A stretch of DNA of 64,000 bases from Dipteris shenzhenensis (Eukaryota): the NCBI GenBank assembly GCA_047967505.1, contig CM106538.1. One strand, given 5' to 3'. The position numbers and the translations under genes were made by a program. Shown here piece by piece: positions 1 through 64,000 of the stretch; within the stretch, counting starts at the first letter, position 1, and each line of letters starts with the position of its first letter. A model generated the notes under the pieces. The model worked only from the letters and a program-made list of their open reading frames with translations, had not been told where the DNA came from and searched no databases.

Positions 1-529
1 GTGGCTCTGGGGAAGCGCCACTAGCAGGCTCACAGTGAGGCCCCATTATGAAAGGATGCTGACTCAGCTGTGAGCTCTGGCAGTCAAACACCAGCGACAC
101 GGGGGGCACAGATTTCATTAGAAGCCTTCCCTGCCCAGTGGGCAGACTCCCCAGCGTTAACCGGGACGTGGGGAGGTCCTCTTAGGAGGGAAGATCGGGC
201 GAGGATGAGCGAGGGCGCAAGCTAGGAGGCCAGGACGGAGGAGGTTTCCTGGTGCTATTTGAAACTATGCCAATGGAACTTGCTATGTGTATCTTTAGGC
301 ATCACCTCTAGAGAAAGATCGAATAACTCCTCCCCTTTTGGAAACCGCACGTAAGCACCTCCAAACGCGCTCCCTATGGGGAGGCCTCTAGTTCAGATCC
401 CATCCTCACCTATGGGCCCCGCCTCCTACTATTCTTTCTTGTGCACTTGCGAATGTTATTGCTCTCCAACGCTAGTTCAAATCCCCTCCAAAGGAACAAC
501 CCATGGGATTTACAACAGAGTTGGAGGGG

Positions 530-1150
530 GGGATGGAGAGGGAACGGCTTGCCAAACAAGGGTAAGCCCTCACCAAATGGCTATTCTATCTGCAGCATAG
601 GCACTCCCTAGTAGACCTGAAACTACAAAGCATTGCCTGAAGACACCTCCAACCAAAGTCTCTAGAAGTACCTTCACTCGTAGGGTATATGGGTCATTTA
701 CGAGCAACCGCACCTCCAACTCTCCTTCGTCTGAGAGTACAGAGATTGCTATGGTTGGTGTCTCAGAGTATAGTGCCAAAATAGGCCCCAATAGAAGACA
801 AGGTGGATCTAACTTAGAAGCGCAGCGTAATGGGATACCTCGACATGTGATGTGTCGCCTCCATATCATCCCTTGTGAAACTGTGGTAACAAGGGATGAA
901 GAAAACCAAATGAGGTCCACGGTAAAACTGGGCTCTGCTCCACCAAGGCCTGAGTGATGTCCAAGGAGCTAAACTAGAGTAGAAAAACAAACTTCCCGTA
1001 GATGATGATGTCATGGGATCACCTTCCAAGCCTAAACTCGCCAAGACCCAACATCAAGTGGCGATAAGGGCAACAACTCGCCCCCAACTACTTGATCTTG
1101 AAGGGAGAGGATAGCTTTCTGCAACTATTGTTTGTCCTCGAGGGGAAGGA
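530..1150 (-). pseudogene. Probable decayed L1-type LINE ORF1 relic
   Basis: ORF 570..920(-) reads WRRHITCRGIPLRC...VRLLV...QCFVVSGL. A shifted frame then gives a broken zinc knuckle (ECLCCR*NSHLVRAYP). This is the layout of plant LINE ORF1 C-termini. It has stops and frameshifts, and the boundaries are approximate. Confidence 0.4.
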
Positions 1151-1465
1151 AGATCTAGATGGTTGAGTGTGTGAAGGGCATTGCCATGTGAGCCCATACA
1201 GCCACCAAAAAGGTCACCTTCTAGGTCACCACACCTTTGTCAAACAAAACCACCATCTACTAGCAAGAGAAAGAGGTGGGCAATGGAATTCCATGAAGAC
1301 ATGAATGTGGTTTGCACATCAGACAAGAAAAAGTTTGCTACTCTCTTCAAAGGATACTCGTGGCTGCAGGACAATCATCACAACCTTGAGAATTTTTTAA
1401 ACACGTGTGGTCCCCTTGGTTGCAGCCAGCTCATTGCTGTATCCACTTTCTCTGACTATTGAACG

Positions 1466-1726
1466 TCTCATGACATGCAATGCAATTTGAGACATACCCT
1501 CCCTCCTGCATTTGGAGAGATATTCAGGCTTTTCCATGTATATCTTTGCTCTTATGTCTCATGATATGCCATGCGACTTTGGGACATACCTCCCCCCTGC
1601 ATTTGGACAGGTATTTTAGAGTTTCCATGCATTATCAAACATGCCTCATGACATGCAAGGAACATTGGGACATGACCCTCCTGCATTTTGAAAGATATTC
1701 TGGCTTTTCAATGTATAGCTTTTGCC
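1466..1726. repeat. Three degenerate ~90-bp tandem copies directly downstream of the PPR stop codon
   Basis: CTCATGAYATGC...GACAT...CCTGCATTT-GA-AG-TATT...TTT-CATG recurs at ~1466, ~1557 and ~1645. Confidence 0.8.
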
Positions 1727-1756
1727 AACCACAAAACTATGCACAATCCTGTAAAC

Positions 1757-3529
1757 TTAAGTCTGACCTGCCCTGCCCTCTTCCATGATTGTTCTCATTG
1801 CCTCAACCTTCTTCTCATCCTCCTGCATCTGAGCATCTGCATAGATGTTAGCCATCAAGACATAAGCTGCATCATCCTTCCCATCCAATTGCACTGCATG
1901 TTGAAAGGCCCGTCTTCCAAGCTCAACATTACCCCACTGTCGACAAGCACCCAATACTGTATGCCAAACTGAAAGATTAGGTTGAAAAGGCATCTGCTCG
2001 ATCATAGCTACAGCTTCATCTAATTGGCCCACACGGCAAAGGAGATCAATCATGCAATTGTGATGCTCAATGGTTGGAGTGATTCCATAGTCTTGGCTCA
2101 TGGCCTCAAAATACTCCTGGGCTTTATCAACTAGACCAGCATGATTGCATACAGTAAGAATACTAAGGAATGTGATCCCATTTGGCCTTACACCTTCACC
2201 CTTCATTCTCTCAAGCATTTGGAAAACACTTTTACCTTCTCCTAGCTGGGCATATCCTGCAAACAGTGCATTCCATGAGACTACATCCGGAGAGAGACCC
2301 TCCAGTTGCATCTGTTGGAAACAGTCCAGCGCTTCCTGACCAAGCCCATGTTGGGCATACCCTGAGATTAGTGCAGTCCATGAGATGACATCTCTAACTG
2401 GAAGCTTGTCAAATACCTCCCTTGCTTTTGCAAGAGAGCCAGATTTGGCATACATGTCCACCAAAGTGTTGCCAACAGAAGTATGTCTCTCCCACCCCTT
2501 TCTGGAAATCTTAGCATGTATTTCTCGGCCTTTCTCTATAGCTCCCATGTTGCCACAGGCTTTCAAGCTACAAACAATTGTGACAGCATCTGGAGAGACC
2601 CCCTCCAGTTGCATCTGCTCAAAACAGTTCAGGGCTTCCTCCCCAAACCCATGTTCGGTATATCCTGCAATTAGTGCAGTCCACGAGACTGCATCTCGAA
2701 CTAGAAGCGTATCGAACACTTCCTGTGCCCTGCCAAGCCAGCCACATTTGGCATACATGTCAACTAAGGTGTTTCCAAGAAAAGGATCTCTTTCCAATCC
2801 CTTTCTCGCAATCTCTGCATGTGTCTCCTGACCACTTTCCGGATCCTTCAGCCTAGCACAAGCCTTCAGAAGGGCCACAAACGTATACTTGCTAGGAAGT
2901 ACACAAGCTTTCTTCATTTTCTTGTACAGGTTGAGAGCGTGATGTGAGTCCCCACATTCAATATAACCTGTTATGAGAGAAGTCCAAGTATACTCATTCG
3001 GACTAAGCAACTTGTCAAAAACCTGCAGCGCATTGTCCACGCTTCCACACTCCACCAGCATGGGGACAAGGTAATTCCCAAGAGATCTGTGAGCTTCCAG
3101 CCCACTTTTGCACATGTAGGCATGCAAGCGCTGGGCGGACGTTCGATTTTTCTCTTTTCTGCACTTCTGCAAGAGACAAACAAAGTTCTCAAGCGAAGGT
3201 AGCTGCGGCATACGTTCTAAAGACGTGAGTGATTCCTCTAAGCTTAGTTTCTCCCAGTTACTGTTCTCTCGCAATTCTTGTTCTTGCAATGAATTCAACT
3301 GTACTCTAGACCTGTCGCTAGCCTCGCAATTGCTGGCATATTCCAGCAAGCCACAGCTTTCTGAGTTGGACCGGATTTGATCAGTGGATGCTTGAGCCCG
3401 GTGCATTCCCTTGCTTCCGGACGACTCCTCCTTGAGGACGTCTTTAACCCAACCTGGATTGTACCAGCCTTCTATCCATAGGGACTCCTTGGTCATTTTA
3501 TGCTTGAAATCTGGAGACTTTGGGGTTGC
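1757..3529 (-). CDS. Terminal exon of a PLS-class PPR protein (12 PPR motifs L-S-P-L-S-P-L-S-P-P2-L2-S2, then E1 and E2, no DYW), preceded by the second half of a PDF motif; putative organellar RNA-editing/RNA-binding factor
   Basis: The 579-aa ORF has canonical motifs (LVDMYAKCG, VSWTALI.GY..HG, TFLSIL.VC.HAGLVD, HNCMIDLL.R.GQLDEA, WHTVLGACR..GNVELG, AAYVLMANIY). The frame stays open 33 nt upstream of ATG 3496 (ATPKSPDFKHK) to a TTTCACAG acceptor at 3530-3531, with a CTGAC branch-like site at ~3553-3557. Confidence 0.93.
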   Translation of the reverse strand, partial: ATPKSPDFKHKMTKESLWIEGWYNPGWVKDVLKEESSGSKGMHRAQASTDQIRSNSESCGLLEYASNCEASDRSRVQLNSLQEQELRENSNWEKLSLEESLTSLERMPQLPSLENFVCLLQKCRKEKNRTSAQRLHAYMCKSGLEAHRSLGNYLVPMLVECGSVDNALQVFDKLLSPNEYTWTSLITGYIECGDSHHALNLYKKMKKACVLPSKYTFVALLKACARLKDPESGQETHAEIARKGLERDPFLGNTLVDMYAKCGWLGRAQEVFDTLLVRDAVSWTALIAGYTEHGFGEEALNCFEQMQLEGVSPDAVTIVCSLKACGNMGAIEKGREIHAKISRKGWERHTSVGNTLVDMYAKSGSLAKAREVFDKLPVRDVISWTALISGYAQHGLGQEALDCFQQMQLEGLSPDVVSWNALFAGYAQLGEGKSVFQMLERMKGEGVRPNGITFLSILTVCNHAGLVDKAQEYFEAMSQDYGITPTIEHHNCMIDLLCRVGQLDEAVAMIEQMPFQPNLSVWHTVLGACRQWGNVELGRRAFQHAVQLDGKDDAAYVLMANIYADAQMQEDEKKVEAMRTIMEEGRAGQT

Positions 3530-3622
3530 CTGTGAAATATCATGATAGACTCGTCAGACAAGCCAGTACGTTCGAGTACATTTACGGTCTTACCTGTGTA
3601 AATCATTTTTCCACGCACTTAC

Positions 3623-3699
3623 TTTGCTCTTTCGATTGTCCCACCACTGGGAGGGATCCCTGAAGTACTCCTGCCATAAGCGCTCTGTCCTAGACCTAC
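3623..3699 (-). CDS. Internal 77-nt exon of the PPR gene encoding the first half of an OSB-type PDF motif ((G)RSRTERLWQEYFRDPSQWWDNRKSK)
   Basis: Flanked by a CTCCGCAG acceptor (AG at 3700-3701) and a GTAAGT donor (3617-3622). Splicing in phase 0 to 3529 restores WWDNRKSK-ATPKSPDFKHK-MTKESLW. Confidence 0.88.
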
Positions 3700-3814
3700 C
3701 TGCGGAGCATAACCACATGAAAACCCAATAGCAATTAATTTGAGACTAGATTCGTGTCATAGAGAAAGACCACAATGAAACCCAAGTGCAAGAATCTGAG
3801 ATTGACTTGGAGAC

Positions 3815-4064
3815 CTGAATTCGGACTTTTTGGGGTACTTCGTGTAGAACCACTGCCTATAGGAAACGTCGAGTCCTCTGTCACTATAGCTCCCATGCCT
3901 CCCTGGCTTCCCCCCCTTATGAGCTCTTGGGGGGAAGCCGTCGGGCTGGTCATGTCGACTTTGAACTTGAGCAGGAGCTCGCGGCCTTCAGGCAGGCCAT
4001 TGTGCTCTGGCGTCTGTACGCCAGCCTCAGAGCGGTTATACTGGCTCAATCTCACTTCCTCCAT
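3815..4064 (-). CDS. Probable first coding exon of the PDF-PPR gene (MEEVRLSQ...TPKSPNS); true start may lie further upstream
   Basis: This is the 5' part of ORF 3735..4064(-). A phase-1 CAG|GT donor at 3815/3814 matches the phase of the 77-nt exon, and the 115-nt intron is T-rich. Spliced total is 250+77+1773=2100 nt (699 aa + stop). The donor (GTCTCC) is weak. Confidence 0.6.
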
Positions 4065-5472
4065 TGGGAATGCGCTCTTATTTAAAGAAGGCCATTTTAC
4101 TTCCTAAAAACTAGGGAGACCTCCCAATTTCATGGTTGAGCGTTTGGGAATAGGGAAGCTTGTCGAGACTGTGGATCGGCCACATACTACACATGTCGCA
4201 CCAAAAAGAGTGTTGACAAGTGTCACCTAGGGATGGGGGCAAAGAAATCTTTTTGGGAGCTTTTTGTTGCGAGCTTTTTCGAGACGTCAACATGAGCAAA
4301 CATGCCACAGGCAATGGCTCAAACATACGTCAAAGTGGACCCTTCAATTTGGTCAAGGCAATCGGATCTGCGGCTAACCACGCTCAGTGGTTTGTGGAGG
4401 ATCGTGGCACACAATTGGTTGTCCGTGGCCAATCACTAGTCGCCAGCAGAGGACACATGGTCAGGTCAGCAACAACTGAGCAACCAGTTAGACTTGGCAG
4501 TTGTCGACGGACGCGTGGTGGGGCGTGAGGTCTCGCACACTTGGCCAGTCAATGGTATGAGGAGCCAATCAAACCGTCGCATCGCTCGACAAAGGATACA
4601 TGACAAATAGTGGATCAGGCATAACCTGATCAACCGACCGTCACTCAAGTTTGCGGGACACAACAGCAACCCAATTAGGTGGTGGCTCCAGATGTGGGGA
4701 CCGCTCCAATGCACACGGCCAATCACGGGATCGTCCTCGTTTATAGATGCGACAAATTGACAATACACATGGTCTGCCATTGGTGGCAACCATTGCATAA
4801 GTTACACCCACAATAGATCTCACGGCTAGCCCAAAAAGCATGAGCTCGAAGCCGAGTTCAAGCCATGTTGAACAGCCATTAGGAGGCCATGGCATAGTAC
4901 TGATCAATGATGACAATGATACAATAGCTACAATGGAGGGTCCTAGAGCAGTCATTGGCATGTTGTCATACATTAGGTCTTCTCAGGGATGTCATTGAGA
5001 CTGCTTCATCAAATGTTGCACAATTCAACCACAATGGAGAAGTTGATGGAAGTTTTGACAATGTATAATGGGAACATTGCATTCGAGCTGCACCCATGCC
5101 ACATGGAGTGAGTGTAATGGATGGAATGGAGCAAAAGTATGACAGCCATTACTGGATGAAACCAATGTCGACAACATTGACATTTGCTCGCAAAGCTTGT
5201 CGTAGTAGAGGTGTGTGGGGGAACTAGAGTGTACAAACCCCCTTTGCTCCAGTAGGTCGATTAATGGATTGCCAAACCACACTGCATGGATAGGTCAGCA
5301 CACCCATTGCTGAGAAATTGAGTTAAAGAATGATGACTATGTCTCTTTGATTGCACGTTATAATCTTCTCTCATCTGGTGTAAGAAAAATGAACAACAAG
5401 ATTCCGGCTATTGGAATGTCTACTACTAGATTAGGAACCTTGGCCTGTTTCTTTTGCAAAAGGTCCCCCATT

Positions 5473-5476
5473 CACA

Positions 5477-5517
<41 letters not shown>

Positions 5518-5526
5518 CTGTGTGTG

Positions 5527-5602
<76 letters not shown>

Positions 5603-5629
5603 GCTCGCTCCCTCCCTCCCTCCCTCCCT

Positions 5630-5690
<61 letters not shown>
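5473..5690. repeat. Compound microsatellite (CA)n-(TG)n-(CT)n-(CCCT)n-(CT)n
   Basis: Directly visible. The CA run (5473-5517) is followed by its reverse-complement TG run (5519-5558), then a ~130-nt almost pure pyrimidine tract. Confidence 0.98.
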
Positions 5691-5692
<2 letters not shown>

Positions 5693-6186
5693 ATCCCTTT
5701 TGAAATGGCAGCCCATCTGGTGTAGGGTCTAGCAACCTCAACAAAGTGCGGATCTATTTGAACTCCCTCTCATCGATGATGATATATGATATGCAAATGG
5801 CAGAACCATTGTGCTAAGTGAGGATGACCCCATGATAGTAGGCAAGGGCATTCTTGTGATGGCCATCACACATGTAAATGACCACCTGCACACTACACAA
5901 GTGGAAGCCATTCAGGCGAGTGGATTGGGAGTTGTATGCTGTAAGTTGGGAATACAAACTAGTTGCAAGCCTTTGTCTTTTAAAACATTGTTTCATCTCT
6001 CTGAATGTGCATTTTTTGATTCGTCTCTTTCCAACTTTAGTCAGATATGTGAATCCGACTCTGGTAGTCCAATTACCAGAATTGGATGTGTGTTGGTGTT
6101 TTTCTCCCTTTTGAAGACACCAATAACACTATTGGTGATCCTCTACTGTGTTCAAACTCCCAACCGATTGCTGCTACATAGCAATT

Positions 6187-9100
6187 GTGCAAAACACCCT
6201 AATCTTCTATTTCTTCCATATATATATATGTATTTGAGTATTGTACATAATGGGGTTAAGGTACAGTGGCCTTTAACCCCCACAACCTCCCCCTTAAAGG
6301 CCAATGTTCCTTTAAGGGAGAACAACTAATGAGCATACTATCCAATGCCCATCAATACATGACAATACTTAAACCGCTGATTAGGTAGACTCTTTGTCAG
6401 CATATTTGTAGGGTTATCATCTATATGAACCTTGACAAGTTCTATGCGCTTGTCCTCAAGTACCTCCTTGATAAAATGGTACACCTGACCTCAATGTGTT
6501 TGGTCTTTGCATGAAAGACCGGATTCCATGCTAGTAGCTGAATAGCACTCATGGAATCACTATGCAATGTCGGTACACTTGTATGAATGCCCAAATCTCT
6601 CACTAGCTGATCAAGCCATATAGCCTCCTTGCAACCCTCTATGGCTGCAACATACTCGACCTCTGTGGTAGACAAAGCAATGCACTTCTGTGCATGAGAC
6701 AACCACGACACTACACTACTTGCAAAGGTGAACACATTACCAGAAGTGGATCTCCTGTTATCCACATGTCCTGCATAGTCAGAATATGTGTACCCAAATC
6801 ATGCATCTCTCCTCTGCCAAAGCAGATACACACCTCCTTGGTACCCGTCATGTACCTCATGATGCACTTAATTGCCTCCCCATGCCTATTTCCTAGATTA
6901 GCCATATACCCCGGCTAACAACTCCCACTGCAAAAGCAATGTTTGGTCTAGTAGCTATCAAAGCATACATAAGACTCCCAACTGCTGATGCATAAGGAAC
7001 CTTGGCCATCATGGCCCTCTCCTCATCTGATTTGGGACTATCTGCTTGACTCAATTTCACATATGGAGGCAATGGAGTACTTACTGCCTTCCCCCCCTCC
7101 ATATTGAAATGCTGCAACACTTTTGTAACATACTCCTTCTGTGAAAGCCAAAGGAGTTTCCAACTCCTGTCACGCGTGATGTGCATACCAAGAATATGAC
7201 CTACAGGTCCCAAATCCTTCATGTCAAAGGCCTCATGCAACTTGGCCTTCAATGCATCGAGCTCATAAGTGTTCTTGCTAGCCAATAACATATCATGCAC
7301 ATAAAGTGCCAAGAATATCAGGCTATTATCCTGAGCCCTTTTAGTGTAGAGACAGTGATCAATGTCACTTCTTCTGAAACCCTAGGACCGAATGAAAGCA
7401 TCAATCTTGTGATACCATTCTCTAGGCACTTGCTTAAGGCCATAGAGACTCTTTTTCAGCTTGCAAACCAAATGCTCTTTGCCATTTTCTTCAAAGCCTT
7501 CTGGCTGTATCATGTAAATTTCCTCATGCAAATCCCATGCAAGAAAGCTATCTTGACATCCATATGCATAAGCTCCATATCCTCTATTTCCACAAGTCCA
7601 AGTACACATCTAAGTGTGGTCATCTTCACAACTAGAGAGAATATCTCATCAAAGTCCACACCCTTCTCTTGCTTGAACCCTTTAGCAACCAAACGGGCCT
7701 TGTACTTAGGCACATCATCACTTGTGACCTTCATCTTGTAGACCCATTTACATGACAATTCTTTCTTTCCATGTGGCAAAGAAACCAAGTCTTAAGTCTT
7801 ATTCTTTATGAGTGAACTCATCTCTGATTGCATAGCATACTCCCACTTGCACTGATCCTCATGCATCATAGCCTCTCTGTAGAGCAAGAAGGCTCCTCGC
7901 AATCAGTAAGCATCACATAGTCTACCCCTATAACAAATCTCTTAGGTGGTCTAGACACTCTAGATGTTCTTCTCAAGGGCATTTCAGCTTGCTGTCCTGC
8001 CTGCATATCAGCCACATTTGGGTCATCATTGCCACTAATAGATGATCCATCATCTGCCCTTGATTGTGTACCTGTGGGAGTACACCATTTCTTGCACATT
8101 TGGTGCATGGACAACTTACTGTCTATCAACATATGCAAGTGGATTCACATCTTGGAAAGTGATTCTCCTCATTTCCACATCCCTCATGGGTGTCATGTAT
8201 CTTCTTCTCATTGAAGACCACATCATGGCTTCGTATGATTTTTTTAACTTCTGGATCCTAGAGACGATAGCCCATCTCTCCACTTTCACAACCCAGAAAG
8301 ATGCATTTCCTAGACTTAGGATCTAGCTTCTTTTGAAGCTCTTTTGGCACATGTGCATATGCCTCACACCCAAATATTCGCAAATGAGAGTAAGAGGGCT
8401 TCTTGCCACTCCATGCCTCTTCAGGAATACCACCATCCAAACTACTGCTAGGTGATCTATTGATCACATGCACTGCAGTCTTCATTGCCTCAGCCCAAAA
8501 ACCACCAGAAAGACTTGCATTAGAAAGCATACATTGCAACCTTTCTTGAATGGTACGGTTCATCTATTCTGCAACTGGATTTTGCTTTGGAGTATGAGGG
8601 GACGTGAGCTCCCTTTTAATCCCATGTGTATCATAGAAATGCTGAAAGTCATGAGAGACATACTCTCCACCATTATCAGTCCGTAGGCATTTAAGCATTT
8701 TACTTGACTGATTTTCAGCCAAAGCCAACCATTTTTTAAATACCTGGAACACATCGCTCTTCCAAGCTTTAGCATAAGCCCACACTTTCCTAGTTGCATC
8801 ATCAATGAATGTCACAGTATATTCAAGCCTGCCTAATGATCGTGTAGGCATGGGACCACATACGTTTGAATGCACCAAATCAAGCATTTTAAGCTCTTTG
8901 TTTCCCCTTCTTTTGTGGGCTGATTTAGTCTGATTCCCATAGAGACAATGCTCACAAAATTCAAAATCTGAAAAACTTAAATGCAGTACATAACCCAAAT
9001 GGCATAAGAGTTTCATTCCATTTTGGCTCATGTGCCCCAACCTACAATGCCACAAAGAAGTACTTGGCTGATCAGTTTTTGCAACAACATGATCAGACAC

Positions 9101-9724
9101 CCCTGATACATGTAAGGGATACAAAGTCCCACACTTGGCACCCATGGCCAAAACCATAGAGCCCTTCTGAATTTTCCAACTCTGAAAGCCAAAAGTGGTA
9201 TGAAAACTAGCATCATCTAGCTGACCCGCTGAAATAAGACTCTTGGTCAACTTAGGCACATGTCTCACATTTTTCAAAACAAATGCAGCCCATTTGCAAA
9301 AGAAAACTTTATGTCACTTGCTCCCACTATGTCACATGCATAGTTATTTCCAAGATGCATACAACCTGTCTTTCCATTGTCATAAGTGGAGAACCATTCC
9401 CTATGGGGAGTAACATGGAATGAAGCACCAGAATTCAAAATCCAATCCTGGGAATATGCATCATCTGAAGTGGTGAGCAAGTCTGCAGCAGGTAGACTAG
9501 ACATGAAGAGAATGTCATTGTCACTATCATTAGTGACTGCATTAATCTCCTCGATCTTCATTTTTCCTTTGTCCTCCCTTGGACTCTCTTCCTTCTTATT
9601 TGCATGCCAATTTGCATTCTTTTTCTTGTCCTTTTGCTCTCTTTTTAGCTTGTAGCAATCCTTTTTCATATGGCCCTTCTTGCCACAGTGGTAACACTCA
9701 ATGTTCCCATGCCCTGGATTTGCT
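6187..9724 (-). mobile_element. Truncated, degenerate Ty1/copia family B copy: end of gag, PR, IN, RT, RH, PPT and partial 3' LTR (6187-6284)
   Basis: Collinear with the full-length element at 36464-42611. Fragments include WILNSGASFH, LWHCRLGHMS, YKARLVAKGF, ALYVHDML and FHAKTKHIEVR. Many frameshifts. The 5' end is replaced by family A sequence at 9725. Confidence 0.92.
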
Positions 9725-10385
9725 GCTGCATGTGAGGCAGCTTGGTTGCATAAGCTACGTTATGATATGCATCAGTCTACAGATGGGCTAGTTGTCATTT
9801 ATTGTGACAACATGAGCAGTATACACTTGGCAAATAACCCAGTCTATCATGCTAGAACAAAGCACATTGAGATGCATTATCACTATGTGTGGGAGAACAT
9901 TCTAGTAGGTTTTATTGATCTGGTTTATGTTAGCACAGAGGATCAGGTAGCTGACATATTCACAAAGGCATTGGGTGCAGAGAAGCTACGCAAGTTTAGA
10001 GACCCACTTGGTGTGCAGGAATTGGGATTGAGCTCAAGGGGGAGTGTTGAGATATCGTACTCCACTCGTGATATGCTAGGGTGACCATTGTGCATTTATG
10101 TCACCGACTTGTTAGCTACAGATGCGGTTGGTACAGTGCCCATGAATAATAGCTGGATGATAGCTATCTTTATGTACTCCTTTTAGTGGCTCAGTTAGTA
10201 TGCCACCTAGGTTAGCTGAGTTTGGTTTGAGACCCACATATAGGGTTCAAAGAGAGAGTTCTTTTGTCTTACACAACTAAGAAGAGGAAAACTGTTTTCA
10301 GCCTCCACCTTTGTGTGTATTCCCCCTTTGTGTATGTGAGAAAGCTGCAAGTGAGACTCCTTACTTCTCTCCCACTCTCTTCACA
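9725..10385 (+). mobile_element. 3' fragment of copia family A (RNase H end, PPT, 3' LTR 10045-10385) fused to the family B copy
   Basis: AACEAAWLHKL...YHARTKHIEMHYH...QVADIFTKAL, followed by an AGGGGGAG PPT and TGTTGAGATATC...CTTCACA, matching the LTRs at 45179 and 50489. Confidence 0.92.
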
Positions 10386-10466
10386 ACAGGATTTAGAAGG
10401 AGGCTTAAGGTTTAGAAGGAGTTACATGGCTTAAGGTGCTTTCGGCCTTTCACCTCCATTGGGGGT

Positions 10467-13084
10467 TGATGGGATATCTCAAGGTGTATGCCTCGGGCAC
10501 ACCTTGGTTTCTATGTGTGAGTGCTAGAGGCACAGTTAGGTGCCCACAAGCACAGTTAGGTGGTGGAAAGCCACATAGGATGATTGAGAGAATCTAGGAG
10601 CAGATTGAGGAGATGATTGTAGAGCTCTGAAGTCATCAGTGATGTCAGTGAGCATGTATGAGGTGCCTACTTAAGGACCTCACTCTTCTTCATTCCATAA
10701 TGCAAGTATGTCCACTCTACTCTTTCTTTTTAGTTCACCAACATAATATCAGAGCCATTTGATCCCCCTTGATCCATTTCTGCCACATCATCATCTTCTT
10801 TTCCATCTTCTTCTTCACCATCTCTTCCTCTTCTTCCCAAAGTTTGCTTAAGCCTGGTCTCCTTCGGTTCTCAACCATTTTCCACGCCCTTCCTACTGGA
10901 GATCCACCTCAAAGGGGTGAACCCCTGGCTAAAAGGAATTGACAAAACTCGAACTCGTTTCGTCGCCATTGCACACAGATCATCGACCTTTGCTCCTACG
11001 TTTTCTCTTGGCATACTCCATACTTCTCTAATTCCTTTCAGGGGGAGGTAGTCCATACCTAGAGCTATCTTGTGCTGAAATCTGAGCAGTAATGGCTACA
11101 TATTCAAGGTAAAAACAAAGAAAAACCAGTCGTTTTTGAAGACGCTCCAGCCAGCAAAGTCACATGAAATCTCCTCAGACCTCTGCACCAGAAGTTCACC
11201 TTTATGTGAGCTTTCTTTTGCTTTAGAAAGCCCCTTTTTCTTTGCTCTGAAGAATGAGATACAAGCCCTCCAAGTTCAATCTTTTGGTTTTGACAGTTTT
11301 GACAAGTTTTTGAAGATGATGCTACATAAGATGCTATTCTAGCATTTTTGGTTTTTTGAAACTCTCAATAACATCAGTACAAGTGTGGCTTCAGTTGTGC
11401 TTTGAATTGCTATACCTGGTTTTGATTGGAAAGTTTTCATTTTAAGCCACCTCTATGAAGCATGTAAGAAAAAGCATCATTCTTTGAATATTGGTCACTA
11501 GTCTTTGCTACATCAAGTGCTTATATTTGGAAGCCTTTCAGTTGTTTTTAGCCTTGTAAGAGAGAAATACACTGCCCAATATCTGGGTTAGACCCTCTCA
11601 TGGCTACCCTATTGAATATAGATAAGTTCAATGGAAAGGGATTCCACACATGGCAAATGAAGGTGAAATTTGCATTGATGAGGGAAAACCTCTGGGGACT
11701 TGTCAAACCGACTTCAACTGCTTCTTCTACAGCCTCCAATGCTAGAGAAACCTCAACTCCAACACACCCGGCAAGGGATCCCACTAGAGAGGAGAAAGCA
11801 TATGGTATCATTGCTCTTGCTTTAGGAGATGATTATATTCATCATATCTCTGACTTAGAGTCTCCTTCAAAAGCTTGGCAGAAGCTTGACATGATTTTTG
11901 GTGCTAGCTCTCACATCTCTAAATTATCACTTAAAATCTCTTTCTTTGAATTGAAGATGGTTAGTGGCACTACTTTGGCAGCTCATGTCAACTACATGCG
12001 GAGTCTTATGACTCAACTAGCTTCTATCAACTCTCCTATTACTCCAGATGATGCTATGGCAGTGTTACTTAAGAGTATGCCTAAAGATTATGATCATATA
12101 GTTACCACTTTGAAAAATCTTCCTAATCCTAATCTTGAAGGTATTATCTCTACTCTCCAAGAAGAAGAAAGGCATATGGAGCTCAAGAAAGGCAATGACA
12201 CTGTTTATGCTATAAAAATCCAGAAGGGCAAGTTTACCCCTTGCAATCACTGTGGAAAGACAAATCACCTTTCAAAGGACTGCTTCAAAATCAATCCATG
12301 CAAAAACTGTGGCAAAAACAACCATCATGAGAAGTTTTGCAGAGCCAAAGCAAAGACAAAAAATGCAAATCTACTTTCAGTTGATGAGCCTCCACAAGAT
12401 GAGGCATCCTTTGAAGATTATGCATTTTAAATCATCTCTATGTATGCTCCAGATCTCTCTCAGATCTCTCTTTTGATATTAAGGTACTCAGCCTGGTGGA
12501 TAGTCCTCCAAAATGAATGAAATAAATTATTGTATTTTGTGTGTTTTGTAAACACCTCTGGTCACCCTATGATGTAGGCCATGTGTATGTTTTGCTCCAT
12601 GGTACCTCCTGCGGACATTGTGTGCATGTACATGCAGGGGAGATAACCATTGGAAGGTCTTTTTATATCCCTTTTGTTTACCTTACACCCATGGGAACCC
12701 TTGCTAGCTTGAGATCCTAGCCATTGATAGATCCATGACCACCATGAGATGGCATGAGACACCTTGTGCTAGCTGTATCCTTGACATAGCCTGAGGCATT
12801 CCCTTGAGGGGGGGTTTGATGGGATATCTCAAGGTGTATGCCTCAGGCACACCTTGGTTTCTATGTGTGAGTGCTAGAGGCACAGTTAGGTGGTGGAAAG
12901 CCACATAGGATGATTGAGAGAATCTAGGAGCAGATTGAGGAGATGATTGTGGAGCTCTGAAGTCATCAGTGATGTCAGTGAGCATGTATGAGGTGCCTAC
13001 TCAAGGATCTCACTCTTCTTCATTCGATAATGCAAGTATTCTAAGTTTGTGTCCACTCTACTCTTTCTTTTCAATTCACCAAAA
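10467..13084 (+). mobile_element. Non-autonomous gag-only LTR retrotransposon (TR-GAG-like), 2.6 kb; LTRs 10467-10743 and 12817-13084; TSD GGGGT
   Basis: Direct repeats start TGATGGGATATCTC. Degenerate Met-tRNA PBS (TAATATCAGAGCC, 10744), PPT GAGGGGGGGTT before 12817, and GGGGT at 10462-10466 and 13085-13089. No pol sequence inside. Confidence 0.9.
11600..12430 (+). CDS. gag: Copia-type Gag protein with two CCHC zinc knuckles (276 aa, intact)
   Basis: IDKFNGKGFHTWQMKVKFAL N-terminus and a UBN2-like core (AWQKLD, VLLKSMPKDYD, LQEEER). Knuckles are CNHCGKTNHLSKDC and CKNCGKNNHHEKFC. Confidence 0.88.
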   Translation: MATLLNIDKFNGKGFHTWQMKVKFALMRENLWGLVKPTSTASSTASNARETSTPTHPARDPTREEKAYGIIALALGDDYIHHISDLESPSKAWQKLDMIFGASSHISKLSLKISFFELKMVSGTTLAAHVNYMRSLMTQLASINSPITPDDAMAVLLKSMPKDYDHIVTTLKNLPNPNLEGIISTLQEEERHMELKKGNDTVYAIKIQKGKFTPCNHCGKTNHLSKDCFKINPCKNCGKNNHHEKFCRAKAKTKNANLLSVDEPPQDEASFEDYAF

Positions 13085-13742
13085 GGGGTTTATGGTTGAG
13101 AAAGAGTTTCAAGGTTCATAAGGAGTTACAAGGCTTAAAAGGGGTTCTTGAGATTTTGCCTCCATTGTAGAAATGTAGGCTTTTGCCTCCAATGGGGTTT
13201 AAGGTAGAGAAAGAGTTTTAGGGTCCAAAAGGAGGCTTAAGGTTCAGAAGCAGTTATAGGTCTTTGAAGGGGTTCTTGGGATCAGAAGGAGGTTCAAGGT
13301 TAGAAGGGGGATCAATGGTTTAGAATAGAGTACCTGGTGGAGAACTCATCTCCCTCATAGATCATGGAGGTCAAGGGTTTACTAATCGGTAAGGGTTTAG
13401 GGCTTAGAATTGGGAGATAAAGAAGGTGTAAGAGCATTGCTGGCTCTTTCCCACAGCTTTCACAGAAAGACCAGGGTATTCTAGGTACGTAGGGTTCCAA
13501 GGCTTTTTGTCACCTACAGATATATTGATATCATTATTTGTAGTATAATTGTAGGTATAATTGTAGCTTAGGACCTCCGGTTGTATTGCAGTGAGAGATG
13601 CAGGCTTAAGTGTGGTAAGCAAACATCGTGCATGTTTGTATGAAAGGAATGTGCATCATCATGGTCAAGGTAATGACCCGATACTGAAGGCTTTTGCCTC
13701 CATTGTGATTTGAAATATTCAGAAAGGTTTAAGGGTTAGAGG

Positions 13743-16700
13743 TGTTAGATATCAATGCTCCACTCTCGTGTAGCTATGTGGAAACCAGCTAATTCTACTT
13801 GTAAGCCCCCCATATGAGGAGAAGGCATTTGAGTAGCTCGGTTATCCCGTAGGTCCTAGTTTGGACACCAGATGGGTGCCATGTGTGGCCTGATGGCTAG
13901 ACGGCTTTAGATAGAGTTGGCACATCGCCAACTAGGCTACATGCAAGTGCAAGAAGGCATCCCTTGACTAACCGCATTGAGGGTAGATGGAGCATTTCCC
14001 GGGGCAGCCCACTCTCGCGTTGCGGGGTTCGTTTGGAGCCTCAGATGATCCCGAATGGCTCTGGGTTGAACAGAGACAATAGGTTAGTTGCTCTATTTTG
14101 TGCACTGGTTCTATCGTATGGTCGGTGGCCTATTTCGGGACCGAGATCGTTTTGGGCAGACTGGGTCAGTCACCCAATTGAGCCTAATCGACTACGACTG
14201 GTGGCTATATGAGAGCAAGCCCATGAAGCCCATTTCATCACTAGCTACAGCAACCCTGATTCCTTAGCATCCAGCCTCCATCTTCTACTATTTCCAGCAT
14301 GCCATCGAAGCTTCTTTCATAGGAGTGCACGGTTGGGAGGCAGCGCCATCTATTGTATCAGTTCTACAGTAATCAAATTTTTGATTCTCCATACTATCTT
14401 GTTTTCTTTCTTGCATATGAGATCATGTTATCTGTTGAGCACTGACATTGTATTATTTTCTTACATGGTATCAGAGCCTGGACTCTAGCAAGAAGATTTG
14501 GTAGTGTGTTTCTGTTTGTGAGCAGATTGTGAGAGATGGCCCAGCCCGCAAGATTGCGAATCCCACCGTTTGGCGAAAGCGAAAAGTTGGATGGCTCTAA
14601 CTATCCACTCTGGAAGTTCAAGATGAAGACCATCCTAAGTGCATATGAGCTTTAAGACACTGCTACTGGGGTGGACATGAGGCCAGTTGCGAGGCCAGAT
14701 CTAGCCAATGCTCGACAACAGATAGTACCAACTGCAGATGAGATTCTTGCATGGACAAGAAGAAATGCAGATGTGTTGTGTTCTATAGTCTGCAGTGTTA
14801 GTGATTCCATCATGGCGTTAATTCAACATGTCACCACAGCGGAGGAGGCATGGACAGTCTTGAAAAATCAGTACGAGACCACAAATCAAATGCGAATTCA
14901 AAATATGGAGACTCAAATCATTTACGAGAAGTTGTTTGAGTCGGAAGCAGCAGAGTTGTTCATCACCAGGGTAAAGAATCTGCGCGATCAGATGACTACG
15001 ATTGGCATCACCATCACCAGTGAGAATCTAGCACGAAGGTGCATACGAATTCTCCCACCAAATTACGACGGTCTTATTATATATGGCTCCATAATGAAGA
15101 ACAACGCTTGGGACCTTGTGGATCGACCACCAAAATGCAAGGTAATCGGAACCAAGTGGGTGTACAAGACCAAGTACAAGTCCGACGGCATGTTGGATAA
15201 GTACAAGGCTCGGCTCATGGCAAAAGGATTTGCACAGGTACATGGTTTTGATTATCAAGATACTTTTGCTCCCACAACTCGACTAACCACAATTCGCAGT
15301 GTTTTGGCTTTAGCTGCCCAGGGAAGTTGGCCCGCATTTCAGATGGATGTGAAATCCGCCTTTCTGAATGGAGATCTCAAGGAGGAGGTATATGTGGAAC
15401 AACCACTAGGTTTTGAGATCCCCGGTTCAAAAGGTAAAGTCTACAAACTAAAGAAGGCACTTTACGAGCTGAAACAGGCCCCACGAGCATGGTACCAGCG
15501 AATTGATGCCTACTTTCTACAAAATGGGTTTAGGAGGAGCCCATTTGATGCAAATTTGTATATCTTCAGAGAAGGAGGCAAGTGTATGATCGTGGTCCTT
15601 TATGTGGACAACCTTGTCATAACAGGGGACCATGAAGAGAAGATCTCACAAACGAAGCATTTGCTAGGAAGAGAGTTTGAAATGACAGACCTCAGACTAA
15701 TGCATTTCTGTTTGGGGATTGAAGTTTGGCAGGAGCCAAAACAGATCTTCATTTCACAGCTGAAGTATGCTGGAGAGATATTGAAGGCATTTGGCATGGC
15801 TAAGTGCAAGACAATTGGTACCCCTATGGAGGTTGATGCGAAGCTCTCAAACGAGGATTCATCACCACTGGTGGATGAAGCGAAGTACAAAAGGCTTGTG
15901 GGCAGCTTGATTTACCTGTACAACACATGGCCAGACATCAATTTTGCAACTGGTGTACTAAGCAGGTTTTCCAATATGCCCCGGAAGAACCATTGGAGGG
16001 CAGGGATGTGGGTGCTAAAATACATCAAAGGCACACTTGATTATGGCATCACCTATACCAAGGGCAACATCTTGACCGAATTTTGTGACTCGGATTGGGC
16101 AGGAGATGTGGACAGTAGGAGATCAGTGACAAGGTACTGTTTCTCACTTGGATCTGGAGTTGTGTCATGGGTCAGCAAGAAGCAACCCACAGTTTCTCTT
16201 TCTTCTACCGAGGCTGAGTACAAATTTGCATGCTTTGCTTCTTGTGAGGCAGTGTGGTTGAGGAGGATTTTGGGGGACATGGGTGAAGTGCAGAACAAGC
16301 CTACGTAGTTATCATGTGACAATCAGAGTTGCATGGTGATTGCAAAGAACCCGGTGTTCCACGCTCGCACAAAACACATTGAGATTCAATATCACTTTGT
16401 ACGTGAGCTCATCATGGATGGAGAGGTCGACTTGGTGTACTGTTCGACTACAGAGAATGCTGTGGACATCTTCACGAAGGCTCTTGGAAGAGACTTGCTG
16501 GAGAGGCATCTTCATCGACTTGGCATTGGGCTGAAAAAGTAAGTTCACTTGCGGGTGGACATTGAGGGGGGTTGTTAGATATCAATGCTCCACTCTCGTG
16601 TAACTATGCAAGAACCAACTAGCTCTACTTGTAAGCCCCCCACATGAGGAGAAGGTATTTGAGTAGCTCAGTTATCCGGTAGGTTTGGACACCAGATGGG

Positions 16701-17298
16701 GGCCATGTGTGGCCTGATGGCTGGATGGCTTCAGATAGAATTGGCACATCACCAACTAGGCTACATGCCAGTGCAGGAAGGCATCCCTTGACTGACCGCA
16801 CTAAGGCTAGATGGAGCATTTCCCGAGGCAGCCCACTCTTGGGTTGTGAGGCCCGTTTGGAGCCTCAGATGATCCCGGATGGCTCTGGGCTGAACAGAGA
16901 CCATAGGTTAGTTGCTCTATTTTGTGCACCGGTTCTATCATATGGTCGGTGGCCTATTTTGGGACCGACCCCCAGTTGACCGTTTTGGGCGGACTGGGTC
17001 GGTCACCCAATTGAGCCTAAGCGACTATGACTGGTGGCTATATAAGAGTAAGCCCGTGAAGCCCATTTCATCACTGGCTATAGAAACCCTGATTCCTTAG
17101 CATCTAGCCTCTGTCTTCTACTATTTCCAGCATGCCATCGAAGCTTCTTTCACAGGAGCGCACGGTTGGGAGGCAACGCCATCTATTGTATCAGTTCTAT
17201 AGTAATCAAATTTTTGATTCTCCATACTATCTTGTTTTCTCTCTTGCATATGAGATCTTGTTATCTGTTGAGCACAGACGTTGTATTGTTTTCTTACA
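13743..17298 (+). mobile_element. Internally deleted Ty1/copia element (family D), 3.56 kb; LTRs 13743-14465 and 16573-17298; TSD AGAGG
   Basis: ~725-bp TG...CA direct repeats, PBS TGGTATCAGAGC at 14466, PPT GAGGGGGGT before 16573, and AGAGG at 13738-13742 and 17299-17303. Confidence 0.95.
14536..16542 (+). pseudogene. gag fused in frame to RT-RNaseH (zinc knuckle, protease and integrase missing); stops at ~14652 and 16306
   Basis: ATG 14536 gives MAQPARLRIPPFGESEKLDGSNYPLWKFKM. The gag core ends LPPNYDGLI and runs directly into YGSIMKNNAWDLVDRPP...YKARLMAKG...LYVDNL...DSDWAGD...HARTKHIEIQYHFVRE. Confidence 0.88.
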
Positions 17299-17769
17299 AG
17301 AGGGAGGTTCAAGGTTCAGAAGGGCTTCAAGTTTTAGAAGAGGTTCTAGGGTTCAAAAGATGTTCCAGTGTTTAGAAGGGGTTTCAAAATTAGGAGGAGG
17401 ATCCAAGGGTCAGAGTAGAGAACATGAAGGAGAACTCATCTCCCTCATAGATCATGGAGATCAAGGGTTGAGAAACTAAGGTGGGAGAGGAAGAAGGTGT
17501 AAGAGCATGGGGGTGGGGGAGAGAGAGGAGAAGGGAGGAAGAGAGGGAGACGAGGAGGTGCAAGGAGGGTGTAAGGTTGGAGGAGAGGGAGAGAAGGAGT
17601 TGCATGGTTGGAGGAGAGGGGAGTAGGAGGCAAGGTTAGGACATGCTTTTGGATGTGGAGTGCAAGGGAGCATGGAAACTTGGAGAAAATTTCATGGAGC
17701 ACCAAAGTAGAACTCCACACAATGCCCCAACGAGTGTGGGCTTCATTCCTTTATGGTGGAGAGCTTCTC

Positions 17770-17960
17770 TCTCTGCATGTAGGAATTGTAAGACTTTCTC
17801 TCTCTACATGTAGAACTTGCATCTAGGATGCACATATAGAAGTTGCATGTAGGACTTGCATGTTGCATGTAGAAGTTGCATGTAGGAACTACATCTAGGA
17901 CTTGCATGTAAAACTTGCATGTAGGAATCGTATGTAGAGCTTGCATGTAGAACATGCATG
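17770..17960. repeat. Short degenerate tandem repeat (TTGCATGTAGRA-like, ~10 copies)
   Basis: Repeated CTTGCATGTAG(G/A)A units are visible. Confidence 0.8.
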
Positions 17961-18552
17961 TTGTATTCCTAAGAGAGATTATTCCTAGACTTATGCAAGT
18001 ACAAGCGGAGCTTTGTCACTACTCTACACACACATTCTGTGCTACTTAAGTCCATGTTGACACAGAATCAACATACCCCTGGATCCATTTTATTACCCAT
18101 CCTCATATTATGGCCTAGTGTGATTATGGAGTTGGGATGCCATCTGTGTAACCCAGTGGCTATGGAACCTATGGCATGCTAGTTGATCATGTTGTAATGT
18201 CTTCATGCCATACAATGTCTTGTCTATTGTCAAAAGGCTTATTTCCACTTGAGAAGAGGTAGGCAAATGTGAATTTGGAGGGGATCTCATTCTTGAGGTT
18301 GTGGACTCCATCGATAAATCTTCTTGAGAAGAGGTTTGGCGGTTTCTCATTGCTGAGGCTATTGAGCCTTTTTTATCTTTGGCATTTCTTGCTATCCTAC
18401 ATTCATCTTGGATGGTATTGCAAATGGATCATTGAACTTGTAGATATTTTGTATGCAGGTGTGATATTTGTGCATGATGCAGACTCTTTCATCGAATCAT
18501 CTTGAAATTTGGCATAGCTTCTTGTCTTGCTTGTGAATTCATTGCATGCTTT

Positions 18553-18812
18553 GAGAGTGTGGAATGAAAGTGTGATACTATTTTTGATACTTTAAGAGTG
18601 TGGAATGAAAGTGTGTGATACTATTTTTTATGCAGTCTACCATGTGTCTATGCAAAAGCGTGAGTGTGGAATGAAAGTGTGTGATACTATTTTTGATGCA
18701 ATCTACTATGTGTCTATGCAAAAGCATGTGAGTGCACGTGAGTGTGGAATGAAATGTGTGATACTATTTTTGATGCAATATGTGTCTATGCGAAAGTGTG
18801 TGAGTGCACGTG
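18553..18812. repeat. Four degenerate copies of GAGTGTGGAATGAAAGTGTGTGATACTATTTTT...
   Basis: Units at ~18554, 18596, 18662 and 18740. Confidence 0.85.
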
Positions 18813-18973
18813 ACCTAATGACTAGGTATAGACTAACTATATACTTTTTCTTGTTGGGATTTCATAGGGTAGGAAGGACTCAATCATCGCTTCTAAGCCC
18901 TAGGTTTAGGTCTACCTATATGTGAAAAAATGTACATATGCCAATGAGTGCATGTGTAAAAAACTAGTGCAAA

Positions 18974-19813
18974 CTATGTGTGCAAAAATGTGTATATGCC
19001 AATGAGTGCTTGTGACACAATAGGGACACAATTTAAAGCTAAATATGGAAGATTTGAGGCTCCCAAATCTTCAGTATTATAGTGGATGGCTTGTATGTTG
19101 ATGTAGTAGCACTTCAATTGGCTCCCATTTATTATTGTGGTCAATTGGACTCCATCCATTGTTTCCAGTAGCACAACTCCAATTGGATTCATCCTTTTGA
19201 CTCTATAAGGTCCTTGATCTAGAGATTTCAATTTTCTCTTGTGGACTTTGGCATTGTAGAGCAGAACTAGGTCACCTTACTTGATCTCTTTATCTTTAAG
19301 GTTTCTATTAAACCATGCCTTCCTTCTTAATTTTTCTACTATCATGGCAAGGTAGGAGGTCCCTAACCTTGTCTCTATATGCTTTTCTAACTGATAGAGT
19401 CTTTCTTTGAGGGACTCATGGTTACCCATACGTTCTCCACTGCTTCAAGGCCATACACCAATTGAAAGGGTGTAAATCCTGTATTGACCTTTAATGTGGT
19501 TCAATATGTCCATAAGGTTGCATTTAGCTTTTCTACCTAGTCAGATCTCTTGGGCTCCACTATTTTGGTGAGGACAATGCATATTATCTTGTTAATGGAC
19601 TCTACTTGTCCATTACCTTGGGGATAGTAAGGTGTGATTTTTCTATGGATCACCATAACGCCAGACAAAAGTTCTTGGATTACATCATTGATGAAATGTG
19701 TGCCTCTATCTGACACAATTTAAATGGGGCATCCAAATTGTGTAAGAACGTTTTCATACAAAAACTTTGATGTGCTTCTAGCATCTTCTTTTCTTACTAC
19801 TTTAGCTTCAACC
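18974..19813 (-). pseudogene. Decayed Ty3/gypsy integrase (core and C-terminus); host of copia insertions
   Basis: VEAK...FLYENVLTQFGCP..IVSDRGTHFIN...TPYYPQGNGQVE...TGFTPFQLVYG...GPYRV, with stops. It continues at 25371-25602. Confidence 0.85.
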
Positions 19814-22800
19814 TGTGAAGATAGTGGGAGAGAGGGAAGGAGTCTCACTTGAGGCTTTCTCACAAGCACAATGGGGGAATACACACAAAGGTGGAGGTTG
19901 AAAACAGTTTTTCTCTTCTTAGTTGTGAAAGCCAAAAAAAACTCTAGTACAAAGAAATAGAAGAACCCTACATGTGGGTCTCAAACCAAACTCAACTAAC
20001 TAAGGTGGCATACTAACTGAGCCATGAACTAGTGTAGATAAGGATAGCTGTCATCCAGCTATTATTCGTGGGCGGTGTACCAACCGCATCTGTAGCTAAC
20101 AAGTCGGTGACATAAATGCACAACGGTCACCTTGGCACATTTGCGAGTGGAGCTCGATATCTCAACACTCCCCCTCGAGCTCAATCCCAATTCTTGCACA
20201 CCAAATAGGTCTTTGAACTTGCGTAGCTTCTCTGCGCCCAATGCCTTCGTGAATATGTCAGCTACCTGATCCTCTATGCTGACATAAACTAGATCAATAA
20301 GACCTAGTAAAACCTTCTCCCACACATAGTGATAATGCACCTCAATGTGCTTTGTTCTAGCATGATAGACTGGGTTATTTGCCAAGTGTATACTGCTCAT
20401 GTTGTCACAATAAATGACAACTGGCCCATCTGTAGACTGATGCATATCATAGAGTAGCTTATGCAACCAAGCTACCTCACATGCAGCCATTGCTGCACCC
20501 CTGTACTCAGCCTCTGTGCTCGACAAGGCAACTGTAGGCTGTTTCTTGCTGCTCCAAGTGACTGCAACACTCCCAAAAGAGAACGCATATCCACTGGTAG
20601 ATCGTCTATCAAAAATACTACCAGCCCAATCAGCATCAGTGTATCCATGCAACTGTATTTGAACCCCAGCCTCATAGAATAGTCCATACTGCAATGTGGA
20701 CTTCACATACCTGAGTATGCGTCTAGCCGCATCCAAATGTGGTTTCCTTCGAGCCTGCATAAACTGACTTACCAACCCAACAGCATAGCTCAAATCTAGC
20801 CTGGTAATAGTCATGTAAATCAAACTTCCTACTATATGCGTCTGTACATAGTAGGGTCTTCCAGAAGCTCACCTGCATCTGTGCTCAGCTTCACATTCTG
20901 CTGGACCAAAGAAATTGAAATAGGCTTACAGCTTGTCATCCCATATTTGGATAGAATGTCCAGTCCATACTGCCTCTGCAAGAGCTGTATCCCACTTGGT
21001 GATCTAATCACCTCAATGCCCAAGAAATAACGCAGCTCTCCCAAATCCTTCATCTCAAACTTCTGCCTCAATAGCATTTTCACATGAAGGATATCTTCAT
21101 CACTATTACCTGTGATGATCAAATCATCAACATAAATGACAAGCAGCATAATCCCTTTCTCTGTTTTTCTCACATAGAGTGAGAAATCTGCCTTGGAAAT
21201 CTGAAAGCCAATAGTGACAATATACTGTCCTATCTTGTCAGACCATGTTCTAGGTGCTTGCTTCAAGCCATACAAGGCTTTCTTCAACCTACAAACAAAC
21301 TCAGGATGAATAGCATGAACATAACCTGCTGGCTGCTCCATAAAGACCTCTTCTTGCAAATGCATGCAAGAAGTCATTCTTTACATCCATCTGATGTAAA
21401 GACCATCCCTTTGATGCAACCATAGCAATGGCTGCTCTTACGGTTGCCATCCTTGCAACCGGGCTGAAAGTTTCTTCATAATCAATGCCATATGTCTGTG
21501 CATACCCCTTGACAACTAATCTTGCCTTCTATCTATTCACAGAACCATCTGCATTGTGCTTGATCTTATAAACCCACTTACAGCCAATTGCATTCTTATC
21601 TTTAGGCAAAGGCACCAATTCCCATGTAGCATTTGCATCCAAGGCATCCATTTCTTCATCCATGGCTTTCTCCCATTTTTCATTTCCCATGGCTTGCTCA
21701 AAAGAAGTGGGTTTTGGTTCTTGTATCACTTTGACCATATAGGCATAGTGAATGGCTGTAAATCCATCATATTTCAGCATATCCACAGGATACCTAACCC
21801 TGGTAGACTTGTGCAAAATAGGCTCACTTCCAGGTGCTCTCAAAACATCCCTGGTCTTCCTTACTCCAGGTGTAACAATAGAAGGAATACCCAACTCATC
21901 ATCAATGCTCTGCTCTGAGCCACTGGATTCACCATCCACATAAGAGTGACCTGCATTCACATCAAACATGGGCTGATCTACCTTCTCTTTTCCTTTTCGT
22001 GATACCTGCGTATCACTATCTGCATTGCTTTGAGGAGATTCTCCTGATCTGAATCTACCTGTCCATGGCGAAGTATGTGAACCACTGCTAGAGGACACTG
22101 CACGTCCACTGATATTTTGTGATTGCTACTGTGAATTTTGTGCAGCATTACCATTTTGTGCATCTACATCAATCATCACATTTACTGGTTTATACCAGCT
22201 GCTCATCTCATCAAAAACAACATCTCTGCTCACTGTGAACTTACGTATAGAAGGGTTATAGCATCTATACCCTTTCTGCTGCAGAGAATAACCAATAAAG
22301 ATGCACTTCTCAGCCTTTGGATCCAACTTGGACCTCAACTCATCTGGCACATGAACATAGGCAATGCAACCAAAAATTTTCAAATGAGAAATGTTTGGTT
22401 TCCTACCAGTATACATCTTCTCTGGCGTCATGCCATGTATTGCTGCAGTGGGAGTCCTGTTCATTATATAAACTGCTGTAGCAACTGCTTCAGCCCAATA
22501 ATAATCCCAATAATAATCTGGTAGATCTTTTTCATTTAGCATGGCCCGAGATACCTCTCCAATATGCCTGTTTTTCCTTTCTGCAATTCCATTTTGCTGT
22601 GGGATATGACTGCATGAATATTGCTGCTTTATGCCATGCTCCTGCAGGAACCTTGTAAACTCATTTGAGAGGTACTCTCCCCCTCCATCTGACCTTAGGC
22701 ATTTTATTTGCAGGCCTATTTCTTTTTCAACCATAGCTTTAAAAGCTTTGAAGTGCCCAAACACTTCACTTTTCTTTTTCATAAAATAGACCCAAAGTTT

Positions 22801-25370
22801 TCTGCTGAAGTCATCAATAAATGTGACAAAATAGTGACAACCTCCAATAGATGCAGCTTCAGTAGTCCACACATCAGAGTGGATTAATTCCAATGGCTTT
22901 TTACTCTCTTGAACATGCTTAGGAAATGGTTTCCTTGCCTGTTTTCCAAATTGACAGGCTTCACACACCTTATGCATTTCTGCAACCTTGAATTTAGGCA
23001 ATCCTGCAACAATATTTTGGGCCTACATTGATTTAAGTCGTCGTACATTAACATGACCAATGCGTTTATGCCAGATATCAATATCTGCAACTACACCGGT
23101 CCCATGTGCAAACATTGTTGCACTCAATTCAGGCATGTCTGCATCCAGCGTAAACATCCTGCCTTTCTTCTTTCCTTTTGCTATCAAGCGACCATTATTT
23201 TTCATATCCTCAACAAAACATCCATGAGGATTGAATTTGACCTGCAAGCCCTGCTCAACCATTTGACCAACAGAAACCAGGTTCTTGGTGATGTTTGGGA
23301 CATGAAATACATTAGACAAGTATTTCTTTTTCCCATCCTACATAGACAAAGGAATTTTGCCAATCTGCACAATAGGATGTGCAGTATCATCACCAGTCTC
23401 CACAAATCCTGGTTTTTCCATTTTGCTTGCATCCTGCATCCATTCAGCATGACCTGTCATGTGGTTTGATGCACCTGAGTCAACATACCACACATCATTG
23501 CTTTCTTCTGCACTTGTCACAGAATTTGTCATATGCTGTACCATAAACAAATGTTCATTTCTGTCATCACCCTGTCTACTAGAGGATGCATAATTGCCTT
23601 GCTGCAATTTTCCATTCATAATGTCATTCTGCTTTTTGTAGCAGTCTTTAGCCATATGCCCCATTTTACCATGGTAGTAGCATTCAACATTGCTGTTTGC
23701 ATTTTGGCTTCTTTGCCATCCACCACGAGCCCTTTGGCTCCCCCTGCCTCTAGAGTTACCACGTCCTCCTGCATAGGACTGGTTTTCTTGAGTTTGTTGC
23801 ATATTCTGATTTCTACCACGGCCTCCAGATCGGCCTCCTCTACCTCTGCCTCTACCCCTTCCAGCATTTGAGTAGAAGACAGTTTCTTTTGAGGTTCCTC
23901 CTGAAGAAGATGCACCACCATTTCTTTGCTCTTCAGAAATTAGAAGAGCAATCAACTCCTCAAAATCAAGAAATTTTTCATGGACGGCAACGGATGTCCG
24001 GAACTGTGCATAATCCTTTCCTAGACCATTCAAGTTCACAGAAACTAAATCGTCATCATCCATTGGTGACCCAATGGAAGCAAGTGCATCTGCAATTTTC
24101 TTCACCTTCATGTGGTAGTCATTGATGCTCAATTTTTCTCTCTGCACATTGTGCAGCTCCTGCTTGAGCTGCATTTTCCTGGCTTGTGTATTTGTGCTGT
24201 ACATTTTAGCCAAAGTATCCCATGCCACCTTTGGCGTACTTGCATCCTGAATATGCACAATCATTGAATCTGAAATACTGATAGACAGCCAGTACATAAC
24301 TTTTCTGGATCTCTCATGCCATCCTTTAAATGCCTGCATTTCCTGCTGATTGGGAACATTAGGAAGAACTGGTTCTTCTTCATTTCCTGTAATGAACTCC
24401 CAGTAGCCTTTTCCCATAAGGAAATTCGTCATTCTAAACTTCCATGCTTGGAAGTTGTTCTTGTCAAGCTTTTCAGTGACAATCTGTGAAAGAGAATCAG
24501 ATGCCATTACAGACCACTGCAAAATATTCTGTCACTGCGAAAGACACAGCTTCTGCCTCACAAGGGCAAATCTGCAAACCTGACGAAAGTGGTTTTTTTT
24601 TTTTTTTGACCACACAGTCACTTCCTAGTGACGATTTTGCATCAACAGGCAATAAGGATGATTCTGCAACTCCTAATATCTCTGCGCACAGGCATATGAT
24701 GCAATTTCTACGGCAACTTTTCACCGACCTGCAGAACAGTGGTCGCACATCAAAAATAGGGCCTCTTCCTGAGTGCCTGCGGAGAACTTCCGCCTCCAAA
24801 ACGGGCCCCAAAATGACCTCGAATCAGAAAAATAAAGAAATGCCCCAAAAAGGGCTTCTCAATCTGAGACAGTGCACTCTTGCACTTTCGGCTGTGCTAC
24901 CTGTAGAGATTTGCTCCCAAACTCGAAAAAGGAAAGCAACACTGGTCCTCTTACCAGGACACTGCAAACTTGGTTTGCTTTCTTGAGCTCCTTACCATGA
25001 ACAAGGCTCTGATACCATGTGAAGATAGTGGGAGAGAGGGAAGGAGTCTCACTTGAGGCTTTCTCACAAGCACAATGGGGGAATACACACAAAGGTGGAG
25101 GCTGAAAACAATTTTTCTCTTCTTAGTTGTGAAAGCCAAAAAGAACTCTAGTACAAAGAAATAGAAGAACCCTATATGTGGGTCTCAAACCAAACTCAAC
25201 TAACTAAGGTGGCATACTAACTGAGCCACGAACTAGTGTAGATAAGGATAGCTATCATCCAGCTATTATTTGTGGGCGGTGTACCAACCGCATCTATAGC
25301 TAACAAGTCGGTGACATAAATGCACAACGGTCACCCTGGCACATCGCGAGTGGAGCTCGATATCTCAACA
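19814..25370 (-). mobile_element. Full-length Ty1/copia family A element (copy A2); LTRs 25018-25370 (5') and 19814-20167 (3'); TSD CAACC
   Basis: ~353-bp LTR pair (~11 differences by eye), Met PBS at 25006-25017, and CAACC at 19809-19813 and 25371-25375. The gag-PR-IN-RT-RH order is intact but broken by stops and frameshifts. Confidence 0.96.
20062..24507 (-). pseudogene. gag-pol of copia A2 (disrupted)
   Basis: MASDSLSQIVTEKLDKNNF, WYVDSGASNHM, IWHKRIGH, LIHSDVW, QQNGIAERKN, IYVDDL and YTDADWAG. Several premature stops and a 12-bp duplication (DYYWDYYW). Confidence 0.92.
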
Positions 25371-25602
25371 CAACCCACTTTGTGAAGTAGTATGTGGCCA
25401 CAATAATGTAGCGTGCTTGTGTTTCCTTTGTGGCTGGATGTATGGGTCCCATGAAGTCAATTCCATATTTTTCAAATGGTTGTTGTTGATGGTTGTTGTT
25501 GAGTGGTAATTGCTGTTAAGGGGTTGAAATCCTTGTGTTGGGATTGATGGTCCTTTGACATACATATCTTTTAGCATAGTCATAACCATCTACCCAAAGT
25601 GT
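25371..25602 (-). pseudogene. Gypsy integrase segment between two family A insertions
   Basis: Reads ...VCQR...PFEKYGIDFMGPI...YIIVATYYFTKWV. It joins EAK at 19808 once A2 and one TSD are removed. Confidence 0.85.
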
Positions 25603-28600
25603 TGTGAAGATAGTGGGAGAGAAGGAAGGAGTCTCACTGCAGCTTTCTCACATACACAATGGGGGAATACACACAAAGGTGGAGGCTGAAAACAATTTTT
25701 CCTCTTCTTAGTTGTGAAAGCCAAAAGAACTCTAGTACAAAGAAATAGAAGAACCCTATATGTGGGTCTCAAACCAAACTCAGATAACTAAGGTGGCATA
25801 CTAACTGAGCCACGAACTAGAGTGCATAAGGATAGCTATCATCCAACTATTATTCATGGGCGGTGTACCAACCGCATCTACAGCTAACAAGTCGGTGACA
25901 TAAATGCACAATGGTCACCCTGGCATATCACGAGATGAGCTCGATATCTCAACACTCCCCCTCGAGCTCAATCCCAATTCCTACACACCAAGCAGGTCTC
26001 TGAACTTGCGCAGCTTCTCTGTGCCCAATGCCTTCATGAATATGTCAGCTACCTGATCCTCTATGCTGACATAAACTAGATCAATAAGACCTAGTAAAAC
26101 CTTCTCCCGCACATAGTGATAATGCACCTCAATGTGCTTTGTTCTAGCATGATAGACTGGGTTATTTGCCAAGTGTATACTGCTCGTGTTGTCACAGTAA
26201 ATGACAACTAGCCCATTCTGATGCATATCATAACATAACTTACGCAACCAAGCTGCCTCACATGCAGCAGCAAATCCAGGGCATGGGAACATTGAGTGTT
26301 ACCACTGTGGCAAGAAGGGTAATATGCAAAAAGATTGCTACAAGCTGAAAATGACAACTGGCCCATCTGTAGACTGATGCATATCATAAAGTAGCTTATG
26401 CAACCAAGATACCTCACATGTAGCCATTGCTGCACCCCTGTACTTAGCCTCTGTGCTCGACAAGGCAACTGTAGGTTGTTTCTTGCTACTCCAAGTGACT
26501 GCAGCACTCCCAAAAGAGAACGCATATCCACTGGTAGATCGTCTATCAGAAATACTACCAACCTAATCAGCATCAGTGTATCCATGCAGCTATATCTGAA
26601 CCCCAGTCTCATAAAATAGTCCATACTACAATGTGGACTTCACATACCTGAGTATGCATCTAGCCGCATCCAAATGCGGTTTCCTTGGAGCCTGCATAAA
26701 TTGACTTACTAATCCAACAGCATAGCTCAAATCTAGCCTGGTAATAGTCATATAAATCAAACTTCCTACTATGCATCTGTACATAGTAGGGTCTTCCAGA
26801 AGCTCACTTGCATCTGCGCTTAGCTTCACATTCTGCTGCAAAGGAACTGAAATAGTCTTACAGCCTGTCATCCCATATTTGGATAGCATGTCCAATCCAT
26901 ACTGCCTCTGCAAGAGCCATATCCCACTTGGTGATCTAATCACCTCAATGCCCAAGAAATAGCGCAGCTCTCCCAAATCCTTCATCTCAAACTTCTGCTT
27001 CAATAGCATTTTCACATGAATAATATCTTCATCACTATCGTCTGTGATGATCAAATCATCAACATAAATGACAAGCAGCATAATACCTTTCTCTGTTTTT
27101 CTCACATAAAGTGAGAAATCTGCCTTGGAAATGTGAAAGCCAATAGTGACAAGATATTATCCTATCTTGTTAGACCATGCTCTAGGTGCTTGCTTCAAGC
27201 CATACAAGGCTTTCTTCAACCTACAAACAAACTCAGGATGAACAGCATAAACATAACCTGGTGGCTGCTCCATAAAGACCTCTTCTTGCAAATCACCATG
27301 CAAGAAGGCATTCTTTACATCCATCTGATGTAAAGACCATCCCTTTGATGCAACCATAGCAATGACTACTCTTACAGTTGCCATCCTTGCAACCGGACTG
27401 AATGTTTCTTCATAATCAATGCCATATATCTGTGCGTATCCCTTGACAACTAATCTTGCCTTGTATCTGCTCACAGAACCATCTGCATTGTGCTTCACCT
27501 TATAAACCCACTTACAGCCAATTGCATTCTTATCTTTAGGCAAAGGCACCGATTCCCATGTAGCATTTGCTTCCAAGGCATCCATTTCTTCATCCATGGC
27601 TTTCTCCCATTTTTCTTTTCCCATGGCTTGCTCAAAAGAAGTGGGTTCTGGTTCCTATATCACTTTGACCATATAGGCATAGTGAATGGCTGTAAATCCA
27701 TCATATTTCAGCCTATCCATAGGATACCTAGCTCTGGTAGACCTACACAAAATAGGCTCACTTATAGGTGCTCTCAAAACATCCTTGGTCTTCCTTACTC
27801 TAGGTGTAACAACAGAAGGAATACCCAACTCATCATCAATGCTTTGTTCTGAGCCACTGGATTCACCATTCACATAAGAGTGACCTGCATTCACATCAAA
27901 CATGGGCTGATCTACCTTCTCTTTTCCTTTTCGTGATACCTGCATACCACTATCTGCATTGCTTTGAGGAGATTCTCATTATCTCAATCTGCCTGTCCAT
28001 GGCGAAGTATGTGAACCACTGCTAGAGGACACTGTAGGTCCACTAATATTTTGTGATTGCTGTTGTGAATTCTGTGCAGCATTACCATTTTGTGCATCTA
28101 CATCATCAATCACATTTACTGGTTTATACCAGCTTCTCATCTCATAAAAAACAACATCTCTGCTCACTATAAACTTACAAGTAGAAGGGTTATAGCATCT
28201 ATACCCTTTTTGCTACAGAGAATAACGAATAAAGATGCACTTTTGAGCTTTTGGATCTAGCTTGGACCTCAACTCATTTGGCACATGAACATAGGTAATG
28301 CAACCAAAAATTTTTAAATGAGAAATATCTGGTTTCCTACCAGTATACATCTCCTCTGGCGTCATGCCATGTATTGCTGCAGTGGGAGTCCTGTTCATTA
28401 TGTAAACTGTTGTAGCAACTGCTTCAGCCCAATAATAATCTGGTAGGTCTTTTTCATTTAGCATGGCCCGAGATACCTCTCCAATATGCCTGTTTTTCCT
28501 TTCTGCAAGTCCATTTTGCTGTGGGGTATGACTGCATGAATATTGCTGCTTTATGCCATGCTCCTGCAGGAACCTTGCAAACTCATTTGAGAGGTACTCT

Positions 28601-29661
28601 CCCCCTTCATTTGACCTTAGGCATTTTATTTGCAGGCCTGTTTCTTTTTCAACCATAGCTTTAAAAGCTTTGAAATGCCCAAACACTTCACTTTTCTTTT
28701 TCATAAAATACACCCAAACTTTTCTACTGTAGTCATCAATAAAAGTGACAAAAATGACAACCTCCAATAGATGCAGCTTTAGTAGTCCACACATCAGAGT
28801 GGATTAAGGCTTCTTACTCTCTTGAACATGTTTAGGAAATGGTTTCCTTTCTTGTTTTCCAAATTGACAGGCTTCACATACCTTATGCATTTCTACAACC
28901 TTGAATTTAGGCAATCTTGCAACAATATTTTGGGCCTGCATTGATTTAAGTCACTGTACATGAACATGACCAATGCGTTTATGCCAGATATCAATATCTA
29001 CAACTACACCGGTCCCTTGTGCAAACATTGCTGCACTCAATTCAGGCATGTCCACATGCAACGTAAACATCCTGCCCTTCTTCTTTCCTTTTGCTATCAA
29101 GCGACTGTTATTTTTCATATCCTCAATGAGGATTAAATCTGACCTGCAAGCCCTACTCAACCATTTGATCGATAGAAACCAGGTTCTTGGTGATATTTGG
29201 GACATGAAATACATCAGACAAGTATTTCTTTTTCCCATCCTGCATAGATGAAAGAATTTTACCAATCTGCACAATAGGATGTGTAGTATCATCACCAGTC
29301 TCCACAATCTTGGTCTTTCCATTTTCCTTGCATCCTGCATCCATTTTGCATGACCTGTCATGTGGTTTGACGCACCTGAGTCAACATACCACACATCATT
29401 GCATTCTTCTGCACTTGTCATAGAATTGGTCATGTGCTGCACAACCATAAGTAGATGCTCATTTCTGTCATCACCCTGTCTACTAAAAGATGCATAATTC
29501 CCTTGCTGCAATTTTCCATTCATGATGTCATTCTGCTTTTTATAGCAGTCTTTAGCCATATGACCCATTTTACCACAGTAGTAGCATTCAACATTGCTGT
29601 TTGCATTTTGGCCTCTCTGCCATCCACCACGACCTCTTTGGCTCCCCCTACCTCTAGAGTT
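25603..29661 (-). mobile_element. 5'-truncated copia family A element (copy A3); 3' LTR 25603-25954; carries an ~83-bp antisense family B gag insert at 26269-26351
   Basis: Collinear with A2 from late gag to the LTR. No 5' LTR or PBS, and homology ends at ~29661. Confidence 0.92.
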
Positions 29662-30390
29662 GCTTCTTGCTGAATTAAATCACTTAAATGCATTGCTCCA
29701 ATAGTCCAGACAGAGGAAAGACATAAAAAACACATACGAGGAGAAATGCCGCATCTCCGCTACATATTCTCAACAAGCATGAGATGCAAAGGTCGCACTC
29801 TAACATATTGAAGACAGAGGCCGTGTTCGTAACTAGGGTCCTAATTTTGTGGGCCTGACTGTTAGAAAACCCTCTACCCTTCTGGTGTGTATTACATTTG
29901 TGGATGATGGACCTTTATGTCCAAATTTTACATGGCTAACCATGTATACTTTGAACTTATATAATATGGCGCAAGCTATTGCCATGTTTGGGGAAATGTT
30001 GCTTAATGTAAATTGGCATGGTTACTTAACCTACACTTTTAAAATACAATATTATTTTATTTTATAATTGTTTGAGAAGCTGCAATTTTGCCTTTACAAA
30101 TTAGCCATTCATGAAATTATAAATCTTCCCGCACACTTTGATGGAGGCTTAACCTCCCTGAGTAAAGTATCCTTGGAAAGATTTATAACTTCATTAGTGG
30201 CTAGCACACATCGCTCCACCACTTGCTATTTACAACTTTGCATAGTCGACAAGTTGCTCGAATGTGCATATGGAAAGAGGAAAATGTAGTAATTTGCCTC
30301 GTTCGAATGTGCATGCACGTGTGCATGACAATCCTTGGAAGCTTCCTTCAAAGTGCAACATAGATGGCTTGGGTTTCATAATGCCTAGTT

Positions 30391-31380
30391 ATGATGCCCT
30401 CCGTAAACAGCATGTTCGATGTATACTACAATAGGATGAAATTGGAGATGCAGCAAGTGGTTTACAATGCCGACATTGAGAAAACGGCTTGCACCATTGT
30501 ATCAGACAGATATAAGAATGTTAGTAAGAGGCCCCTGATCAATGTCATGGTTGTGACGTTCAAAGGCAAGGCTTTTCAACAATCGATTAATACGAGCGGT
30601 GAGGCCTCGGGGGTTGCACTGTTAAGAAACCCTATGTATCATGTGCATTCAAGGGGTATTTAAAACACCCCTTGACTAAAATTTTCCCCCCAATAAAAAC
30701 CCCTCTTTACTTATGAACTAACTGAATTTTTTCTAAAGTTGAATTAAAAAACTCCTCTTGTTATTGTAATCCTATTAAATTTTTCCAAAATGTTTAATAA
30801 AAAATATCCCTCCTTGTGAATGCATGTGGTATACTAAAATTTTGTGAGGTGAACCTCCCGGGAGTGAGGCTAAGACGCAAGATAATTTATTGCGGAGCAG
30901 CTAAGTAGATGTATTGAAGATATTGGTCCTGACAATATTATTCAACTAATTACTAATAATGCTAAGAATTTTTGAAAGGCTGGAAAAACTATAAATCACA
31001 GATATGGATGTATTTTGCATCACCATGCTCGTGCCTTTGTCTGGACCTTGTCTTGGAGGATTGGTACAAAACACCTGAGACCCAGTTAGTCAAAGTTGTT
31101 GTGATGAGGCTCAAAAATTCGTGCTATACTTTCTTAACCATGAGCGATTACTTGGCATATTTAGGAATCACCAACTTGCGAATCACCCGCTAGAGCTTCT
31201 GAATCCAAGTGTAACACATTTTGGCACAAACTATATAATGATGGAGTGGTTGTTAAAGCAGTAGGGGCTTGTGATCAAGACATTATTTAGTGCAAATGCT
31301 ACAGAGTGGATAACTGAGCTGTGTTTGAGCAGTGCCCATACCAAATTCATTGAGTTAAAGACACTTTGTAATAATCTTGT
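30391..31380 (+). pseudogene. hAT-superfamily transposase relic (DUF659-like), interrupted by a MITE
   Basis: CTIVSDRYKNVSKRPLINVMV...SINTSGEA|K...CIEDIGPDNIIQLITNNA...SPCSCLCLDLVLED...ELLNPSVTHFGTNY match the plant DUF659/hAT pattern. Frameshifted. Confidence 0.8.
30606..30862. mobile_element. Degenerate ~257-bp MITE (hAT-type), same family as 36945-37191
   Basis: Starts CTCGGGGGTTGCAC and ends GTGAACCTCCCGGG. Near-TSD GGTGAGGC/AGTGAGGC. The AT-rich interior resembles the second copy, and removing it rejoins the transposase. Confidence 0.72.
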
Positions 31381-33599
31381 GTTTACCCTACACCACTACT
31401 ATGCGTAGTTGCACTTTGCGATCAACTTTCCATAGTCACTGATTCTTCACTCGGGGATCAAAGACCCATGGATCTTTCTTCAGTTACAAGTTGAGACTGG
31501 TGGTGTGCGACTATGTCATCCACAATTGTGTCGGCACTTGTAGATGTTTCACCATCCTAAAGGGATACCACTTTTTCCACTCTCATCCCTTTGCACTTTT
31601 CGATCTATCTTTGAGGATTGCCTAGGAAGTGTTTGTGTATTCGAGTGCCTGGGGTAATGCCTTGTAGGATCATAGCAACAAATTTGCACATCCACTTTTG
31701 ATGACCTAACATTGTAACAAAATCTTGTGGTTTCGCAACATTTTGCCCTCATCCATGAGCCTCGTTTTGCGGTTGATGTTGTCCTACCTATCTTCTCCAC
31801 CCACCATGATTGCTATCCATGTAAAAGAGATAAACCATCTCAGATCATTAATATGTTTTCAGCAATTCAAGAAGACAATGTCACTAATGTGTCATTGCAA
31901 AACAATGTAAGTTTTCTAGACCTTGAGACAAAGCAACCATCCAATCGGCTTGTCCCCTCCCGACATAATTGGATGGTTATAGACATGGTAATATGCCTAT
32001 GGAAATAGGCGTGGGATGGCAAGTTGCCTTTTCCCCCGTCTTACTCTCTCCCGAGTAAGCATCTATATGCACTATGATCATTCGCAACCTCATGCTTTGT
32101 AACAAATGTCAGTATTTCACACACACTAGTGCAATAGCCAGCAATAGCTACATGTGCACTTATCATGATTTTTTTTTTGGATCTATGGAGTAAAGGATAC
32201 CTACCTAGGTTAGGCATACCTAATATGAGTTTAGATGTACATAGCATACCTACATAAGTTCAACTAATTATTTTGAAAAGTAAGTATTGCAAACTACACA
32301 TAAATGCATGGTATAGTATGCCACAAGTTTCATCTTACAAGTAACTCAACAAGTGTGGTCCGTAACATTCTCTATCATGTAATTTATGGGTTGATATAAG
32401 ATGACAATTGTGAGCTATAGAACTGGCTAGACTTTCAATGGGTTGTTATCAGTTGGCAAATGCGAGCAACAACCGCCCAAAGCCTAGTATTTCTCTTGTC
32501 CTAATAAGTACTTATATTATATCATTTAATATTTCACATCCAGGTTGGCATATGCAGACCGCCCATTGGAACATGGTTCAAAGATACTTTGTATCCATAT
32601 GTGAGTAGTTTATGAGTCGGCATACATGGACTCCCCAGTGGCACGTAGATACTTGATTTCAAATCCACATATATTTTGTACTCTTTTTCTGTAAGCTATA
32701 TAGCTATAATGACTACTAAACATGTGATTTCTTTACAAGTTTATAAATACTAAAAAGTATATGGTTTGTGGCTACTAAAAACATCTACTTTTTTCACTAA
32801 TTTTTAAAGACTATGTAGCTAATGCCTATAAAAACATATTTCTTTTTAAAATTTTCATGAAAATAACTTCCAATTTCTTACCAAAAAAATAGCTATTCTT
32901 TATGAAAATAATCCTTTCAAATCACAAAAGATAAACTATAAACTAAGAGCTTTGCATTTGTCCATTTTGCATCCGAGTGTGGGTAGATATCCCAGTGTGC
33001 CCACCACTAAATCTTGACACTTTATAAAAGGATACAAAAACTTACAAATTAGTTTGGAAGCTTTCTTTATCCTTTTTTGTTTGTCCTTCTTTGTTTTTTT
33101 ATTCAACCCTATATGCTTCCCCTACCCTTCCTTTCTTTCAAAATGAATGTATGCATTTATTTAGAAGAAAGGATTCCTAGGAATACAATGATGAAGTGGA
33201 TGAAGACTTAACCATTGTGCTCCTAGGAATCCTCACCCTCCCTAAAAACATGCTTGTTTAAATAGAATGCAATCTAAATTTCAAATAAAATCTCTTCAAA
33301 ATTTTACATAAACCCTATTTCATTTTGTGAAGGATGTCAAGGAGAGGATCAAGTGGTAAGGGTAAAAATAAATCCTCCTCTGATAGTACTACCTCAAGTA
33401 GTAGTACAAAGAAGGCTCACAAATCACTTATGAAGCTAGTTGCCAATACTAGGGAAAGAATCCTGCGTGAGTGGGAGAAGGAAAGATAGCAAGAGTCGGG
33501 TCCGCCGGCCTTCATAGAGATCTCCCAAGGCACCACCAAAGGTGGACCTAAGAATAGAGAGAGAAATCGTCGATGTAGATGCTCGGGCTCTGGTACAGG

Positions 33600-34100
33600 T
33601 AGTGCCATTGGGGGGAGTCAAGCTAACTCCCAAACTTCCACCACCCTCCCTTATGACGTTAATAGAGAGTTTGAAATAATAATGGATTCCAAAGGTACCC
33701 GAGTTATCGACCAAATGCACGGGCTTGTATCCTCTTATTTGAAGAGGGTGGTGAAGGATTTCTGCCAAGCAGCCACAGTAGAAAAAGGCTTATATCCTTA
33801 ATACATTAAAGGTAGAGTTCCTTGTGCCATCTGAGGAGTTTGAGTTTGACAACCACTGGATGTTGAATAAAATGGCCCAAGTGCTAAAGTTGCAGAAAGA
33901 TCAAATCCACAGGAAGGCAAAAGCTGGGGAATACAAGACTACTTGGGTCCACCTGAAAGATTGGAAACTTTTTAAAAAGAATTAAAGGACCCACAAAAAT
34001 ACGATCAACAAAAGAAGGTAGTAGCAACAAAGAAGAGTAAAGTGGGAAAATCCCATTTGGGCTGTAGTGGTAGGGATGCCTTTAAAATTGTTTTTGTAAG
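33600..34100 (+). pseudogene. Possible CACTA/En-Spm TnpA (Ptta-like) relic exon
   Basis: Frameshifted reading FEFDNHWMLNKMAQVL...WVHLKDWKLF...KSHLGCSGRDAFKIVF ending in a GTAAGT donor at ~34096. The similarity is judged by eye only. Confidence 0.35.
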
Positions 34101-35465
34101 TACCTCTTCTTTCAGTCTTTTAGTGTGTAATTTTAGGTAGCATGAAAATCACCCAAAACTTCCATACGCAGGGCCTATGTGTCAATACACATTGTTTTGG
34201 GTTTTCTTATTATGGGAATCGTGCAAAGGCCTTAAATGAATGCTGGGATATAAAACTAACGTGCATTCATATAATGCTAGTTTATAAAAATGGGCCATGA
34301 ATATATGGATGAGGAGTATATGTATGCATACAACAACAACACAGAAGGTCTAATGACCCTACACATCGAGAGATGAGAATTTGTACCATTCCTCAATGTA
34401 AGATCTTATTACATTTATTTATTTTTAAATTCTCTCAAAGATATCTATACTAACCATGCAAATCATGTACCAGCTGGTTGAACATTTTGAGTGGCCTTTG
34501 TGCCCCAACTCCCCTTCTATATAACTCTTCCTATGTAATAAGCAGAGAAGTAGCACTTCATGCACTATGGAATTCTTTGTTTAAACTCTCCAATCCTTCT
34601 AAGGAAGTGACATCCATATTTTGATCTCCTTTCTGGTGTACAACATAGAATAATATCAATCACATGGAGAAACTTTATTGAAAAATGAGACCAATAAAAT
34701 GTCTCCTTTGAAAACTTTGAAGAAAATATCTCATAATGTAGAGATATTTTGGTATGAAATTATTCATACTATGTCTAGACTCATAAACAAAATATAAGGA
34801 GAAAAGTACTTGAAGGATTTCTCAATATATTACTATAACCATCGAGAATTACAATATGTTTGGCTCTAGAGTGACTGAGGATACACTCAAACAAACCATC
34901 TCGATCTTGGCTTTCCATTCCCAAGTATGATCGGGACGCAGGTGCACTGCACTCCCATAAGAATGTATCTTTCGATGAATGCTTTGAGATAGCCAACTCC
35001 ATTGAGTGTTGAACTCTTGCGAATATTTGAAAAACATTAAAGATGTGATCATACAATAAGTCTTGAATACAAGCTTTCATAAACTTTGCACGTATTTTTT
35101 ACCAGAGAACCTTGTCTACCCATTGCTTACTCCTTCATCCTCTTGCACCTCCACACATTTTCCTTTTGATGTAGACATTCCTCCAGACATTGTCATTGAG
35201 TCTAACATGGATAGAGAAAGCTAATAATAAACAAATGTAAATAGATACAAGAAAACCCAACCTTTATCAGTAAGTAGGAAAAACAATATGCTTAAGCAAT
35301 TAAAATATAACATGCACCTGAGCATAATGTCAATCTTCTTCTCTTTGGCATTTGGTCATGAGTAGCCAATGAACACTGAGTTTGAGTAGAAATATTGAGT
35401 GTTAAACTTCAATATTAAGATGATACTATTAAAATTATTGGTATATTCTAGTGGGCAGTGGCCAA

Positions 35466-35680
35466 TGTAATGTAATAAGTAGGTTAGGGGCACTTTCCCC
35501 TCATTGAGGTTTCCCCCCCTAACCACAGCTAGATCACTAACTATGGTTAGTGGATAGGATAAGGTTTTGTCACTTAGACAAAACCTCTCTCTTGTACTTC
35601 CTCACTCTCTTATCTATTTAGACGTTTGCACCTTCTTGCTTCCATCCTGCTTGCCCATTTCCTTCATTTGGTATCAGAGC
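35466..35680 (+). mobile_element. Orphan short 5' LTR (~35466-35666) plus Met-tRNA PBS of another LTR element that hosts the family B insertion
   Basis: TG...CA followed by TT-TGGTATCAGAGC (35669-35680). Downstream leader is rich in CTGTAC motifs. No partner LTR found. Confidence 0.55.
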
Positions 35681-36689
35681 AGGTGGCTTTCGGATTTGCT
35701 CCTTACCTCCAAGCTCTTCCTGCCCATGCTCACATTGCTGTAGCATTCCATATAGCTTGAAGCACTTTGTTTGTCATCCATAGAGTCCTGTACGACTGTA
35801 TGAAACTGCAGTCATCCTATTCATGCAACGCCTTCTGTACCACTGTCACAAGTCTGCTATACAATCTCGCAGGTGTGACTGTTGCCGTACAGTGTCCATA
35901 CTCGCACATGAAAGTGCTGTACAAAGTACAACGTCGTACCACTATACTCTACCACAGTGCTCGTACTATGTCATACTCTGTCTGTACAACTCCAGTAATC
36001 TGTCTGTACAAATCCAATAATCTATCCATGCAATGCCTGTACGGCTCTGTGCAACTGTCTGTCAATCATCCATACAACTGTTCTGTTGGTGTAGCACCAA
36101 TCCATACATCCGTATGGTTGCCGTACTATGTTAGTTCCATACTGACAGTTCACTTTGCAGGATTACTTTATAGGTTTTCCTATGTAGGTACATTTTGTAG
36201 ACAACCATTGTTTGGCTTAGTTTTTGGGAGCACATTTAGGGCATCTTGTTTTTTGCAGGCATTACAGTCAGGTTGCAGAACCTACTCTAGAAATTTGGGC
36301 CTTTTTGGTTCTACTTACAATCTTGCAGACAAAGTTTGGGGCTTTTGCATGTAATTGCAAAATTTGGGATTTTGGTTGATTTGCCCCCTTTTCCAGGTGC
36401 ATTTCAGCCCTACACAATTAATTGGTCCTGGAACTTACTTGGAGTTTGGTCCCTACCATGTAGTGAGAGTGCTCTCAATGGAAGCAAGAATGGAAGAAGG
36501 AGAGAGAGAGACAGAGAGCCACACAAGTTTTGGTGGGTGCAGAACCACCACCCTAATCTTCTTTTTCATTCATTTATATATGTGTTTGAGTATTGTACAT
36601 AACTGGGGTTAAGGCACAGTGACCTTTAACCCCACAACCTCCCACTTAAAGGACAATGTGCCTTTAAGGGAGAACAACTAGTGAGCATA

Positions 36690-39600
36690 CTATCCAATGC
36701 CCATCAATACACGACAATACTCAAACCGCTGACTAGGTAGACTCTTCGTCAGCATATCTGCAGGGTTATCATCTGTATGAACCTTGACAAGCTCTATGCG
36801 CTTGTCCTCAAGTACCTCCCTGATGAAATGGTACCTGACCTCAATGTGTTTGGTCTTTGCATGAAAGACCAGATTCTGTGCTAGCTGAATAGCACTCATG
36901 GAATCACTATGCAATGTCGGTACACCTGTATGAATCCGCAAATCCTCAGGGGGGTCACTATGTATAAACCCTCTATACCACGTGCGTTCAAGGCCTATTT
37001 CTAAAATCCCTTATCTGTAAATTTTTCATTTAATAAAATGTACCCCTTTTCTATACAAATCTGTAAATTTTTTCCAAAACTATTTTAAATAGTCCCTTAT
37101 GTATATTTATTTCTGTAAATTTTAGAAGTAAAAAATATCCTTCTGTTGAACTCACGTGATAGGATTACATATGATGAGTGACCCCCCCGAGCGCAAATCT
37201 CCCACTAGCCGATCAAGCCATATAGCCTCGTTGCAACCCTTTGTGGCTGCAACATACTCAGCCTCTGTGGTAGACAAAGCAATGCACTTCTGTGCACGAG
37301 ACATCCATGACACTGCACCACCTGCAAAGGTGAACACATAACCAGAAGTGGATCTCCTACTATCCACATGCCCTGCATAGTCTGAATCTGTGTACCCAAG
37401 TACATGCATGTCTCCTTTACCAAAGCAAATGCACATCTCCTTGGTACCCTTCATGTACCTCATGATGCACTTAACTGCCTCCCAATGCCTCTTTCCTGGA
37501 TTAGCCATATACCGGCTAACAACTCCCACTGCAAATGCAATGTCTGGTCTAGTAGCTATCATAGCATACATAAGACTCCCAACTGCTGATGCATAAGGAA
37601 CCTTGGCCATCATGGCCCTCTCCTCATCTGATTTGGGACTATCTGTATGACTCAGTTTCACATATGGAGGCAATGGAGTACTCACTACCTTCCCCCCCTC
37701 CATATTGAAACGCTATAATACTTTTGTAACATACTCTTTTTGTGAAAGCCAAAGGAGTTTCCTACTCTGATCACGCGTGATGTGCATACCAAGAATATGA
37801 CCTGCAAGTCCCAAATCCTTCATATCAAAGGCCTCATGCAACTTGGCCTTTAAAGCATCTAGCTCATAAGTATTCTTGCTAGCCAATAGCATATCATCCA
37901 CATATAGTGCTAAGATTATCAGGCTATTATCCTTAGCTCTTTTAGTGTAGAGGCAGTGATCAATTTCACTCCTTCTAAAACCTTGGGACCGAATGAAAGC
38001 ATCAAACTTCTGATACCATTCTCTAGGTGCTTGCTTAAGACCATAGAGACTCTTCTTCAGTTTGCAAATTAAATGCTCTTTGCCCTTTTCTTCAAATCCT
38101 TCCGGCTGCACCATGTAAATTTCCTCATGCAAATCCCCATGCAAGAAAGCTGTTTTGACATCCATTTGCATAAGCTCCATATCCTCTGATGCCACTAGTC
38201 CAAGCATGCATCTAAGTGTGGTCATCTTCACAACCGGAGAGAATATCTCATCAAAGTCCACACCCTTCTCTTGCTTGAACCCTTTAGCAACCAAACGGGC
38301 CTTGTACCAAGGCACATCATCACCTGTGACCTTCATTTTGTAGACCCATTTACATGGCAATGCTTTCTTTCCATGTGGCAAAGAAACCAAGTCCCAAGTC
38401 TTATTCTTCATAAGTGAACTCATCTCTGATTGCATAGCATACTCCCACTTGCATTGATCCTCACGCATCATAGCCTCTTTGTAGCAAGAAGGCTCCCCGC
38501 AATCAGTAAGCATCACATAGTCTACCCCTGGAACAAACCTATCAAGCGGTCTAGACACTCTAGATGATCTTCTCAATGGCATTTCAGCTTGCTTTCCCAC
38601 CTGCATATCAGCCACATTTGGCTCATCATTTCCACCAATAGATGATCCATCATCTACCCTTGATTGTATATTTGTGGGAGTACTTGGTGGTACCATTTCT
38701 TGCACATTTGGTGCATGGACAGCTTGCTGTCTATCAACATATGCAGGTGGATTCACATCCTGGAAAGTGATTCTCCTCATTTCCACATCCCTCATGGGTG
38801 CCTTATGCATCTTCTTCTCATTGAAGACCACATCATGGCTGCGTATGATATTCTTTGTTTCTAGATCCCAGAGACGATAGCCCATCTCTCCACTTTCACC
38901 ATAACCCAGAAAGATGCATTTCCTAGACTTAGGATCTAGCTTCTTTCGAAGCTCTTTTGGCACATGTGCATATGCCTCACACCCAAATATGTGCAAATGA
39001 GAGTAAGAGGGCTTCTTGCCACTCCATGCGTCTTCAGGAATACCACCATCCAAACTCTTACTAGGTGATCTATTGATCACATGCACTACAGTCTTCATTG
39101 CCTCAGCCCAAAAACCACCAGAAAGGCTTGCATTGGAAAGCATGCATTGCAACCTTTCTTGAATGGTACGATTCATCTTTTCTGCAACTGGATTTTGCTC
39201 TGGAGTACGAGGGGATGTAAGCTCCCTCTTAATCCCACGAGTATCACAGAAATGCTGAAAGTCATGAGAGAGACACTCTCCACCATTGTCAGTCCGTAGG
39301 CATTTAAGCGTTCTACCTGAGTGATTCTCCAGCCATTTCTGAAATACCTGGAACACATCACTCTTCCGAGCTATAGCATAAGCCCACACTTTCCTAGTTG
39401 CATCATCAATGAATGTCACATAGTATTCAGCCCCGCCTAATGACCGTGTAGGCATGGGACCACATACGTCTGAATGCACCAAATCAAGCATTTCAAACTC
39501 TTTCTTTCCCCTTCTTTTATGGGCTGATTTAGTCTGCTTCCCATAGAGACAGTGCTCACAAAATTCGAAATCAGAGAAACTCAAATGCGGTACATAACCC

Positions 39601-41000
39601 AAACGGCATAAGAGTTTCATTCCATTCTGGCTCATGTGCCCCAACCTGCAATGCCACAAAGAAGTGCTTGGCTGCTCGGTTATTGCAACAACATGATCAA
39701 ATACCCCTGATACATGTAAGGGATACAAAGTCCCACACTTGGCACCCCTGGCCAAAAGCATAGAGCCCTTCTGAATTTTCCAACTCTGAAAGCCAAAAGT
39801 GGTGTGAAAACGAGCATCATCTAGCTGACCCACTGAAAGAAGACTCTTGGTCAGCTTAGGCACATGTCTCACATGTTTCAAAACAAATGCAGACCCATTT
39901 GCAAAAGAAAACTTTATGTCACCTGCTCCCACTATGTCACATGCATAGTCATTTCCAAGATGCACACAACCTGTCTTTCCACTGTCATAAGTGGAGAACC
40001 ATTCCCTATGGGGAGTAACATGGAATGAAGCACCAGAATCCAAAATCCAATCCTGGGAATATGCATCATCTAAAGTGGTAAGCAACTCTGCAGATAAACT
40101 AGACATGAAGAGAACATCATTGTCACTATCACGTGTGACTGCATTGATCTCCTCGATCTTCACTTTTCCTTTGTCCTCCCTTGGACTCTCTTCCTTTTGA
40201 TTTGCACCCCAATTTGCATTCTTTTTCTTATCCTTTTGCTCTCTTTTCAGCTTGTAGCAATCCTTTTTCATATTGCCCTTCTTGCCACAGTGGTAACACT
40301 CAATGTTCCGTGCCCTGGATTTGCTATGAGACTTCCCTCTTTCTTGGGACTTCCCCCTAAACTGTGATCTGCCCCTTTGCACATTTAAGGCTGCATCCTG
40401 CTTGTTGCCATCCATAGACTTCCGTCTAATCTCCTCAACCAACAAGCTACCCATAACATCATCAAATTTCAGTACTCCACCAAGTGCAGAGTTACTGACA
40501 GCTATACGGAAGGTATCCCATGAGGATGGCAATGAACATAAGAGAAATATTGCCTTAGTCTCCGCATCAAAATTCATTTTCTGAGCCTGAAGCTGGCTAA
40601 AAATAATATTGAATTCATTCAAGTGAGAAGCAATGGAGACCCCTTCCTTCATCTGCAGCTCAAACAACCTCTTCATGAGGTAAACTTTATTAGAGGCAGT
40701 TTCCTTCTCATAAGTGGCACACAGTTTCTTCCACAAATCTTCCGTAGTCTGCTCATTTACTACTGTGAAATAAACTGACTCTGCAAGATGAAGTCTAATA
40801 GTAGACTTTGCTAATGCATCCAACTCATTCCAATCATCCTCAGACATATTTGCAGGCTTAGCTTCAATCCCTGCCAAGGGTTTAATCTGCTTCTTTTGAA
40901 TAAGCACATCCCTTATCTATTCTTTCCACAAAGAAAAGTTTGTCCCATCAAACTTTTTAATGCTGAAAAACTCCTTTTCAGACATGGAAGAGGATGCCAT
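36690..41000 (-). pseudogene. gag-pol polyprotein of copia B; two in-frame TAG stops (~40917, 37713) and a MITE insertion in RNase H
   Basis: Starts MASSSMSEKEFFSIKKFDGTNFSLWK. The 1064-aa ORF has a knuckle-like CYHCGKKGNMKKDC, WILDSGASFH, VHSDVCGP and LYVDDML. RH motifs YTDSDYAG and FHAKTKHIEVRYHFIRE follow. Confidence 0.93.
36945..37191. mobile_element. 247-bp MITE with 15-bp TIRs and 8-bp TSD (hAT-type)
   Basis: TIRs CTCAGGGGGGTCACT / AGTGACCCCCCCGAG (1 mismatch). TSD CGCAAATC at 36937-36944 and 37192-37199. The paralogous B copy at ~6590 shows the empty site. Confidence 0.92.
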
Positions 41001-43679
41001 GATGCAAATAAATCAAAATCCCAAATGCTAGTGCCTACAAGAGAGAATCACACCAAATACTAGGTGCACCCAAATGTGTATGCCACAATAGAGTGAAATA
41101 TCACCAAAACTCAAAGCTCAAAGCATCAAAAGATGCATCTGACTCATGTGCATATACTATGCATCCATATGAGCAAATCTGGCCCAAAAGGAAATGCCAA
41201 TAAGTGCCACAAATGACTCAAGCATAAACACCGTCCACTGGCATATGCATCAATAATATCTCATCCAAGAGAGCATAGCACTATCAATGCATCACCAGCA
41301 ATGTGTCAAAGCTGTCCCTCAGCATAAAATAGCATCCATGTGCAAAGCGTCCATAAAAAATAGCATCCCACAAGGCAATTTGGGCCTATCAGCGCATCCA
41401 ACAAGGACCGCAATGCATCCAAATGGCCTATAAATCATCCATTGCAACCCAATGCATACCACGAATGAGCGCACACTGCTCAAACTGCAACCAGAGTGAT
41501 CTACATAAGGTATGCTCAAGAAATCATAGTCCCACGGTAATGAGCGCTACTGAAAATAGAACCTGAGATGCTTCAAAACATGGGCGCCATTGCATAATCG
41601 GAATCAGCAAGAAAATTTGCAAATATCTCTCTTCTGCCAGAACTCCAAAATCCCAACCGATGAGTGAGAAATGGGAGTCAACACTTATCCACTGCCATGT
41701 GGCATAAATCTAAGGTTTCAAAACCTTAGAATGAAAAATGCATAACAGACAGACGAAATCGAATACACAGAGATCTATAACTCTGAAAATCCTTCACCGA
41801 ATCACGCAAGAACTGATAGGTAGGGGTTTTTGGGCGTCTGGAACGCAATGGGACAGATGGTTTTCGAAACCGTGGTCTTAATCACTGGGTCCAACACACG
41901 GACTGAAAAACGTTTTTGGAAACAGAGCTATCTGTAAACTCCACCAGAGTGCGAATGATGAGCAACATAGAAGTTTTAGACCTCTTGAGTCCACCGGAAC
42001 TGACAGATCTGCAAATGGTTGCTCCAAACTTGAGTTCCAACACCCGGGCAAAAAACGCAGGAACTGACACAATGAGTCAGAAATCCACTGAAATGATCCC
42101 AGATTCAAGAATGAAGGTGTTTCCAAGCTCCTGAAGTGAAATGGACACCAAAAGCAAGCAATAGTTGCCTCTACAAGTCAATACGGAGTCTCTGTCATCG
42201 AACGAAACAGGGAAAAGCTCAAAAAACGACTTTTTCTTTGAAAGCTCTTAACAGGCTCTCAAAACCACTTCGCAAAGCCAAAGTGACTTTTCCAAAGGTT
42301 CCTCCAAGGTCTCTGCATACTCGGATGCAAGTAAAGTCACCCACAAAGCTTCCCACAGAGCTTCTCCTTCCTCCCACAGAGCTGCTGAGCTTCCAAGCAT
42401 TCATGCACGCTCAGCTAGATCACCCGGGCTCTGATACCAGTTGAGAGTGCTCTCAACGGAAGCAAGAACGGAAGAAGGAGAGAGAGAGATAGAGAGCCAC
42501 ACAAGTTTTGGTGGGTGCAAAACCACCCTAATCTTCTTTTTCATTCATTTATATATGTGTTTGAGTATTGTACATAACTGGGGTTAAGGCACAGTGACCT
42601 TTAACCCCACGTGTAGAGAGCTTATGTGAACACTCCCTCCATGGATTGGCAATAGGGGCTTATTATTGGAAAGAAATATCCTCTAAAAGTCTATGGAATT
42701 GTTCATAAGATGCAAACCCACATTATGGATAAGGAATCTCCAAATTTGACCTTCTAGCATTCCATGTCAAAGTCATAGGACTGTATCAAAGCCAACGGAC
42801 TCTTTTCTTTCATGCACTCTTGATGTAGTGAGTTCATGAAGAGTAAGTGAATATTTCTCTTACACAATCTATCTAATCCTTGGGCACCTTGACAAAGTAA
42901 ATCTATCAAGGTAGTGTATTTTGAACTCCAAAAAAAAAACATTTCACTATCATGGGACATATCTAGCATGCCTAGCAATACCTTATCCCTCAAAAAAATG
43001 CATATGGCATACATACAAAATAATTTGTATGATTTATAGCCTAGATATACTTGTAACCTAGAAAAAAAGCCGGAGATATTGAGTTTGGAAGATATTCATA
43101 GCCCAGAAGCAAAGCCTAATATATTTTGCATCAATGCTGATGGCATAGCAGCAAAGATTGAGATATTTAGCCTTGAGATATTCATATCCTAGAAGAGGAA
43201 AAGCTTGAGATTTTCATATAGTTGTGTAATTGTGGAGAATAATTTATATCTTGGATATATTAATAGCCTAGAAGCACAGCTTGAGATATTCAACCTAGAA
43301 GAGAGTAAGGTAGGGAAGAGGGTGTAGTAGGGGAGAGAGGTATAGCAAGCTTGCTAGAAAGCAACCTCTAGAGAGTAACCAAAGTGAGATTCATCTTGGA
43401 AGAGAGGCTTAGCGAGGAAGAGAGGGGTAATAGAGAGAGAGGTAGCCTAGGTAACAAGATAATAACAGGATAGAGAGGTGTAGCAAGGAGAGATGAAAAC
43501 CTTGAAAAGGGCAAGGTAGCCTAGAAGCCAACCAAGGCATCCTCGAAGAGAGGTGTAGCAAGGAAGTTAAATAGAGAAGATCAAACTCCAAGTGAAGGAC
43601 TAGGGCCACCTTTCAAATGTACAATTTTCATTGCTAGTGACATTCACAGTGGGAGTGTGTTCATGGATGGACAAAAAAA

Positions 43680-44620
43680 AACTGATAGATCCTATGATAC
43701 CATGTGCATGGTGCTTGCTTCAAACCATAAAATGTTTTCTTTAGCTAACATATCTCGTGCTATTGTGCTAAATTTTCTTCAAAACCTTGGGGTTGCTACA
43801 TAGAAAACCTCTTCTTTGAGATCCCCACTCAAAGTAGGTAGCTTTCACATCCATGTGAAAAGCTAGCCATCCCCATAAGATGCAACTGAGGAATTGATAA
43901 AATGGATTGTACTCATAAAGCCAAGGTTCCTTCATGATCAATCCCTTCTTCCTATGTATACACAATCGAAAGAGTTTCTCCATTGCCCCATCTAAATGGT
44001 CTTTAACCATGTATGTCCATTTAGTGCCAACATAATTTTCCCCATGGGTGGATCAACCTAATCCCCACTCAGTAGGCTCCAAGGATTCCCACCATTTTGG
44101 ATATTCCATCCATCTTGTCAACTATAATATCCATCGCAACGTGCATCAAAGCATGATTGACCTTAGTATTGGCTTTCTTACTAGCTTCCCTTGTCCTTTC
44201 CAAAGAAGGTTGTCCCTTCATCTTTTGAAGAGTCAGCCTGGCCCACCTTGGTTGTTGTTATGCATACACAATGAGTTGTAAAACAAGTAGTGGATGCCCA
44301 TCCTCAATAATTGGCTACACATCTGAAATATCTCAAGTAAGAGAGCCTATGTCAACATGTCACTACTCATTGGGATCAAATTCAATCCCATCCAAGGCGA
44401 AGGCAAACGGGCTGCATGATCTTATTTTGGTTGAAGGAAATGTGTATTGATGATTATGCAATTCGGAGTGGGATTCCGAAGTCTAAAACCCTTACTCTCA
44501 CCAGTCTATACAAAAAATATGTATTTAATCCCCATGTCATCAAGCTTTGATCTTTTGTTTTAGGGAGCCAAAGCACCCAAAAAAAGTCTCAAAGTAAACT
44601 ATATCCACCCCCTATGAGGG
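43680..44620 (-). pseudogene. Highly decayed copia IN/RT relic
   Basis: Fragments KLDDMGIKYIF...GESKGFRL and GWLAFHMDVK are recognisable, with many lesions. Confidence 0.65.
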
Positions 44621-45178
44621 CAATTGTTGGTCATCTATGTAGCCATAGTTACAAGTTAAGTTTCCAAGCATTGTTGGTCATCTATGTAGCCATAGTTACA
44701 AGTTAAGTTTCAAAGAGTCGGTAACAATAAATACCTTCATCTTCCATCATGGCTTTCAAGGGTATCTCCAAGTAAACTTAGCCTACCTAATTAATTTCGT
44801 CCTAGTATGTACTTGGATCTTGATCCTCGTCTAAAATTCTACCACTCTCAATTGCTCATCTTTCTCTTCTAGTTGCAGCATCCTCCATTTCATGGAACAC
44901 TCACATGTGAGTCCCTTTGTGCATCCTACCTAGTTTGCATCCATGGTGAAGGATAAAAATATGTTACCACAAATTATTGCAATAGGCGGAAACTACTTTC
45001 CAATGGTGTGCTTCCTCACACTCCTTCGGTGAAGAAGCTTCATGGCATGCTAGAAACATATTTCACAAGGTTTTACTCATTAATTATATATGATTGAAGT
45101 GACATGATGTAAAGCCTTGTACTTTTTGTATTATCTTCATGCATGGCCATTGGCAGTGATATCCAATCATCAAATCTA

Positions 45179-48100
45179 TGTTGAGATATCGAGCTCCACT
45201 CGGGATATGCCAGGGTGACCGTTGTGTATTTATGTCACCGACTTGTTAGCTGGAGATGCGGTTGGTACACCGCCCACGAATAATAGCTGGATGACAGCTA
45301 TCCTTATCTACTCTAGTTTGTGGCTCAGTTAGTATGCCACCTTAGTTAGTTGAGTTTGGTTTGAGACCCACATATAGGGTTCTTCTATTTCTTTGTACGA
45401 GAGTTCTTTTGGCTTACACAACTAAGAAGAGGAAAACTGTTTTCAACCTCCACCTTTGTGTACTCTCCCATTGTGCATGTGAGAAAGCCGCAAGTGAGTC
45501 TCCTTCCCTCTCTCCCACTATCTTCACATGGTATCAGAGCCTTGTTCGTGGTAAGGAGCTCAAGAAAGCAAGCCAAGTTCGTGGTGTCCTGGTAAGAGGA
45601 CCAGTGTTGCTTTCCTATTTCGAGTTTGGGAGCAAATCTCTGCAGGTAGCACAGCCAGAAGTGCAAGAGTGCACTGTTTCAGATTGAGACGCCCTTCGCG
45701 GTGTGGCGAGAGCGTAGTATATGCTGCGGGCAAGGGCGAAGCCCTTAGTGACTTTATTTTTCTGATTTGAGGCCATTTCGGGGCTCGTTTTGAAGGTGGA
45801 AGTTCTTCGTAGGCACTCAGAAAAAGGCCCTGTTTTTGGCTGTGCAACCACTGCGCGGCTAGTCGGTGGAAAGTTGTCACAGAAATTGCATCGTATGCCT
45901 GTGTGCAGAGATATTGGGAGTTGCAGATTCATGCTTGTTGCCTGTTGATGCAAAATTGTCACTAGGAAGTGATTGTGTGGTGAAATACCACTTTCGTCAG
46001 TTTTGTAGATCTGCCCGTGTGAGGCAAAAGCTGTGTTTTTTGCAGTGACAGAATATTTTGCAGTGTTCTGTAATGGCATCTGATTCTCTTTCACAGATTG
46101 TCACTGAAAAGCTTGACAAGAACAACTTCCAGGCATGGAAGTTTAGAATGACGAATTTCTTGATGGGAAAAGGCTATTGGGAATTCATTACAGGAAATGA
46201 AGAAGAACCTGTTCTTCCTAATGTTCCCAGTCAACAGGAAATGCAGGCATTCAAAGGATGGCATGAGAGAGCCAGGAAAGTTATGTACTGGCTGTCTATC
46301 AGTATTTCGGACTCCATGATTGTGCATATTCAGGATGCAAATACGCTAAAGGAGGCATGGGATACTTTGGCAAAAATGTACAGCACAAATACGCAAGCCA
46401 GGAAAATGCAACTCAAACAGGAGTTGCACAATGTGCAGAGAGAAAATTTGAGCATAAATGACTACCACATGAAAGTGAAGAAAATTGCAGATGCACTTGC
46501 TTCCATTGGGTCGCCAGTGGATGATGACGATTTGGTCTCTGTGACCTTGAATGGTCTAGGAAAGGATTATGCACAGTTCCGGACATCCATTGCCGTCCGT
46601 GAAAAATTTCCTGATTTTGAGGAGTTGATTGCTCTTCTAGAGGCAGGGGGAGCCAAAGAGGCCGTGGTGGATGGCAGAGAAGCCAAAATGCAAACAGCAA
46701 TGTTGAATGCTACTATTGTGGCAAAACGGGTCATATGGCTAAGGACTGCTACAAAAAGCAGGATGACATTATGAATGGAAAATTGCAGCAAGGCAATTAT
46801 GCATCTTCTAGCAGGCAGGGTGATGATAGAAATGAGCATCTATTTATGGTGCAGCATATGACCAATTCTGTGACAAGTGCAGAAGAACAAAATGATGTGT
46901 GGTATGTTGACTCAGGTGCGTCAAACCACATGACAGGTCATGCAGAATGGATGCAAGATACAAGGAAAATGGAGAAACCAGGATTTCTGGAGACTGGTGA
47001 CGATACTACACATCCTATTGTGCAGATTGGCGAAATTCCTTTGTCTATGCAGGATGGGAAAAAGAAATACTTGTCTGATGTATTTCATGTCCCGAACATC
47101 ACCAAGAACCTGGTTTCTATTGGTCAGATGGTTGAGCAGGGCTTGCAGGTCAGATTTAATCCTCATGGATGCTTTGTTGAGGATATGAAAAATAATGGTC
47201 GCTTGATAGCAAAAGGAAAGAAGAAGGGCAGGATGTTTACGTTGGATGCGGACATGCCTGAATTGAGTGCAGCAATGTTTGCACATGGGACCGGTGTAGT
47301 TGCAGATATTGATATCTGGCACAAACGCATTGGTCATGTTAATATACAGCGACTTAAATCAATGCAAGCCCAAAATATTGTTGCAGGATTTCCAAAATTC
47401 AAGGTTGCAGAAATGCACAAGGTTTGTGAAGCCTGTCAATTTGGGAAACAGGCAAGGAAACCTTTTCCTAGGCATGTTCAAGAGAGTAAAAAGCCATTGG
47501 AATTAATCCACTCTGATGTGTGGACTACAAAAGCTACATCTATTGGAGGCTGTCACTATTTTGTCACATTTATTGATGACTTCAGCAGAAAACTGTGGGT
47601 GTATTTTATGAAAAAGAAAAGTGAAGTGTTTGGGCACGTCAAAGCTTTCAAAGCTATGGTTGAAAAAGAAACAGGCCTGCAAATAAAATGCCTAAGGTCA
47701 CATGGAGGGAGAGAGTACCTCTCAAATGAGTTTGCAAGGTTCTTGCAGGAGCATGGCATAAAGCAGCAATATTCATGCAGTCATACCCCACAGCAAAATG
47801 GAATTGCAGAAAGAAAAAACAGGCATATTGGAGAGGTATCTCGGGCTATGCTAAATGAAAAAGATCTACCAGATTATTATTGGGCTGAAGCAGTTGCTAC
47901 AGCAGTCTATATAATGAATAGGACTCCCACTGCAGCAATACATGGCATGATGCCAGAGGAGATGTATACTGGTAGGAAACCAGATATTTCTCATTTGAAG
48001 ATTTTTGGTTGCATTGCCTATGTCCATGTGCCAGATGAGTTGAGGTCCAAGTTGGATCCAAAAGCTGAGAAGTGCGTCTTTATTGGTTATTCTCTGCAGC

Positions 48101-50838
48101 AGAAAGGGTATAGATGCTATAACCCTTCTACACGTAAGTTCACAGTGAGTAGAGATGTTGTTTTTGATGAGATGAGCAGCTGGTATAAACCAGTAAATGT
48201 GATGATTGATGTAGATGCACAAAATGGTAATGCTGCATAGAATGCACAGTAGCAATCACAAAATATCAGTGGACCTGGAGTGTCCTCTACCAGTGGTTCA
48301 CATACTTCGCCATGGACAGGCAGATTGAGATCAGGAGAATCCCCTCAAAGCAATGAAGAGAGTGGTACGCAGGTATCACGAAAAGGAAAAGAGAAGGTAG
48401 ATCAGCCCATGTATGATGTGAATGCAGGTCACTCTTGTGTGGATGGTGAATCCAGTGGCTCAGAACAGAGCATTGATGATGAGTCGGGTATTCCTTCTGT
48501 TGTTACACCTGGAGTAAGGAAGACCAGGGATGTTTTGAGAGCACCTGGAAGTGAGCCTATTTTGCGCAGGTCTACCAGGGTTAGGTATCCTGTGGATAGG
48601 CTGAAATATGATGGATTTACAGCCATTCACTATGCCTATATGGTCAAAGTGATACAGGAACCAGAACCCACTTCTTTTGAGCAAGCCATGGGTGGTTCAC
48701 ATACTTTGCCATGGACAGGAAGATTGAGATCAGGAGGATCTCCTCAAAGCAATTCAAATAGTGGTATGCAAGTATCACAAAAAGGAAAAGAGAAAGTAGA
48801 TCAGCCCATGTTTGATGTGAATGCACGTCACTCTTATGTGGATGGTGAATCCAGTGGCTCAAAACAGAGCCTTGATGATGAGTTGGGTATTCCTTCTATT
48901 GTTACACCTAGAGTAAGGAAGACAAGGGATGTTTTGAGAGCACCTCGTAGTGATCCTATTTTGCGCAGGTCTACCAGAGTTAAGTAGGATAAGCCATGGA
49001 TGAAGAAATGGATGCCTTGGATGCTAATGCTACATGGGAATTGGTGCCTTTGCCTAAAGGCAAGAATGCAATTGGTTGTAAGTGGGTTTATAAGATCAAG
49101 CACAATGCAGATGGTTCTGTGAATAGATACAAGGCAAGATTAGTTGTCAAGGGGTATGCACAGACATATGGCATTGATTATGAAGAAACTTTCAGCCCGG
49201 TTGCAAGGATGGCAACCGTAAGAGCAGCCATTGCTATGGCTGCATCAAAGGGATGGTCTTTACATCAGATGGATGTAAAGAATGCCTTCTGGCATGGTGA
49301 TTTGCAAGAAGAGGTCTTTATGGAGCAACTAGCAGGTTATGTTCATGCTATTCATCCCGAGTTTGTTTGCAGGTTGAAGAAAGCCTTGTATGGCTTGAAG
49401 CAAGCACCTAGAGCATGGTCTGACAAGATAGGGCAGTATCTTGTCACTACTGGCTTTCAGATTTCCAAGGCAGATTTCTCACTCTATGTGAGAAAAACAG
49501 AGAAAGGGATTATGCTGCTGGTCATTTATGTTGATGATTTGATTATCACAGGTGATAGTGATGAAGATATCCTTCATGTGAAAATGCTATTGAGGCAGAA
49601 GTTTGAGATGAAGGATTTGGGAGAGCTGCGTTATTTCTTGGGCATTGAGGTGATTAGATCACCAAGTGGGATACAGCTCTTGCAGAGGCAGTATGGATTG
49701 GACATGCTGTCCAAATATGGGATGATAGGCTATAAGCCTATTTCAGTTCCTTTGGAGCAGAATGTGAAGCTGAGCGCAGATGCAGGTGAGCTTCTGGAAG
49801 ACCCTACTATGTACAGACGCATAGTAGGAAGTTTGATTTACATGACTATTACTAGGCCAGATTTGAGCTATGCTGTTGGGTTGGTAAGTCAGTTTATGCA
49901 GGCTCCAAGGAAACCGCATTTGGATGCGGCTAGACGCATACTCAGGTATGTGAAGTCCACATTGCAGTATGGACTATTTTATGAGGCTGGAGTTCAGATA
50001 CAGTTGCATGGATACACTGATGCTGATTGGGCTGGTAGTATTTCTGATAGACGATCTACTAGTGGGTATGTGTTCTCTTTTGGGAGTGCTGCAGTTACTT
50101 GGAGCAGCAAGAAACAGCCTACAGTTGCCTTGTCGAGCATAGAGGCTGAGTACAGGGGTGCAGCAATGGCTGCATGTGAGGTAGCTTGGTTGCATAAGCT
50201 ACTCTATGATATGCATCAGTCTACAGATGGGCCAGTTGTCATTTATTGTGACAACATGAGCAGCATACACTTGGCAAAGAACCCAGTCTTTCATGCTAGA
50301 ACAAAGCACATTGAGGTGCATTATCACTATGTGCGGGAGAAGGTTTTACTAGGTCTTATTGATCTAGTTTATGTCAGCACAGAGGATCAGGTAGCTGACA
50401 TATTCACGAAAGCATTGGGCGCAGAGAAGCTGCGCAAGTTCAGAGACCTGCTTGGTGTGCAGGAATTGGGATTATGCTCCAGGGGGAGTGTTGAGATATC
50501 GAGCTCCACTCGCGATATGCCAGGGTGACCGTTGTGTATTTATGTCACCGACTTGTTAGCTGGAGATGCGGTTGGTACACCGCCCACGAATAATAGCTGG
50601 ATGACAGCTATCCTTATCTACTCTAGTTTGTGGCTCAGTTAGTATGCCACCTTAGTTAGTTGAGTTTGGTTTGAGACCCACATATAGGGTTCTTCTATTT
50701 CTTTGTACGAGAGTTCTTTTGGCTTACACAACTAAGAAGAGGAAAACTATTTTCAGCCTCCACCTTTGTGTACTCTCCCATTGTGCATGTGAGAAAGCCG
50801 CAAGCGAGTCTCCTTCCCTCTCTCCCACTATCTTCACA
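45179..50838 (+). mobile_element. Full-length Ty1/copia family A element (copy A1, youngest); 350-bp LTRs 45179-45528 and 50489-50838; TSD ATCTA
   Basis: LTRs differ at ~4 positions by eye. PBS TGGTATCAGAGC at 45529, PPT AGGGGGAG at 50481, and ATCTA at 45174-45178 and 50839-50843. Confidence 0.97.
46073..50528 (+). pseudogene. gag-pol of copia A1 with a 190-bp gag deletion, stops near 48240 and an internal ~290-bp duplication; RT-RH ORF 48996-50528 open
   Basis: Same motifs as A2. Lesions were identified by comparison with A2. Confidence 0.92.
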
Positions 50839-50843
50839 ATCTA

Positions 50844-51950
50844 CTTGTCCATAACCAACATGTGGAGGAAGGTATGCAAAGATGGCTCCAAGACCTTGCT
50901 CTTGGGTATGAGTTGGTAGGATGCAGTGCATAGCCTGTGAAGTATTCTCTAGAAGAGGATGCATGCATGAATATCTCCATCAAGGCATCAGCTAATTCCA
51001 TTGATAGTGAGCCAAGGTTATATCACAAGGTTGTCTCTTCAAGCCACTTTGTCTTGGTTCCATCAGAAGGGAACGAAGCAGTTGGAAAATTGGTCTTTCT
51101 ATCAATGGAATATGCCCTATGCATGCAAATTTCAACTTGCCTTGAAGGTATGGAGATATAGCACCATTACTAGACAATTGTATTAAAAACTAGCTAATGG
51201 AATACTTAGCCTACGGGTCTTGGATTATGAGAAACCCATTATGCACAAAAAGGTACATCAAGTAACCCTAAGAAGACACTTTGGAGCCAAGCTTACTACC
51301 AAGAAGGTTCTCTAAGAAGGCGTCTAGTGGGGCATGCTACTTCAAGATTCCCATCAGTAGTGTAGGATTTGTGATGTTCACCAAAGAATAGGATGACCTT
51401 ACCTGACAATCACATGCCACCAAAGCTAAGAAGACTAGAGGAAGCATTTCAAAGGTGGGTATTCGACTCCATCAGACTATTTAAGCAAGTCATCCAATCT
51501 ACCCAAAATAAGGAGATATTGTAGTCATCGACTATGCCACTCAATGGGCAAAAGCTAAGGCTTTGCAAAATAATACATAAGAATCATCATAGTTCAGCTA
51601 GTATTTGAAAGCTTCATTAGTGACCAAGGACCCCATTTTATAACCTAAATGTTCTCAGTCCTCACACAAGACTTCATGAGAATGCATTGAGTGGCTACTA
51701 TCTATCACCCTCAATGCAATAGGAAGCCTTAGTCAACCAACAATTGCTTAGGTCCTTACTAAGGCGTTCAATCTCAAAAGAACAAATTGGAACTTCAAGC
51801 TAGATTTTGTATTATGGAAATATCACATAGCTTACAAATTGATCGCCTTGCTAACTCCCTTCAAATGACACATAAGATAAAGGCAATAGTAGCATTATAA
51901 TTTCCTAACCTTAAGCCTTTGGATAGGGGTCAACTACAAACTTGAGGCAG
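50844..51950 (+). pseudogene. Decayed Ty3/gypsy pol relic (integrase zinc finger and core)
   Basis: HFGAKLTTKKVL*EGV*W...DSHQ*CRICDVHQRIG, VVIDYATQWAKAKAL and YHPQCN-like segments, with many stops. Confidence 0.65.
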
Positions 51951-53935
51951 TTGTGGGAAACTTCTCCTATCCTTGCCAATAATGCCCTCATCGATAGTAG
52001 CAAGACCTCCTCTCCTGTGCTGGCATTCAGCTGCTCGATCTCCCTTTCAATAACCTCACCGGTAGCCTTCCTCACGATTTCTTCTCCAATTGTGGCAGTC
52101 TCCAGATGCTTAATCTCTCGGACTAATCACTTGGCTGGCTCCTTGCCATCTGGAATCGGTCAGCATTAATCCCTTCAAACATTAAATTGGGCGTAGAGGT
52201 AGAAGGAGGAACAGATTAGAAGCTGGTAGTGGAGATGCCTTTGGTTGTAAAGGAGTGTTGTCAGCTCTTTGTATGGCAACAAGGAACCAAACGATGGAGG
52301 TACAAAAAACGGCTCCACTCTTCAAGCTTTGTTATGGAAAAGGCCACCATTGCTGTAATGGAAGGCGAGGGGAAGGCAACAAAATGGAGGGGGGGAAGCA
52401 AGAATGCCACGCAAGTGATTCTTGAACTGGCAGTGAAGAAGGAGGTTGAGTGAAGCTAAGCTGGTGGGAAGCTTGCGAGGAGGAGGAGGAGGAAGCTTGA
52501 AGAACCCGAAGGAGCGAAGCAAGCAAAGAAGGATGAAGATAAATCTCAAGGACGAATTAGACGCTGGCAACGAGTAAGAGGAGTGGAAAGAAAGCTGAAG
52601 CTATTTGGGAACACAAATTCAAGAGGGCATGGACATCCTCTATAGACATGAGACGTGCATGCCCATCCGTGACCCTGCCAATTGCTAGGATGTTGCTAGC
52701 TAGCGTTTCTTCATGGAAAAACTTTGTCCACATCGTGGACCATCTGACCAGCTCGTTTCCCCCGCCATCGATCATGAGAAATCCCTTGTCACCCCTTGGT
52801 CACGAGGGAGGGTGCACCACTTGATTTTAATGTTATCTTGGTGGAGTCTTGGTGCCCAAGGCTACAAGTGATGGTCATTTCCTTCCTAAATTGCTTTCTG
52901 CTCAACCGAACGTGAGTAGCCTAAGAGGAGAGACAATTAAGAATGTATTCCAATACCTTTCCAACAACTAGTATTCTGTGTGAGAGATGGCCTCCCCCAA
53001 AGCCTTCTAGGCGCTATTTCTCTATCAGGCAACCCTTCTAGACAAGTTCATTGTAGAACCAGACCTAGAGAAGCAGGAGAAATCAAGCTACAAGGAGGAC
53101 GACATGCTTCGAAATTGGGTGTGCAACATGCAGCAGGCAAAGAGGGTTATCGTTTTTCCGGTTACATTGATGCAACTATGAGGCTTATAACATATGTTTT
53201 TGTGTAGGACATGGCATACACTTACTGGAAACAACTCGTTCAGCGTAGCGAATGTTGGCATCTAATAGCAGGATACAACCTTCTGACAGACCTAGACGTA
53301 CCATAGAACTGAGAGACCTTTACACCAAGCAATTACATGACATTTCACTATTGCTTATTAGATAAGGCCCCGTTTGAAATGGGACCACATCTGAAACCCA
53401 ATGAATTACTGTCTACTGTGTAGATTGGGTTACTATGACTAATGCCTTCGTTCTTATAAGCACCGACCGACTTCGAGATCCTACCACCAATGTTTATTTG
53501 TTGCACAAAGAACCATTAAACGTAAGGAGGACCTCGCGACTTTGAGACTACCAATCATTTGAAAGACAATAGACCTTCACAAAGACCCAAAACACTCGAG
53601 CAATAGAATGCATCAAGAAGGAGTTCATGTTATGCATGCATTCTTTGCTCTCGACAGGAAATCATGAGCGGCGAACTACTATGCTATGCACATCACACTT
53701 CTCTCCTTCTGCGATCATCAACCACGGTCGGAAGGAGCCTCCTCACACTCTCCTTTGCAAATGAGTGATACCTTCTCGCCAAGTATCCCTAGTTGCATAC
53801 TGTGACAATTTGCACCTCCTTGTGCTTCTGAATTTGACGGGCTCCTAAGGTTCAAACATGATCATCCTGACCATTGGCACCCAACATTCGGGTCGATTGA
53901 TTGTTGCCATGATCTTTGAGTACATTGTTTGCACC

Positions 53936-56900
53936 ATGTCGACTAGCAACCTCAATCTGGAGGCATCTGCTAAGTTAGACAACTCCAATTACGGTACATG
54001 GAAATACCGAATGGAGACCATTCTTGTGCTTCAGGACAAATGGGAGTATGTCGATGGATCCATACCTAGACCATTGGCCGATCCAGCCACTAGTAGCTCT
54101 ACTCCATCTGTTGTCATAGCACCAGCAACGGGATCTACATCGGGATCTACATCTACACAAACAGTTTTCGCACCAGTAGCAGATCCTGCCATTGCCCGAG
54201 CTCAAGCAGAATGGGGTAAGAAAGACAAGTATGCCTATCACCTGATCAAGCAGAATGTGCAAGATGTCATGCTAGGACAGCTCAACACAGTCAAGACATC
54301 AAAAGAAGCATGGGATATGTTCGCAGCTCTCTACGAGTCCAAGAACACATCCAGGATTCTCACCCTGAGAAACCAGATCAACCAGAGTTTCTGCAATAGC
54401 AATGAAACCGGTCATGCTTATGTACTCCGCATCAAAGACTACAACAATCAACTTGCAGCAGCAGGAGAAACTATGAATCCCGCAGAAATGGTTCAAGTCA
54501 TCCTGAATGGACTAGGAGAAGGATATGAGAATCTGGTCCAGAGTATTGCCATCCAACAGCAAATTCCAACACTTGAAGAACTTCAGTCAGTTCTACTTGG
54601 TGAAGAACTCAGGACTCAGGCCATTCAAGCACGTAAAGGTCATTCTAATGATCAGGCATTCACCGCTTCAGATAGAAGCAGAGGCAAAGGCAGAAACAGA
54701 GGTAGATCATATCAGAAAAGTGGTCATCATCATCAACAAAATCAAAGTCAGAATCAGCATCAGCATCAGCAGCATCCTCAGCAACATCAAAATCAGCAAA
54801 GAGGAAATCATTCCAACCGAGGAAGATTCCAAGGACGAGGGAATGCATCCACCAATGTGTCAAACATTCAATGCAACTATTGTCACAAGTTTGGACACTA
54901 TGAAAGAGATTGCCGCAAGAAGCAGTATGACCAAGGCGATCAATCCAGCAAGGGAATTCCCGAGGAAGAGGAAATCATCGTGGTGGACATTCTAGTCAAA
55001 GTCATTTTGCAAATGAACATGGAAATATGTTTCTTGCAAGTGAGGAATTGCATCAGACTGATACAATGCACCTAGACACTGATTTCAATCCCAAAGAGGA
55101 TTTCAGCTATCAAGTCGACCAAGTGGAACAGGATCCTTGGTACATCGACAGCGGTGCATCATCTCATATGACAAATCATCAGGAATGGTTCACAGAAATG
55201 AAGCCATTAGAAGGTCAAAAGAATGTCATCTACACAGCAGACAATACACCGAATCCGGTTCAAGGGACAGGTGTTATCCCTATGAACAATTTCACTGGTA
55301 CAAAAGGATTAGTCAAAGATGTGCTCTATGTTCCGAAGCTCAGCAAGAACCTTTTGTCAGTAGGTCAAATGACGGAACACAACTACAAAGTCATCTTCGA
55401 CGGTGATGAATGCACTATCAGAGACAAATCCAAAAGAGGTCAGCTAGTAGCAAAAGGTGTCAAGGAAGGACGCTTATACAGGATGCTAGCTACAGTACCA
55501 GATAAGCATGCCATGTCCGCTCAAATGCAACAGATGCCACTATCCGCAAAATGGCACAAGAGATATGGTCATGTCAACTTCAAGTACTTGTTAGATCTCA
55601 GGAATCAAAATATGGCAATTGGGATTCCGAAGCTACAATTTCTTGGAAAAGTTTGTGAAGCATGCTGCTTCGGCAAACAAAAGCGAACCAACTTTGTCAG
55701 AAGTACCTCTCGTGCACGAGGTATTCTTGATTTGATTCATACAGATGTATGGGGTTATGCCCAGACCCGCAGCATCAATGGTTCACTTTATTACTTGACC
55801 TTCATCGATGACTACAGCAGATATTGTTGGGTCTACTTTCTGAAAGAGAAATCTGAAGTGTTTGCCAGATTTCAAGAATTCAAAGCCATGGTAGAAAACC
55901 AGACAGGCAGAAAGATCAAAGTCATGAGATCAGACAGAGGAGGTGAATACATGTCTTCAGCCTTCATCAACTTTTGCAAAACTCACGGTATTCGAAGACA
56001 ATTCACATGTGCAGATACTCCTCAGCAAAATGCAATAGCTGAAAGGAAGAATGGGACTTTAGCAGACAGTGCTCGAGCAATGCTTAGTGAAAAGCATCTT
56101 CCGAATCAGTATTGGGCAGAAGCAATAGCTACAGCTAACTACTTGCTTAATCGGCTTCCTACCGAACCAATACAAGGTATGACTCCTTATGAAGCATTCA
56201 CTGGACACAAGCCACGCATTGGGCATCTCCGCATATTTGGTTGCATAGCATATGCCCACATACATGATGATCATCGCAGGAAATTGGATGTGAAATCACG
56301 CAAATGCATCATGGTTGGCTACAGTGAAGAAAGTAAAGCATACAAATTGTATGATCCCATCAACCGCAAAGTCATTATCTCCAGAGATGTAATCTTCGAT
56401 GAGGAATCAGAATGGAAAACCTCACCTACACAGGAGATAGAAGCATCGACTTCACAGTCATCTACAGAACAGGTTGATGAAGAAGAGCAAGAATTGCCAG
56501 CAACACCCCAAGCAGTGCCACAGCAGCTCAGACGGTCTACTAGGGAAAGCAGACCACCAGCCAGATTGACATATGCTCAGAAAGGCAAAGCAATTCAGGT
56601 GGAAACCACCAACTATGCTCTTATGACTACCATCATGGCTACAGAAGAGCCAGTGTACTTCGAAGACGCAGTAGATAAGCCAGAATGGCAAACTGCTATG
56701 AATGAAGAAATGGATGCTTTGTATAAAAATAACACTTGGGTATTATGCGACCTTCCACCAGGAAAGAAGGCCATAGCCAACAAATGGGTATACAAAGTGA
56801 AGTACAATCCAGATGGCAGTATTCAGAGATACAAAGCCAGATTAGTTGCAAAAGGATTTGCACAACAATATGGCCAAGATTATGATGAGACTTATGCTCC

Positions 56901-58197
56901 AGTAGCAAAGATGGATTCCATACGGTTCTTGATATCACTAGCGACACTCAGTAAATGGAATGTGTATCAGCTCGATGTCAAGAATGCATTTCTCAATGGT
57001 TATCTAGACGAGGAAGTCTACATGCAACAACCAGCCGGTTATGTTGAACCAGGAAAGAAGAACAAGGTTTGCCATCTCAAGAAAAGTCTCTACGGCTTAA
57101 AGCAAGCACCCAGAAGTTGGTACAGCAGAATTGACAAGTATTTTGCTGATCTGGGATACATGAAGTCCAATGCAGATCATACTCTCTACTACAAAGTTCA
57201 AGGGGAAGATATTACTATTGCACTTTTGTACGTAGATGATCTGATTGTGACAGGAAGCAAGGATAGCTTCATCAGAAAATTAAAACAAGACTTATCTGCA
57301 GAGTTCGACATGAAGGATCTTGGACTTATGCACTATTGTCTTGGAATTGAGTTCTGGAGAGATTCCGATAGCACATTCATGAGTCAGCTCAAGTATGTTG
57401 ACAGTCTCCTGAAGAAGTTTCATATGGCCGATTGCAAGATTGCAGCCACTCCCATGGAACAGAGTTTGAAACTTACTAAAGATTCAGAAAAGCCTACAGT
57501 CAATGACAGATACTACAGGCAACTCATTGGATCTCTTATATATCTGACAATCACACGGCCAGATATTTGTTATGCAGTAAGCTCACTAGCACAGTTTATG
57601 GCAATTTCAAAACAGTCTCACTGGAATGCAGCCAAAAGAGTCTTGAGATACATCAGAGGTACAAGACAGTTTGGGATAGAATACAGAGGAAGTCATCCAC
57701 GGTTGCATGGATACTGTGATAGTGACTATGCTGGAGATCATGAGACCAGGAGATCGACACAGGGATATGCATTTTTCCTTGGTCAAGGTGCTATATCATG
57801 GTTGTCAAACAAACAGCCAACTGTTTCTTTGTCTTCAACTGAAGCATAATATAGGGCACTCACTACAGGTGCATGTGAGGCTATATGGCTCAGAAGACTA
57901 TTGTCAGAAACAGATTACTTTGATGAGTCAAAGCCAACAACAATATACTGTGATAATCAATCGGCTCAAGCATTGGCCAAAAATCCAGTATATCACTCCA
58001 GGACAAAGCACATTGATGTCAGAGAACACTTCATCAGAGAAAGAGTGTTACTTGGTGACATCACACTGCAGCATTGTGATAGCAAAGAAAATGTTGCAGA
58101 TATCTTTACCAAACCACTCGGTAAAGAGCTATTCGAGAAACACCGACTAGCTCTTGGTTTGATGCAGAGGAAGGACATTCCCATTAAAGGGGTGTGA
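53936..58197 (+). pseudogene. gag-pol of copia E with one frameshift (~54950) and one stop (57847-57849)
   Basis: KLDNSNYGTWKYRM, CNYCHKFGHYERDC, WYIDSGASSHM, LIHTDVWG, LYVDDL, YCDSDYAGD and YHSRTKHIDVREHFIRE. Confidence 0.92.
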
Positions 58198-58556
58198 TGG
58201 AATGTAATGCTCAGTCCTTCTTCGATTCCCCAGAATCATCATCTTGAGGGAAGGCCTACTTCATGATGTTGATCTTGAGGGAAGGTGTTGAGAGTTCACG
58301 CTCAACATCATGTGATCATGTGTGCATAGCACCATCACGTGATCATGTGTGCATAGCACTAACCTTATAGAGTGCTATAAAGGAAAGAGTTAGATCCCCT
58401 AATCCTAACCCTAAAAGGGTTTGTATATATTCTATTTTTTCAACTAATTCTAGTGTACAGTTAGTCATTTGTGGTGTGCTCTCTAGCTGTGCCCCCTCTC
58501 CTCATCTCCACTCTTCTCCTCTCCCCTCTTCATATTTTGTCATCTCATTTACAACA
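53936..58556 (+). mobile_element. Near-intact Ty1/copia element (family E); putative 3' LTR 58286-58556; no 5' LTR or PBS detected
   Basis: gag-pol followed by purine tracts and TGTTGAGAG...TTTACAACA, which contains a TATA-like element and a pyrimidine-rich R/U5-like part. Confidence 0.85.
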
Positions 58557-60639
58557 AGGTAAGAATTGCTTGGTGGGCTCAATGCAAAGGCTGGATGTTC
58601 CTCTACATTCATCTTCGCCTTGGCCAATGTAGTAGTTCTAGCTTGAGCTACAGATGTCTTTCATTTTGCCCATATGGCATTCGAAAGAGCCTACCTTTCA
58701 TCGGACAATAGAGTCCATCAACTTAGGATAAATAAAATAGCTTTTTGGTTTGCATATAGATCAAAACAAAATCTATTTGTTGCAAGTCTTGTTGCAAAAG
58801 CAAAAAAGGGTCCTGGCCAAAAAAAACCCTTACAATTGTAGCAGGGCATGGCACATCATTGTTGGAACCCTAGGACAGGGACATATAGTATGCCTGTAAA
58901 GAAACTGGAGTTTTTCCTTAGGCATGTATGGCACAAGTTCATTTTGAGCCCTTACGAAATTGGATCCTCCCCATCTAGAGTATTCATCGCTAACATTGAT
59001 TGTTCTAATAACCCCAAGGAGACACACAACAACCATCACATTCAAGTGATGCTTGCCAACATAGATATCCCATTCAAATGTATTGCACTTAAAGTACAGA
59101 ATATCTTTGATTCGATCATATGTTAGGCGATAGAATCCTTCACCTAACTTCTCAACGATACTATGTGTTAAGCTAGGAAAATGCCCATTGAAGCCTTTGC
59201 AAATCATTTTGACCCCAGGCAAGAGCTCAAACAAGTCATAGGAACTTCCCTTCAAATCATCCCAAGTCAATGGCTTCCTAGCAGTAGAATTTACTTAATC
59301 TTATTTGCGTACCATAACATTTGAGTTTCTCGACAGAACTCCAAACCCATGCATCTTTATTTGCTTGCAACAACATTGTGAATGTAAGATTAAATGCCAA
59401 TAGAATAAATCATCCCTGACTACTAGTAATGCAAATATTACAACGTACAGTAACAACAACAAAGTAAAGTTTAAAGCACGAGTGTTATTTGCATCCAGAA
59501 GACATTCTATGATAGTATATTTTATGCTTTTGAAAAGAGCATAGCAAAAAGAGATTCCTTCTTATTAAAAAAGAATAGCCAAAAAAAGGCTTCTTTCTAT
59601 TACATAGAAGCTTCATCAGAGTTGAACTCTACTATAGCAATCTCAATTTTGGAAGCCTAGAATTGGCATGCACTTTACACCATCAAAACAACTGAGCTTC
59701 TCTTTGGGAAAATAGCCAACAAACAAAATTTGGCAATGTACCAAGAAGGGCACATGCCAGCTCATGTACGAGTAATGTACATCGACCCACTTCATGATAC
59801 CCATAGAGCAAATAACGGACATAGCATTTATGTATGGCGCCATTGCTTCACCCCAAGCGACCTCATTGCCATGAATAGACAATCTTTCCTCATTGGACAG
59901 GTATCAAAGATGGGGTGAATCCTCGCTAAGGTAGAGCACTGAAATAAATGAAGCACTTCAGCACGGCCTACCAAATGGATTTGGAGCTTCCATTTGAACC
60001 ATGTTTGCTTGCTGGAAGAACAAAAAAGAATTCAATGCAAGGTACCAATGAACGGGCACTTCAATTCTTTCAACACTTAAGTGGACTTTCCCAAGAACAA
60101 CTCAAAGTATTCCTATGTACTTGAAGAAACACTTCTTATATAAATTCAAAGTCGATTGCAATTCAATCACATAAACTCTAACCCACACCAAATTTCTATT
60201 TCCACTTATGTAGTCCACAGGTAAATCTATATGCAAACAATATGGACCATTACAATAACCAAAAGCATATTAAGGAAAGTACATGGTGGCCACAATGCCT
60301 CACATCGTAGATGCAACCCTATGGCCAATAAAGTATCCTTTCATCCCTCCCCTCTACCCTTTTCTCTCTCATTTTCTCTCTCAAAAGCACATGAAATGCA
60401 TGCATAAAAAGTCTTGCAATTTCAATTGTACACATGTAGATTTTCATTGAAGTACTCCAAGCACCACTCGAGCAAGTACTTGTAAGAATACCCCAAACCA
60501 CACAGAAAATGCAACCCACATATCAATATCACATATGCGAATTGCATGTTTAAGTAAAGCTACAATGATCCTAACCAGAATGCCAACCAAAATATAGCAT
60601 ACAAAACACATGCCCCCCAATTAACTTAACTAGACAAAC

Positions 60640-63240
60640 TAACACACAAACATAATATCATTTTGCAAATTGCAACTCCATCAAAATAGCAAGCACAAAG
60701 CATTACCATGCAATTTCCACCCACCATTTGTGCAAACCTTTCAAGGAATACTCCAAAGCATAGGAAGAGTACATGACAAACAAACTTGCAAAGTAAAATC
60801 ACTGTGCAAGTTGCAACCCACAGCAAGCAATACCCAAACAACATAGCAAACCCCCTGCACTAGTAAACGACAGCACTTGGTGAACATACACTTGTGCACC
60901 ATGCAAATTCCACATGCCTTTTGAGCAAACCCTTAAAGGAATACCCAAAAGAACAGGAAGATAATAGGATGGCACATAACAAACAAATTTGCATACTAGT
61001 AAACGTGATCGGTGAAGGAACGAGCACACATACAACATGCAAATTCCATGTGCAATTTGAGCAAACCCTTGGAGAAATACTCCAAAGCACTGGAAGAATA
61101 CATGATGGTTATGATAACATTTAAATGAAGTTTCAGATACCCCCACCAACACACCGCACAACATATCATTTCTCTTTTCTCTTGCTAGCTCTCTCCCCCT
61201 CCGAGGCATATGGAAGCATTACATTAATTAACACAAAACATAAAATAATTCTACAAATTGCAACTCCATCAATTTAAGAAGAAAAAAGTATTATATTAAT
61301 TAGTATAGAGATGATCTTTTCTTCCAACCCCTCTCTCCCCATAAAGCATTAACCAAATTTCAAGATTTTAATGGGAACGTACAAATGAGCACACATGCAC
61401 CATGCAAATTTCATGTGTAATTTGAGCAAACCCTTGGAGGAATACAGGAAGAATACATGAAGGTTGTGATGTCAATGTTTAATCGAAGTTTCAGATACCC
61501 CCACCAACACGCCGCACAAAATATACTTTCTCTTTTCTCTTGCTAGCTCTCCCCCCCTCCGAGGCATATGGAAGCGTTACATTAATTAACACGCAAACAT
61601 AAAATTATTTTGCAAATTGAAATTCCATCAAAGTAAGAAGCACAAATATTATATTAATTAGTATAGAGATGATATTTTCTTCCCACCCCTCCCTCCTCAT
61701 AAAGCATAAACCAAATTTAAAGATTTTGATAGGAACGTACAAACGAGTACACATACACTATGCAATTTCAATGTGCCATTTGAGCAAACCTTTCAAGGAA
61801 TACTCTAAAGCACATGATAACACGTGACAAATGAGCTTGTTCTTGAGTGAAGTGGAGGGGAAAAGTGATACTTTAATTAACATGCAAATGTAAAATCACT
61901 TTGCAAGTTGCAACTCCACCAAAACAAGAAGCATCTCATGCCATAAAAGACCTAAGAGACTTTTTTAAAAGACACATAGCCTCTTATTTTTAAACTCTTA
62001 TATGCCAAACTCCAACGATTTATTAAGAAAGTAGAAACAGACACAAGTGCACCTTGCAAATCCCATGTTCTCTTTCAGCAAACCTTTACTCCAAGGCACA
62101 GGAAGAGTACGGTGGCAAATGACAAACAAAAGTGTGCATGAGCACCATGCTGATTCCATGTGCCATTTGAGCAAACTTTTCAAGGAATACTCCAAAGCAC
62201 AGGAAGAGTACATGATGGCACGTGACAAACAAACTTGTGCTAGAGTAAACTGGACAAGTGCTATATTATTTAAGATGCAAATGTAAAAACACTATGCAAG
62301 TTGCAACTCCACCAAAGCAGGAAGCATCCCATGCCACAAAAGACCCAAGAAACTTTTTTTTAACACATCTTAATTAATATGAAAATGCAAAAGAATTAGA
62401 ATGTAGGAACAGATATACACACACCATGCAAATCCCATGTGCCATTTGAGTAAACCTTTAAAGGAATACTCCAAGGCACAGGAAGAGTACATGGTGGGAA
62501 ATGACAAACAAAAGTGTGCACGAGCACCATGCAAATTCCATGTGCCATTTGAGCAAGCCTTTCAAGGAATACTCCAAAGCACAGGAAGAGTACACGATGC
62601 TACATGACAAACAACTTGTGCTAGAGTAAAGTGGACAAGTAAAGAGCTATATTGACTAATACACAAATGTAAAAACACTATGCAAGTTGTAGCTCCACCA
62701 AAACAGGAAGCAACCCATGCCATTAAAAACCCAAGAACTTTTTTTGACCCACATAGCCTCTTATTTTAAAACCCTTAGATGCTAAATTTCAAGGATTTAT
62801 AAAAAATGTAGGAACAAACACACATGCACCATTGCAAATCCCTTGTGCCATTTGAGCAAACTAGAAGAGTACATGATGGCAAACGACAATTAGAGCTATG
62901 TGCGAGGACCATGCAAATTCCATGTGCCATTTCTACCTACCCTTGAATGAATACTCCAAAGCATAGGAAGAATACACAATGGCAATGATGTCAGCAGCTG
63001 AGAAAAGCACATGCACTCACCCCAATCAAACGCAGAACCAAATGTCATTTCTTCTTTCTCATCTCACCCCCCTCTCTCTCTCCAAATCACAAGAAAGATG
63101 TAGGAATGCCCAAAAATTTGTATGACTAAGAAGACAAAGCATCATATTAATTAGCATGGAAATGTAAAATCATTCCACAAAGTACTACTCCACTAAAATA
63201 AGAACCATCCTATGCCATAAAAGACCCAAGGAAGCACAAT
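60640..63240. repeat. Degenerate tandem array of ~100-400-bp composite units
   Basis: Core CATGCAAATTCCATGTGCCATTTGAGCAAACC-TTCAAGGAATACTCCAAAGCACAGGAAGAGTACATG recurs about 10 times. Higher-order ~360-bp duplication at ~61035 and ~61400. Confidence 0.88.
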
Positions 63241-63280
63241 AGGTAGTAGCGTATTCGGCTAATAGAATATAAGTATGGGG

Positions 63281-63282
<2 letters not shown>

Positions 63283-63325
<43 letters not shown>
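63283..63325. repeat. (GA)n microsatellite
   Basis: Directly visible. Confidence 0.97.
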
Positions 63326-63329
<4 letters not shown>

Positions 63330-63580
63330 TCAATTAGCTAACCAACCAACTATTATAATTAATAAGATCAATTAATTTAATCAATCTAAGTAATCAATTA
63401 ATTATATTTACTCAAACTATCTATGAATTAGTTGCGGTGGCTTAAACCTTAGCAGTGCATGTCCTTAGTGAATGAATGGGCCTAGATCCTTAGTCTTAGT
63501 CTTACATTTGCTCGCCATAACTTTGGAACATATAAGCCTTCACAAGACAATGTAGACCTTGTAATTCGTTACAACGATAA

Positions 63581-63995
63581 TCAATTTAATGTGGTCATTG
63601 TAAGGACTTTGTAGCTTTTTAAAACAACCATATAGTTCCATGTCAAAGTAGGATAGTTTGCCATGTAGGTGTCCGCAAAGTTTATCTTGAGGCATCCAAT
63701 GGATTATAGCAACATCTATCTCGGTAGTGGAGTTCGTAGTTAAAAGAGGCAAAATCCCTAAGTAGAGATGTCTTCTTTCTTTCTTGTGATAAATAGTTAG
63801 CATAAAATTTTCAATGCTATGTGCATATGAATGGATGTACATGGTCAATATAAGGAAGTAGATGGTCCTTGTAAGAACCTATATCGATCTATATGGTCTT
63901 AGAAAGGCTTATGCAACCTAGTCAATTCAATGTGGTCATTACAAGGACTTTGTAGCTTTTTAAAAGAACCATATAGTTCCATGTCAAAGTAGAAT
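63581..63995. repeat. Direct repeat (~70 bp visible) at 63581 and 63922
   Basis: TCAATTYAATGTGGTCATT..AAGGACTTTGTAGCTTTTTAAAA.AACCATATAGTTCCATGTCAAAGTAG occurs twice, ~340 bp apart. The second copy runs to the window edge. Confidence 0.8.
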
Positions 63996-64000
63996 AGTTT

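Follow-up and report, generated by a model that had tools for sequence, protein, structure and literature searches.

We identified, on the minus strand of a 64,000-nt stretch of Dipteris shenzhenensis DNA (contig CM106538.1; hereafter referred to as the window), a gene whose predicted protein is, as judged from alignments and profile matches, a member of a large family of PLS-class PPR proteins with one to three N-terminal PDF motifs. To our knowledge, the PDF motif had until now been seen only in organelle DNA-maintenance proteins. The initial annotation had presented the locus as a singular hidden fusion, but it proved to belong to a large family whose members public proteomes list as 'hypothetical protein'. 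Its further statement that this architecture is not a described class held, as no description of a PDF motif on any PPR protein was found in the freely accessible literature searched. We thus report as new a large family of PDF-PLS-PPR fusions for which no published description was found.

The sequence holds an intact nuclear gene of three exons, and its exon model is backed by a spliced contig from a sequencing run tentatively classed as RNA (Table 1). The two GT-AG introns and three in-frame exons proposed initially were confirmed on the minus strand, where exons 4064-3815, 3699-3623, and 3529-1757 have a combined length of 2100 nt, that is, 699 codons plus the stop. One 773-letter contig of run X1 (record 7) bridges both introns, aligning at 4113-3813 (301 letters) and 3528-3145 (384 letters) with 76 letters between, which is the number expected with exon 2 because two letters are ambiguous at the first joint and one falls at the second. 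Skipping of the 77-nt exon was not borne out by this spacing; its inclusion was judged from the letter count alone, and the RNA nature of both runs (X1 and X2) is tentative. The leader is reached to 4113 by the same contig and to 4138 by X2 record 15, while X1 record 1 and X2 record 8 span 1385-1848 and 1402-1848, respectively; the run contigs give no cover at 4141-5400 or over most of 181-1260. As had been claimed, the plain ORF (1757-3553) misses the motif, since it begins within intron 2, mid-motif. A one-intron model starting from an in-frame ATG at ~3718, within intron 1, was rejected because, in the contig, exon 1 continues at 3699, and an antisense ORF (2340-2831) was considered artefactual, arising from a coding strand rich in repeats. 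Copia retrotransposon debris surrounds the gene. The acidic, S/T-rich product of exon 1 had no Pfam match and no Atlas match ≥0.9, and its alignment with homologues is confined to the last ~12 residues. Seven of its first 40 residues are acidic, unlike a typical transit peptide, so this copy cannot safely be assumed to reside in an organelle.

Table 1. Features of the PDF-PPR gene, in window positions
Feature	Position	Strand	Details
5' leader	4065-4138	(-)	two short uORFs with start codons (ATG) at 4133 and 4095
Exon 1, coding part	3815-4064	(-)	residues 1-84; last codon split G/GT
Intron 1	3700-3814	(-)	115 nt, GTCTCC...CCGCAG, phase 1; crossed by X1 contig record 7
Exon 2	3623-3699	(-)	77 nt; first PDF half, residues 87-109 at 3691-3623
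Intron 2	3530-3622	(-)	93 nt, GTAAGT...TTCACAG, phase 0; between K109 and A110, inside PDF motif
PDF motif, second half	3428-3529	(-)	residues 110-143, ATPKSPDFKHK...NPGWVKDVLKE
Linker	3185-3427	(-)	residues 144-224, poorly conserved; degenerate P-like cap ~190-224
Twelve PLS-class PPR motifs	1967-3184	(-)	residues 225-630; Pfam PPR families and motif map
E1	1865-1966	(-)	residues 631-664, 34 aa
E2	1760-1864	(-)	residues 665-699, 35 aa; last six residues diverged (GRAGQT)
Stop codon TAA	1757-1759	(-)	
3' UTR	1385-1756	(-)	decayed, frame-broken E+/DYW relics; under X1 record 1 and X2 record 8

Splicing restores an uninterrupted PDF motif exactly as claimed (junction ...WWDNRKSK/ATPKSPDFKHK...), and its OSB-type identity was substantiated by profile comparison. 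Against a PDF profile derived solely from OSB-like proteins that bear an SSB domain, residues 87-143 scored 74.3 bits without gaps, compared with 33-35 bits for each half alone; on a profile of PDFs linked to PPR tracts, the score was 89.9 bits. All 15 invariant or near-invariant PDF positions are kept. A gapless match of this strength, obtained only when the halves are joined, is more than chance. Conservation within the protein is also highest in the PDF segment (mean identity across 49 homologues, 64.6%; PPR tract, 37.3%; linker residues 144-206, 18.3%). In an Atlas structure search, the PDF region of the PDF-PPR protein P0164 resembled the cluster 'protein OSB1, mitochondrial-like' (TM 0.65) and was also linked to three PPR/DYW clusters. 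The Atlas search additionally hinted at phage relatives, but a PHROGs scan of six PDF-bearing proteins gave no credible match, leaving this hint without sequence backing. Neither the PDF half nor the PDF profile matched PDB sequences better than E 0.69, indicating that no solved PDF structure exists there. Residues 9-120 of the ORF (half-motif plus linker) likewise found nothing in a set of 5.8 billion proteins (0 of 52 candidates reached E 0.01), because half a motif is too short. The Pfam copy scanned contains no model for the motif. Since, in addition, an intron splits the motif in some genes, ORF- or domain-based pipelines can miss it.

We then compared the window protein with PDF-bearing proteins in public data. 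In one lycophyte proteome search, 92 of 96 candidates matched, and 90 of these 92 rows were PDF+PLS-PPR proteins of Diphasiastrum complanatum. Thirteen PDF+PPR proteins occurred among the best 150 PDF representatives (all 10 scanned were PLS PPRs), and the motif was carried by 4 of the best 120 PPR matches. On metagenome-derived plant contigs, a PDF was followed by a PPR tract on the same strand in 75 of 80 loci, and an SSB domain was found in none of the 80. An annotation chimera was considered and dropped, because PDF, PPR, and E lay on one uninterrupted genomic ORF in all five cases tested, three of them also with DYW. Among the 104 PDF+PPR proteins examined, each with one to three tandem PDFs, all PDFs lay N-terminal to the PPR tract in 103. 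A canonical DYW deaminase was present in 34 and absent in 70, and of the 34, 33 end in the letters DYW and 33 have CxxCH.

The window protein fits this family in layout, with its PDF (residues 87-143) N-terminal to a PPR tract starting at residue 225, and it aligned end to end with PDF-PPR members at 41-44% identity. In the PDF tree, 45 of 50 PPR-linked PDFs fell in one group (7 label changes vs. 44 in shuffles). The window PDF grouped with them, sister to P0241 and the fern protein P0356 (SH-aLRT 96). The intron position pointed the same way: the site of window intron 3622-3530 is common to nine distinct related genes, represented by 15 of 80 loci whose phase-0 intron directly follows the K codon and precedes the P of PDF by 15 nt. 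Fifty of the 80 loci are intronless at this site, and 12 gave no call.

Downstream of the linker, the motif map and Pfam bore out the claimed 12 PLS PPR motifs plus E1/E2. After a degenerate P-like cap, the order is L-S-P-L-S-P-L-S-P-P2-L2-S2 followed by E1 and E2; P motifs measure 35 aa, L motifs 35-36 aa, and S motifs 31-32 aa. The Pfam models PPR, PPR_1, PPR_2, and PPR_3 matched at E 1e-34 to 1e-60, and E_motif reached 41.9 bits (cut-off 27.3; profile positions 2-48 of 63). With tandem P/L/S triplets and C-terminal E1 and E2, the protein has the hallmarks of an E-subclass PLS PPR. One P motif runs directly into P2, the L-S pair being missing at this junction. The ORF gave no Pfam DYW_deaminase match and lacks the HxE/CxxCH signature of a DYW domain. 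However, the region after the stop carries relics arranged in DYW-domain order, namely VHSFVV (1756-1727), ..QMQEgGyv.. copies (~1720-1480), and KNSQGCDDCPAATSIL (1400-1350), whose individual matches are weak (E 0.07-0.2). The ..QMQEgGyv.. segment was read by eye as three degenerate copies; Tandem Repeats Finder did not report these DYW-start relics. The 2.1-kb ORF is open, while the ~400 nt downstream are interrupted by several stops and frame breaks. From these remnants, this copy is best described as derived by truncation from a DYW-type gene, its deaminase lost and decayed relics left behind.

The PDF-PPR proteins can be set beside four known systems. The window protein shares with OSB proteins the same ~50-aa PDF motif with all conserved positions, but it has no SSB/OB-fold (no Pfam SSB match in three reading frames scanned), whereas 8 of 10 OSB-like representatives have an SSB domain (PF00436, E ≤0.01; three above the cut-off). 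Moreover, the PDF is C-terminal in OSB but N-terminal in the window protein, where its partner is a PPR RNA reader, and the PDFs linked to PPR tracts form a cluster away from most of those in OSB proteins. Like PLS E/DYW editing factors, the window protein has P/L/S motifs followed by P2-L2-S2-E1-E2, and in some members of the family a canonical DYW domain forms the C-terminus; what differs is the N-terminal PDF and, for the window copy, the secondary loss of DYW. PPR-SMR proteins, the RRM-bearing PPR4, and PRORP are P-class PPR proteins with C-terminal enzyme modules or an RRM. They likewise fuse a PPR tract to a second nucleic-acid-handling module, but in PDF-PPR proteins this module is an ssDNA-binding-type motif on PLS-class, editing-type proteins. 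Finally, MORF/RIP proteins are helpers of seed-plant editosomes that act in trans through a fold unrelated to PDF, and MORF proteins are, as far as we know, confined to seed plants. A PDF might be analogous to them in role, as an accessory improving RNA binding by PLS PPR tracts, with the difference that it lies in cis and was found in lycophyte and fern proteins.

Taken jointly, these data lead us to a reading that we consider somewhat probable, namely that in the product of this intact PDF-PLS-E gene, which has lost DYW, the PDF serves as a sequence-independent single-strand grip. The PPR tract would read a specific organellar RNA stretch, as other PLS editing factors do. Because the DYW domain is gone, the deaminase would have to come in trans. 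This agrees with the initial annotation for the present copy, which has no deaminase domain, but not for the family as such, which is not trans-only given that 34 of 104 members carry DYW. The sequence-independent nucleic-acid grip attributed to the PDF is modelled on the ssDNA-binding role of OSB proteins. PPR proteins are oriented on RNA with the N-terminus towards the footprint's 5' end, which would place the PDF upstream of the PPR footprint on RNA. There it may act on the RNA itself, or else on nearby ssDNA, and it could increase affinity or on-rate, or hold the target in single-stranded form. Without DYW, with a diverged E2 tail and with P running into P2, this copy may be a weakened member of the family.

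The activity reported for OSB proteins offers a different role. According to three reports, the ~50-aa PDF motif accounts for the ability of OSB proteins to bind ssDNA (PMC6963530, PMC4166229, PMC6451138), and it is described as sufficient for this in AtOSB1 (PMC6963530, PMC6451138). Recombinant AtOSB1 and AtOSB2 are likewise described as preferring ssDNA over dsDNA or RNA (PMC4166229), so an RNA-side role of the PDF is not the obvious default. Given these properties, the PDF could, as the initial annotation chiefly proposed beside R-loops and an accessory clamp, bind organellar ssDNA and tether the PPR factor to nucleoids engaged in transcription or replication, making editing-site recognition co-transcriptional, and the window motif with its 15 of 15 conserved positions and 74 bits on the OSB-only profile would suit that task. 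We nevertheless consider a tether rather unlikely, as the separate clustering of 45 of 50 PPR-linked PDFs suggests that binding specificity may have shifted, and the long unconserved linker fits a floppy accessory grip equally well. A PDF used for protein contact (recruitment of an OSB-type protein or a trans deaminase, or self-association), for import, or for regulation, rather than as a nucleic-acid grip, would suit the 70 of 104 members that have no deaminase and would depend on a partner, as well as the occurrence of one to three tandem PDFs. A PDF also lies N-terminal to a kinesin motor in P0171, marking it as a portable module in varied contexts. We give this explanation very little credence, however, because the motif is also kept in the 34 DYW-bearing members that need no partner, and the sole tested activity in the available text of the reports is ssDNA binding (PMC6963530, PMC4166229, PMC6451138).

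The relics raise the alternative that the gene is a transcribed but dead or dying paralogue of a very large family, its PDF kept only through short time. The loss of DYW to mere relics, the diverged E2 tail, the P-P2 junction without an L-S pair, the odd acidic exon 1 without relatives, and the copia debris around the gene would all be expected of such a copy. We judge it improbable, since 699 codons stay open, in contrast to the several stops and frame breaks in the ~400 nt downstream, the 15 key PDF positions have all been retained, and both introns are removed in a contig (run presumed RNA). Moreover, DYW is likewise absent from 70 of 104 family members, as is common for E-type PPR factors. 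For the family as a whole, we also entertain, as a possibility that falls well short of probable, that PDF-PPR proteins form an old, large, undescribed class of organellar RNA-editing factors in lycophytes, ferns, and at least one further metagenome plant source, in which the PDF either couples editing to the ssDNA and nascent RNA of transcribing nucleoids or does the MORF/RIP job in cis.

Ferns and lycophytes have far more organellar edited sites than seed plants, and we know of no MORF/RIP helpers in them. How their PLS proteins gain enough affinity and specificity is a question on which the PDF bears, as a conserved, portable single-strand-binding module at the 5'-facing end of ~100 such factors. 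It might also offer an accessory affinity module for the design of synthetic PPR editors. A 2026 survey of OSB evolution credits lycophytes and ferns with only one or two OSB genes and, in the portion of its text available, leaves PPR unmentioned (PMC13393729), so most PDF motifs of these plants may be uncounted. In run X1, the bins of the PDF exons had a summed word depth of ~1070-1210, compared with 21.9 for the gene's own contig, and in X2, 14 contigs diverge at 3440. Word depth and diverging contigs, which imply no copy number, hint that other transcripts share the motif.

A search of 5.8 billion proteins with the full PPR ORF matched PLS PPRs from ferns and lycophytes, none above 47% identity; WWDNR...PDFKHK stood near the N-terminus in 4 of the 120 matches listed, all four of them Diphasiastrum complanatum "hypothetical proteins". 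In the Pfam copy scanned, the window frames had no match over the PDF motif, and complete PDF-bearing proteins matched SSB, PPR or other families only; because this copy holds no model for the motif, we built our own profiles from database proteins. Profile A1, made from 64-aa segments of the four D. complanatum proteins, detected 1061 proteins at E ≤ 0.001 (405 at E ≤ 1e-10) among 1.84 billion representatives. Within the best 150 of these 1061, 13 carried PPR downstream of one, two or three PDFs, and the other 137 had no PPR match, most carrying at least two PDFs (maximum 13). An SSB domain was detected at E ≤ 0.01 in 8 of 10 non-PPR representatives scanned (3 exceeding the Pfam cut-off) and lay N-terminal to the PDFs in seven of the eight, SSB then PDFs being the OSB layout described in passages of PMC6963530, PMC4166229 and PMC6451138. 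A profile built exclusively from the PDFs of seven SSB-bearing proteins scored 74.3 bits on residues 87-143 of the window protein, gapless at the junction, and 33-35 bits on each unspliced PDF half. The window PDF also retained 15 of 15 invariant or near-invariant positions in a 29-sequence alignment, so that comparison with OSB motifs bears out the initial annotation's PDF call. In the ESM Atlas, residues 1-100 of P0164, a PDF-PPR protein, matched three PPR/DYW clusters structurally as well as one named "protein OSB1, mitochondrial-like" (TM 0.65), and the aligned part bears the Pfam 38.1 label PF30937. After these, the PDF region came closest in structure to tailed-phage (Uroviricota) hypothetical proteins of 187-277 aa in the Atlas (TM 0.33-0.49), one cluster of which is likewise labelled PF30937; when six PDF-bearing proteins were scanned against PHROGs, no link to phage appeared at the sequence level.

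The PDF-PPR fusion is a family, not a one-off. PDF and PPR were combined in 104 of the 357 proteins compiled, with one PDF in 75, two in 22 and three in 7, and every PDF lay N-terminal to the first PPR match in all except one, which looks like two genes fused within one model. A DYW domain was present in 34 of the 104 and absent from 70; 33 of the 34 end in DYW and have CxxCH. When residues 28-95 of the database protein P0015 were searched among proteins 575-1833 aa long, 92 of 96 candidates matched. Of these 92 rows, 90 were D. complanatum PPR proteins (fewer than 90 distinct loci, because several locus tags recur), and the remaining two were one Adiantum capillus-veneris and one JGI protein. 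An A1 scan of metagenome contigs matched at least 596 stretches; among the matches listed, 332 were confirmed and 80 plant loci kept. Among these listed matches, a same-strand PPR followed just past the PDF in 75 of the 80, the remaining five contigs stopping within ~450 nt of the PDF, and no SSB domain was found in the 80. All five long single ORFs from those contigs read PDF, PPR and E, three with DYW, and the fusion is therefore independent of gene models and splicing. The metagenome loci shared 32-37% identity with the window protein in long alignments over the PDF and PPR tract. Many family members, including the Diphasiastrum proteins P0312, P0315, P0307 and P0097, carry, ~30-60 residues ahead of the intact motif, a degenerate remnant (..ALWINNRFNPxWV..) that resembles a second PDF half, which suggests that a former tandem PDF has decayed; in the fern protein P0023 the sole PDF is degenerate (E 3e-4). 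Two further architectures, a kinesin motor domain preceded by three PDFs (P0171, 1526 aa) and 13 PDFs, 12 of them ahead of a weak SSB match (P0121, 1160 aa), may be real or may be fused gene models.

At the window locus, minus-strand reading and joining of exons by coordinates agree with the three-exon model of the initial annotation, yielding 2100 nt (699 codons and a stop). As had been claimed, the motif escapes an ORF-based view, because ORF 1757-3553 in the stop-to-stop list opens inside intron 2, eight codons ahead of ATPKSPDFKHK, and the first PDF half sits in its own 51-aa frame. Window positions 1-5400 were compared with contigs of two sequencing runs, X1 and X2, both putatively RNA. 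X1 contig record 7 (773 letters, depth 21.9) places letters 13-313 on 4113-3813 and letters 390-773 on 3528-3145. The 76 letters between are the count predicted for inclusion of the 77-nt exon 2, because intron 1 opens with the same GT that begins this exon (-2) and base 3529 adds one (+1). By placement and letter count the record therefore spans both introns, anchored by 301 letters on one side and 384 on the other, and fits the proposed junctions and exon inclusion in a run guessed to be RNA. Further contigs extend over the stop and through the 3' UTR as far as 1385 in X1 and 1402 in X2, and an X2 contig covers the leader, which contains two short upstream ORFs, up to 4138.

Coordinates of the gene model and of the relics past its stop
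Feature	Position	Strand	Details
Exon 1	4064-3815	minus	opens with ATG; sequence read 4400-1500, exons joined by coordinates
Intron 1	3814-3700	minus	GTCTCC...CCGCAG
Exon 2	3699-3623	minus	77 nt
Intron 2	3622-3530	minus	GTAAGT...TTCACAG; 93 nt, phase 0
Exon 3	3529-1757	minus	closes with TAA
VHSFVV relic	1756-1727	minus	E+/DYW order
Three degenerate tandem copies, ~90 nt, of DYW-domain start (..I..L..QMQEgGyvP....HE..)	1480-1720	minus	3' UTR frames
KNSQGCDDCPAATSIL relic	1400-1350	minus	opposite KNLRICGDCHTATKFIS of a family member; weak match

The site of intron 2 is shared. In the 80 metagenome loci kept among the matches listed, the distance from the K codon ending WWDxRxxK to the P codon of PDF was 15 nt, hence intronless, in 50; 15 had a 123-234-nt insert with AAG/GTAA right after K and ..AG 15 nt before P, 3 had a 9-nt in-frame insert, and 12 fit none of the patterns used. 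The 15 intron-bearing loci (L045-L079) among these listed matches represent nine distinct sequences, their inserts contain in-frame stops, and the window's intron occupies the same phase-0 site. The lengths of the window's intron and of the nine distinct ones (93, 123, 135, 138, 141, 141, 141, 150, 159 and 234) are all divisible by three, which may be a selection effect because tblastn ranking of loci may favour in-frame inserts.

Mean identity to 49 homologues with one alignment spanning PDF and PPR tract was 64.6% for the PDF, 18.3% for the linker and 37.3% for the PPR-E part. In a quickly built tree from 187 PDF segments, poorly resolved because it has 63 columns, 45 of the 50 PPR-linked PDFs grouped together (SH-aLRT 85), with 7 changes of the PPR label versus 44 in shuffles, and the window PDF was sister to the family member P0241 plus the Adiantum protein (SH-aLRT 96). 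This tree omits non-PPR representatives ranked below P0200, takes at most two PDFs per non-PPR protein and includes only 25 randomly drawn proteins from the PPR-ORF and P0015-segment searches.

Downstream of the PDF, the motif map gives a degenerate P-like cap and then L-S-P-L-S-P-L-S-P-P2-L2-S2 (residues 225-630), E1 (631-664) and E2 (665-699); Pfam matched PPR families and E_motif (41.9 bits) on the PPR ORF. One P motif adjoins P2 directly, which is taken to indicate that repeats have been lost. The reading frame closes after E2, whose final six residues have diverged, and beyond the stop lie stop-broken pieces in other frames, ordered as in the E+/DYW domain, the single matches being weak (E 0.07-0.2); Tandem Repeats Finder gave no report of the three DYW-start copies. 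We interpret these pieces as traces of a DYW deaminase that was lost secondarily.

The architecture, its conservation and the DYW loss in the window copy are matters of observation. As to role, the window protein would most likely be a PLS-E factor that recognises sites in organellar RNA and relies on a deaminase supplied in trans, while its N-terminal PDF would help to hold single-stranded nucleic acid, whatever its sequence, on the 5' side of the footprint. The chief competing reading is that the PDF tethers the protein to nucleoids, as the initial annotation proposed, and the preference of OSB1 and OSB2 for ssDNA over RNA, reported in a passage of PMC4166229, speaks for it. That the locus is a decaying copy is a weakened reading, because the 699-codon ORF is intact beside the shattered relic. 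Exon 1 is acidic (7 of its first 40 residues) with no relatives found in the Pfam scan or Atlas search, which makes organellar targeting of the window copy less than certain.

The PDF-PPR architecture is real and widespread, and no description of it was found in print. In the open-access main texts searched, no paper linked the PDF motif to PPR proteins; five papers there use the term "PDF motif", three of them about OSBs. A survey from 2026 that covers 182 OSB genes of 59 species (PMC13393729) assigns one or two OSB copies to lycophytes and ferns and contains neither "PPR" nor "pentatricopeptide". Databases may already display the combination, because the motif is evidently covered by a family in Pfam 38.1.

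Within the window, a 163-aa open frame at 2340-2831 on the plus strand, antisense to the PPR repeats, was taken as a by-product of repeat composition, not a gene. Elsewhere (6000-58000), 10 of 10 long ORFs scanned were pieces of Ty1/copia-type LTR retrotransposons (gag, integrase, RVT_2) that occur several times and in both orientations (e.g., 14656-16308, 37713-40916, 46621-50528 and 53849-57849). Adjacent microsatellites at 5473-5690, comprising (CA)22, (TG)20 and ~32 copies of CTCT, lie ~1.3 kb upstream of the leader.
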